This document shows, one piece after another, positions 1-38,386 of a stretch of DNA of 38,386 nt. The DNA is from Patescibacteria group bacterium (GTDB lineage: Bacteria; Patescibacteriota; WWE3; UBA101185; UBA10185), in NCBI GenBank assembly GCA_018825365.1, contig JAHJEV010000003.1:68284-106669 (forward strand). Reading direction: 5' to 3'. Position numbers and translations under genes: made by a program. The notes beneath the pieces are model-generated. The model made no database searches. It saw nothing but the letters and a program-made list of their open reading frames with translations, and was not told where the DNA came from. How positions within the stretch are numbered: position 1 is the first letter of the stretch; each line of letters opens with the position of its first letter.

Positions 1-465
1 ATTAGGACTTACAATCACATCGAATTTTGGTGCGGGGCTTGAATCTCCTATTTGCCAAAGTTCTACGTTTATTAAAAAGAAGCTAATATTTTCATCTGTG
101 TGTTCGTTTAGCCACTCGATTGATTTTTTATGCTCTTCTCTGGCATTTCTGACGATCCAGATTATTATTTCCGTGTCATATCCAGCAGCGTAGGTAATTA
201 TTTTTCCCAAGTGATCGTGGTTTGTATCTTCTAGTTGATTTTCGATGATTATTTTTCTTCCTGACCCGTCTTCCTCTGCTAATATGTCAACGTTGAACTT
301 TCCGACGTTAGCTTCTGTTTGGACAAGCTTGATCTCGACTCCTACTGCCTCACTTAACAAAGATAGGTTTTCTTCCTGTGAGAGCCAGCGGGTAAAATCT
401 ATTGCTTCGTGCCCCCATACTTCTCGAAGGTCTATTTTTTGTAGTTTTGCTAGATCCTTTTTCAT
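1..465 (-). CDS. DUF4268-associated / NucS-like PD-(D/E)xK nuclease-fold protein, runs off the left edge
   Basis: Not in the ORF track. Manual translation from ATG 465: MKKDLAKLQKIDLREVWGHEAIDFTRWLSQEENL...VGKFNVDILAEE...IIIENQLEDTNHDHLGKIITYAAG...ELWQIGDSSPAPKFDVIVSPN. The D...ENQ...DHDHLGK pattern is typical of this family. TAGAAT lies 6 nt upstream of the ATG. Confidence 0.8.
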   Translation of the reverse strand, partial: MKKDLAKLQKIDLREVWGHEAIDFTRWLSQEENLSLLSEAVGVEIKLVQTEANVGKFNVDILAEEDGSGRKIIIENQLEDTNHDHLGKIITYAAGYDTEIIIWIVRNAREEHKKSIEWLNEHTDENISFFLINVELWQIGDSSPAPKFDVIVSPN

Positions 466-613
466 GGAGCAATTCTAACACTTTTAGAGGTACTCTGATC
501 ACCTCTATTCATAATAGAATATAGGTAGTTGTAGTAGAAGCACTGTGATGTAAAATAACTGTACTCGAGAACTAAAATTGATAGTTTTGATCGTTGTATT
601 ATTAATAGGTTCT

Positions 614-1858
614 ATGAAAGAATATTATTTAGACAAAATTTTTAAAAAAAGCAATAAGTACTTAACACAACTTTTTGATAAGCCAACGTTAGATGAGTTC
701 GAAAGAAAAATCCATTATATCCACAAAGAAGAGGATACAAAAAAGGTAATAACGAAATTTATAAACGAATATACAAGCTTTGTAAAAAAAGAATTCCAGC
801 GTCTTTATAAGTTATCTGATAAGAAGTTGAACAGTTTTTTGGAGGACCAGGATAATAAGGTAAAAGCTGTCTGGGGAGATTGTTATAAGGTATTGCGCTC
901 AATGAAACCAGAATCTATACACTTAATGGTCACTTCCCCACCTTATTATAATGCAAGAGAATACACACAGTGGAAGGACCTAAAGGAATACCTTGCTGAA
1001 ATGCGACTAATAATACGCGAAGCTTACAGAGTTCTGGATAATCACAGAGTATTCGTGTTTAATGTGGGTGATATTTTTGATAACGATAATTTAGTTACAA
1101 AATCCGTTTGGGGTAAGAGAAGGCTTCCGTTAGCAGCGTATTTCATAAAAGTTTTTGAAGAGGAAGGATTCACATTTGTAGATGATTTCATTTGGGACAA
1201 GGGAGAAGTACAGAGTGAGCGTCACAAGAATGGTGACAAACCGTTCCCGTTTTACCAATATCCCACAAATTGTTATGAGCACATATTGATATTTCATAAA
1301 CACCGCTTAGACAAAACGAGGTACCCATGCCCCGTATGTGGAACGTTACAAGTGAGTGGTAACACACAGTCAGAACCTGGGATTCAGAGTTGGGAGTGCA
1401 AAAATAACGAATGTTTCACAAGAAGTAAATGTAACAGAGGAAAGAGGTTTTCACTAAAAACGTTGACTACTCAGTCCATGCAGCTAGATCAGCATATAAT
1501 ACCTGAGGAATTCGTAAAAAAGTGGAGAAGAGATATTATACGTTTTTCCCCAGTGATAAAAATAAATAGCAAGGGGGAAAATGCCCTTGGTCACACGGCA
1601 CCGTTTCCTGAAGATATACCAGATTTTGCGATCCGTATGTATTCTTATCCTGGTGAGAGCGTCCTGGATCCTTTTGCCGGTAGTTTCACCAGTGCTATCT
1701 GTGCACAGAAGTTAAGGAGGGTTGGCATTGGTATTGAAATAAATAAGAAACTGTTCAGAGATTCTATTCTAAGAAACATTAATAAAAAACTATCGATGCC
1801 CATTTTTCAAAAGGACTCTAGCATCATATCGGAATTCAATGGCCAAGGGTTTATTTAG
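614..1858 (+). CDS. Site-specific DNA methyltransferase (N4-C/N6-A, beta class) with Cys-rich insertion
   Basis: Motif IV TSPPY precedes motif I VLDPFAGS; HTAPFP present; CPVC...WECKNNEC insertion. ATG 614 preferred over TTG 578. Confidence 0.92.
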   Translation: MKEYYLDKIFKKSNKYLTQLFDKPTLDEFERKIHYIHKEEDTKKVITKFINEYTSFVKKEFQRLYKLSDKKLNSFLEDQDNKVKAVWGDCYKVLRSMKPESIHLMVTSPPYYNAREYTQWKDLKEYLAEMRLIIREAYRVLDNHRVFVFNVGDIFDNDNLVTKSVWGKRRLPLAAYFIKVFEEEGFTFVDDFIWDKGEVQSERHKNGDKPFPFYQYPTNCYEHILIFHKHRLDKTRYPCPVCGTLQVSGNTQSEPGIQSWECKNNECFTRSKCNRGKRFSLKTLTTQSMQLDQHIIPEEFVKKWRRDIIRFSPVIKINSKGENALGHTAPFPEDIPDFAIRMYSYPGESVLDPFAGSFTSAICAQKLRRVGIGIEINKKLFRDSILRNINKKLSMPIFQKDSSIISEFNGQGFI

Positions 1859-1861
1859 ACA

Positions 1862-2962
1862 TTATTGATTGGTTATAATATCTCTTAATAATAATATAGT
1901 GTCTTTTATATCGTACGCACCTTGTATTGTATTGCAGTGTTTGTGTCCCCACCCCAAGTTGTAGGTATGGTGGTTAAGTTCTCCTGGCCTTAATCCCCTA
2001 ATGTGCATTAAAACGATCTCTGCCTGAGTGTTGTCCTCTTCTTCTCTACCTTCGTCTTGTGCAGAAACCTCAAAGAATTTATCAGGGGTCAACCCCTTGA
2101 GGCATAGGGGGCATATAGGCTGGCCAGATTCCTTGTCCCATGCTCGTATTTCACTTAAACTTTCAAAATTAAGTAGTGCATTTTCCTGACAATATTTTTC
2201 CACATGACCGAAGACTTTGTCGATATACTCTAAGACTTTTCCCGTATTTATGGCTCTTTGAATCCCTATGGCTAGATCTTCTTTAGAAGTAGAGTTAAAC
2301 ACGTTTATCAAGTAATCCTTCATTCCAGAAACCTTGAATATCATGTAAGACAATTGGTACTTTATTTTCTTTATTTCGCTTTCACTGGCGTAGTCATAAT
2401 CAAAATTTCCCAAGCCCGTCTGCTCTGGTATAGTTCGTAATCCGTATTTATTTCTAAGTGATTCTAAATATTCGGAGTTATTCGCTGTTCCACATATATG
2501 GGAGATTCTCTTGGGGGTTGTGTTGGGAATGAATAGACAGTATTGACCGGCCCACTGTTCGTCGTTGGGGACAGTGCTGCTTTTGGTGTATAGCTCGACA
2601 ACTTCGTCCCAATCTTTTCTGGAAGTAGTCTTACAAAAATGTCCAAATTTATCCCAATCTGGTATGGTCTTAAAATAGACGAATGCGTTACGACCAAGTG
2701 TTAAAGTTTTAGGAAAATCCGTCGCTACCTGCCCATTTTCGGAGAAATACTCATTGGGCTTGATACGAACGGCGTAACCTCTCTTAAAGTTGTTCAAAAA
2801 CGTAGGAGCTGTGCCCATGATCCTTTTATATGTGGATAATTGCATTATTACTCGATAAGACCTGCTGTTTCTACGTTTGTAGATTCCGTTACCGCTGCGA
2901 GCCTCACCTGTTTTATCTATTTTCTTTTTTAAGATATATGGAAAAGCGTCAGTACAGTTCAT
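1862..2962 (-). CDS. BstXI-family type II restriction endonuclease
   Basis: N-terminal KKIDKTGEAR...RNSR and C-terminal ICPLC...QDEGRE...HIRGLRPGELNHHTYNLGWGHKHCN resemble the RE_BstXI (HNH-like) family. Convergent with the methyltransferase. Confidence 0.8.
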   Translation of the reverse strand: MNCTDAFPYILKKKIDKTGEARSGNGIYKRRNSRSYRVIMQLSTYKRIMGTAPTFLNNFKRGYAVRIKPNEYFSENGQVATDFPKTLTLGRNAFVYFKTIPDWDKFGHFCKTTSRKDWDEVVELYTKSSTVPNDEQWAGQYCLFIPNTTPKRISHICGTANNSEYLESLRNKYGLRTIPEQTGLGNFDYDYASESEIKKIKYQLSYMIFKVSGMKDYLINVFNSTSKEDLAIGIQRAINTGKVLEYIDKVFGHVEKYCQENALLNFESLSEIRAWDKESGQPICPLCLKGLTPDKFFEVSAQDEGREEEDNTQAEIVLMHIRGLRPGELNHHTYNLGWGHKHCNTIQGAYDIKDTILLLRDIITNQ

Positions 2963-3023
2963 GTTGCCCCTATCCCGATTATAGCAGTAAACTAATAAAC
3001 AAAAAAGTGAAAAAGAAGAAATA

Positions 3024-3105
3024 TAGTGGGCGAGAGAGGACTCGAACCTCCAACCTTTCGGATACGGTCCTAAGCCGTACGCGTATGCAATTTCACAACT
3101 TGCTC
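3024..3105 (-). pseudogene. Degenerate copy of tRNA-Leu(TAG)
   Basis: 3026-3088 is identical to 14221-14283 (63 bp). The CCA end reads CTA. The 5' part has 5 substitutions and 1 deletion, giving two A-C mismatches in the acceptor stem. Confidence 0.88.
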
Positions 3106-3173
3106 TATTTATATGTAATTATACATTTGCTAACCTCATTTTACTTGATGTTTCATTTGAGTAACTACCCTAA

Positions 3174-3202
3174 TGGTGGGCTATGTGTTAGGACGTGCGA
3201 AC
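3174..3202 (+). repeat. 29-bp cassette-boundary motif, copy A
   Basis: TGGTGGGCTATGTGTTAGGACGTGCGAAC. Confidence 0.85.
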
Positions 3203-3375
3203 TACGATACATGTAACGATTTGTTAGACTAAAGGTGTGGTATATAACCTGATTTTAAAAAATATATTTGGAAATAATGGTAGGATATTTGGGGAGTAGT
3301 TGTGAAACATTGTTAATTAAATCAGCCGACTTTTATTGTCAAGCGCAATTATCTGAGCTATAAGCTTATAGCATA

Positions 3376-4677
3376 ATGAATAACAAAGAAACTAAAAAAT
3401 CAATAGACTCTTGCCTGGAGGAAACATATCGTATACTCGACGCTCCCTCGGAAAAACTCATCTCTTTAAACTCCATGATCATAGAATTAATTGATAGAGG
3501 TTACTTAGATGATACACCTCGAAACAAATCTAAATACTGGACAACAATAACTTTTAGGGATGTATTTATAACAACAACGGTTAGCTCCAAACCCAGTATC
3601 GGTCTTAAAAAATGGGTGCCTTTTACATACAAAAGAAAATTAATCAACCGGCGTTATAGGTCTGTTTTCACAGAATTAGACAACGCAGTTAATCACCAAG
3701 AACAATTGGACCAAAATTTATTCAGGCATGTTCTAAGTTATGAAGAAATTAGTAAGCACTTTTTTTATTTAGCACCTGTATTTATTAGCCGATTTAAATC
3801 AAAAACAGAGATAATTCCTACTACAATATACCTGTATGGTGGCTTTGACTTTATTGGGTGGATACTACCTGAGAAAAACATTCTTTTTGACGATCATGAT
3901 AAATTAAGGGAATTTATTCAAGAAAATCAGCTTGAACCAGGTGATTTTATTGTATACTCTCCAAACACTCAAGACGCCACGGGTATAGATATTTATACCA
4001 CTTGGCAACGCGACATGGATAAATATTACCGTGAAGGAAAAAGAGATAAAATTGATTACATCTTAAGTCACGAAACAAAAATCTCTGTTCGTGACCTAGT
4101 GTACCTTTACCTGATTGAGCATAATTTTATTGCAGAGGATTCTGAAATCATTGCTTTTGTTCAAAAACATCGCCCACTAATTGGTAAAGCAACTATTATG
4201 GGTGCTATCAGCCAGTTCCGTCATCGTATAAAAACCACAAAAGTAGAATCTGCTGATTCTGCAAACGAACAATCTACTACACACGAATCGACAATCGACC
4301 CGAGATATTTACTAGCTATAATCCAGAAAAAAGATTTAGTCTACAAATACCTACAATCTAATGGTCCAGCTACTGCAGACCAAATTGCTGGTGCCATAGC
4401 AGAAATCATCGGAGTAACAAAACAAAAGCTTTTGTCTCTTACATTTATCGATCCTCAAGATTCCCGAATAATCCGACTTGAAACTGGTGAGTTTGCATTG
4501 GCTCCCCAATTAGCAGATAAAGAAAATAATCTATTACTTTCCCCGCCTCCGGATCCCATTACTGCTCCCCCCTTTGTTCAATCACGCGCTCTGAAGTATA
4601 CAAAAACTTTTTTAATTGCCATAATAACAGTGGTTTCTATTATTATCTTATTAATTATACGGTCTAAAAATATATGA
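3376..4677 (+). CDS. Hypothetical protein with probable winged-HTH (HARE-HTH-like) repeats and a C-terminal transmembrane anchor
   Basis: 433-aa ORF. Related segments VRDLVYLYLIEH and KDLVYKYLQSN...DSRIIRLETGEFAL; Pro-rich linker then FLIAIITVVSIIILLII-RSK. ATGA overlap with the next gene. Confidence 0.6.
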   Translation: MNNKETKKSIDSCLEETYRILDAPSEKLISLNSMIIELIDRGYLDDTPRNKSKYWTTITFRDVFITTTVSSKPSIGLKKWVPFTYKRKLINRRYRSVFTELDNAVNHQEQLDQNLFRHVLSYEEISKHFFYLAPVFISRFKSKTEIIPTTIYLYGGFDFIGWILPEKNILFDDHDKLREFIQENQLEPGDFIVYSPNTQDATGIDIYTTWQRDMDKYYREGKRDKIDYILSHETKISVRDLVYLYLIEHNFIAEDSEIIAFVQKHRPLIGKATIMGAISQFRHRIKTTKVESADSANEQSTTHESTIDPRYLLAIIQKKDLVYKYLQSNGPATADQIAGAIAEIIGVTKQKLLSLTFIDPQDSRIIRLETGEFALAPQLADKENNLLLSPPPDPITAPPFVQSRALKYTKTFLIAIITVVSIIILLIIRSKNI

Positions 4678-6410
4678 TATACACGTGTAAATGGAACACT
4701 GATAAAAACTCGTTACCGTTGCAGGATGACTTTAAACTCCAATTTAAAGCACAAAACCAGGATGATATTCCGCTCATTCTTATCGACGACAATGATAATA
4801 AACAAAGTGTTATATACAGTTACCCCAAAAACGCAATACACCTAAGCTCACTAGTTGACTGGATCAATGATTTTCAACCCAAAAAGAACGAAGTTATTGA
4901 GTTAGTACAAGTAACCGGTACAAGTTTTAAAATTCGCATCGGTAGCCGTGAATCAAACGATGCCGAAGGTATATATCTTGGTAAGTTGAAAGATAGTTAC
5001 GCTCAATATACATCCCACCGGAATTTTATTCTTCCAACAGAAGATTTAGTCACGCACACATTTATTTGCGGTGCGACTGGTTCAGGAAAAACGGTTTTGG
5101 GTAAGGCAATTGTCGAGGAACTTGCTTTAAAAGAAATACCAGCCATTATTGTGGATCTCAAAGGTGATTTAAGCTCCCTTGGCTTAATGGCACCCCAATA
5201 CACACCAGAAACAATTGGTTCGTGGATTAACACAGAGCCCTCCAAGAAAGAAGCTCTGTGCCAACAAAAAGTAAATGAAATCAATACAGGACTTGATGAG
5301 TTTGGTTTGACTTCTGAAAAAGTTAAAACTTACATCGATTCTTTAAGTGTTGCGGTTTTCACACCTAAAGCCGGAAAGGGTATTCACCTTTCGATTTCCT
5401 CACCTTTGGCAGCACCAAAAGATATTGCTTCCTTAATGCTCAGCGATCGTTCCGAAGTACTGGAAATGATCGGTTCGTATACAGATTCCTTTATAAGAAG
5501 CCTTTTTGCTGAAAGAAAAATTGGGCGTCTTGATAAGTACAAAACTTTCCTACATGAAATAGTCCAATACTGTTGGGAACACAGTATTTCTCTGAACGGT
5601 AAAGAAGGTTTAGTTACCGTTCAGCAAATGATTAATGAACCACCCTTCCGTGAAATCGGTGGTATGAACCTAAATAAATTTATTGATGACAAAATGAGGG
5701 TTGAACTTGCCAATCGCATAGCCATGTGTCTCACAGGAGTTGAACAATTGTGGTTTGAAGGTATTCCAATAAATATCCCTATGTTGCTTTCTCGACCAAC
5801 TGAACACGGGGATAAAACACCAGTAAGCATAGTTAACGTCTCCGATTTGCCATTTGACGAACAGATGTACGTCGTTTCACATTTGGCTTATTCCATCTAT
5901 AACTGGGCTAGGCCGCAAGGAGATTCAGGTGAAAAACCACGCATACTATTTTTTATTGATGAAATAGGAGGAGGAGGAGGTAAACAAGCGTTTTATCCAA
6001 GTCACCCGTATAACCCACCCTCGAAACCACCTTTAAATGTACTCCTAAAAAAAGGTCGAACCTTTGGAATTAGTTGTTTATTTGCTACACAAAACCCAGG
6101 CGATATAGACTATAAGGGTCTAAGTAACTGTGGAACCTGGTTTGTTGGTCGACTACAAACAGAACGTGATCGGAGAAAAATAATGGAGGGAATATCTACT
6201 GCAGAAATTCAAATCCAAAATATAAAGAATAAAATTGAAGATCTGTCCTTCAAAGAATTTCTAGTTAAAACTAAAGACGGTAAGGTGAATTTTGTTAAGG
6301 AACGATGGTTAGTAACCTACCACAAGACTCTTTCCGAAAATGATTTGTCCACTATTAATGGCCCGGAAATAAAAAAACACTTTCAAGAATGTGCAAAGAT
6401 AACCAGTTAA
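4674..6410 (+). CDS. HerA/FtsK-superfamily (DUF87/DUF853-like) ATPase
   Basis: Walker A GATGSGKT, VDLKGD, Walker B ILFFIDE, KGRTFG, ATQNPGDIDYK, WFVGRLQTERDR. Confidence 0.88.
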   Translation: MIYTCKWNTDKNSLPLQDDFKLQFKAQNQDDIPLILIDDNDNKQSVIYSYPKNAIHLSSLVDWINDFQPKKNEVIELVQVTGTSFKIRIGSRESNDAEGIYLGKLKDSYAQYTSHRNFILPTEDLVTHTFICGATGSGKTVLGKAIVEELALKEIPAIIVDLKGDLSSLGLMAPQYTPETIGSWINTEPSKKEALCQQKVNEINTGLDEFGLTSEKVKTYIDSLSVAVFTPKAGKGIHLSISSPLAAPKDIASLMLSDRSEVLEMIGSYTDSFIRSLFAERKIGRLDKYKTFLHEIVQYCWEHSISLNGKEGLVTVQQMINEPPFREIGGMNLNKFIDDKMRVELANRIAMCLTGVEQLWFEGIPINIPMLLSRPTEHGDKTPVSIVNVSDLPFDEQMYVVSHLAYSIYNWARPQGDSGEKPRILFFIDEIGGGGGKQAFYPSHPYNPPSKPPLNVLLKKGRTFGISCLFATQNPGDIDYKGLSNCGTWFVGRLQTERDRRKIMEGISTAEIQIQNIKNKIEDLSFKEFLVKTKDGKVNFVKERWLVTYHKTLSENDLSTINGPEIKKHFQECAKITS

Positions 6411-6442
6411 ATAACGCTTCTCTAAGACTTATTACCGACATC

Positions 6443-6471
6443 TGGTGGGCCATCTGACAGAATGTGCGAAC
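6443..6471 (+). repeat. 29-bp cassette-boundary motif, copy B
   Basis: TGGTGGGCCATCTGACAGAATGTGCGAAC, 32 bp after the ATPase stop codon. Confidence 0.9.
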
Positions 6472-6714
6472 CTGTTAGTTACAGGAAAGATTTAACAGGT
6501 GAGAGATGTTTAATACACATGAAGACCTGAAAAATGTGCCAAGTTGAAATATCTATTTTATAAATTACCACCAAATCTCTACGCTACTTTGGCTCGGCGG
6601 GGAATGTATCCCCCGTCTCATGTGAGATAAAGGAGTTTGTTACAAAAAACAAAATTGCATCCCTATTAGTAAGTCCCTATACGTTTTTTTCCACTTTTCT
6701 GAAAGACCGATGTT

Positions 6715-7005
6715 TTATTCTTCATCTTGAGTTAGATCTTGAATTTGATTAAGTACGATTTTATCCAACTCCACCCCTGCGGCTTGCTCTATTTGATCCA
6801 ATTCCAAACATAGTTTGTTGACCTCATTTATTCCATCGTCAATCTCTTTGCTAAGCTGGGCCATTTTTTGTTTCCTTTTTACATCTGAATCTGCGATAGA
6901 GTTTATCACTCCCCTAGCTTCACGAAGTAGCTTTTGTATAAGTTCATAAGACTCCTGATCATTTTGCGTATCTATTATGCTTGTATCTTTTTGTGTGTAA
7001 TCCAT
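6715..7005 (-). CDS. Small acidic coiled-coil hypothetical protein
   Basis: 96-aa ORF starting 6 nt after the stop of the 415-aa ORF; helical, D/E/Q-rich. Confidence 0.65.
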   Translation of the reverse strand: MDYTQKDTSIIDTQNDQESYELIQKLLREARGVINSIADSDVKRKQKMAQLSKEIDDGINEVNKLCLELDQIEQAAGVELDKIVLNQIQDLTQDEE

Positions 7006-7011
7006 ATTTAA

Positions 7012-8259
7012 TTATTCAGCGTCTAGAATCAATCCAGTTTTATATTTATATCTCCACAATACCCTTTTATACTCTAAATAGACGTCCTTGAAATTGGCTG
7101 TTGTCATTCTACTATCTTCCGGAAAATCGGTTATTCTAAGAAACTGTTTTAACTGTCTGGGTTTTATTATATCGCGTGCGTTTACCCCGTTTAGATTAGT
7201 AAGCTCTCTATTCCAATTTTCCACTAAATTATCAAGATCCCAAAGCTTCTGCTTCGAAGAAGTTTCTATTGCTTCTGGCATTACTTTTTCTTCTAGGTCT
7301 TTAACCCCCTGTATATACCTGGCCTCGTCTCTTTGTTTCAAAGCTTCTCGATTAGGGGGGTTTGCTGCATTTTGCTCTTTTATTTTCTCGAACTGCTCTC
7401 TTTTCGTTCTATAGGGCTCAGCCTTTTTTTCATCGATCTGCTGAATTCTCTCTTTTTGTTCTATTATCTCAAGCCTTAAATCAAATACATCCTTTTGTTC
7501 TTTTTCAGCAGCTTTCCTCCCTGTCTTTAAATGTCGCTCAATTTCTCTGATATCTTTTCTTGATACTCCCGCCTTTGTCTCCAAACGTTTTTTAATTTCT
7601 TCTATTTCATCGAGTTTAGCAACACTATCCTTGTGTTTAATTTCATCCACCTTAAGGTCTAGCTCCATAACATCGGCTGAAAGCTGGAGTTTGGAGATTT
7701 TATTCTCAATGGGTTCTAATCTTCCGTCGTAATACTCAATAAGTTTGTCAGCAATTGCATTTCTTTTTTCTATAAAGGTTGTCTTTTTTTCGACCCTTGC
7801 ATTGTATCTTGCCTGTTTTTTTTCTTTATCAAACTCCAGACGAATTTTCTCTTTTTCAATAGCGTTTAACCGTTTTTGAAGAGATGGTGTAATAACGCCC
7901 CTACCTGATAACTCCTGCATAGAAGATGTAATTTCAACGGATTTTTCGTCCAATTCACTGATCCGTCCGCCTACCTTGTTTATTCCATCTTTTATTAGAT
8001 TTGCTTTCTCATCATGCTTATCTACCCAAAACTGGTTATATGTGATTTTTAATCTACCAAGAATCCTATCTCCAATCTGCATTTTCTCGACATGCTCAAA
8101 AACGTCAGTCGCAAAATCTTTTGCTTTGCCGGATAAACTCTCGAATACTTCCTTCGCAGGACGGTCAAAAAAGTTCTGTACATCCTCTGCTGCGTATATT
8201 GCTCTATCGACAATATCTAAGGGCATAATATTAACTGTTGAAATTATAACCATACACAC
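7012..8259 (-). CDS. Long coiled-coil hypothetical protein (true start possibly ATG 8226)
   Basis: 415-aa K/E/R-rich ORF with heptad character; no catalytic motif recognised. Confidence 0.75.
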   Translation of the reverse strand: MCMVIISTVNIMPLDIVDRAIYAAEDVQNFFDRPAKEVFESLSGKAKDFATDVFEHVEKMQIGDRILGRLKITYNQFWVDKHDEKANLIKDGINKVGGRISELDEKSVEITSSMQELSGRGVITPSLQKRLNAIEKEKIRLEFDKEKKQARYNARVEKKTTFIEKRNAIADKLIEYYDGRLEPIENKISKLQLSADVMELDLKVDEIKHKDSVAKLDEIEEIKKRLETKAGVSRKDIREIERHLKTGRKAAEKEQKDVFDLRLEIIEQKERIQQIDEKKAEPYRTKREQFEKIKEQNAANPPNREALKQRDEARYIQGVKDLEEKVMPEAIETSSKQKLWDLDNLVENWNRELTNLNGVNARDIIKPRQLKQFLRITDFPEDSRMTTANFKDVYLEYKRVLWRYKYKTGLILDAE

Positions 8260-8331
8260 AGTTGTTTACAACAAAAACAATACAGAGAGCGAAAGACGTT
8301 AATAGATGTTTTTAATTTGATAAATTTTTTT

Positions 8332-8360
8332 TGGTGGGCCATCTGCCAGGATGTGCGAAC
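8332..8360 (+). repeat. 29-bp cassette-boundary motif, copy C
   Basis: TGGTGGGCCATCTGCCAGGATGTGCGAAC. Confidence 0.9.
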
Positions 8361-8401
8361 CACTACCTCCTGAGAATTCGTCAGTGCTGGCTAATTGCTG
8401 A

Positions 8402-8469
8402 AAACTGCGAAGTTACTTTAGTTGACAGGTTTGTGATTTTTAAATATATTTAAACTGCAAGTTAGTTTA
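8402..8469 (+). promoter_or_regulatory. Sigma70 promoter of the abiE operon flanked by candidate operator repeats
   Basis: TTGACA(8422)-17 nt-TATATT(8445). AAACTGCGAAGTTACTTTA (8402) and AAACTGCAAGTTAGTTTA (8452) lie on either side. Confidence 0.6.
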
Positions 8470-8490
8470 AAGCTAACATCCAGTAGGAAT

Positions 8491-9063
8491 ATGCAAAAAG
8501 GTGACTATTTAACTACCATACTAAGATCAACTAAAACTGTCCTAACTCTTAAGGACATTGCTCTTTTATGGCAGGATTCTGATACCAACGCCGCAAGAGT
8601 CAGACTTAACTATTACGTTAGAAGGGGGCATTTGTGTCGTGTCCGAAGAGGTTTGTATTCCAAAGATAAAAACTACAACAAACTAGAGTTAGCAACCCGC
8701 ATATTCACCCCGTCCTACATTAGTTTTGAGACGGTTCTTGCAAAAGAAGGATTGGTGTTTCAATACCAAACCCAAATTACGGTTGCGTCCTATTTAACAA
8801 GAGAAATTATTATCGATAACCAAACCTACTCCTATAGAAGTATTAAAGAACCTGTGCTTATAAATACCTTGGGGGTTGAGCTTTCTGACGAAATATCAAT
8901 TGCTACCAAAGAGCGTGCCTTTTTAGATACTTTGTATATAAATACCGATTATCATTTTGACAACCTTAGATCCCTAAATTGGGATAAAGTATTTTCGATA
9001 TTACCAATATATAAAAACAAGCGTATGACCGGAACAGTTAATAAATTATTTAAGCAATCATGA
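8491..9063 (+). CDS. abiEi: Type IV toxin-antitoxin antitoxin, AbiEi family
   Basis: N-terminal wHTH ending RVRRGLY, PSYISFETVL, IATKERAFLDTLY; overlaps the toxin gene by ATGA. Confidence 0.88.
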   Translation: MQKGDYLTTILRSTKTVLTLKDIALLWQDSDTNAARVRLNYYVRRGHLCRVRRGLYSKDKNYNKLELATRIFTPSYISFETVLAKEGLVFQYQTQITVASYLTREIIIDNQTYSYRSIKEPVLINTLGVELSDEISIATKERAFLDTLYINTDYHFDNLRSLNWDKVFSILPIYKNKRMTGTVNKLFKQS

Positions 9064-9755
9064 CCTTAGACATATCTCTACATAAGACGATCCTGTTTCA
9101 GATTTTGAAGGACATTTATTCTGATACCACGATCTCACCTTTTTTAGGGTTTAAAGGTGGTACTGCGGCATTGATGTTTTACAAACTTGACCGCTTTTCT
9201 GTGGATCTTGATTTTGATCTGTTGGATGAAAGTAAAGAAGATGAGGTTTTTGCTAAAGTTTTAAAAATTGCTGCTAAGTACGGTACGATAAAAGAATCAT
9301 ATAAGAAACGCTATAACTTGTTTTGTTTAATATCCTATGAGGATAAGGCTCGCAATATTAAGGTGGAGATAAACCGCAGACAGTTTGGATCAAAGTACGA
9401 AATGAAAACCTATTTAGGTATATCGATGCTGACAATGGTTTCTGAGGATATGTTTGCACACAAATTAATGGCTATGTATGAGAGAATGGGAAAGACGAGC
9501 CGTGATATTTACGATGTTTGGTTTTTTCTGTCTAACCGTTTTCCAATTAATAAAGAGATTGTGGAAAAACGCTCCAATATGCCATTTAAACAACTGATTC
9601 AAACGTGTATTTTACAACTAGAGAAAATTAATAATAACCGTATACTGGAAGGGCTTGGGGAACTGTTAACACCGAATCAAAAAGACTGGGCTAAAGCCAA
9701 ACTAAAAGAGGAAACAATAGCCTTACTAAAACTTCGTATAGAAGCAGAAAAATAA
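9060..9755 (+). CDS. abiEii: Type IV toxin-antitoxin toxin, AbiEii/AbiGii nucleotidyltransferase
   Basis: FKGGTA...RFSVDLDF, IKVEIN, AHKLMA, RDIYD motifs. Confidence 0.92.
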   Translation: MTLDISLHKTILFQILKDIYSDTTISPFLGFKGGTAALMFYKLDRFSVDLDFDLLDESKEDEVFAKVLKIAAKYGTIKESYKKRYNLFCLISYEDKARNIKVEINRRQFGSKYEMKTYLGISMLTMVSEDMFAHKLMAMYERMGKTSRDIYDVWFFLSNRFPINKEIVEKRSNMPFKQLIQTCILQLEKINNNRILEGLGELLTPNQKDWAKAKLKEETIALLKLRIEAEK

Positions 9756-9816
9756 TATCTGATAAATAAATTCCGGTGGGTTTAGCAAATATGAAGTTGT
9801 TATAACAATAAAAGCG

Positions 9817-9845
9817 TGGTGGGCCAAGTGTCAGGATGTGCGAAC
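9817..9845 (+). repeat. 29-bp cassette-boundary motif, copy D, with extended left arm from 9777
   Basis: TGGTGGGCCAAGTGTCAGGATGTGCGAAC preceded by AGTTGTTATAACAATAAAAGCG, nearly the same as the sequence abutting tRNA-Leu(TAA). Confidence 0.9.
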
Positions 9846-9957
9846 CAGCTTTTTTTGTGACGTTAGTTATAAGCTGTGTCACTGCAAGTCTAGGATCGTC
9901 TTAAACTCAACCCACCCCCCTCAACCGTCCAATAAACTGCTAATATTATAATACTCA

Positions 9958-11826
9958 ATGAAAAAGCTTAAGAAAATAATACTGCGCATATTTTCTTTAC
10001 TTTTGCTGTTAGCTTTCAGCGCTATTTTAGTTCTTTATTCAATCTCTTATTTAATCCAATGGAATGATGACCGTGTTTCAAATAAAGGCGCAGAGGTTGT
10101 TAATGTTGAGGTAATAAGAAAAGATAATGTCTTGATCGGTCAAATAACAAACAAAGATGACGTCTCTTCAAAAAATCTTGAAGTTGGTTTAGACAACGAA
10201 GCACCTATTAATGTTAAGGAGGACGGTACATTCAGAATCGAGGATATAAATAAGGGAAATAAACACCTTTTCTATATAAATGGATCGCTCAGCAAAAAAA
10301 TCGGCTGGGCCAATGTTTCAGCTAAAAATAACAAAACCACTGCATTTATAGTAAAGCGTCCGTTGGTGGATTTTACATTTGGAGCAGATACTTATAATGA
10401 CAAAAGTTTGTATTCAGCAATAAATCACTGGTCTTTAGATCGAAGTGAGCTGTTTTACATAAATTCCACTATTGTTGCAAATATGCTAAGCACGTTTTCT
10501 GCGAGAGCCGCCTACAAAATCGATAAGGCGTTTTTTGGCCGTTCTACTCCATTTGTGGAATTAACGGGGTTTAATCAAAAGTACTTTACTCACCTTGATG
10601 ATCATGTGGAAGATAATCCAGAGGAGGAGTACACACTCAACGATATATATGGGTATACCTACGACAAAGCTGGGGTTCTTTGGATGATTACACCTATTGA
10701 TACTGTTGAATTTGCGAATCAGTTTAGAAATCTTTACGGTTCCGGGGCTATGAGATGTGAGGGATTTGCATTGTGGGATGTTGCTATGCTGAGAATTCTT
10801 GGATACGGCGTTGATGAAGTTATTGTAGGTTCATTTAGAGGGTCGGTGGGTCATGTAGCCGTTATTGTTAATACATCTTTAGGAGCAAATTATTTACTCT
10901 CAAATCAGTATTTGTTTGACAAAGGTGGTGAGGCTGCCCCTGGTACTTCTAGGTTATATGGAGATCTTAAGCAAGCTGAAAATTTTGTGGTGGAAGACAC
11001 CGGTATAGATACTTTTGCTAATGATTTTTATAACGTTTTCACGCCCGAAGCTATTGTTAACAATATGCCTGTTGAAACCTTAAAAGACTATTATGATGTT
11101 TTCTCCGAAATGATAGGTCGCCAAGTTCCATTAGTAGAAAAAGAGGAAGATTACAACAAAAAGATCAAAGACGAACCTACAATATCAATTGAGGATTACT
11201 TAAAGCAATATACACAAAGTACCAGCAACCCGTACCCTGAAATAGACACGTCGATTTACTTAAATGGAAATTGGGTTACTTACCATAACACTCTTCAAAA
11301 AGAGATTTGGGAACTAGCTTCTTTATACCCCAAGAATTCCCCGTATGTATTAGCTAAATACAATAACCGATCGCTTTTTGTGTCGAGGCCGGAACTGTAC
11401 GCACAAGTTTCTTTGAAAGGAAACAAAGTTATTGATTTGGCAAAGACTGTTAGGTCCCCCAATGCGATACTTGCTTGGATTAGCAAAAACGTAAATATGC
11501 CGGTTTATACGGAAAACACTCAAATAATGCTTGCTGATGAGCCAATTGTTTTTTCTGCAGGAAGACCTCAGGATAAGGCTATGTTGGCTTTTACCTTGTT
11601 AAAATTGAACAACTACGAAGCAGAAATAGTAATCGCAGAGGATACAAGTTACGTATTATTTAAAGAGGGTGGGAAGGTAAAAGTTTGGGACATGGCTACA
11701 TTAAGCGAAACCGGGATCATAGCTGATAGAGTGCATATTGTGTTTAATGAAAGTAAAACCTACTACCCCAACGCAAACCGTTTTGACGAAATGCCTATCA
11801 ATTTTGTAGAATTAACCAAGAAATGA
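9958..11826 (+). CDS. Membrane-anchored protein with transglutaminase/papain-like domain(s)
   Basis: N-terminal TM helix, beta-rich Ig-like segment, GAMRCEGFA...LRILGY...GHVAV (Cys/His); second degenerate copy GRPQDKAMLAFTLLK. Confidence 0.65.
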   Translation: MKKLKKIILRIFSLLLLLAFSAILVLYSISYLIQWNDDRVSNKGAEVVNVEVIRKDNVLIGQITNKDDVSSKNLEVGLDNEAPINVKEDGTFRIEDINKGNKHLFYINGSLSKKIGWANVSAKNNKTTAFIVKRPLVDFTFGADTYNDKSLYSAINHWSLDRSELFYINSTIVANMLSTFSARAAYKIDKAFFGRSTPFVELTGFNQKYFTHLDDHVEDNPEEEYTLNDIYGYTYDKAGVLWMITPIDTVEFANQFRNLYGSGAMRCEGFALWDVAMLRILGYGVDEVIVGSFRGSVGHVAVIVNTSLGANYLLSNQYLFDKGGEAAPGTSRLYGDLKQAENFVVEDTGIDTFANDFYNVFTPEAIVNNMPVETLKDYYDVFSEMIGRQVPLVEKEEDYNKKIKDEPTISIEDYLKQYTQSTSNPYPEIDTSIYLNGNWVTYHNTLQKEIWELASLYPKNSPYVLAKYNNRSLFVSRPELYAQVSLKGNKVIDLAKTVRSPNAILAWISKNVNMPVYTENTQIMLADEPIVFSAGRPQDKAMLAFTLLKLNNYEAEIVIAEDTSYVLFKEGGKVKVWDMATLSETGIIADRVHIVFNESKTYYPNANRFDEMPINFVELTKK

Positions 11827-13289
11827 AATATACCAGGGGTGTTATCTATGTGCTTCTGTTTTCGCTTCCTATCCTTTTGATCGGATGCTTCCCTTCTGTA
11901 TTTGCCATGAAATCTAAAACGGACACCACGCCTGAAACCACAATTAAAAATCAAATAGTCTTGATTGATGGAGTACCTTTTTTCTGTAAAGATGCGAAGG
12001 ATGCTCAAGAAAAAGCTGACGCACTCTTTAAGCTTTATACGGAAACAGAGTGGGATGACCCGGCTGCCGCAGTTGCGGCAAGGCAAGGTGCCTCCAGTAT
12101 GATTCAAAGTGGCTACGTTTCCCCGGAACATAGGAGTGCTAACACGCCGGTTGCCTCGACGGTTTTTAATGCTGATCCGATAACTAGCAATACTGGTAAC
12201 TTTGGACCGGCAATCACAAGCATCCTACCGGGTAAGTCGATTAATTTGGGTGATACGGACGTGGCTAAGGGAATCGGTAATTCGGCGATTGGCATAGCTA
12301 CAACCAAACTAATTGTTGATGCGGCTAATAAACAAGCAGTTGCGTCAGGTGCCCTTCCCCAAGTGAGTCAGGCTGCACTAAGCGACGTCGCCAAACTTAC
12401 GGGAAAAATAAACACTGTAGCAACTGCGGTAGATATTTCAACCGCGGGGTTAGCCTATATACAGGCAAACGAGGCCTTTATTAAAAGTGGTCAGCCGGCG
12501 GCAGACCCGAAAACGGGCACACCAAATCTCCTATATGTAGATGCATCTAATAAACTAATGGATTTGGCAGCTGCAGTAGCCCCAGTGTATTACACACCAG
12601 TATTTAATATTATGAAAGATGCCGGCCAAGGTGTCGCCACTTTACAAATCGGTCAGTCGCCGACAACTGGAATTGGAAAAGCCGAACATAAAGTATTAAA
12701 GCTTTTTTCGAACTATGCTATAACAGATGCTGAAAAAGCAGCCGTAGGACTCAGCTCAAATGAGAAAGTGACACCACCATGCTATGGCCCCAGCGCTCCT
12801 GGGTGTATTAAGCGCTTGGCTATTGCAACTAAATGTCCCCTAAATTTTATAGTGACAGCGCCAGATGGAAAAAAAGCCGGTGTCGATCCCACAACCAAAA
12901 AAGTGGTGGAAGAAATACCGGGCTCTTTTGTTCTTGATGCAGATAACTATAATGTTGATAGCCAGATAGTTTACCTGCCGGCACTGCAATCAGGTGACTA
13001 TCAAATCACGGCAACGGGGTTTGGAAAAGGAGATTACAATCTATACTACAAAACGTTTGACGCCGACGGAAACGTGCTGACTAGCCAACAATCTAAAGGA
13101 AAGATCAGTAATGGCGAAGTATTGGGAGCGAAATTTAACCCAAATGCGGACAGTTTAGCACGAGATAGCGAAAAAATTGTTTTTGTAAAAGATGTGATTT
13201 ATAAATATATTCTTCCATCAGCTGGTTTTGTACTGATTGTGCTTGTCGTTTCATTTTTAGCTTTTCGGAAAAAGAGAAAAAGATTGTAA
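11823..13289 (+). CDS. Exported surface protein with C-terminal TM anchor and basic tail
   Basis: Signal-like N-terminus, Ala/Gly/Thr-rich middle, CPLNFIVTAPDGKKAG beta-sandwich domain, TM followed by RKKRKRL. ATGA overlap with the upstream gene. Confidence 0.7.
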   Translation: MKYTRGVIYVLLFSLPILLIGCFPSVFAMKSKTDTTPETTIKNQIVLIDGVPFFCKDAKDAQEKADALFKLYTETEWDDPAAAVAARQGASSMIQSGYVSPEHRSANTPVASTVFNADPITSNTGNFGPAITSILPGKSINLGDTDVAKGIGNSAIGIATTKLIVDAANKQAVASGALPQVSQAALSDVAKLTGKINTVATAVDISTAGLAYIQANEAFIKSGQPAADPKTGTPNLLYVDASNKLMDLAAAVAPVYYTPVFNIMKDAGQGVATLQIGQSPTTGIGKAEHKVLKLFSNYAITDAEKAAVGLSSNEKVTPPCYGPSAPGCIKRLAIATKCPLNFIVTAPDGKKAGVDPTTKKVVEEIPGSFVLDADNYNVDSQIVYLPALQSGDYQITATGFGKGDYNLYYKTFDADGNVLTSQQSKGKISNGEVLGAKFNPNADSLARDSEKIVFVKDVIYKYILPSAGFVLIVLVVSFLAFRKKRKRL

Positions 13290-13293
13290 TTTT

Positions 13294-13322
13294 AATAGGA
13301 TAGCTCGTCGCGATGTGCGAAC
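13294..13322 (+). repeat. Degenerate cassette-boundary motif, copy E (right arm intact)
   Basis: AATAGGATAGCTCGTCGCGATGTGCGAAC; the last 11 nt match the consensus exactly; sits between two cassettes. Confidence 0.65.
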
Positions 13323-13389
13323 TACCTTGACAAAAATAAATGTTAGTATGTTATCATTTTGAAGAGTGGGAATGACATTTTTTAACTAG

Positions 13390-14076
13390 ATGTTTAAAAA
13401 TAAAGAAAATACAGGTAACAAAACAGTAAGGGAAATGAGTTTAAAAACTGTTATTGGGTATATCTTCAACGCACTCATCCTGATTTTTTTCATCTTTTCA
13501 GGAGTTGTAACAGTTAAAGCGGGCCAGTTGGTTGTTGGTATACTCTATTATGTTTTAGCTGCCCTGGTCGTTGTGCCTCACCACCGCCTAAGAGTCACTA
13601 AATCTTTAAAATTTGTAATTCTCGTTATACTTTTCTTTATACTTACCATAATAAGTGGTGTTAATAACACACCTGATAAACAAAAGTATGACTATTTTAC
13701 CTTAGCGCAGGAATTTAATCTAAAATATGGAGGTAATACATACTCAATTGTGGTTAAAGATGTGCGACAGGAGACCAAAATTATCGTACAACAAAAAGAG
13801 GTAACCACATCCGGTTATTTTCTCATTGTTCGGGCGGATATTGTGAATCTTGGATCGGAATCCATAGATTTTAAGCTCGGAAAAAATCCCGAGTTAATAG
13901 ATAACCAGGATAGACGCTATACTTTATATGGCTCAAATATACCTGCGGGAAAATTGCAACCTAGTGTGGCTAAGGAGGTTTCCTATTTTTTTGAAATACC
14001 CAAGGATGCATCAGGCTTAAAATTTATCATTAAAGATGGATCTGTAGTTGCTAAATCTATAGATCTGAAAAGATAA
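13390..14076 (+). CDS. Membrane protein with DUF4352-like Ig-fold domain
   Basis: Three N-terminal hydrophobic helices, then GYFLIVRADIVNLG...LIDNQDRRY...LQPSV...FEIPKDA. Confidence 0.75.
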   Translation: MFKNKENTGNKTVREMSLKTVIGYIFNALILIFFIFSGVVTVKAGQLVVGILYYVLAALVVVPHHRLRVTKSLKFVILVILFFILTIISGVNNTPDKQKYDYFTLAQEFNLKYGGNTYSIVVKDVRQETKIIVQQKEVTTSGYFLIVRADIVNLGSESIDFKLGKNPELIDNQDRRYTLYGSNIPAGKLQPSVAKEVSYFFEIPKDASGLKFIIKDGSVVAKSIDLKR

Positions 14077-14218
14077 TCATACTGCTTTTCATCCGAGTCG
14101 TTAAATTTTCCTAGAAAAATAGTTGGATACTTGGTAGAGGTCGTGATTTAGTGGTTAGTTATTGGGAAAAAGTTTGAACCTTCGAACTACTTTATTTTGT
14201 TATAAAAACAAAAAGCCG

Positions 14219-14301
14219 TGGTGGGCGAGAGAGGACTCGAACCTCCAACCTTTCGGATACGGTCCTAAGCCGTACGCGTATGCCAATTCCGCCACTCGCC
14301 C
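14219..14301 (-). tRNA. tRNA-Leu(TAG)
   Basis: GGGCGAG/CTCGCCC acceptor stem, TACGG-CT-TAG-GA-CCGTA anticodon arm, long variable arm, GGTTCGAGTCC, encoded ACCA. Confidence 0.97.
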
Positions 14302-14398
14302 AAAATATAAGTAATTATAGCAAACAAAAAGACCCGCTTCCGCGAGCCCTCCTGTATAAACTAAATAATTTCTAACTAACCTTTAATTTCTTTAAGAG

Positions 14399-14992
14399 TT
14401 ATCCTAAGAACGAAACTCCAGTTCCGCCACTCTTGCAAGCATCAATCCTACTTATAAAGTAATTAACTCCGTTCCTCCAGTTAACATAGTTTGGAGGAGT
14501 ATATACTGGTGCAATCTTTTCCGGAGTATTTAGCCCCTTACTTGTATAGTTATCTCTTATACCCTTAGCAACTGTGTCAATAGCCTCATCATATGATTTA
14601 AAGTAAATTGCATTTTTACCATATATACCCCATCCGAAAGGATTGTAGGAACCTTCAATCAAAAACTTACCGCAAGTTGACTCCATACAAGAAATAGCCG
14701 GTAACAATCTGTAGTCCAGATTGTATTTATCAGCGACATCAACAAACGTTGCAGCATTTGCCTTTAATGGAGATTTAAGCTTTGTGAAAAACTTCTCCAA
14801 AGCTTCTATTCTCTCTTCCCTGCTTTTCTTGATCTGAGCATCTATAAGTCTTGCCTCAGCTGTTTTTACCGTCCTTTCGCTGTCTAACCCACTTTTATTA
14901 TCGGGTGAATTAGGCTTTGAGGTTGCAGTAACAAGGAAAATCAGGATTAAAGGCAAAATATTAACTTGTGCAAACAAGTTTCTTTTTGCCAT
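14399..14992 (-). CDS. Lysozyme-like / glucosaminidase-domain exported protein
   Basis: N-terminal TM; DYRLLPAISCMESTCGK...NPFGWG...YTPP. Start at ATG 14992 (TAAAAT 7 nt upstream). Confidence 0.75.
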   Translation of the reverse strand: MAKRNLFAQVNILPLILIFLVTATSKPNSPDNKSGLDSERTVKTAEARLIDAQIKKSREERIEALEKFFTKLKSPLKANAATFVDVADKYNLDYRLLPAISCMESTCGKFLIEGSYNPFGWGIYGKNAIYFKSYDEAIDTVAKGIRDNYTSKGLNTPEKIAPVYTPPNYVNWRNGVNYFISRIDACKSGGTGVSFLG

Positions 14993-15225
14993 AGGGGTTA
15001 TTTTACCAGAATTTAGGCTATTTATCAAACGCTATAGGGTCATGGAAATAAGGCGAAAAACGTATAGAAAACGTCTAAAAGATATAAAAAACACCTCGTT
15101 GCGTGTAGCATTGAGGTGTTGTTGCAAAACTATTTGTTGATGGTGATTGTACATAGGTGTCAGTTTTCTGTCAACAGCTATGGGATATGAATTATAATTC
15201 CTTACCACAGATTGGGGTGTGAGGT

Positions 15226-16017
15226 TTAATTCTGAGGAGTTTTGTAGTCTTTTATAAGATCCGCAAAATGCTGTACCCCGTTGCACCAGGAGCCGTTTGA
15301 TGGTGGAGTGTATACCTTCATAATCTCACAAACATCAGTTACTCCCCTTGATATGAACTGGTCATATAAGTAGTTTGAGACCGTTCCTATTCCTTTTTCA
15401 TAGCTATCAAATGATCTTACTGTATTTCCGTATACTGCCCAGCCCCATGCGTTGTAAGTTTCTTTTCCTTCAACTTTGGGAGTGTTTTTTCCACAGCTTG
15501 ATTCCTGAAATGCAATTGATGCGGCAAGCCACCAGGGAATATTGCTTTTATCAGCTTCGTAAACAAACGACTCCCCCAATCCTTCCATCGGACACTTAAA
15601 CATTCTAAATACTTCGTTTATTCTTTGAGCTCTTGAATCTTTAGCATAGATGGTACTTGTGGCTTCGGATAATGTCAGGGGTTCTGATGCGTATATTGCA
15701 TACCTTCTTGTGTCTTCCGGCCTTGCTTTTGTGGGGGTGATCATGACTGATATTAAAAATGAGAATATAAATACAACGGACAATGATGCCCAAGCGGTGG
15801 CTGCGTCTCTTCCGAGATTTTTTCCTTTAACTTTGTTTCTTATCTTTGTTAAGATGTTTTCCCTTTGCTGTTTTTTATCTGAAATTTCTTCTTTTGTTTC
15901 AAAAATTGAGGCTACAACATCAATATTACCCTTCTTGGAATTCAAGATTGATTTCGGTTCAGCTTGTTTTAAAGTCTTTCCGTTTTTGGTGAAGAACTTT
16001 TTAGGTTTTGCATGCAT
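15226..16017 (-). CDS. Lysozyme-like / glucosaminidase-domain membrane protein, paralogue of the neighbour
   Basis: TM helix; PWWLAASIAFQESSCGK...NAWGWA...YTPP. Confidence 0.75.
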   Translation of the reverse strand: MHAKPKKFFTKNGKTLKQAEPKSILNSKKGNIDVVASIFETKEEISDKKQQRENILTKIRNKVKGKNLGRDAATAWASLSVVFIFSFLISVMITPTKARPEDTRRYAIYASEPLTLSEATSTIYAKDSRAQRINEVFRMFKCPMEGLGESFVYEADKSNIPWWLAASIAFQESSCGKNTPKVEGKETYNAWGWAVYGNTVRSFDSYEKGIGTVSNYLYDQFISRGVTDVCEIMKVYTPPSNGSWCNGVQHFADLIKDYKTPQN

Positions 16018-16185
16018 TGTTTAAATACATTAACACATGTTTTGAAGAAGATTCAAGATGACAAAATTACCGGTAGCGTTTGGCATGTCTTATATGGCTG
16101 TGTTGTTGGAGTGGTTCGAAGTGAATAACCTCCTATAGTGTGTTAGAATGTTTCTAATTCAAACAAAAAGGAAAAGGAGAGAAAA

Positions 16186-16524
16186 ATGGAAAAGAAAGTT
16201 AACCTTGTGTATAGCGTCGCATTTTTGGTTATACCACTTTTGCTAACGGGGATTATTTACGGAGAGCTGTTAATTTGGGGGTATTATGGTCCAATCGCTT
16301 TCGGCTTGACACTCCTTATTAGCTTTCTGGTCTTTTTAGCAGCCATGGTGATCGCCATTGGAGTGTGGTCTCTAACAAGGCTCTCAGAAGAATATGGGAA
16401 AGTAACCAAATCGGCCAGATTTTTCACAAATGCCTCAACAATCTTGGGGGTTTTAGCAATACTTCAGTTTGTCCCGATGATTCTGAGGGGTATCTGGCTT
16501 CTATTTGGCCTATTTTTCAGTTAG
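16186..16524 (+). CDS. Orphan 3-TM membrane protein
   Basis: 112-aa hydrophobic ORF with strong SD AAAAGGAGAG and a downstream terminator. Confidence 0.75.
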   Translation: MEKKVNLVYSVAFLVIPLLLTGIIYGELLIWGYYGPIAFGLTLLISFLVFLAAMVIAIGVWSLTRLSEEYGKVTKSARFFTNASTILGVLAILQFVPMILRGIWLLFGLFFS

Positions 16525-16546
16525 ATGTCGTTTGGAATCACGTTTG

Positions 16547-16585
16547 ACCGCAGTTTAGTGATTTACTCACAGAGCTGCGGTTTTT
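16547..16585 (+). terminator. Intrinsic terminator
   Basis: ACCGCAG...CTGCGGT stem followed by a T-run, between convergent genes. Confidence 0.75.
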
Positions 16586-17696
16586 ATTTTATTTCGCCGA
16601 CACCGACTACCGAATTTACGATATGAAATACTGCATATTGTCCCGGAGTTACTGCCAACTGTGGTTTTACAAAAACCAGCTTGTACAAGACTCTGCCACC
16701 AGTATTTTTATCTTTTATAATCACCGCACTTGCGGGCTTGTGTTGGTATCTGATTTTTACTTTAACTTTTATCCCCTCTTTCTTACCAGCTTGTTTTTCA
16801 AAAATACCATTGGCAAATAAAACACTTATTAAATCAATTTCCTTTTTAAGCACGTCCGATTTTTTTGTTGAAACCACTAACTCATTTGTTTTCACATTTT
16901 TCTCAACAACAAAATAGGGTCCTCCGCTAAGCCCCATATTTTTTCTCTGCCCTATTGTGTAATTTGCAAGACCATTGTGTTTTCCTAAAGTTTTTCCTTG
17001 TTTGTTTATTATTAAACCTTTTTTTACTCCAATTTCTTTTTCAACAAAACTTTTAAGTGACTTTTCGGAAACAAAACAAAAATCCTGGCTTTGAGCCAAC
17101 TTCAAATAAAAATCCAAATCTTCTTCCACCGCCATTTGATAAACTTCTTCCTTAGTTAAATTTGATAAGGGAAATATTATATTTGGCAACCATTCCTGAG
17201 GAAGCAAAGCCAAATAATAAGTCTGGTCTTTTTTCTTATCCTTTGGTTTTGAAATAAAAAGACCCCCAAGTTTTTTGCTTTTGGTTATCTTTGCGTAGTG
17301 TCCGGTTGCTACGTATTCAATTTCATTTTTCTTTGCGTATTTGAACAACTCTAAAAACTTAAGATATCGGTTGCAAATAATACAGGGATTTGGAGTTTTT
17401 GCTGATTTTAAAGTTTCGGTAAAGTATTTAATAACCTTTTCATGGAAATTCTCCCCTACTTTAAGCGTCACGTGCTTACAACTATACTTCATGCAAACTT
17501 TTTGAGCAGTTTTTATTGATTCATCTGTGCAACATGAGTTTTCTCTTACGTTGTTACAGGAATTTTCCCAGGTTCCGAATTTAAGTGACACACCAACCGG
17601 ATTCCAGCCATTTTTCTTAAGTAAAATTAGGGAGATTGAGGAGTCTATTCCGCCGGACATTCCAACAACTATTTTTCTGCCCTTTCCTTTTTCCAT
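16584..17696 (-). CDS. mnmA: tRNA-specific 2-thiouridylase MnmA
   Basis: MSGGIDS PP-loop, TPNPCIICN, ATGHYA, KDQTYYL, SQDFCF, TIGQRK, TPGQ. Confidence 0.97.
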   Translation of the reverse strand: MEKGKGRKIVVGMSGGIDSSISLILLKKNGWNPVGVSLKFGTWENSCNNVRENSCCTDESIKTAQKVCMKYSCKHVTLKVGENFHEKVIKYFTETLKSAKTPNPCIICNRYLKFLELFKYAKKNEIEYVATGHYAKITKSKKLGGLFISKPKDKKKDQTYYLALLPQEWLPNIIFPLSNLTKEEVYQMAVEEDLDFYLKLAQSQDFCFVSEKSLKSFVEKEIGVKKGLIINKQGKTLGKHNGLANYTIGQRKNMGLSGGPYFVVEKNVKTNELVVSTKKSDVLKKEIDLISVLFANGIFEKQAGKKEGIKVKVKIRYQHKPASAVIIKDKNTGGRVLYKLVFVKPQLAVTPGQYAVFHIVNSVVGVGEIK

Positions 17697-17698
17697 GC

Positions 17699-18187
17699 TT
17701 ACTCCAATTCTTGTGTATCTAAGTATTCTTTATACTGCTCCTCAAGCATCTTGTTGTGTCTGACAATATCTTCGTGCTTTGCTTTAAGTTCTTTTGAGAT
17801 GGGTTTCTTGTTTCTTTTGTAGTGATCGTAAATTGCATCAGACAGTGCTTCCGTTGCCAAAACTGAGCAATGAACCTTTATCGGCGGAAGTCCAGATAAA
17901 GACTGCATAATATCTGTGTTATTAACTTTTAAAGCATCTGAAAGCGGCTTTCCCTTTACAAGTTCTGTTATTACTGATGAGGTTGCAATTGCCGCAACGC
18001 ACCCGAATGTTTGGAATTTTATGTCTTTGATTATATCCTCACCCTGTTTGTTTTTCGCAACTTTGATATACATGTACATCATGTCACCGCAGGCCATATT
18101 TCCAACCTTCCCTACTCCATCGGGGTTTGCTATTTTTCCCATATTTGCGGGATTATGAAAGTGTTTCATTACCTTTTCCGTATACAT
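17699..18187 (-). CDS. iscU: Fe-S cluster scaffold IscU/NifU-N
   Basis: YTEKVMKHF.NP.NMG, GNMACGD, FQTFGCVAAIA, LPPIKVHCS. Confidence 0.95.
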   Translation of the reverse strand: MYTEKVMKHFHNPANMGKIANPDGVGKVGNMACGDMMYMYIKVAKNKQGEDIIKDIKFQTFGCVAAIATSSVITELVKGKPLSDALKVNNTDIMQSLSGLPPIKVHCSVLATEALSDAIYDHYKRNKKPISKELKAKHEDIVRHNKMLEEQYKEYLDTQELE

Positions 18188-19372
18188 TTAGCAGTTCCTT
18201 GTATTTAAGGGCGACATCACCCTTAATTTTGTGACTGATTTTTCTAAAGTCGTGAGGAAGTACTTTACATCTTTTTCACTTGTAAATCTTCCGATTGTTA
18301 TTCTTATTGTTCCGTGGGCATCTCCTTTTGAAATTCCAAGAGCGGTCAAAACATGTGAAGCCTCAAGTTTTGGAGATGAGCACGCCGATGATGTTGAAAC
18401 CGCAATGCCATGTGAATCAAGATCCATAAGCAGCGACTCTCCTTCAATAAAATCAAATCTTACATTTACGTTATTGCAAAGCCTTGGCTTTCCTAAAGCG
18501 GGTCCATTTAAGTGAGAGTTTGGAATTTTCTCTTTAATATATTTGGTTATTTTGTCCCTTAGTTTTGATTGTTTTTTCCACTCTTTTTTCATTTCTTTGA
18601 CGCAGATTTCAGTTGCCTTTCTAAATCCCACGATTCCGGGAACGTTTAATGTTGAAGATCTTTTGTCTGACTCCTGTCCCCCTCCGTGAAGAAGAGCCTC
18701 TATTTGAGTTCCCCCTCTAATGTACAAAATAGCCGTTCCTTTTGGCCCGTAAATTTTGTGTGAGGAGGCCGTTAAAAGATCCACATTCATTTCGTTAACA
18801 TTTAAAGGCATTTTTCCATAGCTTTGAACTGCGTCGGTGTGAAAAGTTACATTTTTATCATCGCAAATCTTGCCGATCTCTTTTATCGGCTCGATCGTTC
18901 CCATTTCATTGTTTGAGTGCATTATGGAAACAAGAAGAGTTTTATCATCAACTAATTCTTTAAGTTTTTCTACATCAACAATCCCCTCTTTATCAACGGG
19001 AGTTTCAACTATCTCAAACCCCATCTTTTTGAGATATTTGGCAGTATTTAAAACGCAGTGATGTTCAATTGGGGATATTATTATTTTCTTTTTATCCCCT
19101 TTTGCCGTTGCCGCAATACCCTTTAGTGCCCAGTTATTGCTTTCTGTTGCTGACGATGTGAAAAATATCTCGCTTGGGGTGGCTCCGAGGTAATTTGCGA
19201 TTATCTTTCTACTGCTTTCTACCGCCTCACTGGCGTCCATCCCCGGTGTATGAATTGACGATGGGTTTGCGAAATTATCCGAGAAATAAGGCTTCATAGC
19301 CTTAAGAACCCTCTTATCAACGGGGGTTGTTGCTGCATAGTCGAAATAGTATCTTTTTTGTTCCTTTTTCAT
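18188..19372 (-). CDS. iscS: Cysteine desulfurase IscS/NifS
   Basis: YFDYAATTP, NPSSIH, HTDAVQ, SSHKIYGPKG, SSACSS. Confidence 0.96.
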   Translation of the reverse strand: MKKEQKRYYFDYAATTPVDKRVLKAMKPYFSDNFANPSSIHTPGMDASEAVESSRKIIANYLGATPSEIFFTSSATESNNWALKGIAATAKGDKKKIIISPIEHHCVLNTAKYLKKMGFEIVETPVDKEGIVDVEKLKELVDDKTLLVSIMHSNNEMGTIEPIKEIGKICDDKNVTFHTDAVQSYGKMPLNVNEMNVDLLTASSHKIYGPKGTAILYIRGGTQIEALLHGGGQESDKRSSTLNVPGIVGFRKATEICVKEMKKEWKKQSKLRDKITKYIKEKIPNSHLNGPALGKPRLCNNVNVRFDFIEGESLLMDLDSHGIAVSTSSACSSPKLEASHVLTALGISKGDAHGTIRITIGRFTSEKDVKYFLTTLEKSVTKLRVMSPLNTRNC

Positions 19373-19516
19373 CTTGTCTTAAAACAGTTTACGGTATTTA
19401 TACCGAATTATTCTAACATTTTAAGCTAGTTGACGCTTGTGAAACCTCAGTTTGATTTGTCTTGGGACTTATAGTGTAGTACAATGTTTGCAATTCAACC
19501 AAAAAGGAGAGAAAAA

Positions 19517-20353
19517 ATGATCGGGTATTTGTTGGGACTTGTTCCCTACGCTCTGGGTATTGCTGTGGGAGTTCTTCTGCCCGCGGTAATCATTGCAAGA
19601 CAGGAGATCTCAATTGAAGGTCCGTTTGGGTGGAGTGCGCTAACATTCACCCGCAGATTTCCCACCAACCACTGGTTTAGCAAACTTTACCGGTTTTACA
19701 CTGGTAAGGATAAGTGGGCGACAGAGTACCATCTAACATCCAACGCAATTTGGCTGTTTATGTACTTCCTGTCGTTTCTTTACATCCCCTACTATTCCAG
19801 GTTGGCAGGTTTTTCAAGCAGCTCCGCGCTTCTTGGAACCTTTGTATTGGCAATAGCCTCATTTGTTGAGCTTGGGTGGGTGGAGGATTACATCTGGTTT
19901 CTTATTCACCCGTATTATGGGCCCGAGCGGCACAATTCAGAATACGTGCCTTGGTTTACCAATTACAAAGGTGGCATTCCGGTAGGTTATTGGGCTGGTA
20001 TGATAGCAACGATATTGCTAACTGCAGTAGCGGCATTTTTCCTTGGGAAGCCAGAGATTTTTATAATCTGGCTAATGGTTACGGCGCTTGTGATTGTGGT
20101 TTGTTTTGGGATTATAAAACCATGGTCAAAAAAGATGCATCGTGAACCGCTAGGGAAATATTGGTGGAAAGGGATAAAATACGTGGTTATCCAAAGATGC
20201 CCCTACCCCATAGAGTCAGACAGGCCCTTTACCAGTGTCAGTGCGCATGTTATTAGCTGTGGGACCCTGAATAGGTTAATGTTGCATAACAAACTCAAAC
20301 CTTTAAATAAGGCTTTGAGAGAATCTTCTGACGATCGAAATGTACTAACCTAA
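19517..20353 (+). CDS. Orphan multi-TM membrane protein
   Basis: ATG 19517 follows SD AAAAAGGAGAG; about 5 hydrophobic helices; YH and EDYIWF polar motifs. Confidence 0.78.
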   Translation: MIGYLLGLVPYALGIAVGVLLPAVIIARQEISIEGPFGWSALTFTRRFPTNHWFSKLYRFYTGKDKWATEYHLTSNAIWLFMYFLSFLYIPYYSRLAGFSSSSALLGTFVLAIASFVELGWVEDYIWFLIHPYYGPERHNSEYVPWFTNYKGGIPVGYWAGMIATILLTAVAAFFLGKPEIFIIWLMVTALVIVVCFGIIKPWSKKMHREPLGKYWWKGIKYVVIQRCPYPIESDRPFTSVSAHVISCGTLNRLMLHNKLKPLNKALRESSDDRNVLT

Positions 20354-20375
20354 ATTTTCGCTGTCTTAAACCGAA

Positions 20376-20415
20376 GCTGACTTGCGTTGAAAAATACAAG
20401 TCAGCCTATTTTTTT
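20376..20415 (+). terminator. Intrinsic terminator
   Basis: GCTGACTTG/CAAGTCAGC stem followed by a T-run. Confidence 0.8.
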
Positions 20416-20481
20416 ATCTACTTAGTCCATTGCTCTGACCGAGTTTTTCCCGGATTAAATACCTCACATAACTTATAGTAC

Positions 20482-20575
20482 TTGACACATTGGCCCTTTG
20501 TTGTTATAATAACGATATCTAGGGCGTATTGCCCTGTAGCCTGTGGCTTATTGCCACGTTCAAAAGGAGAAAGAA
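20482..20575 (+). promoter_or_regulatory. Consensus sigma70 promoter and structured 5' leader
   Basis: TTGACA-17 nt-TATAAT; twin hairpins AGGGC-GTATT-GCCCT and GTGGC-TTATT-GCCAC; SD AAAAGGAG. Confidence 0.75.
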
Positions 20576-21157
20576 ATGATTGAGGTAAGGAAAGACATCA
20601 GTTTGTTTTGGCAGTTTGTACTGCTAGCCATCGTAGCCGAACTCTTTGGGTTTGGTTGTCGGTGGTTGTTCGGGGTGTTGGGCGGTTTTCTGAGTAGCCC
20701 AATGTGGCACGGATGGCTCGGCATCTTGTTGTACTGCGTTGTTTGGATATACGCTGCAATAGCATGGGTCGTTTGCTGGATTTGCAGTTATGCGTGTATC
20801 TATGGGGGTGTGCTTATCGCGCTTCTTCCTGTATTACAGGGTGCTAGTGAGCGACGTAGATCTAAGAAGGAAACCTTCAAGGTAATAGTCCAATTTCAAA
20901 CAAGGAAATTAATAAGGACATTTGAAGGGAGCCGGGGATTTGGCACTCAAGAGTTGAAAGGTTTCTTGAATGCTATTCACGCTGCTAATTTGGCCAATGT
21001 CCGAAACAAGGATATTGAAAGTTGGGTGACAGAATGTTTTGCGAAAAACCCCCAACTCATGACAATGTTCGGACTAGCTAACCTTAGTATAGAATACAGC
21101 AGGACTGGGAGGCTTCCGAAGTTTCTAATAAACCAAGTTCCTTGCCCGACGCATTAG
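20576..21157 (+). CDS. Orphan membrane protein
   Basis: ATG 20576 after SD; Trp/Cys-rich hydrophobic N-half and soluble C-half. Confidence 0.7.
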   Translation: MIEVRKDISLFWQFVLLAIVAELFGFGCRWLFGVLGGFLSSPMWHGWLGILLYCVVWIYAAIAWVVCWICSYACIYGGVLIALLPVLQGASERRRSKKETFKVIVQFQTRKLIRTFEGSRGFGTQELKGFLNAIHAANLANVRNKDIESWVTECFAKNPQLMTMFGLANLSIEYSRTGRLPKFLINQVPCPTH

Positions 21158-21169
21158 TAAGTAGTAGCG

Positions 21170-21208
21170 AGGCCCTCATTTGTGAAAGTTATGCAAATGG
21201 GGGCTTTT
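21170..21208 (+). terminator. Intrinsic terminator
   Basis: GGCCCTCATTTG...CAAATGGGGGCT stem followed by TTT, between convergent genes. Confidence 0.75.
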
Positions 21209-21219
21209 AATTGGTTAGT

Positions 21220-21435
21220 TTATTCGATAGGTTGCGTTCCTGATGGAACAAACCCACCTGGGAAAGACCCAGATCTTCTCATACCGTTTGCCGGTCTTCC
21301 CTGTAAGTTTCCTCTCATTCTTTGAAAGTTTCGTGCGGTATTCATTCTTTCGAAATATCTTCCGCTATAAAACCCTAACACTAAGGAAACAGCTGCAGCA
21401 CCTATAATTGAGATTATGAATGTTTTTTTATCCAT
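21220..21435 (-). CDS. Small single-TM protein, last gene of a decayed efflux operon
   Basis: SD AAGGAGG; TM helix followed by an R/G/N/M-rich tail. Confidence 0.7.
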   Translation of the reverse strand: MDKKTFIISIIGAAAVSLVLGFYSGRYFERMNTARNFQRMRGNLQGRPANGMRRSGSFPGGFVPSGTQPIE

Positions 21436-21459
21436 AAATCCTCCTTTTAAATTTAATAA

Positions 21460-21752
21460 TTATTCATACCTCAGAGCCTCGATTGGTTGAAGTTTTGAAG
21501 CTTTTTGGGCAGGATACCACCCAAAAACTATTCCGATTATCGAAGAAACTACTACCGCAGGTCCGATTGAGCTTACAGCCAATACACTTGGAAGTTTCAT
21601 TATATGTGTAAGTATAAGTGAGGCTCCGACACCAATTACCACGCCCACTACCCCTCCGGTTACCGTTAGGATTATTGATTCTACTAAAAACTGAGTAATG
21701 ATCGATTTTCTTTTTGCACCAAGTGCTTTTCTAAGTCCAATCTCGCTTGTTC
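21460..21752 (-). pseudogene. C-terminal fragment of a MacB/FtsX ABC permease
   Basis: TSEIGLRKALGAKRKSIITQFLVES...GWYPAQKASKLQPIEALRYE; the N-terminal part is missing. Confidence 0.9.
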
Positions 21753-21812
21753 CAAACCTCCTTTAATAGCATTTGCGATTTTGTGTTCATCCTCAACGAT
21801 TAGTATTTTCAT
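21746..21812 (-). pseudogene. N-terminal fragment (22 codons) of an OmpR-family response regulator
   Basis: MKILIVEDEHKIANAIKGGLEQ, then reads out of frame into the permease remnant and stops at 21684. Confidence 0.85.
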
Positions 21813-21879
21813 TAAGGCATATTATATTCTGAATGCTGAAAAATTTCTGAAAAGTAATCGTGTGTGTTATTCGGTCTAT

Positions 21880-22305
21880 TTATTTTGCGAAGGTTGTGTT
21901 TAATTCTATTTTTGAAATACGTTTTTCGTGGTTATCTAGTTTATTCTTAAGAGAGACCTTTTCCTGTCTGTACGATAAAACTTCGCCCATCATCTTATCT
22001 ACGCTGTTATAAAGTTTAGGAAGTAGCTTTATTGTTTCACCTATATCTCCTAACTTGGATTGAATTTTTATATCATTTATTTGCAGATTTGATATTCTGT
22101 TGTCCATACTATCCAGTCGCTTGTCTACCCCATCTAATCTGTTGTCCATACTACTTAGCCGCTCATCTACACCGTCTAGTCTATTAGTCAATCTTTTGTC
22201 CATGTTAACTAATTTTCCATCTAGATTAGCAAGTCTTTTGTTTATTGGTTCTAAATCATTTTTCATAGCTAGTTGTAAATTATCATTGTGGAACTTACAT
22301 TTCAA
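21880..22305 (-). CDS. Heptad-repeat coiled-coil protein
   Basis: RLDGVDERLSSMDN repeats; C-terminal LDNHEKRISKIE. Start uncertain. Confidence 0.7.
   Translation of the reverse strand: MKCKFHNDNLQLAMKNDLEPINKRLANLDGKLVNMDKRLTNRLDGVDERLSSMDNRLDGVDKRLDSMDNRISNLQINDIKIQSKLGDIGETIKLLPKLYNSVDKMMGEVLSYRQEKVSLKNKLDNHEKRISKIELNTTFAK
22097..22180. repeat. 42-bp intragenic tandem repeat (2 copies)
   Basis: CTGTTGTCCATACTA at 22097 and 22139; encodes the 14-aa double heptad. Confidence 0.8.
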
Positions 22306-22440
22306 TATGAATAAATATGAAAATAGACAATTGATATTTTATGATCGTCTACAGCATTGGATGTTGGCAACTTCTTACGTGTAAAAACCTTGATAATATT
22401 TCGTCTTGCACATATAAGCATGTGCATGGAGAAATAGTAT

Positions 22441-22635
22441 ATGGAAAATCGCTCAAAAGTAGACAAATTAACAATGCCTTACTATGTACGCCAAAATCTA
22501 GAACTGATCTTAAGTTCTAATAGATGTACCTTGGACTATAGAATATCCAGATTAATAGCAGACGGCACCCTGGAAAAAATAAAACCCGTATTTTATCTTC
22601 AAAGGCAACCAGGAATTAGTAAATATGTCTTTTGA
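22441..22635 (+). pseudogene. Truncated AbiEi-like wHTH fragment
   Basis: RQNLELIL...TLDYRISRLIADGTLEKIKPVFYL resembles the AbiEi N-terminal wHTH; the ORF ends soon after. Confidence 0.5.
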
Positions 22636-22705
22636 AGCTATCGAACTACCCGAATACGCTGATGTTACGGTAAGTAGTGGTGACTTTGAATATTGGTTTT
22701 TAAAA

Positions 22706-22782
22706 TGGTCGGGGTGGCGCGACTCGAACGCGCGACCTCACGGTCCCAAACCGTGCGCTCTAGCCAACTGAGCTACACCCCG
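22706..22782 (-). tRNA. tRNA-Pro(TGG)
   Basis: CGGGGTG acceptor, CACGG-TT-TGG-GA-CCGTG anticodon arm, GTTCGAGTC, ACCA. Confidence 0.97.
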
Positions 22783-22828
22783 AGGAAGTTTCGTAATTCT
22801 ACCCTAAAAACCTATGCTTCTCCACATC

Positions 22829-23515
22829 TCAAAGGTTTTGGATCCATCCGCTTAGATTTAGATCAAACGTTTTGCTTTTGTATATATACCTTTTGTTATG
22901 CATCAAATCCACCATGTGAAGCTTTATAGCGTACGTACAAACTGAGGTAATTGGGCACACTGGAATGGTTTCATCCTTTTTGCTAATATCTCTGGACCAT
23001 TCTGTGATTACAAAAACATCATTGTCCAGCCAATAGGCTCTGTCAAAGTAGCAGTTTCCTCTTTCGGAGCAATCAAGAATTCTCGCATCCAGGATTTTAT
23101 CTTCTTTTAAGCCGTATAGATGTACCTGATTTGGAAAGTAGCCATCCTTATAAGTATTTCTATAGTCCAAATACATAGTTCCGCTTGGTGCGAAAACAAC
23201 CTTTAAAATATCTTTGTGGTCTAGCAAATTTTGATCAAATGCTGCTTTAACTTGGGGATCGTCAATGGACGTGATTTTTATCCACTGGCTGTTGTAAACC
23301 TCATTTTCTTCAACAAGACTAAAATCTTCCGGTGTGATCTGAAGGCCCTTGTTTCTGATGTTGGTGTTCCATCTTTGAAAATCTCTTTCGTTTTCAACTT
23401 TTAAGGGAATCTTTGTTTGGTCAATAGCTTTCTTTTTGACTTCGTTTTGGTAAACCCCAAGTGCTACCGAACAAAATATAACTGCGATAAGAAAAACGTT
23501 AACGAATTTTTTCAT
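22829..23515 (-). CDS. Membrane-anchored exported hypothetical protein
   Basis: ATG 23515 (TATCAT 6 nt upstream); N-terminal TM; two Cys pairs. Confidence 0.75.
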   Translation of the reverse strand: MKKFVNVFLIAVIFCSVALGVYQNEVKKKAIDQTKIPLKVENERDFQRWNTNIRNKGLQITPEDFSLVEENEVYNSQWIKITSIDDPQVKAAFDQNLLDHKDILKVVFAPSGTMYLDYRNTYKDGYFPNQVHLYGLKEDKILDARILDCSERGNCYFDRAYWLDNDVFVITEWSRDISKKDETIPVCPITSVCTYAIKLHMVDLMHNKRYIYKSKTFDLNLSGWIQNL

Positions 23516-23603
23516 AGATGTATGATACCGCGATTTTACCATCAACTGTTATAGGAAAGTGAGTTAGTTGGTGGTCGTGAGAAGGTAAAGTTTGTAGAAA
23601 AAT

Positions 23604-23650
23604 AAAAACCGTAGAATTTCACTCGCTTTCGCAAAGTGTCTACGGTTTTA
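23604..23650 (-). terminator. Intrinsic terminator
   Basis: AAAACCGTAGA/TCTACGGTTTT inverted repeat just after the 91-aa gene. Confidence 0.8.
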
Positions 23651-23659
23651 TGCTTGAAC

Positions 23660-23935
23660 TTAGCTACCTTCAAGCCAGGTATGTACTCGTTGTGTGCGGT
23701 GGACGGTGAAGGTTTCTATTAAAGCCCTATCCCGAAGGAAAACGATGAACGCCGATTGATCAGCAAGACTTTTATCTGAAAGACACACATCGGTATCACG
23801 TCCATCCGCACTAATGTTAAATAAGCTGCGGTTTGTACTTTCTGCATCCTGGTAAGCCCACCAAGCTGCAATAGCTTTGCAGGCATCACCAAAATCTGGA
23901 AAGTGAAGGTACTTTTTAGGCAATTTGTTAGCCAT
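23660..23935 (-). CDS. Orphan small protein
   Basis: 91 aa; SD AAAAAAGGAG; upstream TTGACA-17 nt-TATACA; own terminator. Confidence 0.7.
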   Translation of the reverse strand: MANKLPKKYLHFPDFGDACKAIAAWWAYQDAESTNRSLFNISADGRDTDVCLSDKSLADQSAFIVFLRDRALIETFTVHRTQRVHTWLEGS

Positions 23936-24138
23936 TCTCTACTCCTTTTTTAGATATGGGCACCTGATTTTTGGTGCGGGACTAATGATTATTACGTCCA
24001 TGTATACTATTCATTTGTTGATTTGTCAATTTAGATCAACACTCTATTAATGGTTGTTCTTGTGGATAGTATGAAGTTAAACATTAAACACTCTACGTCT
24101 CACTTAAGCTGTAATATAATAGGTGAATACTTAAGGTT

Positions 24139-25716
24139 ATGAAAAATCTAAAAACAAAATTTCCTATGATTGAGATTGCCGCACTTTTATTGTTGATTGC
24201 GTTTTTCCCACTTATTGCAAAAGTAAATTTTATGCAAAATGATGATTGGAACAGGACCACCAGTGTTGCTCGTTTCCTAAATGGAGATTTTAAACTTTTG
24301 GACGTCACCGCAACAACTTTTTATACGCAGGGAGTACTTGGTTTGTTTTTTGCTTTGATTTTCGGATTAAAGAAACTCCCCCTTTTGACTCTAATTGTTT
24401 CGGTTTTGGATTTTTATGTTTTTGCAAGAATTCTTTTTGATCATTTTAATCTCTCAAGATTCAAGTCTTCCTTAGTTTCTTTAGTTTTGTTTTTTACGCC
24501 TCTTCATATGTATTCTGCGATCGGGTTTATGACCGAGAACTACGTTATGCTCTTCATGCTTTTGTCTTTATACTTTTTCCTTTCATATGAAAAGAAACCG
24601 AAATGGTCACAATTTATATTGTTTAACATCTCAGGATTTTTGGCCTTCTTTGCAAAGCAAAGCGGACTTTTGATAAATGCAGCCGCATTTTTATACTTTT
24701 TGCTTAAGAAAAAATACAAAGAAGCCTTGATCCAACTTGGTTTTTTGGTCGTATTGCTTGGTTACTACTCTTTCTTCTTTCCAAAGACTGATGAAATGGG
24801 CGACAAGGGGTTTATAAGAGGAATTAGAATAAGTCATCTGCTTGATGTTGGTTACGCTTATTCAATAGTGTATGGGATGTTACTTGTTGCCGCCTCTTTT
24901 GCGCTTCCGATTGTTATTTATTTTGTGGTTTCTACATTTTTTAATGTTAGAAAATCGAAATTGACCATAGCGGGACTTTTAATATCTGCTATTTGTTTGT
25001 TTTTTCTTTTAAACAAAATTTACGATCCGGGAAAAATATCGTGGGCCGAGTATCCATATTTTGAAAACACTTTCGAAAGAACGGGATTTTTTCCGAGATC
25101 TGTTCTTGGAACCAAATATCAATTTAGAGGTAATTACAAACTATTTACCTATTGGGATTTGACGTCTAAAGTTTTTTTGGCTTTAGCAATTCCTTGTCTT
25201 TATGTTTACGGGAGAAAAATTATAAACATCTACTCAATATCTATAGCCGGTTACTGCGTGCTGATGATTTTTGTGAAAGTCTTTTTTGACAGATACACTC
25301 TTCCGGTAATTCCCCTTTTTATCTTGTTTTTGCTTTGTTTAAGAGTTCCAGATACGAAGCCTCTTTTAACCGAGAAGTTTTTTCCATTTGTTGTTGGATC
25401 TTTTGTTTTAGTTATGGCATTTGTTTCAACCCAACTTGCAATAGATTTTGTTTTATCAAACAACTACATTTGGGGTAAAAGTGAGCAGCTTGTAAGCACT
25501 GGTGTCAAACCGGAAAAGATAAGAGCAACAACATCTTGGGGAAAGCTTTATGGTCTTTGTTGGCAAGGAGGGTGCAGATATCTTTTCTCTTACGACACGC
25601 TTGAGAAAAACCCTTCTTTAAAAGTTGATTATGTTTTGGATGATGAAAAAGATTTAAGTTTTCCAGGAAGTATTTTTATAAAACCGAAAGTTTATCTATA
25701 TAAAAGGGTGCTTTAA
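24139..25716 (+). CDS. GT-C fold glycosyltransferase (PMT/ArnT, GT39-like)
   Basis: NDDW after the first TM, FMTE, AKQ and DRYTLP motifs; polytopic membrane protein. Confidence 0.8.
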   Translation: MKNLKTKFPMIEIAALLLLIAFFPLIAKVNFMQNDDWNRTTSVARFLNGDFKLLDVTATTFYTQGVLGLFFALIFGLKKLPLLTLIVSVLDFYVFARILFDHFNLSRFKSSLVSLVLFFTPLHMYSAIGFMTENYVMLFMLLSLYFFLSYEKKPKWSQFILFNISGFLAFFAKQSGLLINAAAFLYFLLKKKYKEALIQLGFLVVLLGYYSFFFPKTDEMGDKGFIRGIRISHLLDVGYAYSIVYGMLLVAASFALPIVIYFVVSTFFNVRKSKLTIAGLLISAICLFFLLNKIYDPGKISWAEYPYFENTFERTGFFPRSVLGTKYQFRGNYKLFTYWDLTSKVFLALAIPCLYVYGRKIINIYSISIAGYCVLMIFVKVFFDRYTLPVIPLFILFLLCLRVPDTKPLLTEKFFPFVVGSFVLVMAFVSTQLAIDFVLSNNYIWGKSEQLVSTGVKPEKIRATTSWGKLYGLCWQGGCRYLFSYDTLEKNPSLKVDYVLDDEKDLSFPGSIFIKPKVYLYKRVL

Positions 25717-25718
25717 TA

Positions 25719-25751
25719 TCCGTGGTTTGTGAGGTTAGGAAGTGTTTTGTA
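25719..25751 (+). repeat. Direct repeat (second family), left copy
   Basis: TCCGTGGTTTGTGAGGTTAGGAAGTGTTTTGTA matches 26432-26467 with one 3-nt gap. Confidence 0.7.
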
Positions 25752-25754
25752 TGG

Positions 25755-25806
25755 AAAGAAGTGGGTAACTCAAGTAGCAGTTAGCTAGCTAAAGTTACCC
25801 TCTTTT
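25755..25806 (-). terminator. Intrinsic terminator-like hairpin
   Basis: GGGTAACT/AGTTACCC stem with purine-rich and T-rich flanks, between convergent genes. Confidence 0.6.
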
Positions 25807-25824
25807 GGTTAGGACAGCGAGAAA

Positions 25825-26286
25825 TTATGGACAGCGGCCCGTACGGAACAGCTCCAGTGAAGGTTTTCCCTCCTCCACATAAGAGTCATAGAGATAAAGG
25901 AGTGAAAAGGCTCGCTTTGAGAACTTTTTTTCCATTTTGGCCAAACCGCCCTTCTTTAGTCGGTGGAACTCTTCGTTTGTAAGGATAATTGTGAAGAGTG
26001 TGTTGACTGCGGCGGCAATGTTGATAAGTTCAATCAGAGGTTTCCAGTTCCCTTTAAACTCCCGTTGAAACGTATCGTCTGCCGAAATTACCACCCGAGC
26101 GGTAAGAGCCCCCTCTTTCGAGGCTGCGTTTTCTTCCACCTCAGGAAAGTACCCTTTAGGCACAGTCACGGTGACCAGGCTTCCAGCTGGTAGTTTAACG
26201 GGTTTGCCATTTCGAAGTTCGCTCTCGTCCACGTCAAGTGCGTAGATATTCCCTCTCCAGGGATACTGAAAGTAGGTAACTTCCAT
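25825..26286 (-). CDS. Orphan soluble protein
   Basis: ATG 26286 after SD AAAAAGGAGAG; upstream TTGACT-17 nt-TACAAT. Confidence 0.72.
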   Translation of the reverse strand: MEVTYFQYPWRGNIYALDVDESELRNGKPVKLPAGSLVTVTVPKGYFPEVEENAASKEGALTARVVISADDTFQREFKGNWKPLIELINIAAAVNTLFTIILTNEEFHRLKKGGLAKMEKKFSKRAFSLLYLYDSYVEEGKPSLELFRTGRCP

Positions 26287-26431
26287 TGTTCTCTCCTTTT
26301 TGTCTGATTTTGAATTTCTCGTGGTGATTGTATTGTAGATAGTGGTTAAAGTCAAGTACTACAGGGTAATAATATGGCTACGAAATATTGGTTCAACGGG
26401 TTGTTGATTAACCTTGTCAATGCTTTGGCTC

Positions 26432-26467
26432 TCCGTAGTTTGTGATGAGGTTCGAAAGTGTTTTATA
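26432..26467 (+). repeat. Direct repeat (second family), right copy
   Basis: TCCGTAGTTTGTGATGAGGTTCGAAAGTGTTTTATA. Confidence 0.7.
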
Positions 26468-26540
26468 AACTGGAAAGCCACTCCTTTTAACACCAAATAT
26501 AAGCTAATTTGTTTATTAGTAAAACCTGTCCCTCCAAATG

Positions 26541-27206
26541 TTATTTGTTAAATAATTTAGCTACCCAGCCGAATAAACTGAATTTACTTTCATTTTGAGT
26601 AACAAAGTTACTAATATTTGTCTGTTCCTGCTCAAGTGCTGTGATTTGATTTTGCAATATCGTCTTATCTTCCTCAATTGTTGCTCTTTCAACTAATCCT
26701 TTAAGTTGGTCTACTCTATTTCTAGTTTTTACCATCTCACTTCTGAGGCCCCCAAGATTTTTATAGTCCGATCCGATAAGGAAAGTCTTTATCTTGCTTC
26801 TGCCCTCAACCGCATTAAGTTTTTCGGAAACCTTAGTCTTGGAATCATTCTGTTGCTGTGCAATTACTCTAACTTGCTCCCCAATGCCACCTTCTCTATC
26901 AGCTACGGTTAGAAGGTTTTGAACAAAGGTTGCTACTACGCTTCTGTGAGTAGCGGCGGTTTCCTGACCTTTCCTTTCTTTTACTATGCTTTTCTTGTTA
27001 CTATTTTGGTTCTGCTCGTCTGACAGGCTATTTTGATTTTGATTATTCGCATTCCCAGTTTCTTTTCCTTTTGAATTCTGGGCCTCTATCGCTTGTCCTG
27101 ATTTAGGGGCGGCTAGTACTCTTACAAAAGAGGAAGGAACAGCAAAAACTAGAAAAGAAGATACTGCTACTAATGCTGTTAGCATCTTTGTGTTTTGTTT
27201 TTTCAT
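26541..27206 (-). CDS. Secreted coiled-coil hypothetical protein
   Basis: Signal peptide, N/Q-rich linker, HRSVVATFVQNLL...GGIGEQVR...FLIGSDYKNLG...FSLFGW. Confidence 0.75.
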   Translation of the reverse strand: MKKQNTKMLTALVAVSSFLVFAVPSSFVRVLAAPKSGQAIEAQNSKGKETGNANNQNQNSLSDEQNQNSNKKSIVKERKGQETAATHRSVVATFVQNLLTVADREGGIGEQVRVIAQQQNDSKTKVSEKLNAVEGRSKIKTFLIGSDYKNLGGLRSEMVKTRNRVDQLKGLVERATIEEDKTILQNQITALEQEQTNISNFVTQNESKFSLFGWVAKLFNK

Positions 27207-27242
27207 GTTATTAGCATAGCATAAATCTTGTCAACGTATAAC

Positions 27243-28820
27243 TCATTTTAGTGTATTCGAAACAACTCTAGGTTCGAATCTATATATTACGGTAACAACC
27301 TTATTGTTTTGTACAAAAGAGTAAATAAGTTTCCTTGATCCGTAATTTATAAAGCGATAATCCATAACAAAATTCATCGGCCGTTTTATTCCGATGGCAT
27401 AAAAACCTCCCTCTACCCCATATTTTGTGTCCATATATTTTTCGCCTATACTCTTATCCTCATTAGTTATGTATTTGAAATTTTCATTATTAGTTTGATT
27501 CAGATTATTTACCAAGTCATTCACTTCATTCCAAAATCGGTGATGAGTAAAACCAAAAAGCGGTATGTAGGAGCCTCTCATATACTCCGGTTTTATTTCT
27601 TTTATTCCTTTTGCAACTAGATTAATGATATCTTTCTTTGGCCTAAGGTAATTTTTTACCTTTAGTGTTTTATTTACGAATGGATATTCCACTGAATGAT
27701 CAACATATAAAACGTATGTTTGGAAATACAAGAAAGAGACTAACACAAGAATAATCGGGGCATAAAGTATTTTTGTTACTATATGTAAGTTAATGATTGA
27801 TCCTAATCCAATTCCGGCCAGAATAATTAGAGGTAATAGGAAGTTATAGAAGTGGGTACCTGGATTTTTTACAAATATTTCAAAAAATCCAAATACGACC
27901 CCAAACCATATTAGCATTGGAAAACTTTTTTTAATGCTGATTAAACCTACGACTGCTGATATGAGCAGCAGAGGTAATGTGAGAAATGGATTATATAGTT
28001 CTGTTAGCGCTTTATATAAAGGTATTTTTGAGTATCCCAAATCAAGTCCTATTCTAGCTGTGGCGTACGTTAGGTTCCTTTCATAGAAACTGAAGGTAAC
28101 AGTGTACGGAATGATGTAAGGCAGTGTAATAGCAAGACCAAGTGTAATATTTAAAAGCAATACTTTAATAGTAGCTTTCCTGTTTTCTTTACCCTTTAGA
28201 AAAGACTTAGTGATAATAAACATAACTATTGGGGCAACTAGTATGGCATCCCAATGTGAAAGAACCGATAAACACCAAAAGAAGGTTCCCAAAAGGCTGA
28301 TTTTGAGGCTCCTTTTATCAGAAAGGGGTTGATCAATAATTTTTGAATACAGATAAAGGGCAATAAAAGAAAAAAGGAGGTTAAGATTTTGATACTGAGC
28401 TATTCTTCCAAATCCCGAAATGAAACCATTAGTAATAAAAAGAAGAGATGACAAGAAAGCCATTAATTTACTTTTAGTAATGTTTTTTACAAATAAGAAA
28501 AAGAAAACAATCGATAGTGTTGAGGCGATGCTAAACGGAAGTCTTTCAGCGGTCTCGTTGAGAAAGTTCCCGGTAAAAAGATACGGAATATATGAAACGA
28601 TAAACTGCATCGGGCCTTTTCTTTGTCTCAATAAAAAATTCCAAGCAGTCTCACCATTATTAAGACTTAGGAACGCTTTGTATTCGTCACCGTGATAGTC
28701 CGAGTAACCGAGATTTTTAAATCTTAGGGGTATCGCGAGTGAAACCAAAATAGCTATCAAAAAAATTGTAGATTTGTTTCTTTTAAAATAATCAAAGAGT
28801 TTAGATATTAATTTTTTCAT
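27243..28820 (-). CDS. GT-C fold glycosyltransferase (ArnT/GT39-like)
   Basis: GDE after the first TM, KGP, ERLP, GRIAQY, SHW. Start ATG 28820 overlaps the upstream stop (ATGA). Confidence 0.8.
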   Translation of the reverse strand: MKKLISKLFDYFKRNKSTIFLIAILVSLAIPLRFKNLGYSDYHGDEYKAFLSLNNGETAWNFLLRQRKGPMQFIVSYIPYLFTGNFLNETAERLPFSIASTLSIVFFFLFVKNITKSKLMAFLSSLLFITNGFISGFGRIAQYQNLNLLFSFIALYLYSKIIDQPLSDKRSLKISLLGTFFWCLSVLSHWDAILVAPIVMFIITKSFLKGKENRKATIKVLLLNITLGLAITLPYIIPYTVTFSFYERNLTYATARIGLDLGYSKIPLYKALTELYNPFLTLPLLLISAVVGLISIKKSFPMLIWFGVVFGFFEIFVKNPGTHFYNFLLPLIILAGIGLGSIINLHIVTKILYAPIILVLVSFLYFQTYVLYVDHSVEYPFVNKTLKVKNYLRPKKDIINLVAKGIKEIKPEYMRGSYIPLFGFTHHRFWNEVNDLVNNLNQTNNENFKYITNEDKSIGEKYMDTKYGVEGGFYAIGIKRPMNFVMDYRFINYGSRKLIYSFVQNNKVVTVIYRFEPRVVSNTLK

Positions 28821-29929
28821 GGGTGCCATACGTGAAAACCATCTTCCCACTGTTTTAAGTACCAAAAGCAGAATATCCAATAAAGTATATTTGGTAAATA
28901 ATACAAAATCTGTTTTTTGTATTTTTGCGAGATTTCAAAAGTTGCCAATAGGAAAATTGGTACAAACCAAGTCAAATAGGTTCTGTTCAAAACCGGGGTA
29001 AATATAAGGAAATTCAAAGCTGAAAGAGAAGCTAAAGTGTATTTGTTTTTAATCTTGAATAAAAAGTAACCCGCTAAGATTAAAACCCACCCGAAAAACG
29101 TGGCAAGTTTGTTGTAAACAGATAGCGGAATGATCTGAAATAACTCAATTTTATAAAAATAACTAATGTAAAAAAGAAAAGGTCTGCCCTGCAACACTCT
29201 ATTTGAATGAACAAGTAGTGTACCGTTAAGGTAAGTCGTTATTTCCTTAAGCCCCAAAATAAAAGGAATGGAAACAATGATAAAAATAATTCCACAGGCT
29301 AAAACAAATTGGTACCACTTTTTTGATTTGATAAGAAATAGTGGGAGAAAAATTAAAGCAATAGGTTTAAATATCACCGAAAGTGTGAAAAAGGATGCGG
29401 TCAAAACATCGTCTTTTTCAAGATAGATTAAAGACAGAAGTATAAAAAATACAGGTATCGGATCAACTAAAGAGTAGCCGCTTCTCGCTGCCATATAGGG
29501 GTTAAAAATCCATGCGGTAAGCGCAAAAAGCCCAGCAAAGTAGTTTTTCTTGTAAAGGTGTTTAAAAAGAATTATTGCAACTCCCAAGTCGCATAACAAA
29601 ACCGGTATTTTCCAAAGTATGTAATAGGGAATTTGTGTGACAGGTGCTAAAGCGTACAAAAAAGTAAAAAGATATAAAAATCCCGGAAAATATGCGTATC
29701 CGTGTCCACCAATGTCACCTGCGTTTTTATATGATTCGATCGTTTGTTGATAGAGATTTCCACCACTTAGAAGTGTTTCGATAGCCGAAATATAAGTTCT
29801 ATAATCTTTTCCTGACTCAGGAAAATCTAATACCCGCTTAAATGTTCCACAAGCTAAAACTAGGATAACAGCAGATATTTTTAAGTATTTCAATAGAGGT
29901 TTTGATAAGAAAGATCTTAGGATGTTCAT
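28817..29929 (-). CDS. GT-C glycosyltransferase (GT87/DUF2029-like)
   Basis: D after TM1, YAYFPG, KIPVLLCD, FNP, DPIP, FKP motifs. Confidence 0.75.
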   Translation of the reverse strand: MNILRSFLSKPLLKYLKISAVILVLACGTFKRVLDFPESGKDYRTYISAIETLLSGGNLYQQTIESYKNAGDIGGHGYAYFPGFLYLFTFLYALAPVTQIPYYILWKIPVLLCDLGVAIILFKHLYKKNYFAGLFALTAWIFNPYMAARSGYSLVDPIPVFFILLSLIYLEKDDVLTASFFTLSVIFKPIALIFLPLFLIKSKKWYQFVLACGIIFIIVSIPFILGLKEITTYLNGTLLVHSNRVLQGRPFLFYISYFYKIELFQIIPLSVYNKLATFFGWVLILAGYFLFKIKNKYTLASLSALNFLIFTPVLNRTYLTWFVPIFLLATFEISQKYKKQILYYLPNILYWIFCFWYLKQWEDGFHVWHP

Positions 29930-30051
29930 ATGACGATGATACTACAGGAAATTAACACTATAAAGTGTTATGAGCGTTTCCACTAACATTAGGATTTACG
30001 CTTTCATCATTAAGTTTTTGTGAAGTAAGTCTTTTAGAATGTCCGTAAAAG

Positions 30052-30825
30052 TTATATAGCGAAATAATCTGCCGTCGATTTAATTATTAGTCTGTTTGTT
30101 TCAACTCGTTTGTTTATATCGTTTTTTCCGGGGGTTTCGGTGCACGCGCATTTGGGTACACCCCGACTAAACATAAAATCTTCAAAAGTTCCGTCGTGCT
30201 CATTAAACGAAAGACCATCTTTGATGATGCTGCCTTCAATTTCGCAATCCTTTATTATTTGAAATTGTTGTGTTCCAACATCAAGTAAAGTTTGTGTAAA
30301 CTTCCCGGGAGTCTTCGAGTTCTCAAATGTATATAGATAAAACCCATCCTTTTCCGCTGGTTCTTCGTGCAATGAAATAAAACAGTCCTTTGCGCAGGAT
30401 AGCAACAAGTCGAGGTTATTCATCAAAATCAGTCCCTCCTTGGATAATGGTTCTGTGCTAGGAGGACAAAACCCCAAAGCTGCGTTTTCCCCATATTTAT
30501 TATATGGACAGCCGACCGCAAATCCAGTTGGATTCACTAAAGGCAGAAAAGAAATGTTTGCTTGTTTAGTTGCGTTTTCTTTTTCTGTTTTCAGAAATTT
30601 CAAAATCCCCCAACAACCAGCAGGTTCTTCCCCATGGAAACCACCTGCTATTAAAATATGCGGCTTACTTTTGTGAGCACGTTTGGGCGACAGAAGCGTT
30701 ATCGGGTATTTATCAACCATTCCCAAACAAGTATTTTTATAACCCGCGCTTTCGCTAACATCGCTTTGTATTGTCAGAAAAGTATCAATATCGAATGGTT
30801 TTGTTATATTATTTAGGTTCTGCAT
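30052..30825 (-). CDS. M14-family metallocarboxypeptidase / succinylglutamate desuccinylase-like protein
   Basis: GGFHGEEPAG, VNPTG, ISLHE, TETP. Confidence 0.85.
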   Translation of the reverse strand: MQNLNNITKPFDIDTFLTIQSDVSESAGYKNTCLGMVDKYPITLLSPKRAHKSKPHILIAGGFHGEEPAGCWGILKFLKTEKENATKQANISFLPLVNPTGFAVGCPYNKYGENAALGFCPPSTEPLSKEGLILMNNLDLLLSCAKDCFISLHEEPAEKDGFYLYTFENSKTPGKFTQTLLDVGTQQFQIIKDCEIEGSIIKDGLSFNEHDGTFEDFMFSRGVPKCACTETPGKNDINKRVETNRLIIKSTADYFAI

Positions 30826-30853
30826 GTAGCTACGATATTACAGGAAATTTGCA

Positions 30854-31924
30854 CTATAAAGCACTAGAGGCGTTTCCACTATCGTCATTAAGTTTTCGTG
30901 CAATAAGTCTTTTTAGAATGTCTGTAAATGGTATCCCATATAAGCCTTCAATAATAAGGCCAATTGCTGTATCTAATTTCTTTGGGCCAAATGCTGGATT
31001 TAGATTTACATCTATAAAATAAAATCTTCCTGAGGCGTCCTGTCTCACATCGAATTTTCCGTAATCTTCCATTCTTGTTATCTCAAAAGCTTTTCTGGCA
31101 AATTCCTTAAGATTGGCATCTTCGTATTTCTGATATGTGTATGCTTGATCTTCAGGTTTCTTATCTGCTTCTGTCCACTGATCCTCAAAGGTTGCGATTT
31201 TATATTTCTGGCCAGGTTTATTAAATATCTTTTCAGCCATATATGTTTTAATGTTTAAACCTTGAAGCATATACACAACTATTTCTCTTCCCGCGATATA
31301 CTCTTCAACTAAAACCGATTGTTTGTATGTTTTGATAAGAAACTCCATGCGTTCTCTAAGCTCTTTCTCGTTCTCTGAGATTGCTTTATTTGATATTTCT
31401 ACCGCTCCGTGTATTTCGTTTAGTTTTGAAATTAATGGAAATCTCAAATTTATATCTAGGGGTTCGTGCGAGGTGTTGAAAAGCTGAAAATTTGGAACGG
31501 GAACACCTGAGTTTTGTAAAAGTTTTTTAGTTAAAAACTTATTGTAACAAAGAGCAAGTCCCAAAAGCCCCGCACCTGTATATGGTATGTCCATCATATC
31601 CAGAATTCCGGGAATGGTTGAGGATAGGTAGTCGTTCCCTTTTATGGAATCGACAAGATTAAAAATCATTCCGGGCCTGTTTCTTAAAATAGATGAAGCT
31701 AGTGTTTCGTTTCCGGGGTAAAGAAAAACCTGACACCCAAGTTTTTTAATTTCCTCTGCAATTATAGTTGCGTCGCTTAACGCATCCTTCTCTGTAATGT
31801 AGTGCTGTTCGGTTGAGAAGTACTCTCTTTTGACATCGCTATACACAACACCAATTTTTGGTGTCTCACTAAGTTTACTTAAGTCTGGGGGCTCCTTTGT
31901 CGAAACCGCGTCTGTACTCATCAA
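30854..31924 (-). CDS. D-Ala-D-Ala ligase-like ATP-grasp enzyme
   Basis: IPYTG, NKFLTKKLL, VLVEEYIAGRE, YGKFDVR, FIDVNLNP; lacks the canonical Ddl GGxSxE N-terminal motif. Confidence 0.85.
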   Translation of the reverse strand: MMSTDAVSTKEPPDLSKLSETPKIGVVYSDVKREYFSTEQHYITEKDALSDATIIAEEIKKLGCQVFLYPGNETLASSILRNRPGMIFNLVDSIKGNDYLSSTIPGILDMMDIPYTGAGLLGLALCYNKFLTKKLLQNSGVPVPNFQLFNTSHEPLDINLRFPLISKLNEIHGAVEISNKAISENEKELRERMEFLIKTYKQSVLVEEYIAGREIVVYMLQGLNIKTYMAEKIFNKPGQKYKIATFEDQWTEADKKPEDQAYTYQKYEDANLKEFARKAFEITRMEDYGKFDVRQDASGRFYFIDVNLNPAFGPKKLDTAIGLIIEGLYGIPFTDILKRLIARKLNDDSGNASSAL

Positions 31925-31987
31925 GTAAAAATTATAGACATAATGTTGGAAATGTTAATAGGTAATATCCGAATATTTATAACTGAA

Positions 31988-32941
31988 TTACACACGAACA
32001 AGTGTTAATGAGTATAAGTAAAGTCCCATCAGCAACAGTAATATGACACCAACAGATTTAGGCACCGTGATGTTTTTAAAGATTTTAACAATACTAAAAA
32101 TTGTTAAGGTGGCAAAAGCAAACCAAATCCAGTCTGTTACAAATAAGTCGACCGCTTGTGAGAAAAATGCGGATATTCCCCCAATGATCGTTAGATTATA
32201 TATGTTGCTTCCAATTATATTGCCTAAAGTTAGTTTCTCTTCGTTTTCGTTTTGGCTGAATATTGTTGTTAATAATTCTGGCAGTGATGTGGCTATTGCA
32301 GTTAAAGAAAGTCCCAGAATAGCAGTACTATAGCCGGAAAGTTCCGAGAGGCTTTCGGTAGATTTTACAATTAATATCCCACCCAACATGATTCCAATTA
32401 ATGAAAGAAAAAGAGTCAGTAGACTAATGAGTGTAAAGTTCCTACCTTCGTTTTGTTGTTTACGGACCCGGAATGCATCTTCGTGAGACCCTCCCTCTAC
32501 GCCCCATTTGTATTCCAAAAATGTAACCAAAATACCCAAACCTATTAGCAAAATTCCGGAAAAAAAGGAGTTGATCTTAAAAACATATAGAATAAAAAAT
32601 ACAACTGATATTATCGCTAAAGCAGTGATTGTTCTTTGTGTCTTTGTCGTTCCTATCCTCAGTTTTCCTATTAAAATTCCGATGGGTAGTACTAATAAAA
32701 CGTTAGAAATATTAGACCCGATTATATTTCCTATAGCCAGACCATAATCATTGCTAATCGCAGCAGTTGCAGATACAGCAAGTTCCGGAAGAGATGTCCC
32801 CAACGCCACAATCGTAATTCCGGTTATTAATGGGGAGATGCGCAGTTTGTTGGCCAGTAGTTTTGAAAGCTTTACTAAAAGGCTGGTGCTTGGTAATAGA
32901 ACCAATAGTCCCAAAATAAAAATCATGGACTGAATTGCCAT
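31988..32941 (-). CDS. Calcium/sodium antiporter (YrbG/CaCA family)
   Basis: Two alpha repeats GTSLPE / ATSLPE, each followed by GNIIGSNI. Confidence 0.93.
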   Translation of the reverse strand: MAIQSMIFILGLLVLLPSTSLLVKLSKLLANKLRISPLITGITIVALGTSLPELAVSATAAISNDYGLAIGNIIGSNISNVLLVLPIGILIGKLRIGTTKTQRTITALAIISVVFFILYVFKINSFFSGILLIGLGILVTFLEYKWGVEGGSHEDAFRVRKQQNEGRNFTLISLLTLFLSLIGIMLGGILIVKSTESLSELSGYSTAILGLSLTAIATSLPELLTTIFSQNENEEKLTLGNIIGSNIYNLTIIGGISAFFSQAVDLFVTDWIWFAFATLTIFSIVKIFKNITVPKSVGVILLLLMGLYLYSLTLVRV

Positions 32942-33069
32942 AGTCTAATTATACATATTTTATAAACAGCGACTTATGAAAGGGAATTGGGTTACATTGA
33001 TTGAGTAGAAAAATGTGTTAAATGAATAAACCGTTTTGCATTTCGCTGACTATTTTGTACGATTACCTT

Positions 33070-33510
33070 ATGAATACTAAAAAACAATTCGAAAATATAG
33101 TTGTGTTTTCCGCATCGACTCGTACATCTCTTGAGGCAGCAAAACAACTAGGATGTGAGGTAGCACAAATAGCCAAATCTATAGTGTTTCGCGGATCAAA
33201 AACCGGAAAACCGGTTTTAGTAATAGCTTGCGGTAACCACCGTATCGATGAGAAAAAGGTGGCTGCACTTATTGGCGAGGGTGTTGAGAAAGCTGACGCT
33301 AACTACTGTAGGGAAAAAACCGGTTTTGTCATTGGAGGAATTCCTCCCTATGGGCATCCGACTAAAATTCAAACACTTTTTGATGAGTCTTTGTTTCAGT
33401 ATGACGTTATCTGGGCGGCTGCGGGCACTCCTAATTCAGTATTTCAAACGATCCCGAGTGAACTTATGGAAAAAACATTGGCAACATGTGCTGATGTGGC
33501 ATTAGAGTGA
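33070..33510 (+). CDS. YbaK/EbsC aminoacyl-tRNA deacylase family protein
   Basis: QIAKSIVF, TGFVIGGIPPYG, WAAAG. ATG 33070 (TACGAT 6 nt upstream). Confidence 0.92.
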   Translation: MNTKKQFENIVVFSASTRTSLEAAKQLGCEVAQIAKSIVFRGSKTGKPVLVIACGNHRIDEKKVAALIGEGVEKADANYCREKTGFVIGGIPPYGHPTKIQTLFDESLFQYDVIWAAAGTPNSVFQTIPSELMEKTLATCADVALE

Positions 33511-33563
33511 GTAGATGAGTTGAATAATCAGGAAACAATACTAATGTGCTTCCAAATTAGTAT

Positions 33564-33592
33564 TGGTGGACCGAGTGTCAGGATGTGCAAAC
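33564..33592 (+). repeat. 29-bp cassette-boundary motif, copy F
   Basis: TGGTGGACCGAGTGTCAGGATGTGCAAAC. Confidence 0.85.
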
Positions 33593-33636
33593 TATGTATA
33601 TCATCAGAACATCAATAGAAGATGTAAAATAAACGT

Positions 33637-34551
33637 GTGGAAACTCTTGAAGAAAAATTAAAGCGCGTTAAATTAGTTTTTAATATTGACGAAGTTATAA
33701 GCAGACGTACAAACCTGGATGATATTAAAAATTATTATAGGGTTAATATAATCCCCTATTTTCTTTTTCATAATAAACGAGACTTCGTTCATAATGGTAT
33801 ATCTAGAGGCAAAAGATATTCGGATAAAGATGTATATGAACAGCCCAAAATAGTAGAAAAATATATAAGAGAGATGGGTGCAAAAAGGTGTTTAGAATTA
33901 GCGACTGGAAAAGGAGCCTCAAGTTTTTATTTAGCAGAAATATTTCCCAACGTAAAATTCTTTGCTATTAATCTTGCTGACGGACAGTTAGAGATTGCTA
34001 AAAAGAAAGCCCGTCGAGTAGATAACTTCTTCCCAGAAGAAGGAGACTACCACGATTTAGGCAATTACCATGATAACGACTTTGATATAGTATTTGTGTT
34101 TGAGGCTCTTTGCCACAGCAATGACAAGGGAAAAGTCGCAAAGCAGGTATACAGACTGTTAAAGCAAGGTGGTTTGTTTATAGTCATTGATGGTTACTTA
34201 AATAAACCGTTAGGTGAACTTAGCGAAACCGAATTGTTAGCAAAAAAGCTTTCGGAAAGGGGGATAGTAGTAGAAAAATTCGAATTATATGACGATGTTA
34301 AGAAAGACATCGTTACAAAAGGTTTTCAAGTAATATATGAAAAGAATGCTTCTCTCTTGGTCCTACCTTCCTTGTATAGATTTGAGAAACTATCTCATGA
34401 AGTGCTTTTTAGAATTCCTTTGTTTGGAAAAATGATAGTCAAATTACTACCAAGAGATTTTGTTAATAACGCTTTGTCAGGTTACTTAATGCCCACTTTA
34501 ATCCAAACTAAAGTAGCTTGCTATTGCATCACTGTTTTTGAAAAGGTTTAG
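33637..34551 (+). CDS. Class I SAM-dependent methyltransferase (small-molecule/lipid type)
   Basis: CLELATGKG, GDYHDL, FDIVFVFEALCH, LKQGGLFIVID. Confidence 0.88.
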   Translation: METLEEKLKRVKLVFNIDEVISRRTNLDDIKNYYRVNIIPYFLFHNKRDFVHNGISRGKRYSDKDVYEQPKIVEKYIREMGAKRCLELATGKGASSFYLAEIFPNVKFFAINLADGQLEIAKKKARRVDNFFPEEGDYHDLGNYHDNDFDIVFVFEALCHSNDKGKVAKQVYRLLKQGGLFIVIDGYLNKPLGELSETELLAKKLSERGIVVEKFELYDDVKKDIVTKGFQVIYEKNASLLVLPSLYRFEKLSHEVLFRIPLFGKMIVKLLPRDFVNNALSGYLMPTLIQTKVACYCITVFEKV

Positions 34552-34586
34552 TGTTGTAATTATGTCGTTATGATAACCAAAAGTCG

Positions 34587-34615
34587 TGGTGGATCATCTG
34601 TCAGGATGTGCGAAC
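34587..34615 (+). repeat. 29-bp cassette-boundary motif, copy G, with extended left arm
   Basis: TGGTGGATCATCTGTCAGGATGTGCGAAC preceded by GTCGTTATGATAACCAAAAGTCG. Confidence 0.9.
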
Positions 34616-34662
34616 TGAGGTAAAGTTTCTGAAATGCTGGTAAGAAAAAATCTGCGTTACTG

Positions 34663-35805
34663 TTACTCTGGAATATTTAAGGCATCTCTAGTTTTGGGGT
34701 TCTTGATTCCTTTTCTACCCGCATCCACTCCGTGGGCATTGATACATCTATCAATATAGAAAAATAGATTTTCTAAAGTGCCCTCGTAAAGTTGGACACC
34801 TTCCTCATGCATGAGTTTCTTTCCAATAACAAGTGCTCGTGCCCAGGCATTACGTTCATGGAGAGCCGTAACAGTCGCTTGAAACTCGTCGCTTTCTTTA
34901 CTAAGACGATCGGCCACGACCTTTAGCTCACTTTTTACGCATTTCGAGATACCGTCCTGCGCTGTGTCCTGCCTATTTGCCTCAGTATGAGCATAGATTT
35001 CTCTTAGAATGTTTCGTGCCTGCTCATTCAACATATTTTCAAAATCAGCTAGCGAAACCCCCGTGGCCTCAACCCGACGGTTTAACGGATAATTAGCGTG
35101 CGCGGAAAGAGTTGTTTCAATAGAAATAAATTCATGTGTTTTCACTTCCAACAGATTATTTAGTCTTTCCTCAACTTGGGGATTTTTGTAATCTGGGTTT
35201 AAGCCGACAAAAGAGCCCAAACTATCTGAGTTTACATTAAGAAATAATTGTAATGCGCGGAACTGCTCTGAAATCAAACTCTCCTGTTGTCGTTCTTTGG
35301 CGTTTTCTACGTAATCCCATGCGTGTCCTATCTCATGTAATATAGCCAAAGAAGAATCTTTAGTCTCGCCAACTAACAAACCCGTTACCCCCTTTTCTTT
35401 AGCTACTGGCAAACCGATAATGTGCTCCATATCGAAGTAATAAGGACTCAATCCTTCACATTCGTTTATAGATTTAGGGTCCCCGTCCACACTAAGTACG
35501 CCAAGAAAAGTAACTCCACTCGGTAAATACTGGTTCAGGTTCACGTCTTTTATGTAGACCGAAAGCGCCTCTCCTACTCCGCCATGAATTTTTGCGCGGT
35601 CAACATAATGTCCAGCCTCTAGCGTAGCTTTACAATCATTCCAAAAATTTGTCATTAGCTGTTGGATTTTGGGAGCATCATATACCTCTCTACCAATGGA
35701 GTGGCGACTTTCGTTTTCTGCCAATATTTGTAACTCTTCATGTGTCATTTCATATTTCGAGTCGGTACCCATCTGCGTCGAAGGGAAAGTTGTTTCAGAG
35801 GTCAT
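34663..35805 (-). CDS. Hypothetical protein with zincin-like HEXXH motif
   Basis: AILHEIGHAW and distal HERNAWARAL. Confidence 0.65.
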   Translation of the reverse strand: MTSETTFPSTQMGTDSKYEMTHEELQILAENESRHSIGREVYDAPKIQQLMTNFWNDCKATLEAGHYVDRAKIHGGVGEALSVYIKDVNLNQYLPSGVTFLGVLSVDGDPKSINECEGLSPYYFDMEHIIGLPVAKEKGVTGLLVGETKDSSLAILHEIGHAWDYVENAKERQQESLISEQFRALQLFLNVNSDSLGSFVGLNPDYKNPQVEERLNNLLEVKTHEFISIETTLSAHANYPLNRRVEATGVSLADFENMLNEQARNILREIYAHTEANRQDTAQDGISKCVKSELKVVADRLSKESDEFQATVTALHERNAWARALVIGKKLMHEEGVQLYEGTLENLFFYIDRCINAHGVDAGRKGIKNPKTRDALNIPE

Positions 35806-35898
35806 AATTGCATTTTAGCATTGAAATTGGTGAAAAGTGCAACTCCTTCTTGTTCTTGGGTTTGCCGAAAGCGGAGTTGTTATAACAACCAAAAAGCG

Positions 35899-35984
35899 TG
35901 GTGGGCGAGGAGGGAGTCGAACCCTCATCAGCCGAAGCTGACGACATTTTAAGTGTCGCGTGTATGCCATTCCACCACTCGCCC
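35899..35984 (-). tRNA. tRNA-Leu(TAA)
   Basis: GGGCGAG/CTCGCCC acceptor, CGACA-CT-TAA-AA-TGTCG anticodon arm, long variable arm, ACCA. Confidence 0.97.
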
Positions 35985-36064
35985 GAATAATTAGAAACTA
36001 TCACATATTAGCAAATTTCAAAGAATAAGAAAAACCTTGTGAAGCGAGTTGAAAAATATTTTAA

Positions 36065-36140
36065 TGGCGCGCCTGGGGGGAATTGAACCTCCGACCTTTT
36101 CCTTAGAAGGGAACTGCTCTATCCGCTGAGCTACAGGCGC
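36065..36140 (-). tRNA. tRNA-Arg(TCT)
   Basis: GCGCCTG/CAGGCGC acceptor, GTTCC-CT-TCT-AA-GGAAA anticodon arm, GCCA. Confidence 0.93.
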
Positions 36141-36237
36141 AGACATAGTCAATTGTATTAGATTTTAGCGCACAATACAGGTTTTGTCACAGGGGTACCC
36201 TTAGCTTTAAAAGAAGCCGTGTTTTATTATTTCTTTG

Positions 36238-37512
36238 TCAATTTTTCCAAAACTTCTTTTCCTTTTTCTTCAGCACGATCGCTAACTCCCTGTGCGGCAT
36301 TTTTATCTTTCTTGGAAGTACAACGAGAGCATACAAGGCAGAAATTATTATTAAAATCCCTGCAAATAGAAAAGATGCTCCAAAATCAGATTTATAACAG
36401 ATATAACCCATTAACACGGGTCCTATCGTATAAGCTAAATTTCCGGATAGTTGATTAATGCTTACCAGATCCTGCTTTGTAGTATCAAGCCTGGTGATGT
36501 AATCCTCAAAAGTTGCGCAGATTAAAACCGTTGCAACATCATAGCCAATTGAAATTAAAACCACAAGACCCAAGATAGTAAATATATTACTGGAAAGACC
36601 AAGAAAAATTAGTGAAATTCCAGCCCCTATTCCTGCAACCAAGGCCGTCCGTTTCTTACCAAGTGATTGATACAGATGTGGAATAATCCATCCTATAAAA
36701 ATTGTTGGAAGACAGTACAAAATTAAAAACATCCCTCCCCATTTACTTTCAACTCTTAGCTTTTCGGCGTACAAAACCCCAGTTGTCCAGAAAGTTACAT
36801 CCAAAAGAGTAATCGCGAAGCTAAAAATAACCAGTGCCCATATTCTTTTTGTTAAAACCTTGATAATACTCAGTTCCTTCCAAAAACTTCGTGGTTTTTC
36901 ATCAGCACTTTGATTTCCATAATCTTTTTTCTTGTAAAAACTCATAAAGACGAAAAATACAAGCATTGTTATAGCAGTAATTATTAAAGATGCGTAAAGT
37001 GGAAGGTTAGTTTGTTTGCTCACAAGATATACTGTTATTGCAGGGCCAAGCATGTAAGATGTTGATTGAAATATAGTCATGACGGACCACGCTAGAGTGT
37101 TTTTTTCGGTTGGTAAAAATCGATGTACAAAATCGTATTTGGAGTAATTTCTCATCTCGTAATAAACGGACCATATAATCATTGCAAATATAAATGGAAG
37201 AAGATCTCTGGGTAAAAATAAAAAAGCCAAGGGCAGTCCCAGCGCAAACAGCAAAGTCCCTCCCATAAAGAAGGTATAGTCTTTAAGTGAGAAAAACTGG
37301 GCAATAATGAAATTTAAAAACATTCCGAAAAACGCAGACACTGATAAAACGGCACCTACTAAAAATGTGTTATTGAGCTTGTCCTGAATTATGACCGGAG
37401 CCATGTAAGACATAATCCCGTCATGCAGTGAAATCAGAAAGATAATAAATGAAAAAACAATGAGCGGGATGTATAACTTAAGCCTTTGCTTTCTTCGGGC
37501 AGAAAAACTCAT
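36238..37512 (-). CDS. MFS transporter
   Basis: About 12 hydrophobic helices in a 6+6 arrangement; LGKKR loop; GP motifs in TM5 and TM11. Confidence 0.85.
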   Translation of the reverse strand: MSFSARRKQRLKLYIPLIVFSFIIFLISLHDGIMSYMAPVIIQDKLNNTFLVGAVLSVSAFFGMFLNFIIAQFFSLKDYTFFMGGTLLFALGLPLAFLFLPRDLLPFIFAMIIWSVYYEMRNYSKYDFVHRFLPTEKNTLAWSVMTIFQSTSYMLGPAITVYLVSKQTNLPLYASLIITAITMLVFFVFMSFYKKKDYGNQSADEKPRSFWKELSIIKVLTKRIWALVIFSFAITLLDVTFWTTGVLYAEKLRVESKWGGMFLILYCLPTIFIGWIIPHLYQSLGKKRTALVAGIGAGISLIFLGLSSNIFTILGLVVLISIGYDVATVLICATFEDYITRLDTTKQDLVSINQLSGNLAYTIGPVLMGYICYKSDFGASFLFAGILIIISALYALVVLPRKIKMPHRELAIVLKKKEKKFWKN

Positions 37513-37557
37513 ATTTATAATATTAACAGGTTAGGGAAACGTTGTAATTAGAGTCTT

Positions 37558-37633
37558 TGGAGCGACGGACCGGGGTCGAACCGGCGACCTTCTCCTTGGA
37601 AGGGAGACGTTCTACCAACTGAACTACCGTCGC
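37558..37633 (-). tRNA. tRNA-Gly(TCC)
   Basis: GCGACGG/CCGTCGC acceptor, TCTCC-CT-TCC-AA-GGAGA anticodon arm, TCCA. Confidence 0.97.
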
Positions 37634-37648
37634 CTGTCTTAGTACCCT

Positions 37649-37891
37649 TTATTCTATACCATCGCTAAGCAGCTGATCAAACGGAGACGGCTCGTCATTT
37701 TCGAGTTCCGCAATGTAATCAACTTCGCGTATTTTCTTCTTCGGCTGCTTCTTTACAATTCCCAGCGCTTCTTGCACATCTTCAGGCAAATCCTCGTGTT
37801 CTGGTATAACTTGGTCTTTATCTTCCTCCTCAACTATAACTTTTTTGATCTGTTTTTTAGTTTCTTTTATTTTTTTAGGCATGTCTTTCAT
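37649..37891 (-). CDS. Small highly charged hypothetical protein
   Basis: 80-aa K/E/D-rich ORF ending 15 nt upstream of tRNA-Gly. Confidence 0.6.
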   Translation of the reverse strand: MKDMPKKIKETKKQIKKVIVEEEDKDQVIPEHEDLPEDVQEALGIVKKQPKKKIREVDYIAELENDEPSPFDQLLSDGIE

Positions 37892-37945
37892 TGATAAATT
37901 TGTAAAATATTTTTAAATTGTACATAAGTGTAATACAATATTTCC

Positions 37946-38386
37946 ATGACAAGTTCAAGTACAGTTTTTGATGTAATCATAATAGGGAGCGGTCCGGCGG
38001 GTTCAACGGGAGCTTTATATACCTCCAGAGCATCCTTAAAGACGTTAGTTATAGGGGGTAATCCACCAGGAGGGCAACTTGTAAATACGACTTTGGTGGA
38101 AAATTTTCCAGGATTTCCAAATGGGATTTTGGGTCCGGAGTTAGTTTCAAATATTAGAAAGCAGATGAAAAACTATGGATCAACTGTTGTTGACGAAAAT
38201 GTCGTTAAGGTTTCCGGTTCGTTTAAAGATGGATTTACCGTAGAGACTGATTTAAATAATAAATATATTGGAAAAACTATTCTTGTGGCTTCCGGATCTT
38301 CAGCCAAATGGCTTGGACTTGAAAGCGAGCAAAGACTAAAAGGATATGGGGTCTCCGCCTGTGCGGTTTGTGACGGACCATTGTAC
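37946..38386 (+). CDS. trxB: Thioredoxin-disulfide reductase, runs off the right edge
   Basis: Not in the ORF track. Manual translation: DVIIIGSGPAG...GGQL...VENFPGF...GVSACAVCDG. Confidence 0.95.
   Translation, partial: MTSSSTVFDVIIIGSGPAGSTGALYTSRASLKTLVIGGNPPGGQLVNTTLVENFPGFPNGILGPELVSNIRKQMKNYGSTVVDENVVKVSGSFKDGFTVETDLNNKYIGKTILVASGSSAKWLGLESEQRLKGYGVSACAVCDGPLY

What the first reader, a model, noticed from the sequence alone, without database searches (positions are those of the whole stretch)
3174..14301. Integron-like gene-cassette array anchored at tRNA-Leu and punctuated by a 29-bp att-like motif
Seen: the motif TGGTGGGCCATCTGTCAGGATGTGCGAAC (consensus) occurs at 3174, 6443, 8332, 9817 and, degenerately, 13294. 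All copies are intergenic and co-oriented. Each interval holds one coherent 1-2-gene unit: wHTH-TM + HerA ATPase; coiled-coil pair; AbiEi/AbiEii; TGase-like + surface protein; DUF4352 protein. Stop codons lie 4-61 bp before the next motif in three cases. The first 8 nt (TGGTGGGC) are the reverse complement of the tRNA-Leu 3' end GCCCACCA, and the array ends at tRNA-Leu(TAG). Established: tRNA 3' ends are integration targets and integrons stack cassettes, but attC sites are long hairpins and tandem islands normally carry their own integrase. Inference: small non-autonomous cassettes are added one after another at the tRNA 3' end by a recombinase acting in trans, each leaving a hybrid site. I do not know a described system of this form.
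Basis: partly seen in the sequence, partly recalled or inferred. Interest (0 to 1): 0.93.

Follow-up and report, generated by a model that had tools for sequence, protein, structure and literature searches.

The report
Integrase-less gene cassettes stacked behind tRNAs
In a tiny-genome groundwater bacterium and its relatives, small gene cassettes that carry no recombinase of their own are stacked behind certain tRNA genes, each marked by the same 29-base site, and are reshuffled between strains exactly at that site.

Summary
The 29-bp motif occurs 7 times in the window (one copy degenerate) and 8 times in the 732-kb genome. Every copy is intergenic, on one strand, and 3' of a tRNA gene.

The motif is confined to one family of Patescibacteria/WWE3-labelled genomes: 23 of 86 genomes, 14 of 51 genera. 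It was not found in viral contigs.

All 27 arrays whose end is assembled finish at an opposite-strand tRNA whose 3' end reads GCCCACCA, or a one-base variant.

Relatives and four other metagenomes carry the same cassettes in other orders or subsets. The breakpoints fall exactly at the motif or at the tRNA 3' end.

55 cassettes (median about 1 kb) carry very diverse cargo. None of their 90 ORFs resembles this genome's own recombinases.

The best reading is a site-specific cassette system. The tRNA 3' end is the entry site, the motif is the cassette-borne site, and the recombinase acts in trans. The enzyme was not identified: two Xer-like tyrosine recombinases are the only ones present in every genome.

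It is not an integron, because there is no attC hairpin and no adjacent integrase.

The parts
578..2962 (.). Neighbouring restriction-modification pair outside the motif array: N4/N6 DNA methylase (578-1858, +) and BstXI-like endonuclease (1862-2962, -)
   Evidence: Pfam PF01555 E 1.2e-33; PF09552 E 9.6e-31; PADLOC REase_II
3026..3105 (-). Pseudo-tRNA: a copy of about 63 nt of the 3' part of tRNA-Leu(tag) whose 5' part is unrelated. It forms a direct repeat with 14219-14282
   Evidence: ARAGORN call; sequences compared; Rfam tRNA 33 bits against 55 bits for the real gene
3174..3202 (+). Motif copy 1, the most distal and the most diverged full copy (5 mismatches to the 8332 copy)
3376..6410 (+). 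Cassette A: an unknown 433-aa protein plus a HerA-like ATPase (578 aa); the two ORFs overlap
   Evidence: Depth is 0 across 3205-6408 in X3, X5 and X6 and at most 0.81 in X4, while B-D are covered
6443..6471 (+). Motif copy 2
   Evidence: cover in runs X3 and X4 starts exactly at 6443
6715..8259 (-). Cassette B: 96-aa and 415-aa proteins with no family match
   Evidence: The same cassette sits behind a different left neighbour in L079 and in G013
8332..8360 (+). Motif copy 3
   Evidence: homology to G013:C26 ends exactly at 8360
8491..9755 (+). Cassette C: AbiEi antitoxin and AbiEii toxin
   Evidence: PADLOC E 2.3e-64 and 5.5e-82; Pfam
9817..9845 (+). Motif copy 4
   Evidence: homology to G013:C44 starts exactly at 9817
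9958..13289 (+). Cassette D: overlapping 622-aa and 488-aa proteins with no family match
   Evidence: 89.7% identical block in G013:C44, bounded there by motifs at both ends
13294..13322 (+). Degenerate motif copy: right half GATGTGCGAAC kept, left half lost. It is equally degenerate in G013
   Evidence: weak joint 13293->14101 in run X5
13390..14076 (+). DUF4352 protein (228 aa), the cassette remnant nearest the tRNA
   Evidence: Pfam PF11611 E 1.6e-5, just under the curated cut-off
14219..14301 (-). Intact tRNA-Leu(tag). Its last 8 nt (14219-14226, TGGTGGGC on +) equal the first 8 nt of the motif and mark the proximal end of the array
   Evidence: junction comparisons
33564..33592 (+). Motif copy at the distal boundary of the second array. 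The left flank is conserved in two metagenome contigs that carry different cassettes
33637..34551 (+). Cassette: class I SAM-dependent methyltransferase
   Evidence: Pfam PF13847 E 4.9e-17
34587..34615 (+). Motif copy in the second array
34663..35805 (-). Cassette: 380-aa protein with no family match
35899..35984 (-). tRNA-Leu(taa), 3' end TGGTGGGC on +; proximal end of the second array. It holds the same position in three other genera

Best explanation
The motif TGGTGGGCCATCTGTCAGGATGTGCGAAC is the recombination site carried by small mobile gene cassettes (about 0.5-5.7 kb, median about 1 kb, usually 1-2 genes). No recombinase was found in the cassettes examined.

The chromosomal entry site is the last 8 bp of tRNA genes that end in GCCCACCA. 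These are Leu-tag, Leu-taa, Ile-gat and Val-gac, with one-base variants in Tyr and Ala.

Inferred mechanism: a circular cassette recombines through the shared TGGTGGGC. This leaves the tRNA intact at the proximal side and a full motif at the distal side. Repeated events stack cassettes, and motif x motif recombination inserts, deletes and reorders them.

Shown: the modular structure, the exact breakpoints, the tRNA rule, and the failure to find any recombinase in the cassettes.

Inferred: conservative site-specific recombination, a circular intermediate, and crossover inside the 8 shared bases.

The enzyme acts in trans and is unidentified. The two Xer-like tyrosine recombinases found in every genome of the family are the leading candidates. 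A recombinase on an unbinned mobile element is the alternative.
For: 1. Specificity. Shuffles expect 0 matches. All 6 full genome copies lie in the window on one strand. The reversed-pattern control gave 0 matches in 61 and in 86 genomes.

2. Conservation. The motif is found in 23 of 86 family genomes and 14 of 51 genera, with the identical 29-mer in several genera. The few shared flanking proteins in these loci are only 27-59% identical. In 185,579 species genomes, all 21 stretches come from Patescibacteria/WWE3-labelled MAGs.

3. tRNA rule. 27 of 27 arrays with an assembled end finish at an opposite-strand tRNA whose reverse-complemented 3' end starts TGGTGG[G/A]; there were 0 counter-examples and 28 unresolved. 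Neighbouring tRNAs with other 3' ends (Pro, Arg, Gly) carry no array.

4. Exchange at the site. In 4 junction clusters the same left flank is joined to a tRNA in one genome and to a motif in another. In 3 further clusters the same flank and motif are followed by different cassettes.

5. Reordering. G000 has A|B|C|D|tRNA, contig L079 has Z|B|C, and G013 has Z|D|B|X.

6. Other samples. In contigs of runs X3-X6 (four other studies) cassettes B-D are covered. Cassette A has no cover in three runs and at most 0.81 in X4. In X3 and X4 the cover starts exactly at 6443. X5 joins 14150 to 6443, which is the D-B order. X6 contigs diverge exactly before 14219.

7. Flank variability. The flank 3' of tRNA-Leu(tag) differs in most genus relatives: 8 different flanks among the 9 loci that show one, and they differ right up to the tRNA's last base.

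8. No recombinase in cassettes. phmmer with this genome's 3 recombinases found nothing at E<=10 in 90 cassette ORFs. None appears in the 25 Pfam families shown, of 69 hit by 75 ORFs.

9. Available recombinases. 78 of the 86 genomes, with or without the motif, have at least two PF00589 matches; 8 show only one. G000's two are Xer-like.
Against: - No recombinase is linked to the motif. The Xer-like pair is equally present in the 63 genomes without the motif.
- No dif-like site with similar arms exists in G000.
- The sequence left of the shared 8 bp is not conserved overall. That is unusual for a tyrosine-recombinase core site, which normally has two inverted binding arms.
- Variant sharing inside the motif does not place the motif x motif crossover.
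- No circular form or empty site was seen. Only contigs were available, not reads, and no relative has an unoccupied copy of the tRNA-Leu(taa) flank.
- 28 of 55 arrays end at a contig or locus edge, so the tRNA rule is untested there.
- Only 25 of 69 Pfam families hit by cassette ORFs were visible, so a divergent recombinase among them cannot be excluded.
Confidence: 0.68

Rival explanations
1. Decayed classical islands. Each interval is the remnant of an ordinary tRNA-targeting island or tycheposon-like element that once carried its own integrase. The motif is a diverged copy of a tRNA 3' end left as an att scar.
For: The motif aligns best with the 3' end of this genome's tRNA-Val(cac): 23 identities with 3 gaps, score 33 against a median of 16 over 49 tRNAs. 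A genuine 63-nt tRNA-Leu repeat lies at 3026. Short 21-22-nt tRNA-Leu repeats flank a roughly 170-bp insert in three relatives. Tandem accretion with partial tRNAs is described for tycheposons (passages read).
Against: None of the 90 ORFs in 55 cassettes resembles G000's own tyrosine or serine recombinases. Median cassette size is about 1 kb, too small for integrase plus cargo. The 21 non-tRNA bases are nearly invariant across 14 genera, which scars would not be. The same motif serves six different tRNA species. The same cassettes are found in new orders, which means ongoing exchange, not decay.
Confidence: 0.1
2. The motif has another primary role, such as a protein-binding or regulatory site. 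Cassette shuffling then results from homologous or microhomology-mediated recombination between its copies after DNA uptake, with the tRNA gene as the second anchor.
For: No recombinase was found. Only one side of the junction is conserved. A second conserved module (a GTTGTTATAACAAC-like palindrome 9-13 bp left of the junction) occurs in 19 of 74 motif junctions and 9 of 37 tRNA junctions, against 0.7% background. This hints at functions other than recombination.
Against: Motif-to-tRNA exchanges share only 8 bp, far below what RecA-type recombination needs. Yet they recur in 4 independent junction clusters and at six tRNA species. The motif never occurs away from tRNA 3' flanks, and a general regulatory site would. 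It has no significant fold and no Rfam match.
Confidence: 0.12
3. Single-strand 'peel and paste' transposition by an HUH/Y1 transposase acting in trans (an IS200/IS605-like, non-autonomous element). GCCCACCA on the tRNA strand is the target. The element's right end finishes with the same octamer and so creates the next target.
For: Insertions sit exactly after the tRNA's last base, in one orientation. Some cassette ends carry a palindrome 9-13 nt from the junction. Y1_Tnp genes occur in 14 of 23 motif-bearing genomes against 17 of 63 others (Fisher p 0.005, not corrected for relatedness). G000 has one IS200-like copy whose left hairpin contains AGGAATTGCGAAC, 2 mismatches from the motif's right arm.
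Against: The only hairpin inside the motif is 4 bp, is broken in several copies without compensation, and does not fold better than shuffles. Only about a quarter of junctions have the palindrome. Five motif-bearing genomes lack any Y1 gene: G027, G023, G084, G102 and G105.
Confidence: 0.07

Closest known systems
Integrons (attI/attC cassette arrays) and CALINs (attC clusters without an integrase); recalled, with search listing
   Same: Stacks of small, very diverse, individually mobile cassettes. Each cassette carries one recombination site. They accumulate at one chromosomal entry point, and the cassettes have no recombinase of their own.
   Different: There is no IntI next to the array. The site is a 29-bp conserved sequence, not a 57-141-nt structured attC, and it has no significant fold. 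The entry point is a tRNA 3' end, with several per genome. ORFs point both ways (43 against 47), so there is no common promoter.
Tycheposons and other tandem tRNA-targeting islands, e.g. Prochlorococcus (bioRxiv 10.1101/2020.12.28.424599, passages read); Dehalococcoides ssrA islands (PMC3146451, abstract seen)
   Same: Integration at the 3' part of tRNA (or tmRNA) genes. Newcomers push older elements outward. These elements generate flexible islands in streamlined genomes.
   Different: Those elements carry their own integrase and are flanked by partial tRNA copies of roughly 20-40 nt. Here no recombinase was found in 55 cassettes. Only 8 nt are shared with the tRNA, the other 21 nt are a dedicated non-tRNA arm, and one site serves six tRNA species.
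Xer-dependent dif modules of Acinetobacter plasmids and IMEX elements (PMC6449649 and PMC13141974: abstracts seen; details recalled)
   Same: Integrase-less modules of about 1-5 kb are bounded by roughly 28-bp sites and are shuffled between replicons. The presumed enzymes are the host's housekeeping XerC/XerD. The motif can be read as an 11-6-11 imperfect inverted repeat with 7 of 11 arm positions matching (my reading of the sequence).
   Different: pdif sites alternate in orientation and resemble the host dif. Here all sites are direct repeats, lie in the chromosome behind tRNAs, and no matching dif-like site was found in G000. Xer involvement is untested.
CIMEs (cis-mobilizable elements) and site-specific accretion in Streptococcus (PMC5704250, listing seen; details recalled)
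   Same: Att-flanked, integrase-less modules at a tRNA-type site that depend on a recombinase supplied by another element.
   Different: CIMEs derive from, and sit beside, a related ICE or IME that supplies the integrase. No such helper element or attP-bearing phage was found here.

Membership tests
Integron | An IntI-type tyrosine recombinase gene adjacent to the array, with an attI site | tested here: not met
   G000 has only two PF00589 genes, at C3:1085 and C3:451739. Both are Xer-like and lie 67 kb or more from the arrays
Integron | attC sites: imperfect palindromes of 57-141 nt that fold as single strands | tested here: not met
   The conserved block is 29-31 bp. Five folds of motif +/-10 nt gave z-scores from -1.82 to +0.38. 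IntegronFinder itself was not available
Integron | Mostly promoterless cassettes co-oriented with a common promoter Pc | tested here: not met
   43 ORFs on the motif strand against 47 opposite, in 55 cassettes
Tycheposon / classical tRNA-targeting island | Each element encodes its own integrase | tested here: not met
   phmmer with G000's 3 recombinases found no hit at E<=10 in 90 cassette ORFs. None is among the 25 Pfam families shown
Tycheposon / classical tRNA-targeting island | Flanked by a partial tRNA copy (tens of nt) identical to the target | tested here: not met
   The motif shares 8 nt with the target tRNAs. A true 63-nt repeat exists once, at 3026, and is separate from the motif
Xer/dif modules (IMEX-like) | XerC/XerD-type recombinases present in the host | tested here: met
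   Two Xer-like proteins, both below the equivalog cut-offs. 78 of 86 family genomes show at least two PF00589 matches, and 8 show one
Xer/dif modules (IMEX-like) | Site of 28 bp (11-6-11) resembling the host dif | tested here: inconclusive
   The arms match 7 of 11 as an inverted repeat (read from the sequence). No canonical dif-like site and no other site with these arms was found in G000. The lineage's dif is unknown
Xer/dif modules (IMEX-like) | Modules bounded by inversely oriented sites (for pdif modules) | tested here: not met
   All copies within an array are co-oriented
CIME (cis-mobilizable element) | A related integrase-bearing element using the same att site in the same or related genomes | tested here: not met
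   No integrase lies beside any array in the loci examined. The full motif gave 0 viral contigs. The 90 partial-pattern stretches scored at most 26.4, against 34.6 or more for the six full copies in G000
IS200/IS605-type non-autonomous element | Conserved subterminal hairpins at both ends | tested here: not met
   The 4-bp stem in the motif is not maintained and has no fold signal. A palindrome at the other end occurs in only 28 of 111 junctions

The most novel reading that the evidence does not exclude
[quoted passage not shown] Cassettes of any function could then circulate among genera without carrying or neighbouring a dedicated integrase.
Probability: 0.3. Interest if true: 0.9.

Novelty: new variant of a known kind. 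Interest (0 to 1): 0.78.

Why it matters
Patescibacteria (CPR) have tiny genomes and, in this family, very few recombinase genes. How they gain and lose accessory genes is poorly understood. Here a defined 29-bp site and a defined set of tRNA 3' ends account for the hypervariable regions of a whole family. The cargo includes defence systems (AbiE, a HerA-type ATPase), nucleotide-modifying enzymes and peptidases.

The system gives a testable sequence rule for finding flexible genes in metagenomes. It also explains recurrent assembly breaks at these loci.

If a housekeeping recombinase drives it, integron-like gene capture would extend to a lineage and a site type where it has not been reported. 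Three literature searches found no description.

The short site and its tRNA target could also be useful as a compact recombination pair.

Tried and rejected
attC or other structured site: rejected. The motif does not fold better than shuffles, and Rfam finds only tRNAs in the window.

Larger repeat or MITE: rejected. The flanks do not align.

Canonical dif search in G000 with a recalled generic pattern: no exact match, and only scattered one-mismatch hits. The cumulative GC skew of C3 gave no usable terminus near the window.

Serine recombinases as the enzyme: no clear link. They occur in 18 of 23 motif-bearing genomes and 36 of 63 others, p 0.08. Five motif-bearing genomes have none: G027, G013, G008, G068 and G074.

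Other transposase families in G000: IS110 (PF01548), DDE_Tnp_1 (PF01609) and the TnpB zinc ribbon (PF07282) gave no match. One rve gene lies at C3:24450 and was not followed up.

Phage or plasmid attP: the full pattern gave 0 viral contigs. Two partial patterns gave 27 and 63 stretches, none with a full-motif score of 28 or more; the maximum was 26.4.

Placing the crossover from shared variants inside the motif: inconclusive. In 8 same-left and 9 same-right pairs, mismatches fall at the same variable positions in both sets.

Empty-site relative for the tRNA-Leu(taa) flank: none in 13 genus genomes.

From read laying, not used as evidence:
- The X3 joint 8360->14218 has a side of only 29 letters.
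- The X5 joint 13293->14101 has a side of 21. It is weak, and is mentioned only as a hint for the degenerate copy.
- Parts without cover other than cassette A.

The conserved AAGTTCGA..TTGGGT stretch at some cassette ends was considered as a tRNA fragment, a coding C-terminus or a ribosome-binding leader. None of these fitted all copies.

Supplements of the papers were not opened.

Full report
WHAT IS THERE

The window is G000:C3:68284-106669 of a 732-kb, 38% GC, 4-contig genome. Related records carry Patescibacteria, candidate division WWE3 or 'Saccharibacteria' labels.

At up to 3 mismatches it matches at 6443, 8332, 9817 and 34587, where shuffles expect 0. At up to 6 mismatches 3174 and 33564 are added, and the whole genome has no further full copy.

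A half-site scan recovers the degenerate copy at 13294-13322. It also finds an eighth, degenerate copy just outside the window, 582 bp 3' of tRNA-Val(gac).

All copies are on the + strand and intergenic. Only 29-31 bp are conserved.

The array 3174-14218 ends at an intact tRNA-Leu(tag) (14219-14301, minus strand). Read on the + strand, the tRNA's last 8 nt are TGGTGGGC, which is also the first 8 nt of the motif.

The copies at 33564 and 34587 form a second array that ends at tRNA-Leu(taa), 35899-35984.

It repeats about 63 nt of the 3' part of tRNA-Leu(tag) and then diverges. This is the signature of a separate, classical tRNA-targeting insertion. A BstXI-like restriction-modification pair lies to its left.

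THE tRNA RULE

The motif occurs in 8 of 61 relatives and in 23 of 86 genomes of the family, 14 of 51 genera. The reversed pattern gave 0 matches in both searches.

In 185,579 species genomes the pattern hit 21 stretches, all from this lineage. It hit 29 metagenome contigs and 0 viral contigs.

I oriented every array with the motif on + and asked which tRNA comes first to the right within 6 kb. In 27 of 27 resolved arrays it is a minus-strand tRNA whose 3' end reads TGGTGGGC (Leu-tag, Leu-taa, Ile-gat, Val-gac), TGGTGGGA (Tyr) or TGGTGGAC (Ala-cgc). In the other 28 arrays the contig or fetched locus ends first.

Some loci in this count are near-duplicates of one another: L076 and L050, L082 and L066, L079 and the window.

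Adjacent tRNAs with other ends (Pro, Arg, Gly) have no array.

The position behind tRNA-Leu(taa) is occupied in four genera, and the genes there are unrelated between genera.

EXCHANGE EXACTLY AT THE SITE

G013:C44 carries cassette D at 89.7% identity over 4.4 kb. The homology starts at the first base of the motif at 9817 and ends at 14226, eight bases into the tRNA. At that point G013 has a full motif followed by the start of cassette B.

G013:C26 matches the end of B up to the last base of the motif at 8360 and then continues with different DNA.

Metagenome contig L079 is 98.9% identical to B-C but has, left of B, the flank that precedes D in G013.

The same cassettes therefore occur in three orders: A|B|C|D|tRNA, Z|B|C and Z|D|B|X.

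I clustered the 250 bp left of 125 junctions. In 4 clusters one flank is joined to a tRNA in some genomes and to a motif in others. In 3 further clusters one flank plus motif is followed by different cassettes. One of these is the chromosomal flank of the tRNA-Leu(taa) array of this window.

In genus relatives the sequence 3' of tRNA-Leu(tag) is different in most genomes right up to the tRNA's last base, while the other side is syntenic.

Contigs of four runs from four other studies cover B, C and D. Cassette A has no cover in X3, X5 and X6, and at most 0.81 in X4. In X3 and X4 the cover begins at 6443, the first base of the motif, and the X3 contig continues about 1 kb into unlike sequence. 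X5 joins 14150 to 6443, which is the D-B order. X6 contigs diverge just before 14219.

These are contigs, so they show presence and joins, not frequencies.

THE CASSETTES

There are 55 intervals of 88 bp to 5.7 kb, with a median of about 1.0 kb.

ORFs face both ways, 43 on the motif strand and 47 opposite.

Content is highly diverse. Among 90 ORFs of at least 60 aa there are 56 singletons and 16 small clusters.

75 ORFs hit 69 Pfam families. These include S51, S41 and M23 peptidases, radical SAM, metallo-beta-lactamase fold, nucleotidyltransferases, GNAT, NUDIX, HD, AdoMet synthetase and AbiEii. Only the top 25 families were shown.

None of the 90 ORFs resembles the genome's tyrosine or serine recombinases.

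THE SITE

The motif does not fold and matches no RNA family.

It aligns best with the 3' end of tRNA-Val(cac) of this genome: 23 identities with three short gaps. It looks like a descendant of a tRNA-derived att site that is no longer a tRNA piece.

It can also be read as an imperfect 11-6-11 inverted repeat.

For motif x tRNA events the crossover must lie within or at the edge of the shared 8 bp. The tRNA stays intact there, and homology between alternative junctions ends there. For motif x motif events I could not place the crossover.

About a quarter of junctions carry a GTTGTTATAACAAC-like palindrome 9-13 bp to the left: 19 of 74 motif junctions and 9 of 37 tRNA junctions, against 0.7% background. 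Its role is open.

THE ENZYME

G000 has two tyrosine recombinases, both Xer-like. It has one large serine recombinase with an internal stop at a contig end, one IS200-like Y1 transposase and one rve gene.

78 of the 86 family genomes, with or without the motif, have at least two PF00589 matches; 8 show only one.

Serine recombinases are absent from five motif-bearing genomes.

Y1 transposases are enriched in motif-bearing genomes: 14 of 23 against 17 of 63, p 0.005, uncorrected for relatedness. They are nonetheless missing from five motif-bearing genomes, two of them nearly closed. The hairpins such enzymes need are not conserved here.

The enzyme is therefore unknown. A Xer-type reaction, or a recombinase on an element that is not binned with these genomes, are the live options.

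COMPARISON AND VERDICT

The system works like an integron, or like Xer-dependent dif modules, in that integrase-less cassettes are each tagged by one short site. It enters the chromosome like tRNA-targeting islands such as tycheposons. It fails the defining tests of each of these families (see Membership tests).

Literature searches for such a system in Patescibacteria/CPR or Katanobacteria found nothing relevant. Supplements were not available.

I rate it a new variant of known kinds, well supported as a structure. The mechanism is inferred and the recombinase is still to be found.

Noticed in passing
window 3026-3105 (with 578-2962): A pseudo-tRNA repeats about 63 nt of the 3' part of tRNA-Leu(tag). 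It lies between a BstXI-like restriction-modification pair and the first motif. It is the mark of a separate classical tRNA-targeting insertion at the same locus.
   Followed up: partly
L047 (G001) about 13767-13935; L043 (G007:C40); L050 (G010:C40): A roughly 170-bp non-coding insert begins with the last 22 nt of tRNA-Leu(tag) and ends with ...GGCTAACGGGAACTTTCA. It contains an inverted copy of part of that tRNA piece. It sits next to the tRNA in G001 and G010 and next to a motif in G007, so it behaves as a cassette whose start is a tRNA fragment instead of the motif.
   Followed up: partly
24 of 111 junctions, e.g. window 35835-35898; L085, L086, L089, L078: Some cassette ends share a roughly 65-bp module: AAGTTCGA.TCC..CTTGGGT, then about 10 nt, a GTTGTTATAACAAC-like palindrome, and 9-13 nt to the junction. 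It may be a second part of the recombination site or a shared leader; this is unresolved.
   Followed up: partly
G000:C3:361456-361890 (outside the window): A single IS200-like Y1 transposase lies between an HU-like gene and dnaJ. Its upstream hairpin contains AGGAATTGCGAAC, two mismatches from the motif's right arm.
   Followed up: partly
G000:C3:121165 (outside the window); L081 1202-1277: ARAGORN calls a tRNA with anticodon TTA (it would read the stop codon UAA) in G000, and one with anticodon CTA in a metagenome contig between tRNA-Leu(taa) and tRNA-Gly. These are possible suppressor tRNAs or miscalls.
   Followed up: no
G000:C1:125492 and C1:126975 (outside the window): Two tRNA-Ile(gat) genes, identical over the 25 3'-terminal nt shown, lie 1.4 kb apart, both ending TGGTGGGT. 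This may be another insertion with duplication of the target.
   Followed up: no
G005:C13, G006:C20, G007:C29, G009:C5, G010:C40, 5' side of tRNA-Leu(tag): There are two to three extra partial copies of the 5' part of tRNA-Leu(tag) at about 100-140-bp spacing upstream of the gene in several genus relatives. G000 has none.
   Followed up: no
window 8360 / 14218, run X3: One contig places a 29-letter motif copy directly against the start of tRNA-Leu(tag) (joint 8360->14218, side 29). It could be an empty cassette position or a mapping artefact.
   Followed up: no
many relatives' contigs (e.g. G012:C57 pos 1, G007:C40 pos 27, G007:C27 end, G013:C44): Short-read assemblies of relatives often break at or within a few dozen bases of the motif or at tRNA-Leu(tag). 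This fits strain heterogeneity at these sites.
   Followed up: partly

What the first reader, a model, noticed from the sequence alone, without database searches (positions are those of the whole stretch)
9777..9845. A conserved left arm is shared by both tRNA-Leu trailers and two internal sites, and it reads like a protein C-terminus
Seen: AGTTGTTATAACAACCAAAAAGCG|TGGTGGGC (35875, includes the perfect palindrome GTTGTTATAACAAC), AGTTGTTATAACAAT--AAAAGCG|TGGTGGGC (9795), TTTTGTTATAAAAACAAAAAGCCG|TGGTGGGC (14195) and TGTCGTTATGATAACCAAAAGTCG|TGGTGGAT (34563). Similarity between 9777 and 35857 extends about 50 bp. A sequence now inside the Leu-TAG array therefore matches what abuts the other tRNA, as expected if each arm once lay against a tRNA and was displaced by the next insertion, with crossover in TGGTGG. 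In one frame three arms read SCYNNQKAWW, FCYKNKKPWW and CRYDNQKSWW, and the motif continues (A/I/T)xCQDVRT. Inference: the full attP is left arm + core + right arm and may be the 3' end of the cognate recombinase gene.
Basis: partly seen in the sequence, partly recalled or inferred. Interest (0 to 1): 0.75.

Follow-up and report, generated by a model that had tools for sequence, protein, structure and literature searches.

The report
Orphaned recombinase gene tails at tRNA-Leu
The repeated sequence beside the two leucine tRNA genes is the leftover attachment site, and last few codons, of a serine recombinase that stacked small gene cassettes there; it is a further example of a known kind of mobile island.

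Summary
Four sites (9795, 14195, 34563, 35875) share a 22-24-nt arm that ends at TGGTGG, which is the antisense of the tRNA's CCA end.

The arm is part of a larger system. A 30-nt motif (TGGTGGGCCATCTGTCAGGATGTGCGAACT) occurs six times intact and once decayed, all on one strand. It divides the DNA 3' of tRNA-Leu(TAG) and tRNA-Leu(TAA) into gene cassettes that carry no recombinase. The motif was found in 24 of 86 genomes of this Patescibacteria (WWE3) family.

One large-serine-recombinase lineage is seen in two states:
- L079 and P0001 end ...VDAVKSWW-AICQDVRT..., reading through left arm and motif.
- G076 ends ...VDTVKSWW-ARRESNP, reading into tRNA-Leu(TAA).

About 22 of 150 distant relatives carry a C-terminal W-x(4-5)-[DE][DE]VRT.

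No recombinase has that peptide.
- The window and its genome hold no cognate recombinase, so the arms are non-coding relics or cis sites.

The nearest published precedent is the Dehalococcoides ssrA islands. This scan has reported the same design before at other tRNAs.

The parts
9776..9816 (+). Left arm (P arm relic) at an internal joint. It reads ..SGGFSKYEVVITIKA before WW and is the only window copy still in the recombinase frame.
9817..9846 (+). Right-arm motif (P' half-site), TGGTGGGCCAAGTGTCAGGATGTGCGAACC, reading WWAKCQDVRT.
14167..14218 (+). Left arm abutting tRNA-Leu(TAG).
   Evidence: replaced by 40 other letters in a contig of run X5
14219..14301 (-). tRNA-Leu(TAG) with encoded CCA. 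It is the bacterial-side (B') half of the attachment site.
34540..34586 (+). Left arm at an internal joint of the Leu(TAA) array. It overlaps the stop of the methyltransferase ORF.
34587..34616 (+). Right-arm motif copy, reading WWIICQDVRT.
35833..35898 (+). Left arm abutting tRNA-Leu(TAA). It contains the perfect palindrome GTTGTTATAACAAC.
35899..35984 (-). tRNA-Leu(TAA) with encoded CCA (B' half).
3174..3203 (+). Right-arm motif copy without the shared left arm.
6443..6472 (+). Right-arm motif copy without the shared left arm. Contigs of runs X3 and X4 match the window from exactly 6443 rightwards and differ to the left.
8332..8361 (+). Right-arm motif copy without the shared left arm.
13294..13323 (+). 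Decayed seventh motif copy. Only GATGTGCGAACT is kept (17 of 30 match the consensus, by my own count). A relative (L062) has an intact motif at this position.
33564..33593 (+). Distal-most motif copy of the Leu(TAA) array. Its left flank is the native neighbour gene.
3026..3105 (-). Degenerate second tRNA-Leu(TAG) copy at the far end of the array. It lacks the CCA end and scores 33 bits against 55 for the intact gene.

Best explanation
**What it is.** The left arm is the element-side left half (P arm) of the attachment site of a large serine recombinase (LSR) lineage that targets the 3' end of tRNA-Leu.

**How the site is built.** In recombinase-bearing elements, attP lies inside the 3' end of the recombinase gene:
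- The left arm is the last ~20 codons before two Trp codons (TGG TGG, the antisense of the tRNA's CCA end).
- The 30-nt right-arm motif encodes the family's conserved C-terminal peptide (WW-AIC-QDVRT).

**What integration does.** Strand exchange within TGGTGGGC leaves two joints. One is [native flank + motif] at the far side. The other is [cargo ... recombinase ... left arm + tRNA] at the tRNA side. Repeated insertions push older units outward, so an old left arm comes to sit against the next unit's motif, as at 9795 and 34563.

**State in this window.** The recombinase genes themselves are gone. The arms are non-coding leftovers, possibly still usable as cis sites if a helper recombinase arrives.

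**Shown:**
- the repeats and the array layout;
- the recombinase ORF reading through arm plus motif, and through arm plus tRNA-Leu, in relatives;
- the family-wide tail peptide;
- the 5-bp offset of the CGAAC box between motif and tRNA.

**Inferred:**
- that the window's own arm variant descends from such a tail;
- the exact crossover position;
- how a second insertion is tolerated next to an earlier arm.
For: **1. Array layout.**
- The motif gives 6 matches in the window against 0 expected, all on one strand and all in this window of the genome. A decayed seventh copy is at 13294.
- It was found in 24 of 86 family genomes and 14 of 51 genera.
- In 13 of 20 fetched loci it lies 0.4-3 kb 3' of tRNA-Leu(taa/tag) in the same polarity.

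**2. No recombinase in the cassettes.**
- 0 of 19 window ORFs and 0 of 129 ORFs around 19 relatives' arrays hit a recombinase or transposase family.

**3. A recombinase that reads through the site.**
- Of 74 distinct motif copies, one (L079) sits in a long ORF in the TGG-TGG frame: 331 aa with a Zn_ribbon_recom domain, ending ..VDAVKSWWAICQDVRTILVASYA*.
- P0001, from another source, is 99% identical and ends ..WWAICEDVRTVLVSSYA.

**4. The same lineage in the integrated state.**
- A G076 fragment, 90% identical, ends ..VDTVKSWW|ARRESNP.. inside the antisense of tRNA-Leu(taa).
- P0018, an intact 569-aa LSR, ends ..TIWW|ARRESNPHS.

**5. The design is general in this family.**
- 9 of 12 LSR ORFs examined in family genomes end inside antisense tRNA-Pro, -Gln, -Asn or -His.
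- Among 150 representatives, about 22 end W-x(4-5)-[DE][DE]VRT and about 55 end in tRNA antisense.

**6. Site geometry.**
- CGAAC sits at positions 25-29 of the motif and 20-24 of the tRNA. The same holds for the tRNA-Asn and tRNA-Gln types in this genome.
- This matches the 5-bp inward shift of the zinc-ribbon-domain motif in attB relative to attP (PMC3783163, passages read).

**7. Coding signature of the motif.**
- Differences by codon position 1/2/3 are 54/22/73. Permutation p is about 0.01, but the copies are not independent.

**8. The window's arms resemble recombinase tails.**
- The 9795 copy reads VVITIKAWW, L068 reads GVDITIKNLWW, and the recombinase reads NVDAVKSWW.

**9. The arm is not a native tRNA trailer.**
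- In 8 same-genus relatives, tRNA-Leu(taa) begins TGGTGCCC and none has the arm.

**10. Cassette content differs between populations, breaking at TGGTGG.**
- Contigs of runs X3 and X4 match from exactly 6443 and then diverge.
- None of 4 runs covers 3284-6355 beyond traces.
- X5 has other letters in place of 14122-14218.
- L058 shares the left flank of 33564 but not the cassette to its right.
Against: - **Only broken cognate recombinases.** The tRNA-Leu recombinase that carries this motif is seen only broken: cut by an IS3-type transposase in L079, truncated in G076, and 321 aa in P0001. It appears in 1 of 86 family genomes, against 24 with the motif.
- **Modest homology of the window's arm variant.** Similarity to the L079 tail is roughly 55-60% over ~55 nt by eye. 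The tblastn E-values are driven by the motif.
- **Frames are broken.** Three of the four window arms are out of the recombinase frame. Arm spacers of 18, 21, 23, 24 and 25 nt occur.
- **No coding-like bias in the arm core** (16/28/8).
- **Uniform arm length.** The arms all begin at about the same point, ~62-70 nt from TGGTGG. That fits a defined cis unit better than random deletion remnants.
- **Position of the conserved core differs.** GTTG(A/T)T lies 5-6 bp closer to TGGTGG in L079 than in the window arms. I cannot explain this.
- **A conflict with the published model.** Under that model a joint of P arm plus tRNA is an attR-type site that should not accept a new attP. How arrays grow is therefore unexplained.
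- **No match to the short peptide.** A search with a 52-aa arm-plus-motif peptide found no longer protein.
Confidence: 0.75

Rival explanations
1. The arms are not passive relics. They are maintained cis sites (full attP = arm + motif) of non-autonomous cassettes, which a helper recombinase encoded elsewhere excises and re-inserts. This would be an integron-like cassette system run by a serine recombinase. It refines the best explanation rather than contradicting it.
For: - The arms start at a uniform distance from TGGTGG in 21 copies from several genomes.
- The dyad core GTTG.TAT..CAAC is conserved as DNA, not as codons.
- 24 of 86 genomes have arrays, but only 1 has a cognate recombinase remnant.
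- Cassette order and content differ between populations. A contig of run X5 joins 14150 to 6443 (40 letters on the shorter side, letters between not known).
- McMurdie et al. raise 'cis-mobilizable' integrase-less islands in Dehalococcoides (PMC3146451, passages).
Against: - Only 4 of 9 joints in the window carry this arm.
- No circular junction or empty site was seen, since only assembled contigs were available.
- No intact helper of this specificity was found in 86 family genomes, in 26 metagenome stretches or in viral contigs (0 matches).
Confidence: 0.3
2. The arm is a tRNA trailer signal: a terminator, a processing site or a small structured RNA that belongs to the tRNA-Leu genes.
For: - It lies directly 3' of both tRNA-Leu genes.
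- It contains a T-run and a palindrome on the tRNA strand.
Against: - Two of the four copies are not next to a tRNA.
- In 8 same-genus relatives the tRNA-Leu(taa) trailer is unrelated.
- No terminator-like site is present.
- Folding energies are no better than shuffles, with z from -1.0 to +0.9 in 6 folds.
- There is no Rfam match other than the tRNAs.
- The palindrome shows almost no compensatory change, and pair 5-10 is broken in 12 of 21 copies.
Confidence: 0.03
3. The cassettes are moved by a tyrosine recombinase, either integron-like or by exploiting the host Xer enzymes. The 28-30-nt motif would then be a dif-like or attC-like site.
For: - The motif can be written as 11 + 6 + 11 nt with partial dyad symmetry (GGTGGGCCATC TGTCAG GATGTGCGAAC; 7 of 11 by my own count).
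- The cassettes lack a recombinase.
- Two Xer-like tyrosine recombinases are present in the genome.
Against: - Xer-like tyrosine recombinases are near-universal: the 290-aa one has close orthologues in 85 of 86 genomes and most genomes show a second, weaker match. Their presence therefore does not track the 24 of 86 with arrays.
- All copies are direct repeats, with no attC-type hairpin.
- No intI-like gene lies next to any array.
- The motif is demonstrably the reading-through tail of a serine recombinase gene.
Confidence: 0.04
4. On the opposite strand the arm serves as promoter or 5' region for cassette genes that run in the tRNA's direction. Its conservation would reflect that role.
For: Just left of many arms there is a conserved CAT (a start codon on the minus strand) preceded by an AATT.TA.CA box, which looks like a -10 element. 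This is seen at window 35805 and in relatives L017, L025, L029, L030, L065 and L068.
Against: - Three of the four window arms (9795, 14195, 34563) have no minus-strand gene beside them.
- The consensus promoter scan found nothing on the minus strand at 35600-36000.
- This reading does not explain why the arm ends exactly at TGGTGG.
Confidence: 0.1

Closest known systems
Dehalococcoides ssrA-specific genomic islands with the serine recombinase DsiB (McMurdie et al. 2011, PMC3146451; passages read)
   Same: - Tandem islands lie downstream of a small RNA gene.
- The islands are bounded by direct repeats of that gene's 3' end, with extra conserved bases beside the repeat.
[quoted passage not shown]
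- Many islands lack an integration module.
   Different: - The target here is tRNA-Leu (and other tRNAs in the same family), not tmRNA.
- The cassettes are far smaller, 0.5-4 kb.
- No six-gene integration module is present.
- The element-side arm here encodes a peptide conserved across the recombinase family. McMurdie et al. judged the overlapping tail divergent and probably not functional.
Phage-type large serine integrases and their attP/attB sites (Listeria A118/LI integrase model, Rutherford et al. 2013, PMC3783163; passages read)
   Same: - The domain set is Resolvase + Recombinase + zinc ribbon (P0018).
- The element-side half-site carries its outer recognition box 5 bp farther from the centre than the bacterial-side half-site.
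   Different: - attP lies inside the enzyme's own coding sequence, so integration replaces the C-terminal tail.
- The bacterial half-site is the universal T-loop region of a tRNA.
- Activity, the crossover dinucleotide and any directionality factor are untested.
Tycheposons of Prochlorococcus (Hackl et al., preprint 10.1101/2020.12.28.424599; passages read)
   Same: - The islands are anchored at tRNAs and built by successive integrations that push older elements outward.
- Scattered partial tRNAs and integrase fragments remain.
- The cargo is adaptive or defence genes.
   Different: - 910 of 937 tycheposons use tyrosine recombinases.
- The repeats there are true partial tRNAs. Here only 8 nt are tRNA-derived and the rest is recombinase tail.
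SSV1-type archaeal integrases whose attP lies within the int gene (recalled; the review PMC8371274 was seen only in a search listing)
   Same: The recombination site is inside the recombinase ORF, so integration splits or alters the gene.
   Different: - Those are tyrosine recombinases and the gene is split near the middle or N-terminal part.
- Here a serine recombinase loses only its last ~17 codons.
Integrons (IntI, attI, attC cassettes)
   Same: Arrays of promoter-poor, recombinase-less single-gene cassettes are separated by a repeated recombination site.
   Different: - There is no IntI tyrosine recombinase and no attC hairpin.
- The array is anchored at a tRNA 3' end.
- The repeat is a serine-recombinase half-site.

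Membership tests
Large serine recombinase attP/attB integration system | A cognate recombinase with Resolvase, Recombinase and zinc-ribbon domains encoded by the element. | tested here: not met
   - Window and genome: none for tRNA-Leu.
- Relatives: only fragments that carry this motif (L079 has the Zn ribbon only; the G076 fragment has no Pfam hit).
- P0018, an intact 569-aa LSR with all three domains, is fused to tRNA-Leu antisense but is only 32% identical.
Large serine recombinase attP/attB integration system | The outer (zinc-ribbon-domain) recognition box lies 5 bp closer to the centre in attB than in attP. | tested here: met
   CGAAC is at positions 25-29 of the motif against 20-24 of tRNA-Leu. 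The same offset holds for the tRNA-Asn and tRNA-Gln types in this genome. The rule is taken from PMC3783163. That CGAAC is the recognised box is inference.
Large serine recombinase attP/attB integration system | Hybrid attL/attR joints flank the integrated DNA, and the same element is seen in both attP and integrated forms. | tested here: met
   L079 and P0001 show arm+motif. G076 shows the same arm plus tRNA-Leu(taa). The window's distal joints are native flank plus motif.
Large serine recombinase attP/attB integration system | Imperfect dyad symmetry of the two half-sites around a central crossover dinucleotide. | tested here: inconclusive
   In the 35875 arm, AGTT and AACT are symmetric about the G3/T4 step of TGGTGG. 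The real recombinase tail in L079 lacks this symmetry (my reading).
Large serine recombinase attP/attB integration system | Catalysis of attP x attB recombination. | not testable with these tools
   Needs a recombination assay.
Dehalococcoides-type tandem RNA-gene-anchored serine-recombinase islands | Tandem units are bounded by direct repeats of the target gene's 3' end, and the recombinase gene overlaps the joint at its 3' end. | tested here: met
   comparison text
Dehalococcoides-type tandem RNA-gene-anchored serine-recombinase islands | A conserved multi-gene integration module (DsiB, DsiA, RecF-like, ParB-like and others). | tested here: not met
   No such genes among 19 window ORFs or 129 ORFs in relatives.
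Integron | An IntI tyrosine recombinase with attI next to the array, and attC sites that fold as imperfect hairpins. | tested here: not met
   No tyrosine recombinase at any array. The repeats are direct and fold no better than shuffles.
   - Open frames through the four window arms are 72 codons or fewer.
- A 2-nt gap at 9795 breaks the frame.

The most novel reading that the evidence does not exclude
This serine recombinase family has tied its own C-terminus to its target. The codons for its conserved tail ([DE][DE]VRT, GA. GT. CGA ACT) carry the same CGAAC box as the T-loop of every tRNA, placed exactly 5 bp farther out. One protein design can therefore be retargeted to any tRNA by changing about 8 nt of core. 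Integration swaps the enzyme's tail for tRNA antisense, which could act as a built-in switch of activity or direction. The orphaned arm-plus-motif sites would let recombinase-less single-gene cassettes be captured, shuffled and lost in trans. Together this would be a serine-recombinase counterpart of the integron that supplies defence and accessory genes to ultra-small Patescibacteria genomes.
Probability: 0.25. Interest if true: 0.7.

Novelty: new member of a known kind. Interest (0 to 1): 0.4.

Why it matters
- **Genome variability.** It explains how a 0.73-Mb genome with almost no mobile-element genes still carries strain-variable defence cargo behind its tRNA genes. In this window that cargo includes a BstXI-type restriction-modification pair, an AbiE toxin-antitoxin pair and a HerA-like ATPase.
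- **Annotation.** It gives a rule for such genomes: a TGG-initiated 30-nt repeat ending CGAACT marks a cassette joint, not an RNA gene.
- **Enzyme resource.** The recombinase family is large (3146 library hits at E <= 0.001). Its natural targets are tRNA ends, and its attP/attB pairs can be read directly from genomes. That may interest people who mine serine integrases.
- **Limits.** For this particular finding the gain is modest. The design has a published precedent in Dehalococcoides, and this scan has already met it at other tRNAs.

Tried and rejected
- **Hidden RNA gene.** I first considered that the ~100 nt at 9817-9920 were a hidden tRNA-like or tmRNA-like gene ending in CCACCA. ARAGORN and Rfam found nothing there, and conservation stops after 30 nt.
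- **Novel recombinases among cassette ORFs.** The unannotated ORFs 34663-35805, 7012-8259 and 3376-4677 might have been related novel recombinases. They show no pairwise similarity and no Pfam or PHROG hit.
- **Co-occurrence with tyrosine recombinases.** Uninformative, since these enzymes are near-universal in the family.
- **Peptide search.** A 52-aa arm+motif peptide (P0007) searched against longer proteins gave 8 candidates, none scored.
- **Viral contigs.** 0 matches to the motif.
- **The genome's only serine recombinase.** It lies at the end of C3 and continues on C1. It has an unrelated arm and a tRNA-Asn-type tail, so it is not the cognate enzyme.
- **Hairpin reading of the palindrome.** Rejected for lack of covariation and of folding stability.
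- **Laid contigs.** The X3 joint 8360->14218 (29 letters on one side, letters between not known) is too weak to interpret. Parts of the stretch without cover are not evidence of absence on their own.
- **Literature.** Searches found no paper in the held library that describes tRNA-targeting serine-recombinase cassette arrays in Patescibacteria. That covers four searches only; subscription journals and supplements were not seen.
Full report
**1. The observation**

All six tRNA genes of the window lie on the minus strand. On the plus strand, TGGTGGGC is therefore the reverse complement of the tRNA 3' end GCCCACCA, with the CCA encoded.

Their identity to the 35875 arm is as follows:
- 14195 and 34563 each match 18 of 24 ungapped.
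- 9795 matches 21 of 22 after a 2-nt gap.
- The other four TGGTGG-anchored sites match 3-8 of 24.
- Only 7 of about 76,700 24-mers of the window reach 17 of 24.

The similarity between 9777 and 35857 runs for about 45 nt. A loose pattern for the arm alone was not significant: 16 matches against 10.2 expected.

**2. The arm belongs to a larger repeat system**

Right of TGGTGG, at the sites that are not tRNAs, lies a 30-nt motif with consensus TGGTGGGCCATCTGTCAGGATGTGCGAACT.
- It occurs six times in the window, all on the plus strand, against 0 expected, and nowhere else in the 732-kb genome.
- A seventh, decayed copy at 13294-13323 keeps only GATGTGCGAACT. A relative, L062, has an intact motif at that position.
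- The copies cut the DNA 3' of tRNA-Leu(TAG) (14219) and tRNA-Leu(TAA) (35899) into cassettes.

Cassette content by Pfam:

| Window span | Content |
|---|---|
| 578-2962 | BstXI-like restriction-modification pair |
| 3376-6410 | unknown protein plus HerA-like ATPase |
| 6715-8259 | two unknown proteins |
| 8491-9755 | AbiEi/AbiEii |
| 9958-13289 | two unknown proteins |
| 13390-14076 | DUF4352 protein |
| 33637-34551 | methyltransferase |
| 34663-35805 | unknown 380-aa protein |

None of 19 ORFs hits a recombinase family. Seven of them gave no PHROG hit either. The shared left arm is present at 4 of the 9 joints: in each array, the tRNA-adjacent joint and the next one out.

**3. Distribution**

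- The motif, allowing up to 2 mismatches, is in 24 of 86 genomes of the family and 14 of 51 genera. It often forms same-strand arrays 0.5-2 kb apart.
- An exact-pattern scan of one genome per species found 22 stretches, all Patescibacteria MAGs. Their depositors label them WWE3, Saccharibacteria, Nomurabacteria or Patescibacteria.
- The same pattern gave 26 metagenome stretches and 0 viral contigs.
- I fetched 20 loci from 18 of the 23 other genomes that hold the motif. Five genomes with short contigs were left out. Results:
  - In 13 loci the motif lies 0.4-3 kb 3' of tRNA-Leu(taa) or (tag), in the tRNA's polarity.
  - In 2 loci a 6-mismatch variant lies by tRNA-Phe, and in 1 locus the motif lies by tRNA-Ile.
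  - In 4 loci the contig ends before any tRNA.
- Of 129 ORFs in and around 19 of these arrays (L032 omitted as a near-duplicate of L031), none hits a recombinase or transposase family. The cargo includes HD and NUDIX hydrolases, methyltransferases, nucleotidyltransferases, peptidases and radical-SAM enzymes.

**4. Finding the enzyme**

Tyrosine recombinases do not discriminate. The genome has two. The 290-aa one has close orthologues in 85 of 86 family genomes, and most genomes also show a second, weaker match, as this genome does.

I tested that idea here.
- I collected 74 distinct motif copies from the window and 63 loci, allowing up to 6 mismatches and collapsing duplicates.
- In the TGG-TGG frame, the open stretch is at most 54 codons upstream in 72 of 74 copies and at most 44 codons downstream in 73 of 74.
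- Two of the three exceptions are unrelated ORFs (L031 and L056).
- The third, metagenome contig L079, is a 331-aa C-terminal part of an LSR. It has a Zn_ribbon_recom domain (E = 2.8e-7) and a coiled-coil region, and ends ...SANVDAVKSWWAICQDVRTILVASYA*. It therefore reads through left arm and motif. Its N-terminal part is cut off by an rve-type (IS3-like) transposase gene.
- P0001, from a different source, is 99% identical and ends ...VDAVKSWWAICEDVRTVLVSSYA.
- In family genome G076, a 90%-identical fragment ends ...SANVDTVKSWW|ARRESNPYPPKWTTF*. There the sequence after WW is the antisense of tRNA-Leu(taa), which lies convergently at that spot.

One recombinase lineage is thus seen both with arm plus motif and with arm plus tRNA-Leu. 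This is what attP and an integrated joint should look like if attP lies in the gene's 3' end and strand exchange occurs in TGGTGGGC.

**5. The design is general in the family**

- 39 of 86 family genomes hold LSR homologues.
- Of the 12 LSR ORFs printed from 20 loci, 9 end inside the antisense of a tRNA:
  - tRNA-Pro: ...HWFLKW|SG*
  - tRNA-Gln: ...SWL|GDRDSNP
  - tRNA-Asn: ...LWL|PRVDSNH
  - tRNA-His
- A search of 1.84 billion representatives gave 3146 hits at E <= 0.001. Among the best 150, about 55 tails run into tRNA antisense, including P0018 (...TIWW|ARRESNPHS), an intact 569-aa LSR. About 22 have an uninterrupted tail W-x(4-5)-[DE][DE]VRT[FY]. These counts come from a regex corrected by eye and are approximate.
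- WWAICQDVRT is therefore the local form of a family-wide C-terminal peptide.
- In this genome the same kind of scar exists for the tRNA-Asn type (WLRTLNEIRTFF, five copies) and the tRNA-Gln type.

**6. Site geometry**

The box CGAAC occupies positions 25-29 of the motif and 20-24 of the tRNA antisense, where it is the T-loop. The same 5-bp offset holds for the Asn and Gln types.

Rutherford et al. (PMC3783163, passages read) showed for the Listeria integrase that the zinc-ribbon-domain motif of attB is shifted 5 bp toward the centre relative to attP. The match is suggestive. That CGAAC is the recognised box is my inference.

**7. Coding signal**

- **Right arm.** Over the 74 motif copies, differences from consensus fall 54/22/73 on codon positions 1/2/3 of the WW frame. 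Conservation ends at position 30. A permutation of the 30 values gives p of about 0.01. The copies are related, and two polymorphic sites (ATC/ATT and CAG/GAG) dominate. Most third-position changes are synonymous. This fits copies that were shed from diverged coding sequences.
- **Left arm.** Here the picture differs.
  - The distance from GTT to TGG is 18, 21, 23, 24 or 25 nt in different copies.
  - The recombinase frame (NVDAVKSWW) corresponds to VVITIKAWW at 9795 and GVDITIKNLWW in L068.
  - That peptide is in 0 of 157 proteins collected. It occurs only in open frames of 48 codons or fewer.
  - The 14-nt core shows 16/28/8 differences by codon position in the recombinase frame, which is not a coding pattern. 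Its dyad GTTG.TAT..CAAC shows almost no compensatory change.
  - The arm thus behaves as a DNA site, or as a relic, lying in a variable part of the protein.

**8. Rivals**

- **tRNA trailer signal.** This is excluded. Two copies are not at tRNAs. In 8 same-genus relatives, tRNA-Leu(taa) begins TGGTGCCC, with unrelated trailers. There is no terminator, no folding stability (z from -1.0 to +0.9) and no Rfam hit.
- **Tyrosine-recombinase or integron-like mechanism.** Nothing supports it.
- **Promoter role on the opposite strand.** This is possible at some cassettes. A conserved start codon plus a -10-like box sits just left of many arms. It cannot explain the three window arms that have no minus-strand gene beside them.

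**9. Turnover**

- L058 shares 748 nt (91%) with the window up to the end of the 33564 motif and then differs.
- Contigs of public runs X3 and X4 (two studies) match the window from exactly 6443 rightwards and continue with unlike sequence to the left.
- None of four runs covers 3284-6355 beyond traces.
- A contig of X5 has 40 other letters in place of 14122-14218, that is, a different arm at the tRNA. Another X5 contig joins 14150 to 6443 (40 letters on the shorter side, letters between unknown).
- These are assembled contigs, so they show different cassette contents but not excision events.

**10. What remains open**

- No intact cognate recombinase was found. The motif-bearing lineage is seen only broken.
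- Homology of the window's arm variant to a recombinase tail is moderate. The P0018 tail KNGDELSSNTIWW and the L068 arm KNGVDITIKNLWW are alike in length and pattern.
- The arms all start at about the same distance from TGGTGG, which hints at a defined cis unit.
- The conserved GTTG(A/T)T lies 5-6 bp nearer TGGTGG in L079 than in the window arms.
- Under the published model, a P arm next to the tRNA should block further insertion, yet arrays exist.

**11. Comparison and novelty**

- The closest published system is the Dehalococcoides ssrA islands. They are tandem islands bounded by repeats of the tmRNA 3' end. The serine recombinase gene dsiB 'always' overlaps attL at its 3' end, and many islands lack integrases (PMC3146451, passages).
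- Tycheposons show the same outward stacking at tRNAs (preprint 10.1101/2020.12.28.424599, passages).
- Four literature searches found no description of this family in Patescibacteria.
- This scan has reported the same design at tRNA-Asp, -Gly and -Gln in this genome, and at tRNA-Asn, -Tyr, -Trp, -Glu, -Met, -Ser and -Lys elsewhere.
- I file the finding as a new member of a known kind. Interest is moderate.

Noticed in passing
window 22583-22705 (+), abutting tRNA-Pro(tgg) 22706-22782 (-): About 40 codons of a serine recombinase tail (NPYFIFKGNQELVNMSFEAIELPEYADVTVSSGDFEYWFLKW|SG...) run into the antisense of tRNA-Pro. Intact recombinases in G048, G013 and G019 end the same way (..HWFLKW|SG*). 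No recombinase body is left here.
   Followed up: partly
window 13294-13323: This is a decayed seventh copy of the motif, with only GATGTGCGAACT kept. The stretch 9846-14218 is therefore two cassettes. Relative L062 has an intact motif at this position and a different cassette between it and the tRNA.
   Followed up: partly
window 3026-3105 (-): A second, degenerate tRNA-Leu(TAG) copy lies at the far end of the array, next to the BstXI-like restriction-modification genes. It has no CCA end, a divergent 5' half, and scores 33 bits against 55 for the intact gene. Its origin is not explained.
   Followed up: no
window 35899-35984 compared with L101, L103-L109: tRNA-Leu(taa) comes in two forms within the genus. 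This genome's gene ends GCCCACCA (plus strand TGGTGGGCG...). In 8 relatives it ends GGGCACCA (TGGTGCCCG...), which lacks the 8-nt core shared with the motif. The target may therefore exist only in some species.
   Followed up: partly
G000:C3:458515 to the contig end, continuing at the start of C1: The genome's only large serine recombinase has an in-frame TAA near its N-terminus. It ends with the family tail ..IWLRTLNEIRTFF. Five copies of that tail/site (tRNA-Asn type) and one tRNA-Gln-type copy (C3:133401) lie elsewhere in the genome.
   Followed up: partly
L079 1398-2544 (-): An IS3-type transposase (rve plus HTH) is inserted in, or directly upstream of, the truncated tRNA-Leu-type recombinase gene.
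   Followed up: partly
about 70-100 nt left of TGGTGG in window 35803-35826 and in L017, L025, L029, L030, L065, L068: A conserved CAT (a start codon on the minus strand) is preceded on that strand by an AATT.TA.CA box that looks like a -10 element. This suggests very short leaders for cassette genes that run in the tRNA's direction.
   Followed up: no
L079 470-560 compared with the window arms: The conserved GTTG(A/T)T of the left arm lies 5-6 bp closer to TGGTGG in the real recombinase tail (18 nt from GTT to TGG) than in the window arms (23 nt). Also, the recombinase tail carries a second GTGCGAACT box about 57 nt left of TGGTGG, at the place of AAAGTTCGACTC in the arms. Neither point is explained.
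   Followed up: no
window 578-9755: The tRNA-Leu(TAG) array is rich in defence-type cargo: an N6/N4 methylase plus BstXI-like endonuclease, a HerA-like ATPase with an unknown partner, and AbiEi/AbiEii.
   Followed up: no

What the first reader, a model, noticed from the sequence alone, without database searches (positions are those of the whole stretch)
33564..35984. Independent second array with the same motif at tRNA-Leu(TAA)
Seen: about 20 kb away, motif copies at 33564 and 34587 bracket a lone methyltransferase gene, and the 34587 copy plus the tRNA bracket a lone HEXXH gene. Beyond the last motif is a housekeeping-type gene (YbaK). Both tRNA-Leu genes end in CTCGCCCACCA. I saw no full copy between 14301 and 33564 or beside tRNA-Pro, -Arg or -Gly. 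Inference: the system targets the tRNA-Leu acceptor end, and the ancestral layout had ybaK directly next to tRNA-Leu(TAA). This replicates the main finding within the window.
Basis: partly seen in the sequence, partly recalled or inferred. Interest (0 to 1): 0.85.

Follow-up and report, generated by a model that had tools for sequence, protein, structure and literature searches.

The report
Gene cassettes stacked behind tRNA genes
In a tiny-genome groundwater bacterium, single genes sit one after another behind certain tRNA genes, each separated by the same 29-letter tRNA-like site, and the genes differ between near-identical strains, which points to an undescribed cassette-swapping system.

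Summary
Two copies of a 29-30 nt site (33564-33593, 34587-34616) and tRNA-Leu(taa) (35899-35984) bracket one SAM-methyltransferase gene and one HEXXH gene. A YbaK-like gene lies beyond.

The site (consensus TGGTGGGCCATCTGTCAGGATGTGCGAAC) is real. The genome has six full copies, all in the two arrays of this window. The site occurs in 26 of 85 other genomes of the family (labelled candidate division WWE3, Patescibacteria), in 0 of 24 relatives outside it, and never in the reversed-pattern control.

Copies always lie 3' of a tRNA, in its orientation, almost always one ending GCCCACCA. Cassette content and order change at exactly these sites:
- Another metagenome's strain has 1002 other bases between site 33564 and the tRNA.
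- The closest relative carries array-1 cassettes in a different order, behind tRNA-Tyr.

No recombinase gene lies in any array.

Best reading (about 0.7): an integron-like or dif-module-like cassette system. It uses tRNA 3' ends as the docking site, with an unidentified recombinase acting in trans.

The claim that ybaK is the ancestral neighbour is not supported at genus level. I found no published description in eight literature searches.

The parts
33022..33510 (+). YbaK-type aminoacyl-tRNA editing-domain gene. It forms the left border of array 2 in this strain and in the strain of run X5. It is not a genus-core gene.
   Evidence: Pfam tRNA_edit, E 2e-28. NCBIfam YbaK_EbsC 57 bits, below the cut-off of 153. 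Found in 1 of 13 other same-genus genomes at 29% identity. An X5 contig covers it with 133 differing letters over 31988-33497.
33564..33593 (+). Distal copy of the 29-30 nt site, written on the + strand. Its tRNA-like sense is the minus strand, the same as tRNA-Leu(taa). It has A at position 7 and CGAG at positions 9-12.
   Evidence: (27.6 bits, E 1.6e-6). The X5 contig stays collinear up to 33593 and then diverges.
33594..34586 (+). Cassette 1 (993 bp, 33.3% GC) with one gene, 33637-34551 (+), a class-I SAM-dependent methyltransferase of unknown substrate. Its right end (34566-34586, GTTATGATAACCAAAAGTCG) resembles the sequence that abuts both tRNA-Leu 3' ends.
   Evidence: weak hit to the mad2 methyltransferase domain; repeat families D3 and D14.
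34587..34616 (+). Proximal copy of the site.
   Evidence: (36.5 bits, E 2.6e-9).
34617..35898 (-). Cassette 2 (1282 bp, 41.8% GC) with one gene, 34663-35805 (-), a 380-aa protein with invariant H157-E158-x-x-H161 and E317. It is a putative zinc-dependent hydrolase of a very rare family. Its right end (35877-35898) carries the palindrome GTTGTTATAACAAC plus an A-run.
   Evidence: no family; 0 of 85 family genomes; 14 relatives among 1.84 billion representatives; pLDDT 83.9; no PDB fold match at E <= 0.001.
35899..35984 (-). tRNA-Leu(taa). Its 3' end ...CTCGCCCACCA (TGGTGGGCGAG on the + strand) is the proximal anchor of array 2.
   Evidence: (58.1 bits). The X5 contig resumes collinearity exactly at 35899.
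3174..3202 (+). Array 1, outermost site copy. It lies next to a degenerate, CCA-less, near-full copy of tRNA-Leu(tag) at 3026-3105.
   Evidence: (the pseudo-tRNA scores 33.2 bits).
6443..6471 (+). Array 1 site copy between cassette A (3376-6410: unknown gene plus HerA-like ATPase) and cassette B (6715-8259, minus strand).
   Evidence: In G013 the same cassette B left end follows a site copy with a different left neighbour.
8332..8360 (+). Array 1 site copy between cassette B and cassette C (AbiEi/AbiEii, 8491-9755).
   Evidence: G013 is 95% identical up to 8360 and then carries a different cassette of about 950 bp.
9817..9845 (+). Array 1 site copy between cassette C and cassette D (9958-13289).
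13307..13328 (+). Partial site copy: only the right part, GATGTGCGAACTA, survives. It lies between cassettes D and E (13390-14076). D and E travel together in G013.
   Evidence: (10.8 bits, E 0.33).
14219..14301 (-). tRNA-Leu(tag), the proximal anchor of array 1. It ends in ...CTCGCCCACCA.

Best explanation
Array 2 is two mobile gene cassettes docked at the 3' end of tRNA-Leu(taa) by site-specific recombination. Each cassette is one gene plus a copy of a conserved 29-nt recombination site.

The site has a left part that copies the last 8 nt of the target tRNAs (TGGTGGGC, that is GCCCACCA). Its right part is about 21 nt specific to cassettes (CATCTGTCAGGATGTGCGAAC). As a whole it looks like a tRNA 3' end disabled by small insertions.

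A circular cassette would recombine with the tRNA end, or with an existing site copy, within or just right of the shared TGGTGGGC. That regenerates an intact tRNA on the proximal side and leaves a site copy on the distal side. Repeated events stack cassettes, with the newest next to the tRNA. Excision and re-insertion shuffle them.

The recombinase is not encoded in the arrays and must act in trans. Candidates are the two tyrosine recombinases present in essentially every genome of the family, or a large serine recombinase or integrase of a helper element.

Shown: the site, its restriction to arrays 3' of such tRNAs, cassette replacement and re-ordering at exactly these junctions, and the absence of a linked recombinase. 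Inferred: the circular intermediate, the crossover position and the enzyme.
For: 1. Specificity. The genome has 6 full copies, all in the two arrays.

2. Conservation.
- With at most 3 mismatches the site is in 27 of 86 family genomes, G000 included, and in 15 of 51 genera. The reversed-pattern control gives 0 hits.
- It is in 0 of 24 relatives outside the family.
- An exact-pattern scan of the genome collection found only 15 stretches, in MAGs labelled WWE3, Patescibacteria and the like.
- In 40 distinct copies, conservation is confined to 29-31 nt and the flanks are unconserved.

3. Position.
- Of 50 copies in 31 loci, 34 have a tRNA upstream within the locus. All 34 are in that tRNA's orientation and downstream of it.
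- That tRNA ends in GCCCACCA for 29 copies, TCCCACCA (Tyr) for 4 and CTCCACCA (Phe) for 1.
- In this genome 3 of 5 tRNAs ending GCCCACCA have a copy downstream, against 0 of 44 others.
- Six same-genus genomes whose tRNA-Leu(taa) ends GGGCACCA have no site there.
- A variant site, TGGTGGACCGT..., sits behind tRNA-Ala(cgc), whose end it matches for 11 nt.

4. Mobility.
- A contig of run X5 (another study) joins 33593 to 35899 with 1002 other bases in place of the 2305 bases here.
- G013 is 90-97% identical in the core. Its cassettes D+E (89.7% over 4423 nt) join through TGGTGGGC to cassette B's left end. B's right end (95%) is followed by a different cassette, and the array ends 60 nt from tRNA-Tyr(gta).

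5. Diverse cargo. Cassettes of one gene or a few genes occur in both orientations. They include AbiE, a HerA-like ATPase, radical SAM enzymes, a nucleotidyltransferase, a histidine phosphatase and a 2'-5' RNA ligase.

6. No recombinase in the arrays.
- Pfam scans of the cassette ORFs I picked found none.
- tblastn with this genome's four recombinases against all stored loci except 16 non-array ones that I left out (my own tally: about 70 are site-bearing, duplicates included) hit one site-bearing contig only. That hit is a syntenic core recombinase in G099:C26 (held twice, as L076 and L101). The two other hits, both of the serine recombinase, lie in loci without a site copy.
- The tyrosine recombinases of G027 and G030 lie more than 75 kb from their arrays.
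Against: - No recombinase can be tied to the site. Tyrosine recombinases are in 86 of 86 genomes, so they give no discrimination. Y1 transposase and serine recombinase are only loosely associated with the site (15 of 27 and 21 of 27 site-bearing genomes, against 16 of 59 and 33 of 59 others; my counts).
- No circular or empty-site form was seen. All runs were available as contigs only.
- The left flank of the site is not conserved. This is unusual for a two-armed tyrosine-recombinase core centred on TGGTGGGC.
- Only three informative junction pairs exist, and they do not fix the crossover. They lean towards the middle of the site, whereas the tRNA junction requires position 8 or less.
- Both array-2 copies have A at position 7 where the tRNA has G, so they may no longer recombine with it.
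- No site copy was found on viral contigs (0 hits).
- The six GGGCACCA genomes come from one genus, so they are not independent.
Confidence: 0.7

Rival explanations
1. The arrays are passive relics. Ordinary integrase-carrying islands of one element family integrated in tandem at tRNA 3' ends, then lost their integrases. The 29-nt site is just their decayed partial-tRNA att repeat, with no present activity, like degenerated tandem tycheposons.
For: - The arrays lie 3' of tRNAs, and the site is tRNA-3'-end-like. Its best match is tRNA-Val(cac), 23 of 24 positions with two 3-nt insertions.
- Array 1 ends in a degenerate near-full tRNA-Leu(tag) copy.
- Tandem elements separated by partial tRNAs and degenerated remnants are described for Prochlorococcus (10.1101/2020.12.28.424599; passages read).
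Against: - The site is not the 3' end of the tRNA it sits behind. Only TGGTGGGC and CGAAC are shared, and the site is 5 nt longer.
- It is nearly invariant across 15 genera while its flanks are not, which argues for constraint rather than decay.
- No integrase fragment was found in any array.
- Units are 0.06-4.4 kb, mostly one gene.
- Cassettes are replaced or re-ordered between genomes 90-99% identical.
Confidence: 0.15
2. The cassettes move by a single-strand HUH/Y1 (IS200/IS605- or RAYT-like) mechanism. It inserts them immediately 3' of ...CCCACCA, and the site is an element end rather than a double-strand recombination core.
For: - The genome has one Y1_Tnp gene, C3:361501-361866, 96 bits.
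- Y1_Tnp is present in 15 of 27 site-bearing and 16 of 59 site-free family genomes, an odds ratio of about 3.4 (my count).
- Insertion next to a short fixed target, without a conserved second arm, fits the unconserved left flank.
Against: - 12 site-bearing genomes lack Y1_Tnp, including G091 (1 contig, 99% complete) and G078 (3 contigs).
- There is no conserved single-strand hairpin. Four of four folds of the two array-2 copies score within the shuffles (z -0.52 to +0.49). Of all 8 folds, only the copy at 9817 stands out, on both strands, through its flanks.
- No site copy lies near the Y1 gene.
- Kin are not independent, so the association is weak.
Confidence: 0.07
3. The site is a fixed functional element, for example a tRNA-like processing or termination signal. 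The differences between genomes come from ordinary homologous recombination or deletion between 29-nt repeats.
For: - The site always has the orientation of the tRNA.
- Left flanks often carry a hairpin plus an A- or T-run.
- 29-nt direct repeats can support deletions.
Against: - Genes lie on both strands within arrays.
- The site does not fold into a tRNA-like or other conserved structure, and only the real tRNAs match Rfam.
- Deletion alone cannot create new cassettes (1002 different bases in X5). It also cannot place the same cassettes behind another tRNA in another order.
Confidence: 0.05

Closest known systems
Integrons (intI, attI, attC cassette arrays)
   Same: Arrays of mostly single-gene cassettes, each carrying one recombination site, stacked at one fixed docking site. 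Cassette content and order differ between close strains. Cargo is diverse, accessory and often defence-related.
   Different: There is no integrase gene beside the docking site, which is the 3' end of a tRNA gene. The site is 29 nt with no attC-type inverted repeats or hairpin. Genes lie in both orientations, so there is no common Pc-type promoter logic. The host is a family of ultra-small Patescibacteria. The integron features are recalled general knowledge; I saw only abstracts of PMC4889954 and PMC8876359 in listings.
Xer-dependent elements: Acinetobacter dif modules and IMEX (e.g. CTX/TLC arrays at dif)
   Same: Small modules without their own recombinase, bounded by short (28-bp class) sites and shuffled between replicons. 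A host recombinase is presumed to act in trans. The site here can be read as 11-6-11 (GGTGGGCCATC|TGTCAG|GATGTGCGAAC) with inner CATC/GATG symmetry. That reading is my own and was not tested.
   Different: The docking site is a tRNA end, not dif. No further dif-like copy of the site exists in the complete genomes G030 and G091, so the site does not mimic a chromosomal dif. All copies are direct repeats. For dif modules I saw abstracts only (PMC6449649, PMC13141974, PMC7399989, PMC12907356).
Tandem tRNA-targeting islands / tycheposons of Prochlorococcus
   Same: They sit in streamlined genomes. Flexible genes are concentrated next to a few tRNA genes. New arrivals push older ones outward, and units are separated by tRNA-like repeats (passages read in 10.1101/2020.12.28.424599).
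   Different: Tycheposons carry their own tyrosine or serine recombinase and often replication genes, and their repeats are true partial copies of the island tRNA. Here the units carry no mobility gene, and the repeat is a distinct conserved site that shares only 8 + 5 nt with the host tRNA.

Membership tests
Integron | A tyrosine-recombinase gene (intI) adjacent to the cassette docking site | tested here: not met
   The only PF00589 genes of the genome are at C3:1085-1621 and C3:451739-452215. That is more than 65 kb and more than 340 kb from the window, which spans C3:68284-106669. In G027 and G030 they lie more than 75 kb from the arrays. tblastn found none in arrays.
Integron | attC sites: imperfect inverted repeats of tens of nt that fold as single strands | tested here: not met
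   Conservation is limited to 29-31 nt. The ssDNA folds of the two array-2 copies are within the shuffles on both strands (z -0.52 to +0.49).
Integron | Cassette content and order vary between close relatives, with junctions at the sites | tested here: met
Xer-dependent modules (dif modules / IMEX) | The sites resemble the host chromosome's dif site | tested here: not met
   The single-contig genomes G030 and G091 hold only their array copies (2 and 1) at 3 mismatches or fewer. nhmmer finds no extra copy in G000. The dif site itself was not identified: the palindrome scan timed out.
Xer-dependent modules (dif modules / IMEX) | No recombinase in the module; host XerC/XerD act in trans | tested here: inconclusive
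   The absence of a linked recombinase is met. Two recombinases, one Xer-like by NCBIfam (250 bits, under the cut-off of 330), are in 86 of 86 genomes. Their action on the site cannot be tested with these tools.
tRNA-integrating genomic islands / tycheposons | The element encodes its own integrase | tested here: not met
tRNA-integrating genomic islands / tycheposons | The flanking direct repeat is a true partial copy of the host tRNA's 3' part | tested here: not met
   The alignment shows only TGGTGGGC and CGAAC shared with tRNA-Leu, and a length difference of 5 nt.
tRNA-integrating genomic islands / tycheposons | Located at the 3' side of a tRNA gene, with tandem units | tested here: met
   34 of the 34 copies that have an upstream tRNA in the locus.
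REP / RAYT repeats | Many dispersed, palindromic extragenic copies; RAYT gene flanked by them | tested here: not met
   There are 6 full copies, all in two arrays. There is no palindrome or hairpin. No copy lies near the Y1_Tnp gene.

The most novel reading that the evidence does not exclude
The WWE3 family (Patescibacteria) may have a previously undescribed, integrase-unlinked gene-cassette platform. In it, the 3' ends of several tRNA genes (those ending (G/T)CCCACCA) serve as attI-like docking sites. A 29-nt 'disabled tRNA end' serves as the cassette site. This would let ultra-small genomes exchange single accessory and defence genes among tRNA loci and among genera.
Probability: 0.55. Interest if true: 0.85.

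Novelty: new variant of a known kind. Interest (0 to 1): 0.72.

Why it matters
Patescibacteria have tiny genomes and few recognised mobile elements. How they gain and lose accessory and anti-phage genes is largely unknown.

A cassette platform that needs only a 29-nt site and a tRNA end would explain concentrated strain-level variation next to tRNAs. It would also give a simple marker for finding the flexible gene pool in MAGs; these regions are where assemblies break, since many copies sit on short contigs. And it would add a third architecture, beside integrons and Xer/dif modules, for recombinase-in-trans cassette exchange.

It also makes a testable prediction about tRNA acceptor-stem evolution: changing GCCC to GGGC may be a way to escape insertion.

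Tried and rejected
- HEXXH protein. No Pfam, NCBIfam or PADLOC family. The word-indexed search found only the protein itself. The full HMMER search gave 14 relatives. The AlphaFold model is confident (pLDDT 83.9), but Foldseek against the PDB gave nothing at E <= 0.001 (best 0.52). Its function stays 'putative zinc hydrolase'.
- Methyltransferase relatives (L055-L065). No site copy at 9 mismatches or fewer and no tRNA-Leu, so I saw no sign that this gene travels as a cassette elsewhere.
- Viral contigs. 0 exact matches.
- Dif-like palindrome scan of the genome. The dif site is unidentified.
- Promoter and terminator scan of 33400-36200. 8 promoter-like sites against 6.9 expected, and 2 terminator-like against 2.3. 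This is uninformative.
- Crossover mapping. Only three pairs of copies share one flank and not the other, too few to place the exchange point.
- Recombinase by phyletic pattern. Tyrosine recombinases are universal. Y1 and serine recombinases are only loosely associated.
- Runs X4 and X5. They show no cover over about 33600-35500, but cover gaps in contigs prove nothing. Only the X5 contig that bridges the gap is used. Joints with sides under 30 nt (27886>36240, 31548>35899 and others) were ignored as probable cross-matches of tRNAs. I draw no habitat conclusion beyond the labels shown.
- Supplementary files. They were not opened. The tycheposon paper's supplementary examples of tandem elements could bear on the comparison.
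- Literature. Eight searches found no description of this site or layout. Only open-access texts and preprints were searched.
Full report
WHAT IS THERE. The window is G000:C3:68284-106669 of a 732-kb, 4-contig, 95%-complete genome with 38% GC. Its SSU rRNA scores higher on the bacterial model (1287 bits) than on the archaeal one (934 bits). Public MAGs that carry the same site are labelled candidate division WWE3, Patescibacteria and similar names. ARAGORN and Rfam agree on tRNA-Leu(taa) at 35899-35984 (minus strand), followed by tRNA-Arg(tct) and tRNA-Gly(tcc).

Reading leftwards from the tRNA's 3' end:
- a 380-aa HExxH gene (34663-35805, minus strand);
- a site copy (34587-34616);
- a class-I SAM methyltransferase gene (33637-34551, plus strand);
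- a second site copy (33564-33593);
- a YbaK-type gene (33022-33510).

That includes the shared CTCGCCCACCA ends of the two tRNA-Leu genes. It also includes the absence of copies between 14301 and 33563 and beside tRNA-Pro, tRNA-Arg and tRNA-Gly.

THE SITE IS REAL AND CONSERVED. The pattern gives 4 hits in the window against 0.00 expected. A profile built from 40 distinct copies finds 6 full copies in the whole genome, all in the window's two arrays. It also finds a right-half remnant at 13312 and a partial copy 580 bp downstream of tRNA-Val(gac), outside the window.
- With at most 3 mismatches the site is in 27 of 86 family genomes (G000 included) and in 15 of 51 genera. The reversed-pattern control gives 0 hits.
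- With at most 2 mismatches it is in 0 of 24 relatives from other families of the class.
- An exact-pattern scan of one genome per species found 15 stretches, all in such MAGs.
- A metagenome scan found 21 more stretches with the same layout, with up to five copies on one contig.
- Conservation is confined to 29-31 nt, TGGTGGGCCAT(c/t)TGT(C/G)AGGATGTGCGAACT. The flanks carry no information, apart from frequent hairpin-plus-A/T-run ends on the left.

WHAT THE SITE LOOKS LIKE. In tRNA sense it ends ...GGCCCACCA and begins GTTCG, so it resembles a tRNA 3' end. It is not the end of the tRNA it follows. With tRNA-Leu it shares only TGGTGGGC and CGAAC, and it is 5 nt longer. Its best match among the genome's 49 tRNAs is tRNA-Val(cac), with 23 of 24 positions identical and two 3-nt insertions. 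It does not fold into a conserved single-strand structure. The four folds of the two array-2 copies have z between -0.52 and +0.49, and only the copy at 9817 stands out, through its flanks. Only the true tRNAs match Rfam.

WHERE IT SITS. I examined 50 copies in 31 loci. These loci were chosen around site hits or tRNA-Leu(taa), so the sample is not unbiased. Of the 50, 34 have a tRNA upstream within the locus. All 34 are downstream of that tRNA and in its orientation. The tRNA ends in GCCCACCA for 29 copies (Leu-taa, Leu-tag, Ile-gat), TCCCACCA for 4 (Tyr-gta) and CTCCACCA for 1 (Phe-gaa, with a degenerate site). The other 16 copies lie on contigs that end before any tRNA.

In this genome 5 of 49 tRNAs end in GCCCACCA. 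Three of them (Leu-tag, Leu-taa, Val-gac) have a copy downstream. The two without (Val-tac, Leu-aag) lie inside a dense tRNA operon. None of the other 44 has one. By my hand calculation that split has a chance of about 5 in 10,000.

Six same-genus genomes have a tRNA-Leu(taa) that ends GGGCACCA and carry no site there. They are close kin, so they count as roughly one observation. Behind tRNA-Ala(cgc), in one metagenome contig, the site variant begins TGGTGGACCGT and so matches that tRNA's end for 11 nt.

THE CASSETTES MOVE. Three lines of evidence bear on this.

(i) Array 2 itself. A 1363-nt contig of run X5, a groundwater metagenome of a different study, is collinear with the window up to 33593, the last base of the distal site. 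It is collinear again from 35899, the first base of the tRNA's 3' end. In between it holds 1002 other bases instead of the 2305 bases here (tables 5 and 8). The surrounding genes are present there at roughly 99% identity, but the ybaK stretch is only about 91% identical.

(ii) Array 1. The closest relative, G013, is 90-97% identical across the window's core. Cassettes D+E (window 9817-14226; 89.7% over 4423 nt) run into TGGTGGGC and then continue as a site copy plus the left end of cassette B (window 6443-6628; 92.5%). In this genome the same cassette E end continues as tRNA-Leu(tag). B's right end (95% to 8360) is followed in G013 by a different cassette of about 950 bp. After that come another site copy, 60 nt, and tRNA-Tyr(gta). 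So the order is A-B-C-D-E-tRNA-Leu(tag) here, and D-E-B-new-tRNA-Tyr in G013 if its two contigs join through B. The only bases common to the tRNA junction and the site junction are TGGTGGGC.

(iii) Cargo. It is diverse and patchy. The HEXXH gene is found in 0 of 85 other family genomes. Cassettes elsewhere carry AbiE, a HerA-like ATPase, radical-SAM enzymes, a nucleotidyltransferase, a histidine phosphatase, a 2'-5' RNA ligase and many unknowns, on either strand.

MECHANISM. The simplest reading is site-specific recombination between a cassette-borne site and the tRNA end or another site copy. That regenerates the tRNA and leaves a site copy distally. This is the behaviour of integron cassettes at attI, or of IMEX stacked at dif.

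The crossover is not settled. The tRNA junction demands exchange at or left of position 8. In the three informative site pairs, however, most differences lie in the half next to the unshared cassette (5-7, against 3 on the shared side, by my count), which leans towards a central exchange. The site can be read as 11-6-11 with inner CATC/GATG symmetry. That reading is mine and untested, and the comparison with dif architecture is recalled.

The enzyme is unknown.
- No recombinase lies in any array.
- Each genome has about two tyrosine recombinases, far from the arrays. One is XerC/D-like but scores below NCBIfam's cut-off.
- Y1 transposase and large serine recombinases are only loosely associated with site-bearing genomes.
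- The complete genomes G030 and G091 hold no extra copy that could be a dif. This argues against simple dif mimicry.

'Targets the tRNA-Leu acceptor end' is right in substance but too narrow. 'ybaK was the ancestral neighbour' holds only at strain level. In the genus the conserved neighbour is the 525-aa gene at 24139-25716. The whole 10.2 kb between it and the tRNA is variable (0.7 to 3.3 kb in G004, G009 and G003). Yet 25717-33563 holds no site remnant. ybaK itself is missing from 12 of 13 congeners with this query.

CASSETTE GENES.
- The methyltransferase is a generic class-I SAM enzyme with no equivalog. Ten family genomes have full-length relatives elsewhere. One of these, in G018, lies beside a large serine recombinase.
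- The HEXXH protein belongs to a very rare family, with 14 relatives among 1.84 billion representatives. H157, E158, H161 and E317 are invariant. The fold is confidently predicted and mostly helical, with no PDB counterpart. A zinc hydrolase is the most that can be said.
- GC content differs between the two cassettes (33.3% and 41.8%, against 37.6% for the window).

KNOWN OR NEW. The layout works like integrons, Xer/dif modules and tandem tRNA islands such as tycheposons (passages read). It fails a defining feature of each (see the membership tests). Eight full-text searches found no description of it. I rate it a new variant of a known kind, site-specific cassette arrays. It is well supported as a phenomenon, but the recombinase and the crossover remain open.

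Noticed in passing
window 3026-3105: A degenerate, CCA-less, near-full-length copy of tRNA-Leu(tag). It is 97% identical over 69 nt to the real gene at 14219-14301 and scores 33 bits in Rfam. It marks the far end of array 1. Array 2 has no such pseudo-tRNA.
   Followed up: partly
window 578-2962: Just beyond the pseudo-tRNA lies a restriction-modification pair: an N6/N4 DNA methylase (578-1858) and a BstXI-type endonuclease (1862-2962). Array 1 also holds AbiEi/AbiEii (8491-9755) and a HerA-like ATPase (4674-6410), so this tRNA locus is a small defence island.
   Followed up: partly
same-genus loci L034, L035, L036, L047, L048, L049 compared with window 35899-35984: The tRNA-Leu(taa) acceptor stem differs within the genus. 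It is ...GCCCACCA here, with an array, and ...GGGCACCA in six congeners, without one. This could be escape from insertion, or simply clade history.
   Followed up: partly
G000:C3:121165-121242, C1:23711-23798, C3:453951-454026 (outside the window): ARAGORN calls a tRNA with anticodon tta ('Stop'), a tRNA-Ser(act) and a tRNA-Ile(tat). It finds no tmRNA in the genome. The isoacceptor set includes Arg(gcg) and Leu(aag).
   Followed up: no
L027 (G010:C40) 7583-7894, L010 (G013:C26) 1746-2051, L114 5841-6152: Two tandem tRNA-Tyr(gta) genes. One ends ...TCCCACCA with a cassette array downstream. The other ends ...CACCCCA without a clean CCA. This recurs in three sources.
   Followed up: no
window 28817-31924: Neighbouring paralogous genes. 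A 69-nt repeat at 29917 and 30813 is 75% identical, and a second repeat lies at 29995 and 30873. They fall among ATP-grasp (D-Ala-D-Ala-ligase-like) and AstE/AspA-like ORFs. This block is variable across the genus but stable between strains.
   Followed up: no
G000:C3:458515-458952 and L056 (G018:C24): A large serine recombinase frame with an internal TAA lies near the end of contig C3. Its 69%-identical relative in G018 lies about 1 kb from a homologue of the array-2 methyltransferase.
   Followed up: no
L027 (G010:C40) 130-309 and 9976-10160: The first roughly 190 nt after tRNA-Leu(tag) and after a site copy 10 kb away are 81% identical and include a terminator-like hairpin. Some cassettes therefore share a tRNA-proximal end module.
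   Followed up: partly
window 22093-22176: A 42-nt tandem duplication (79% identical) next to tRNA-Pro(tgg).
   Followed up: no
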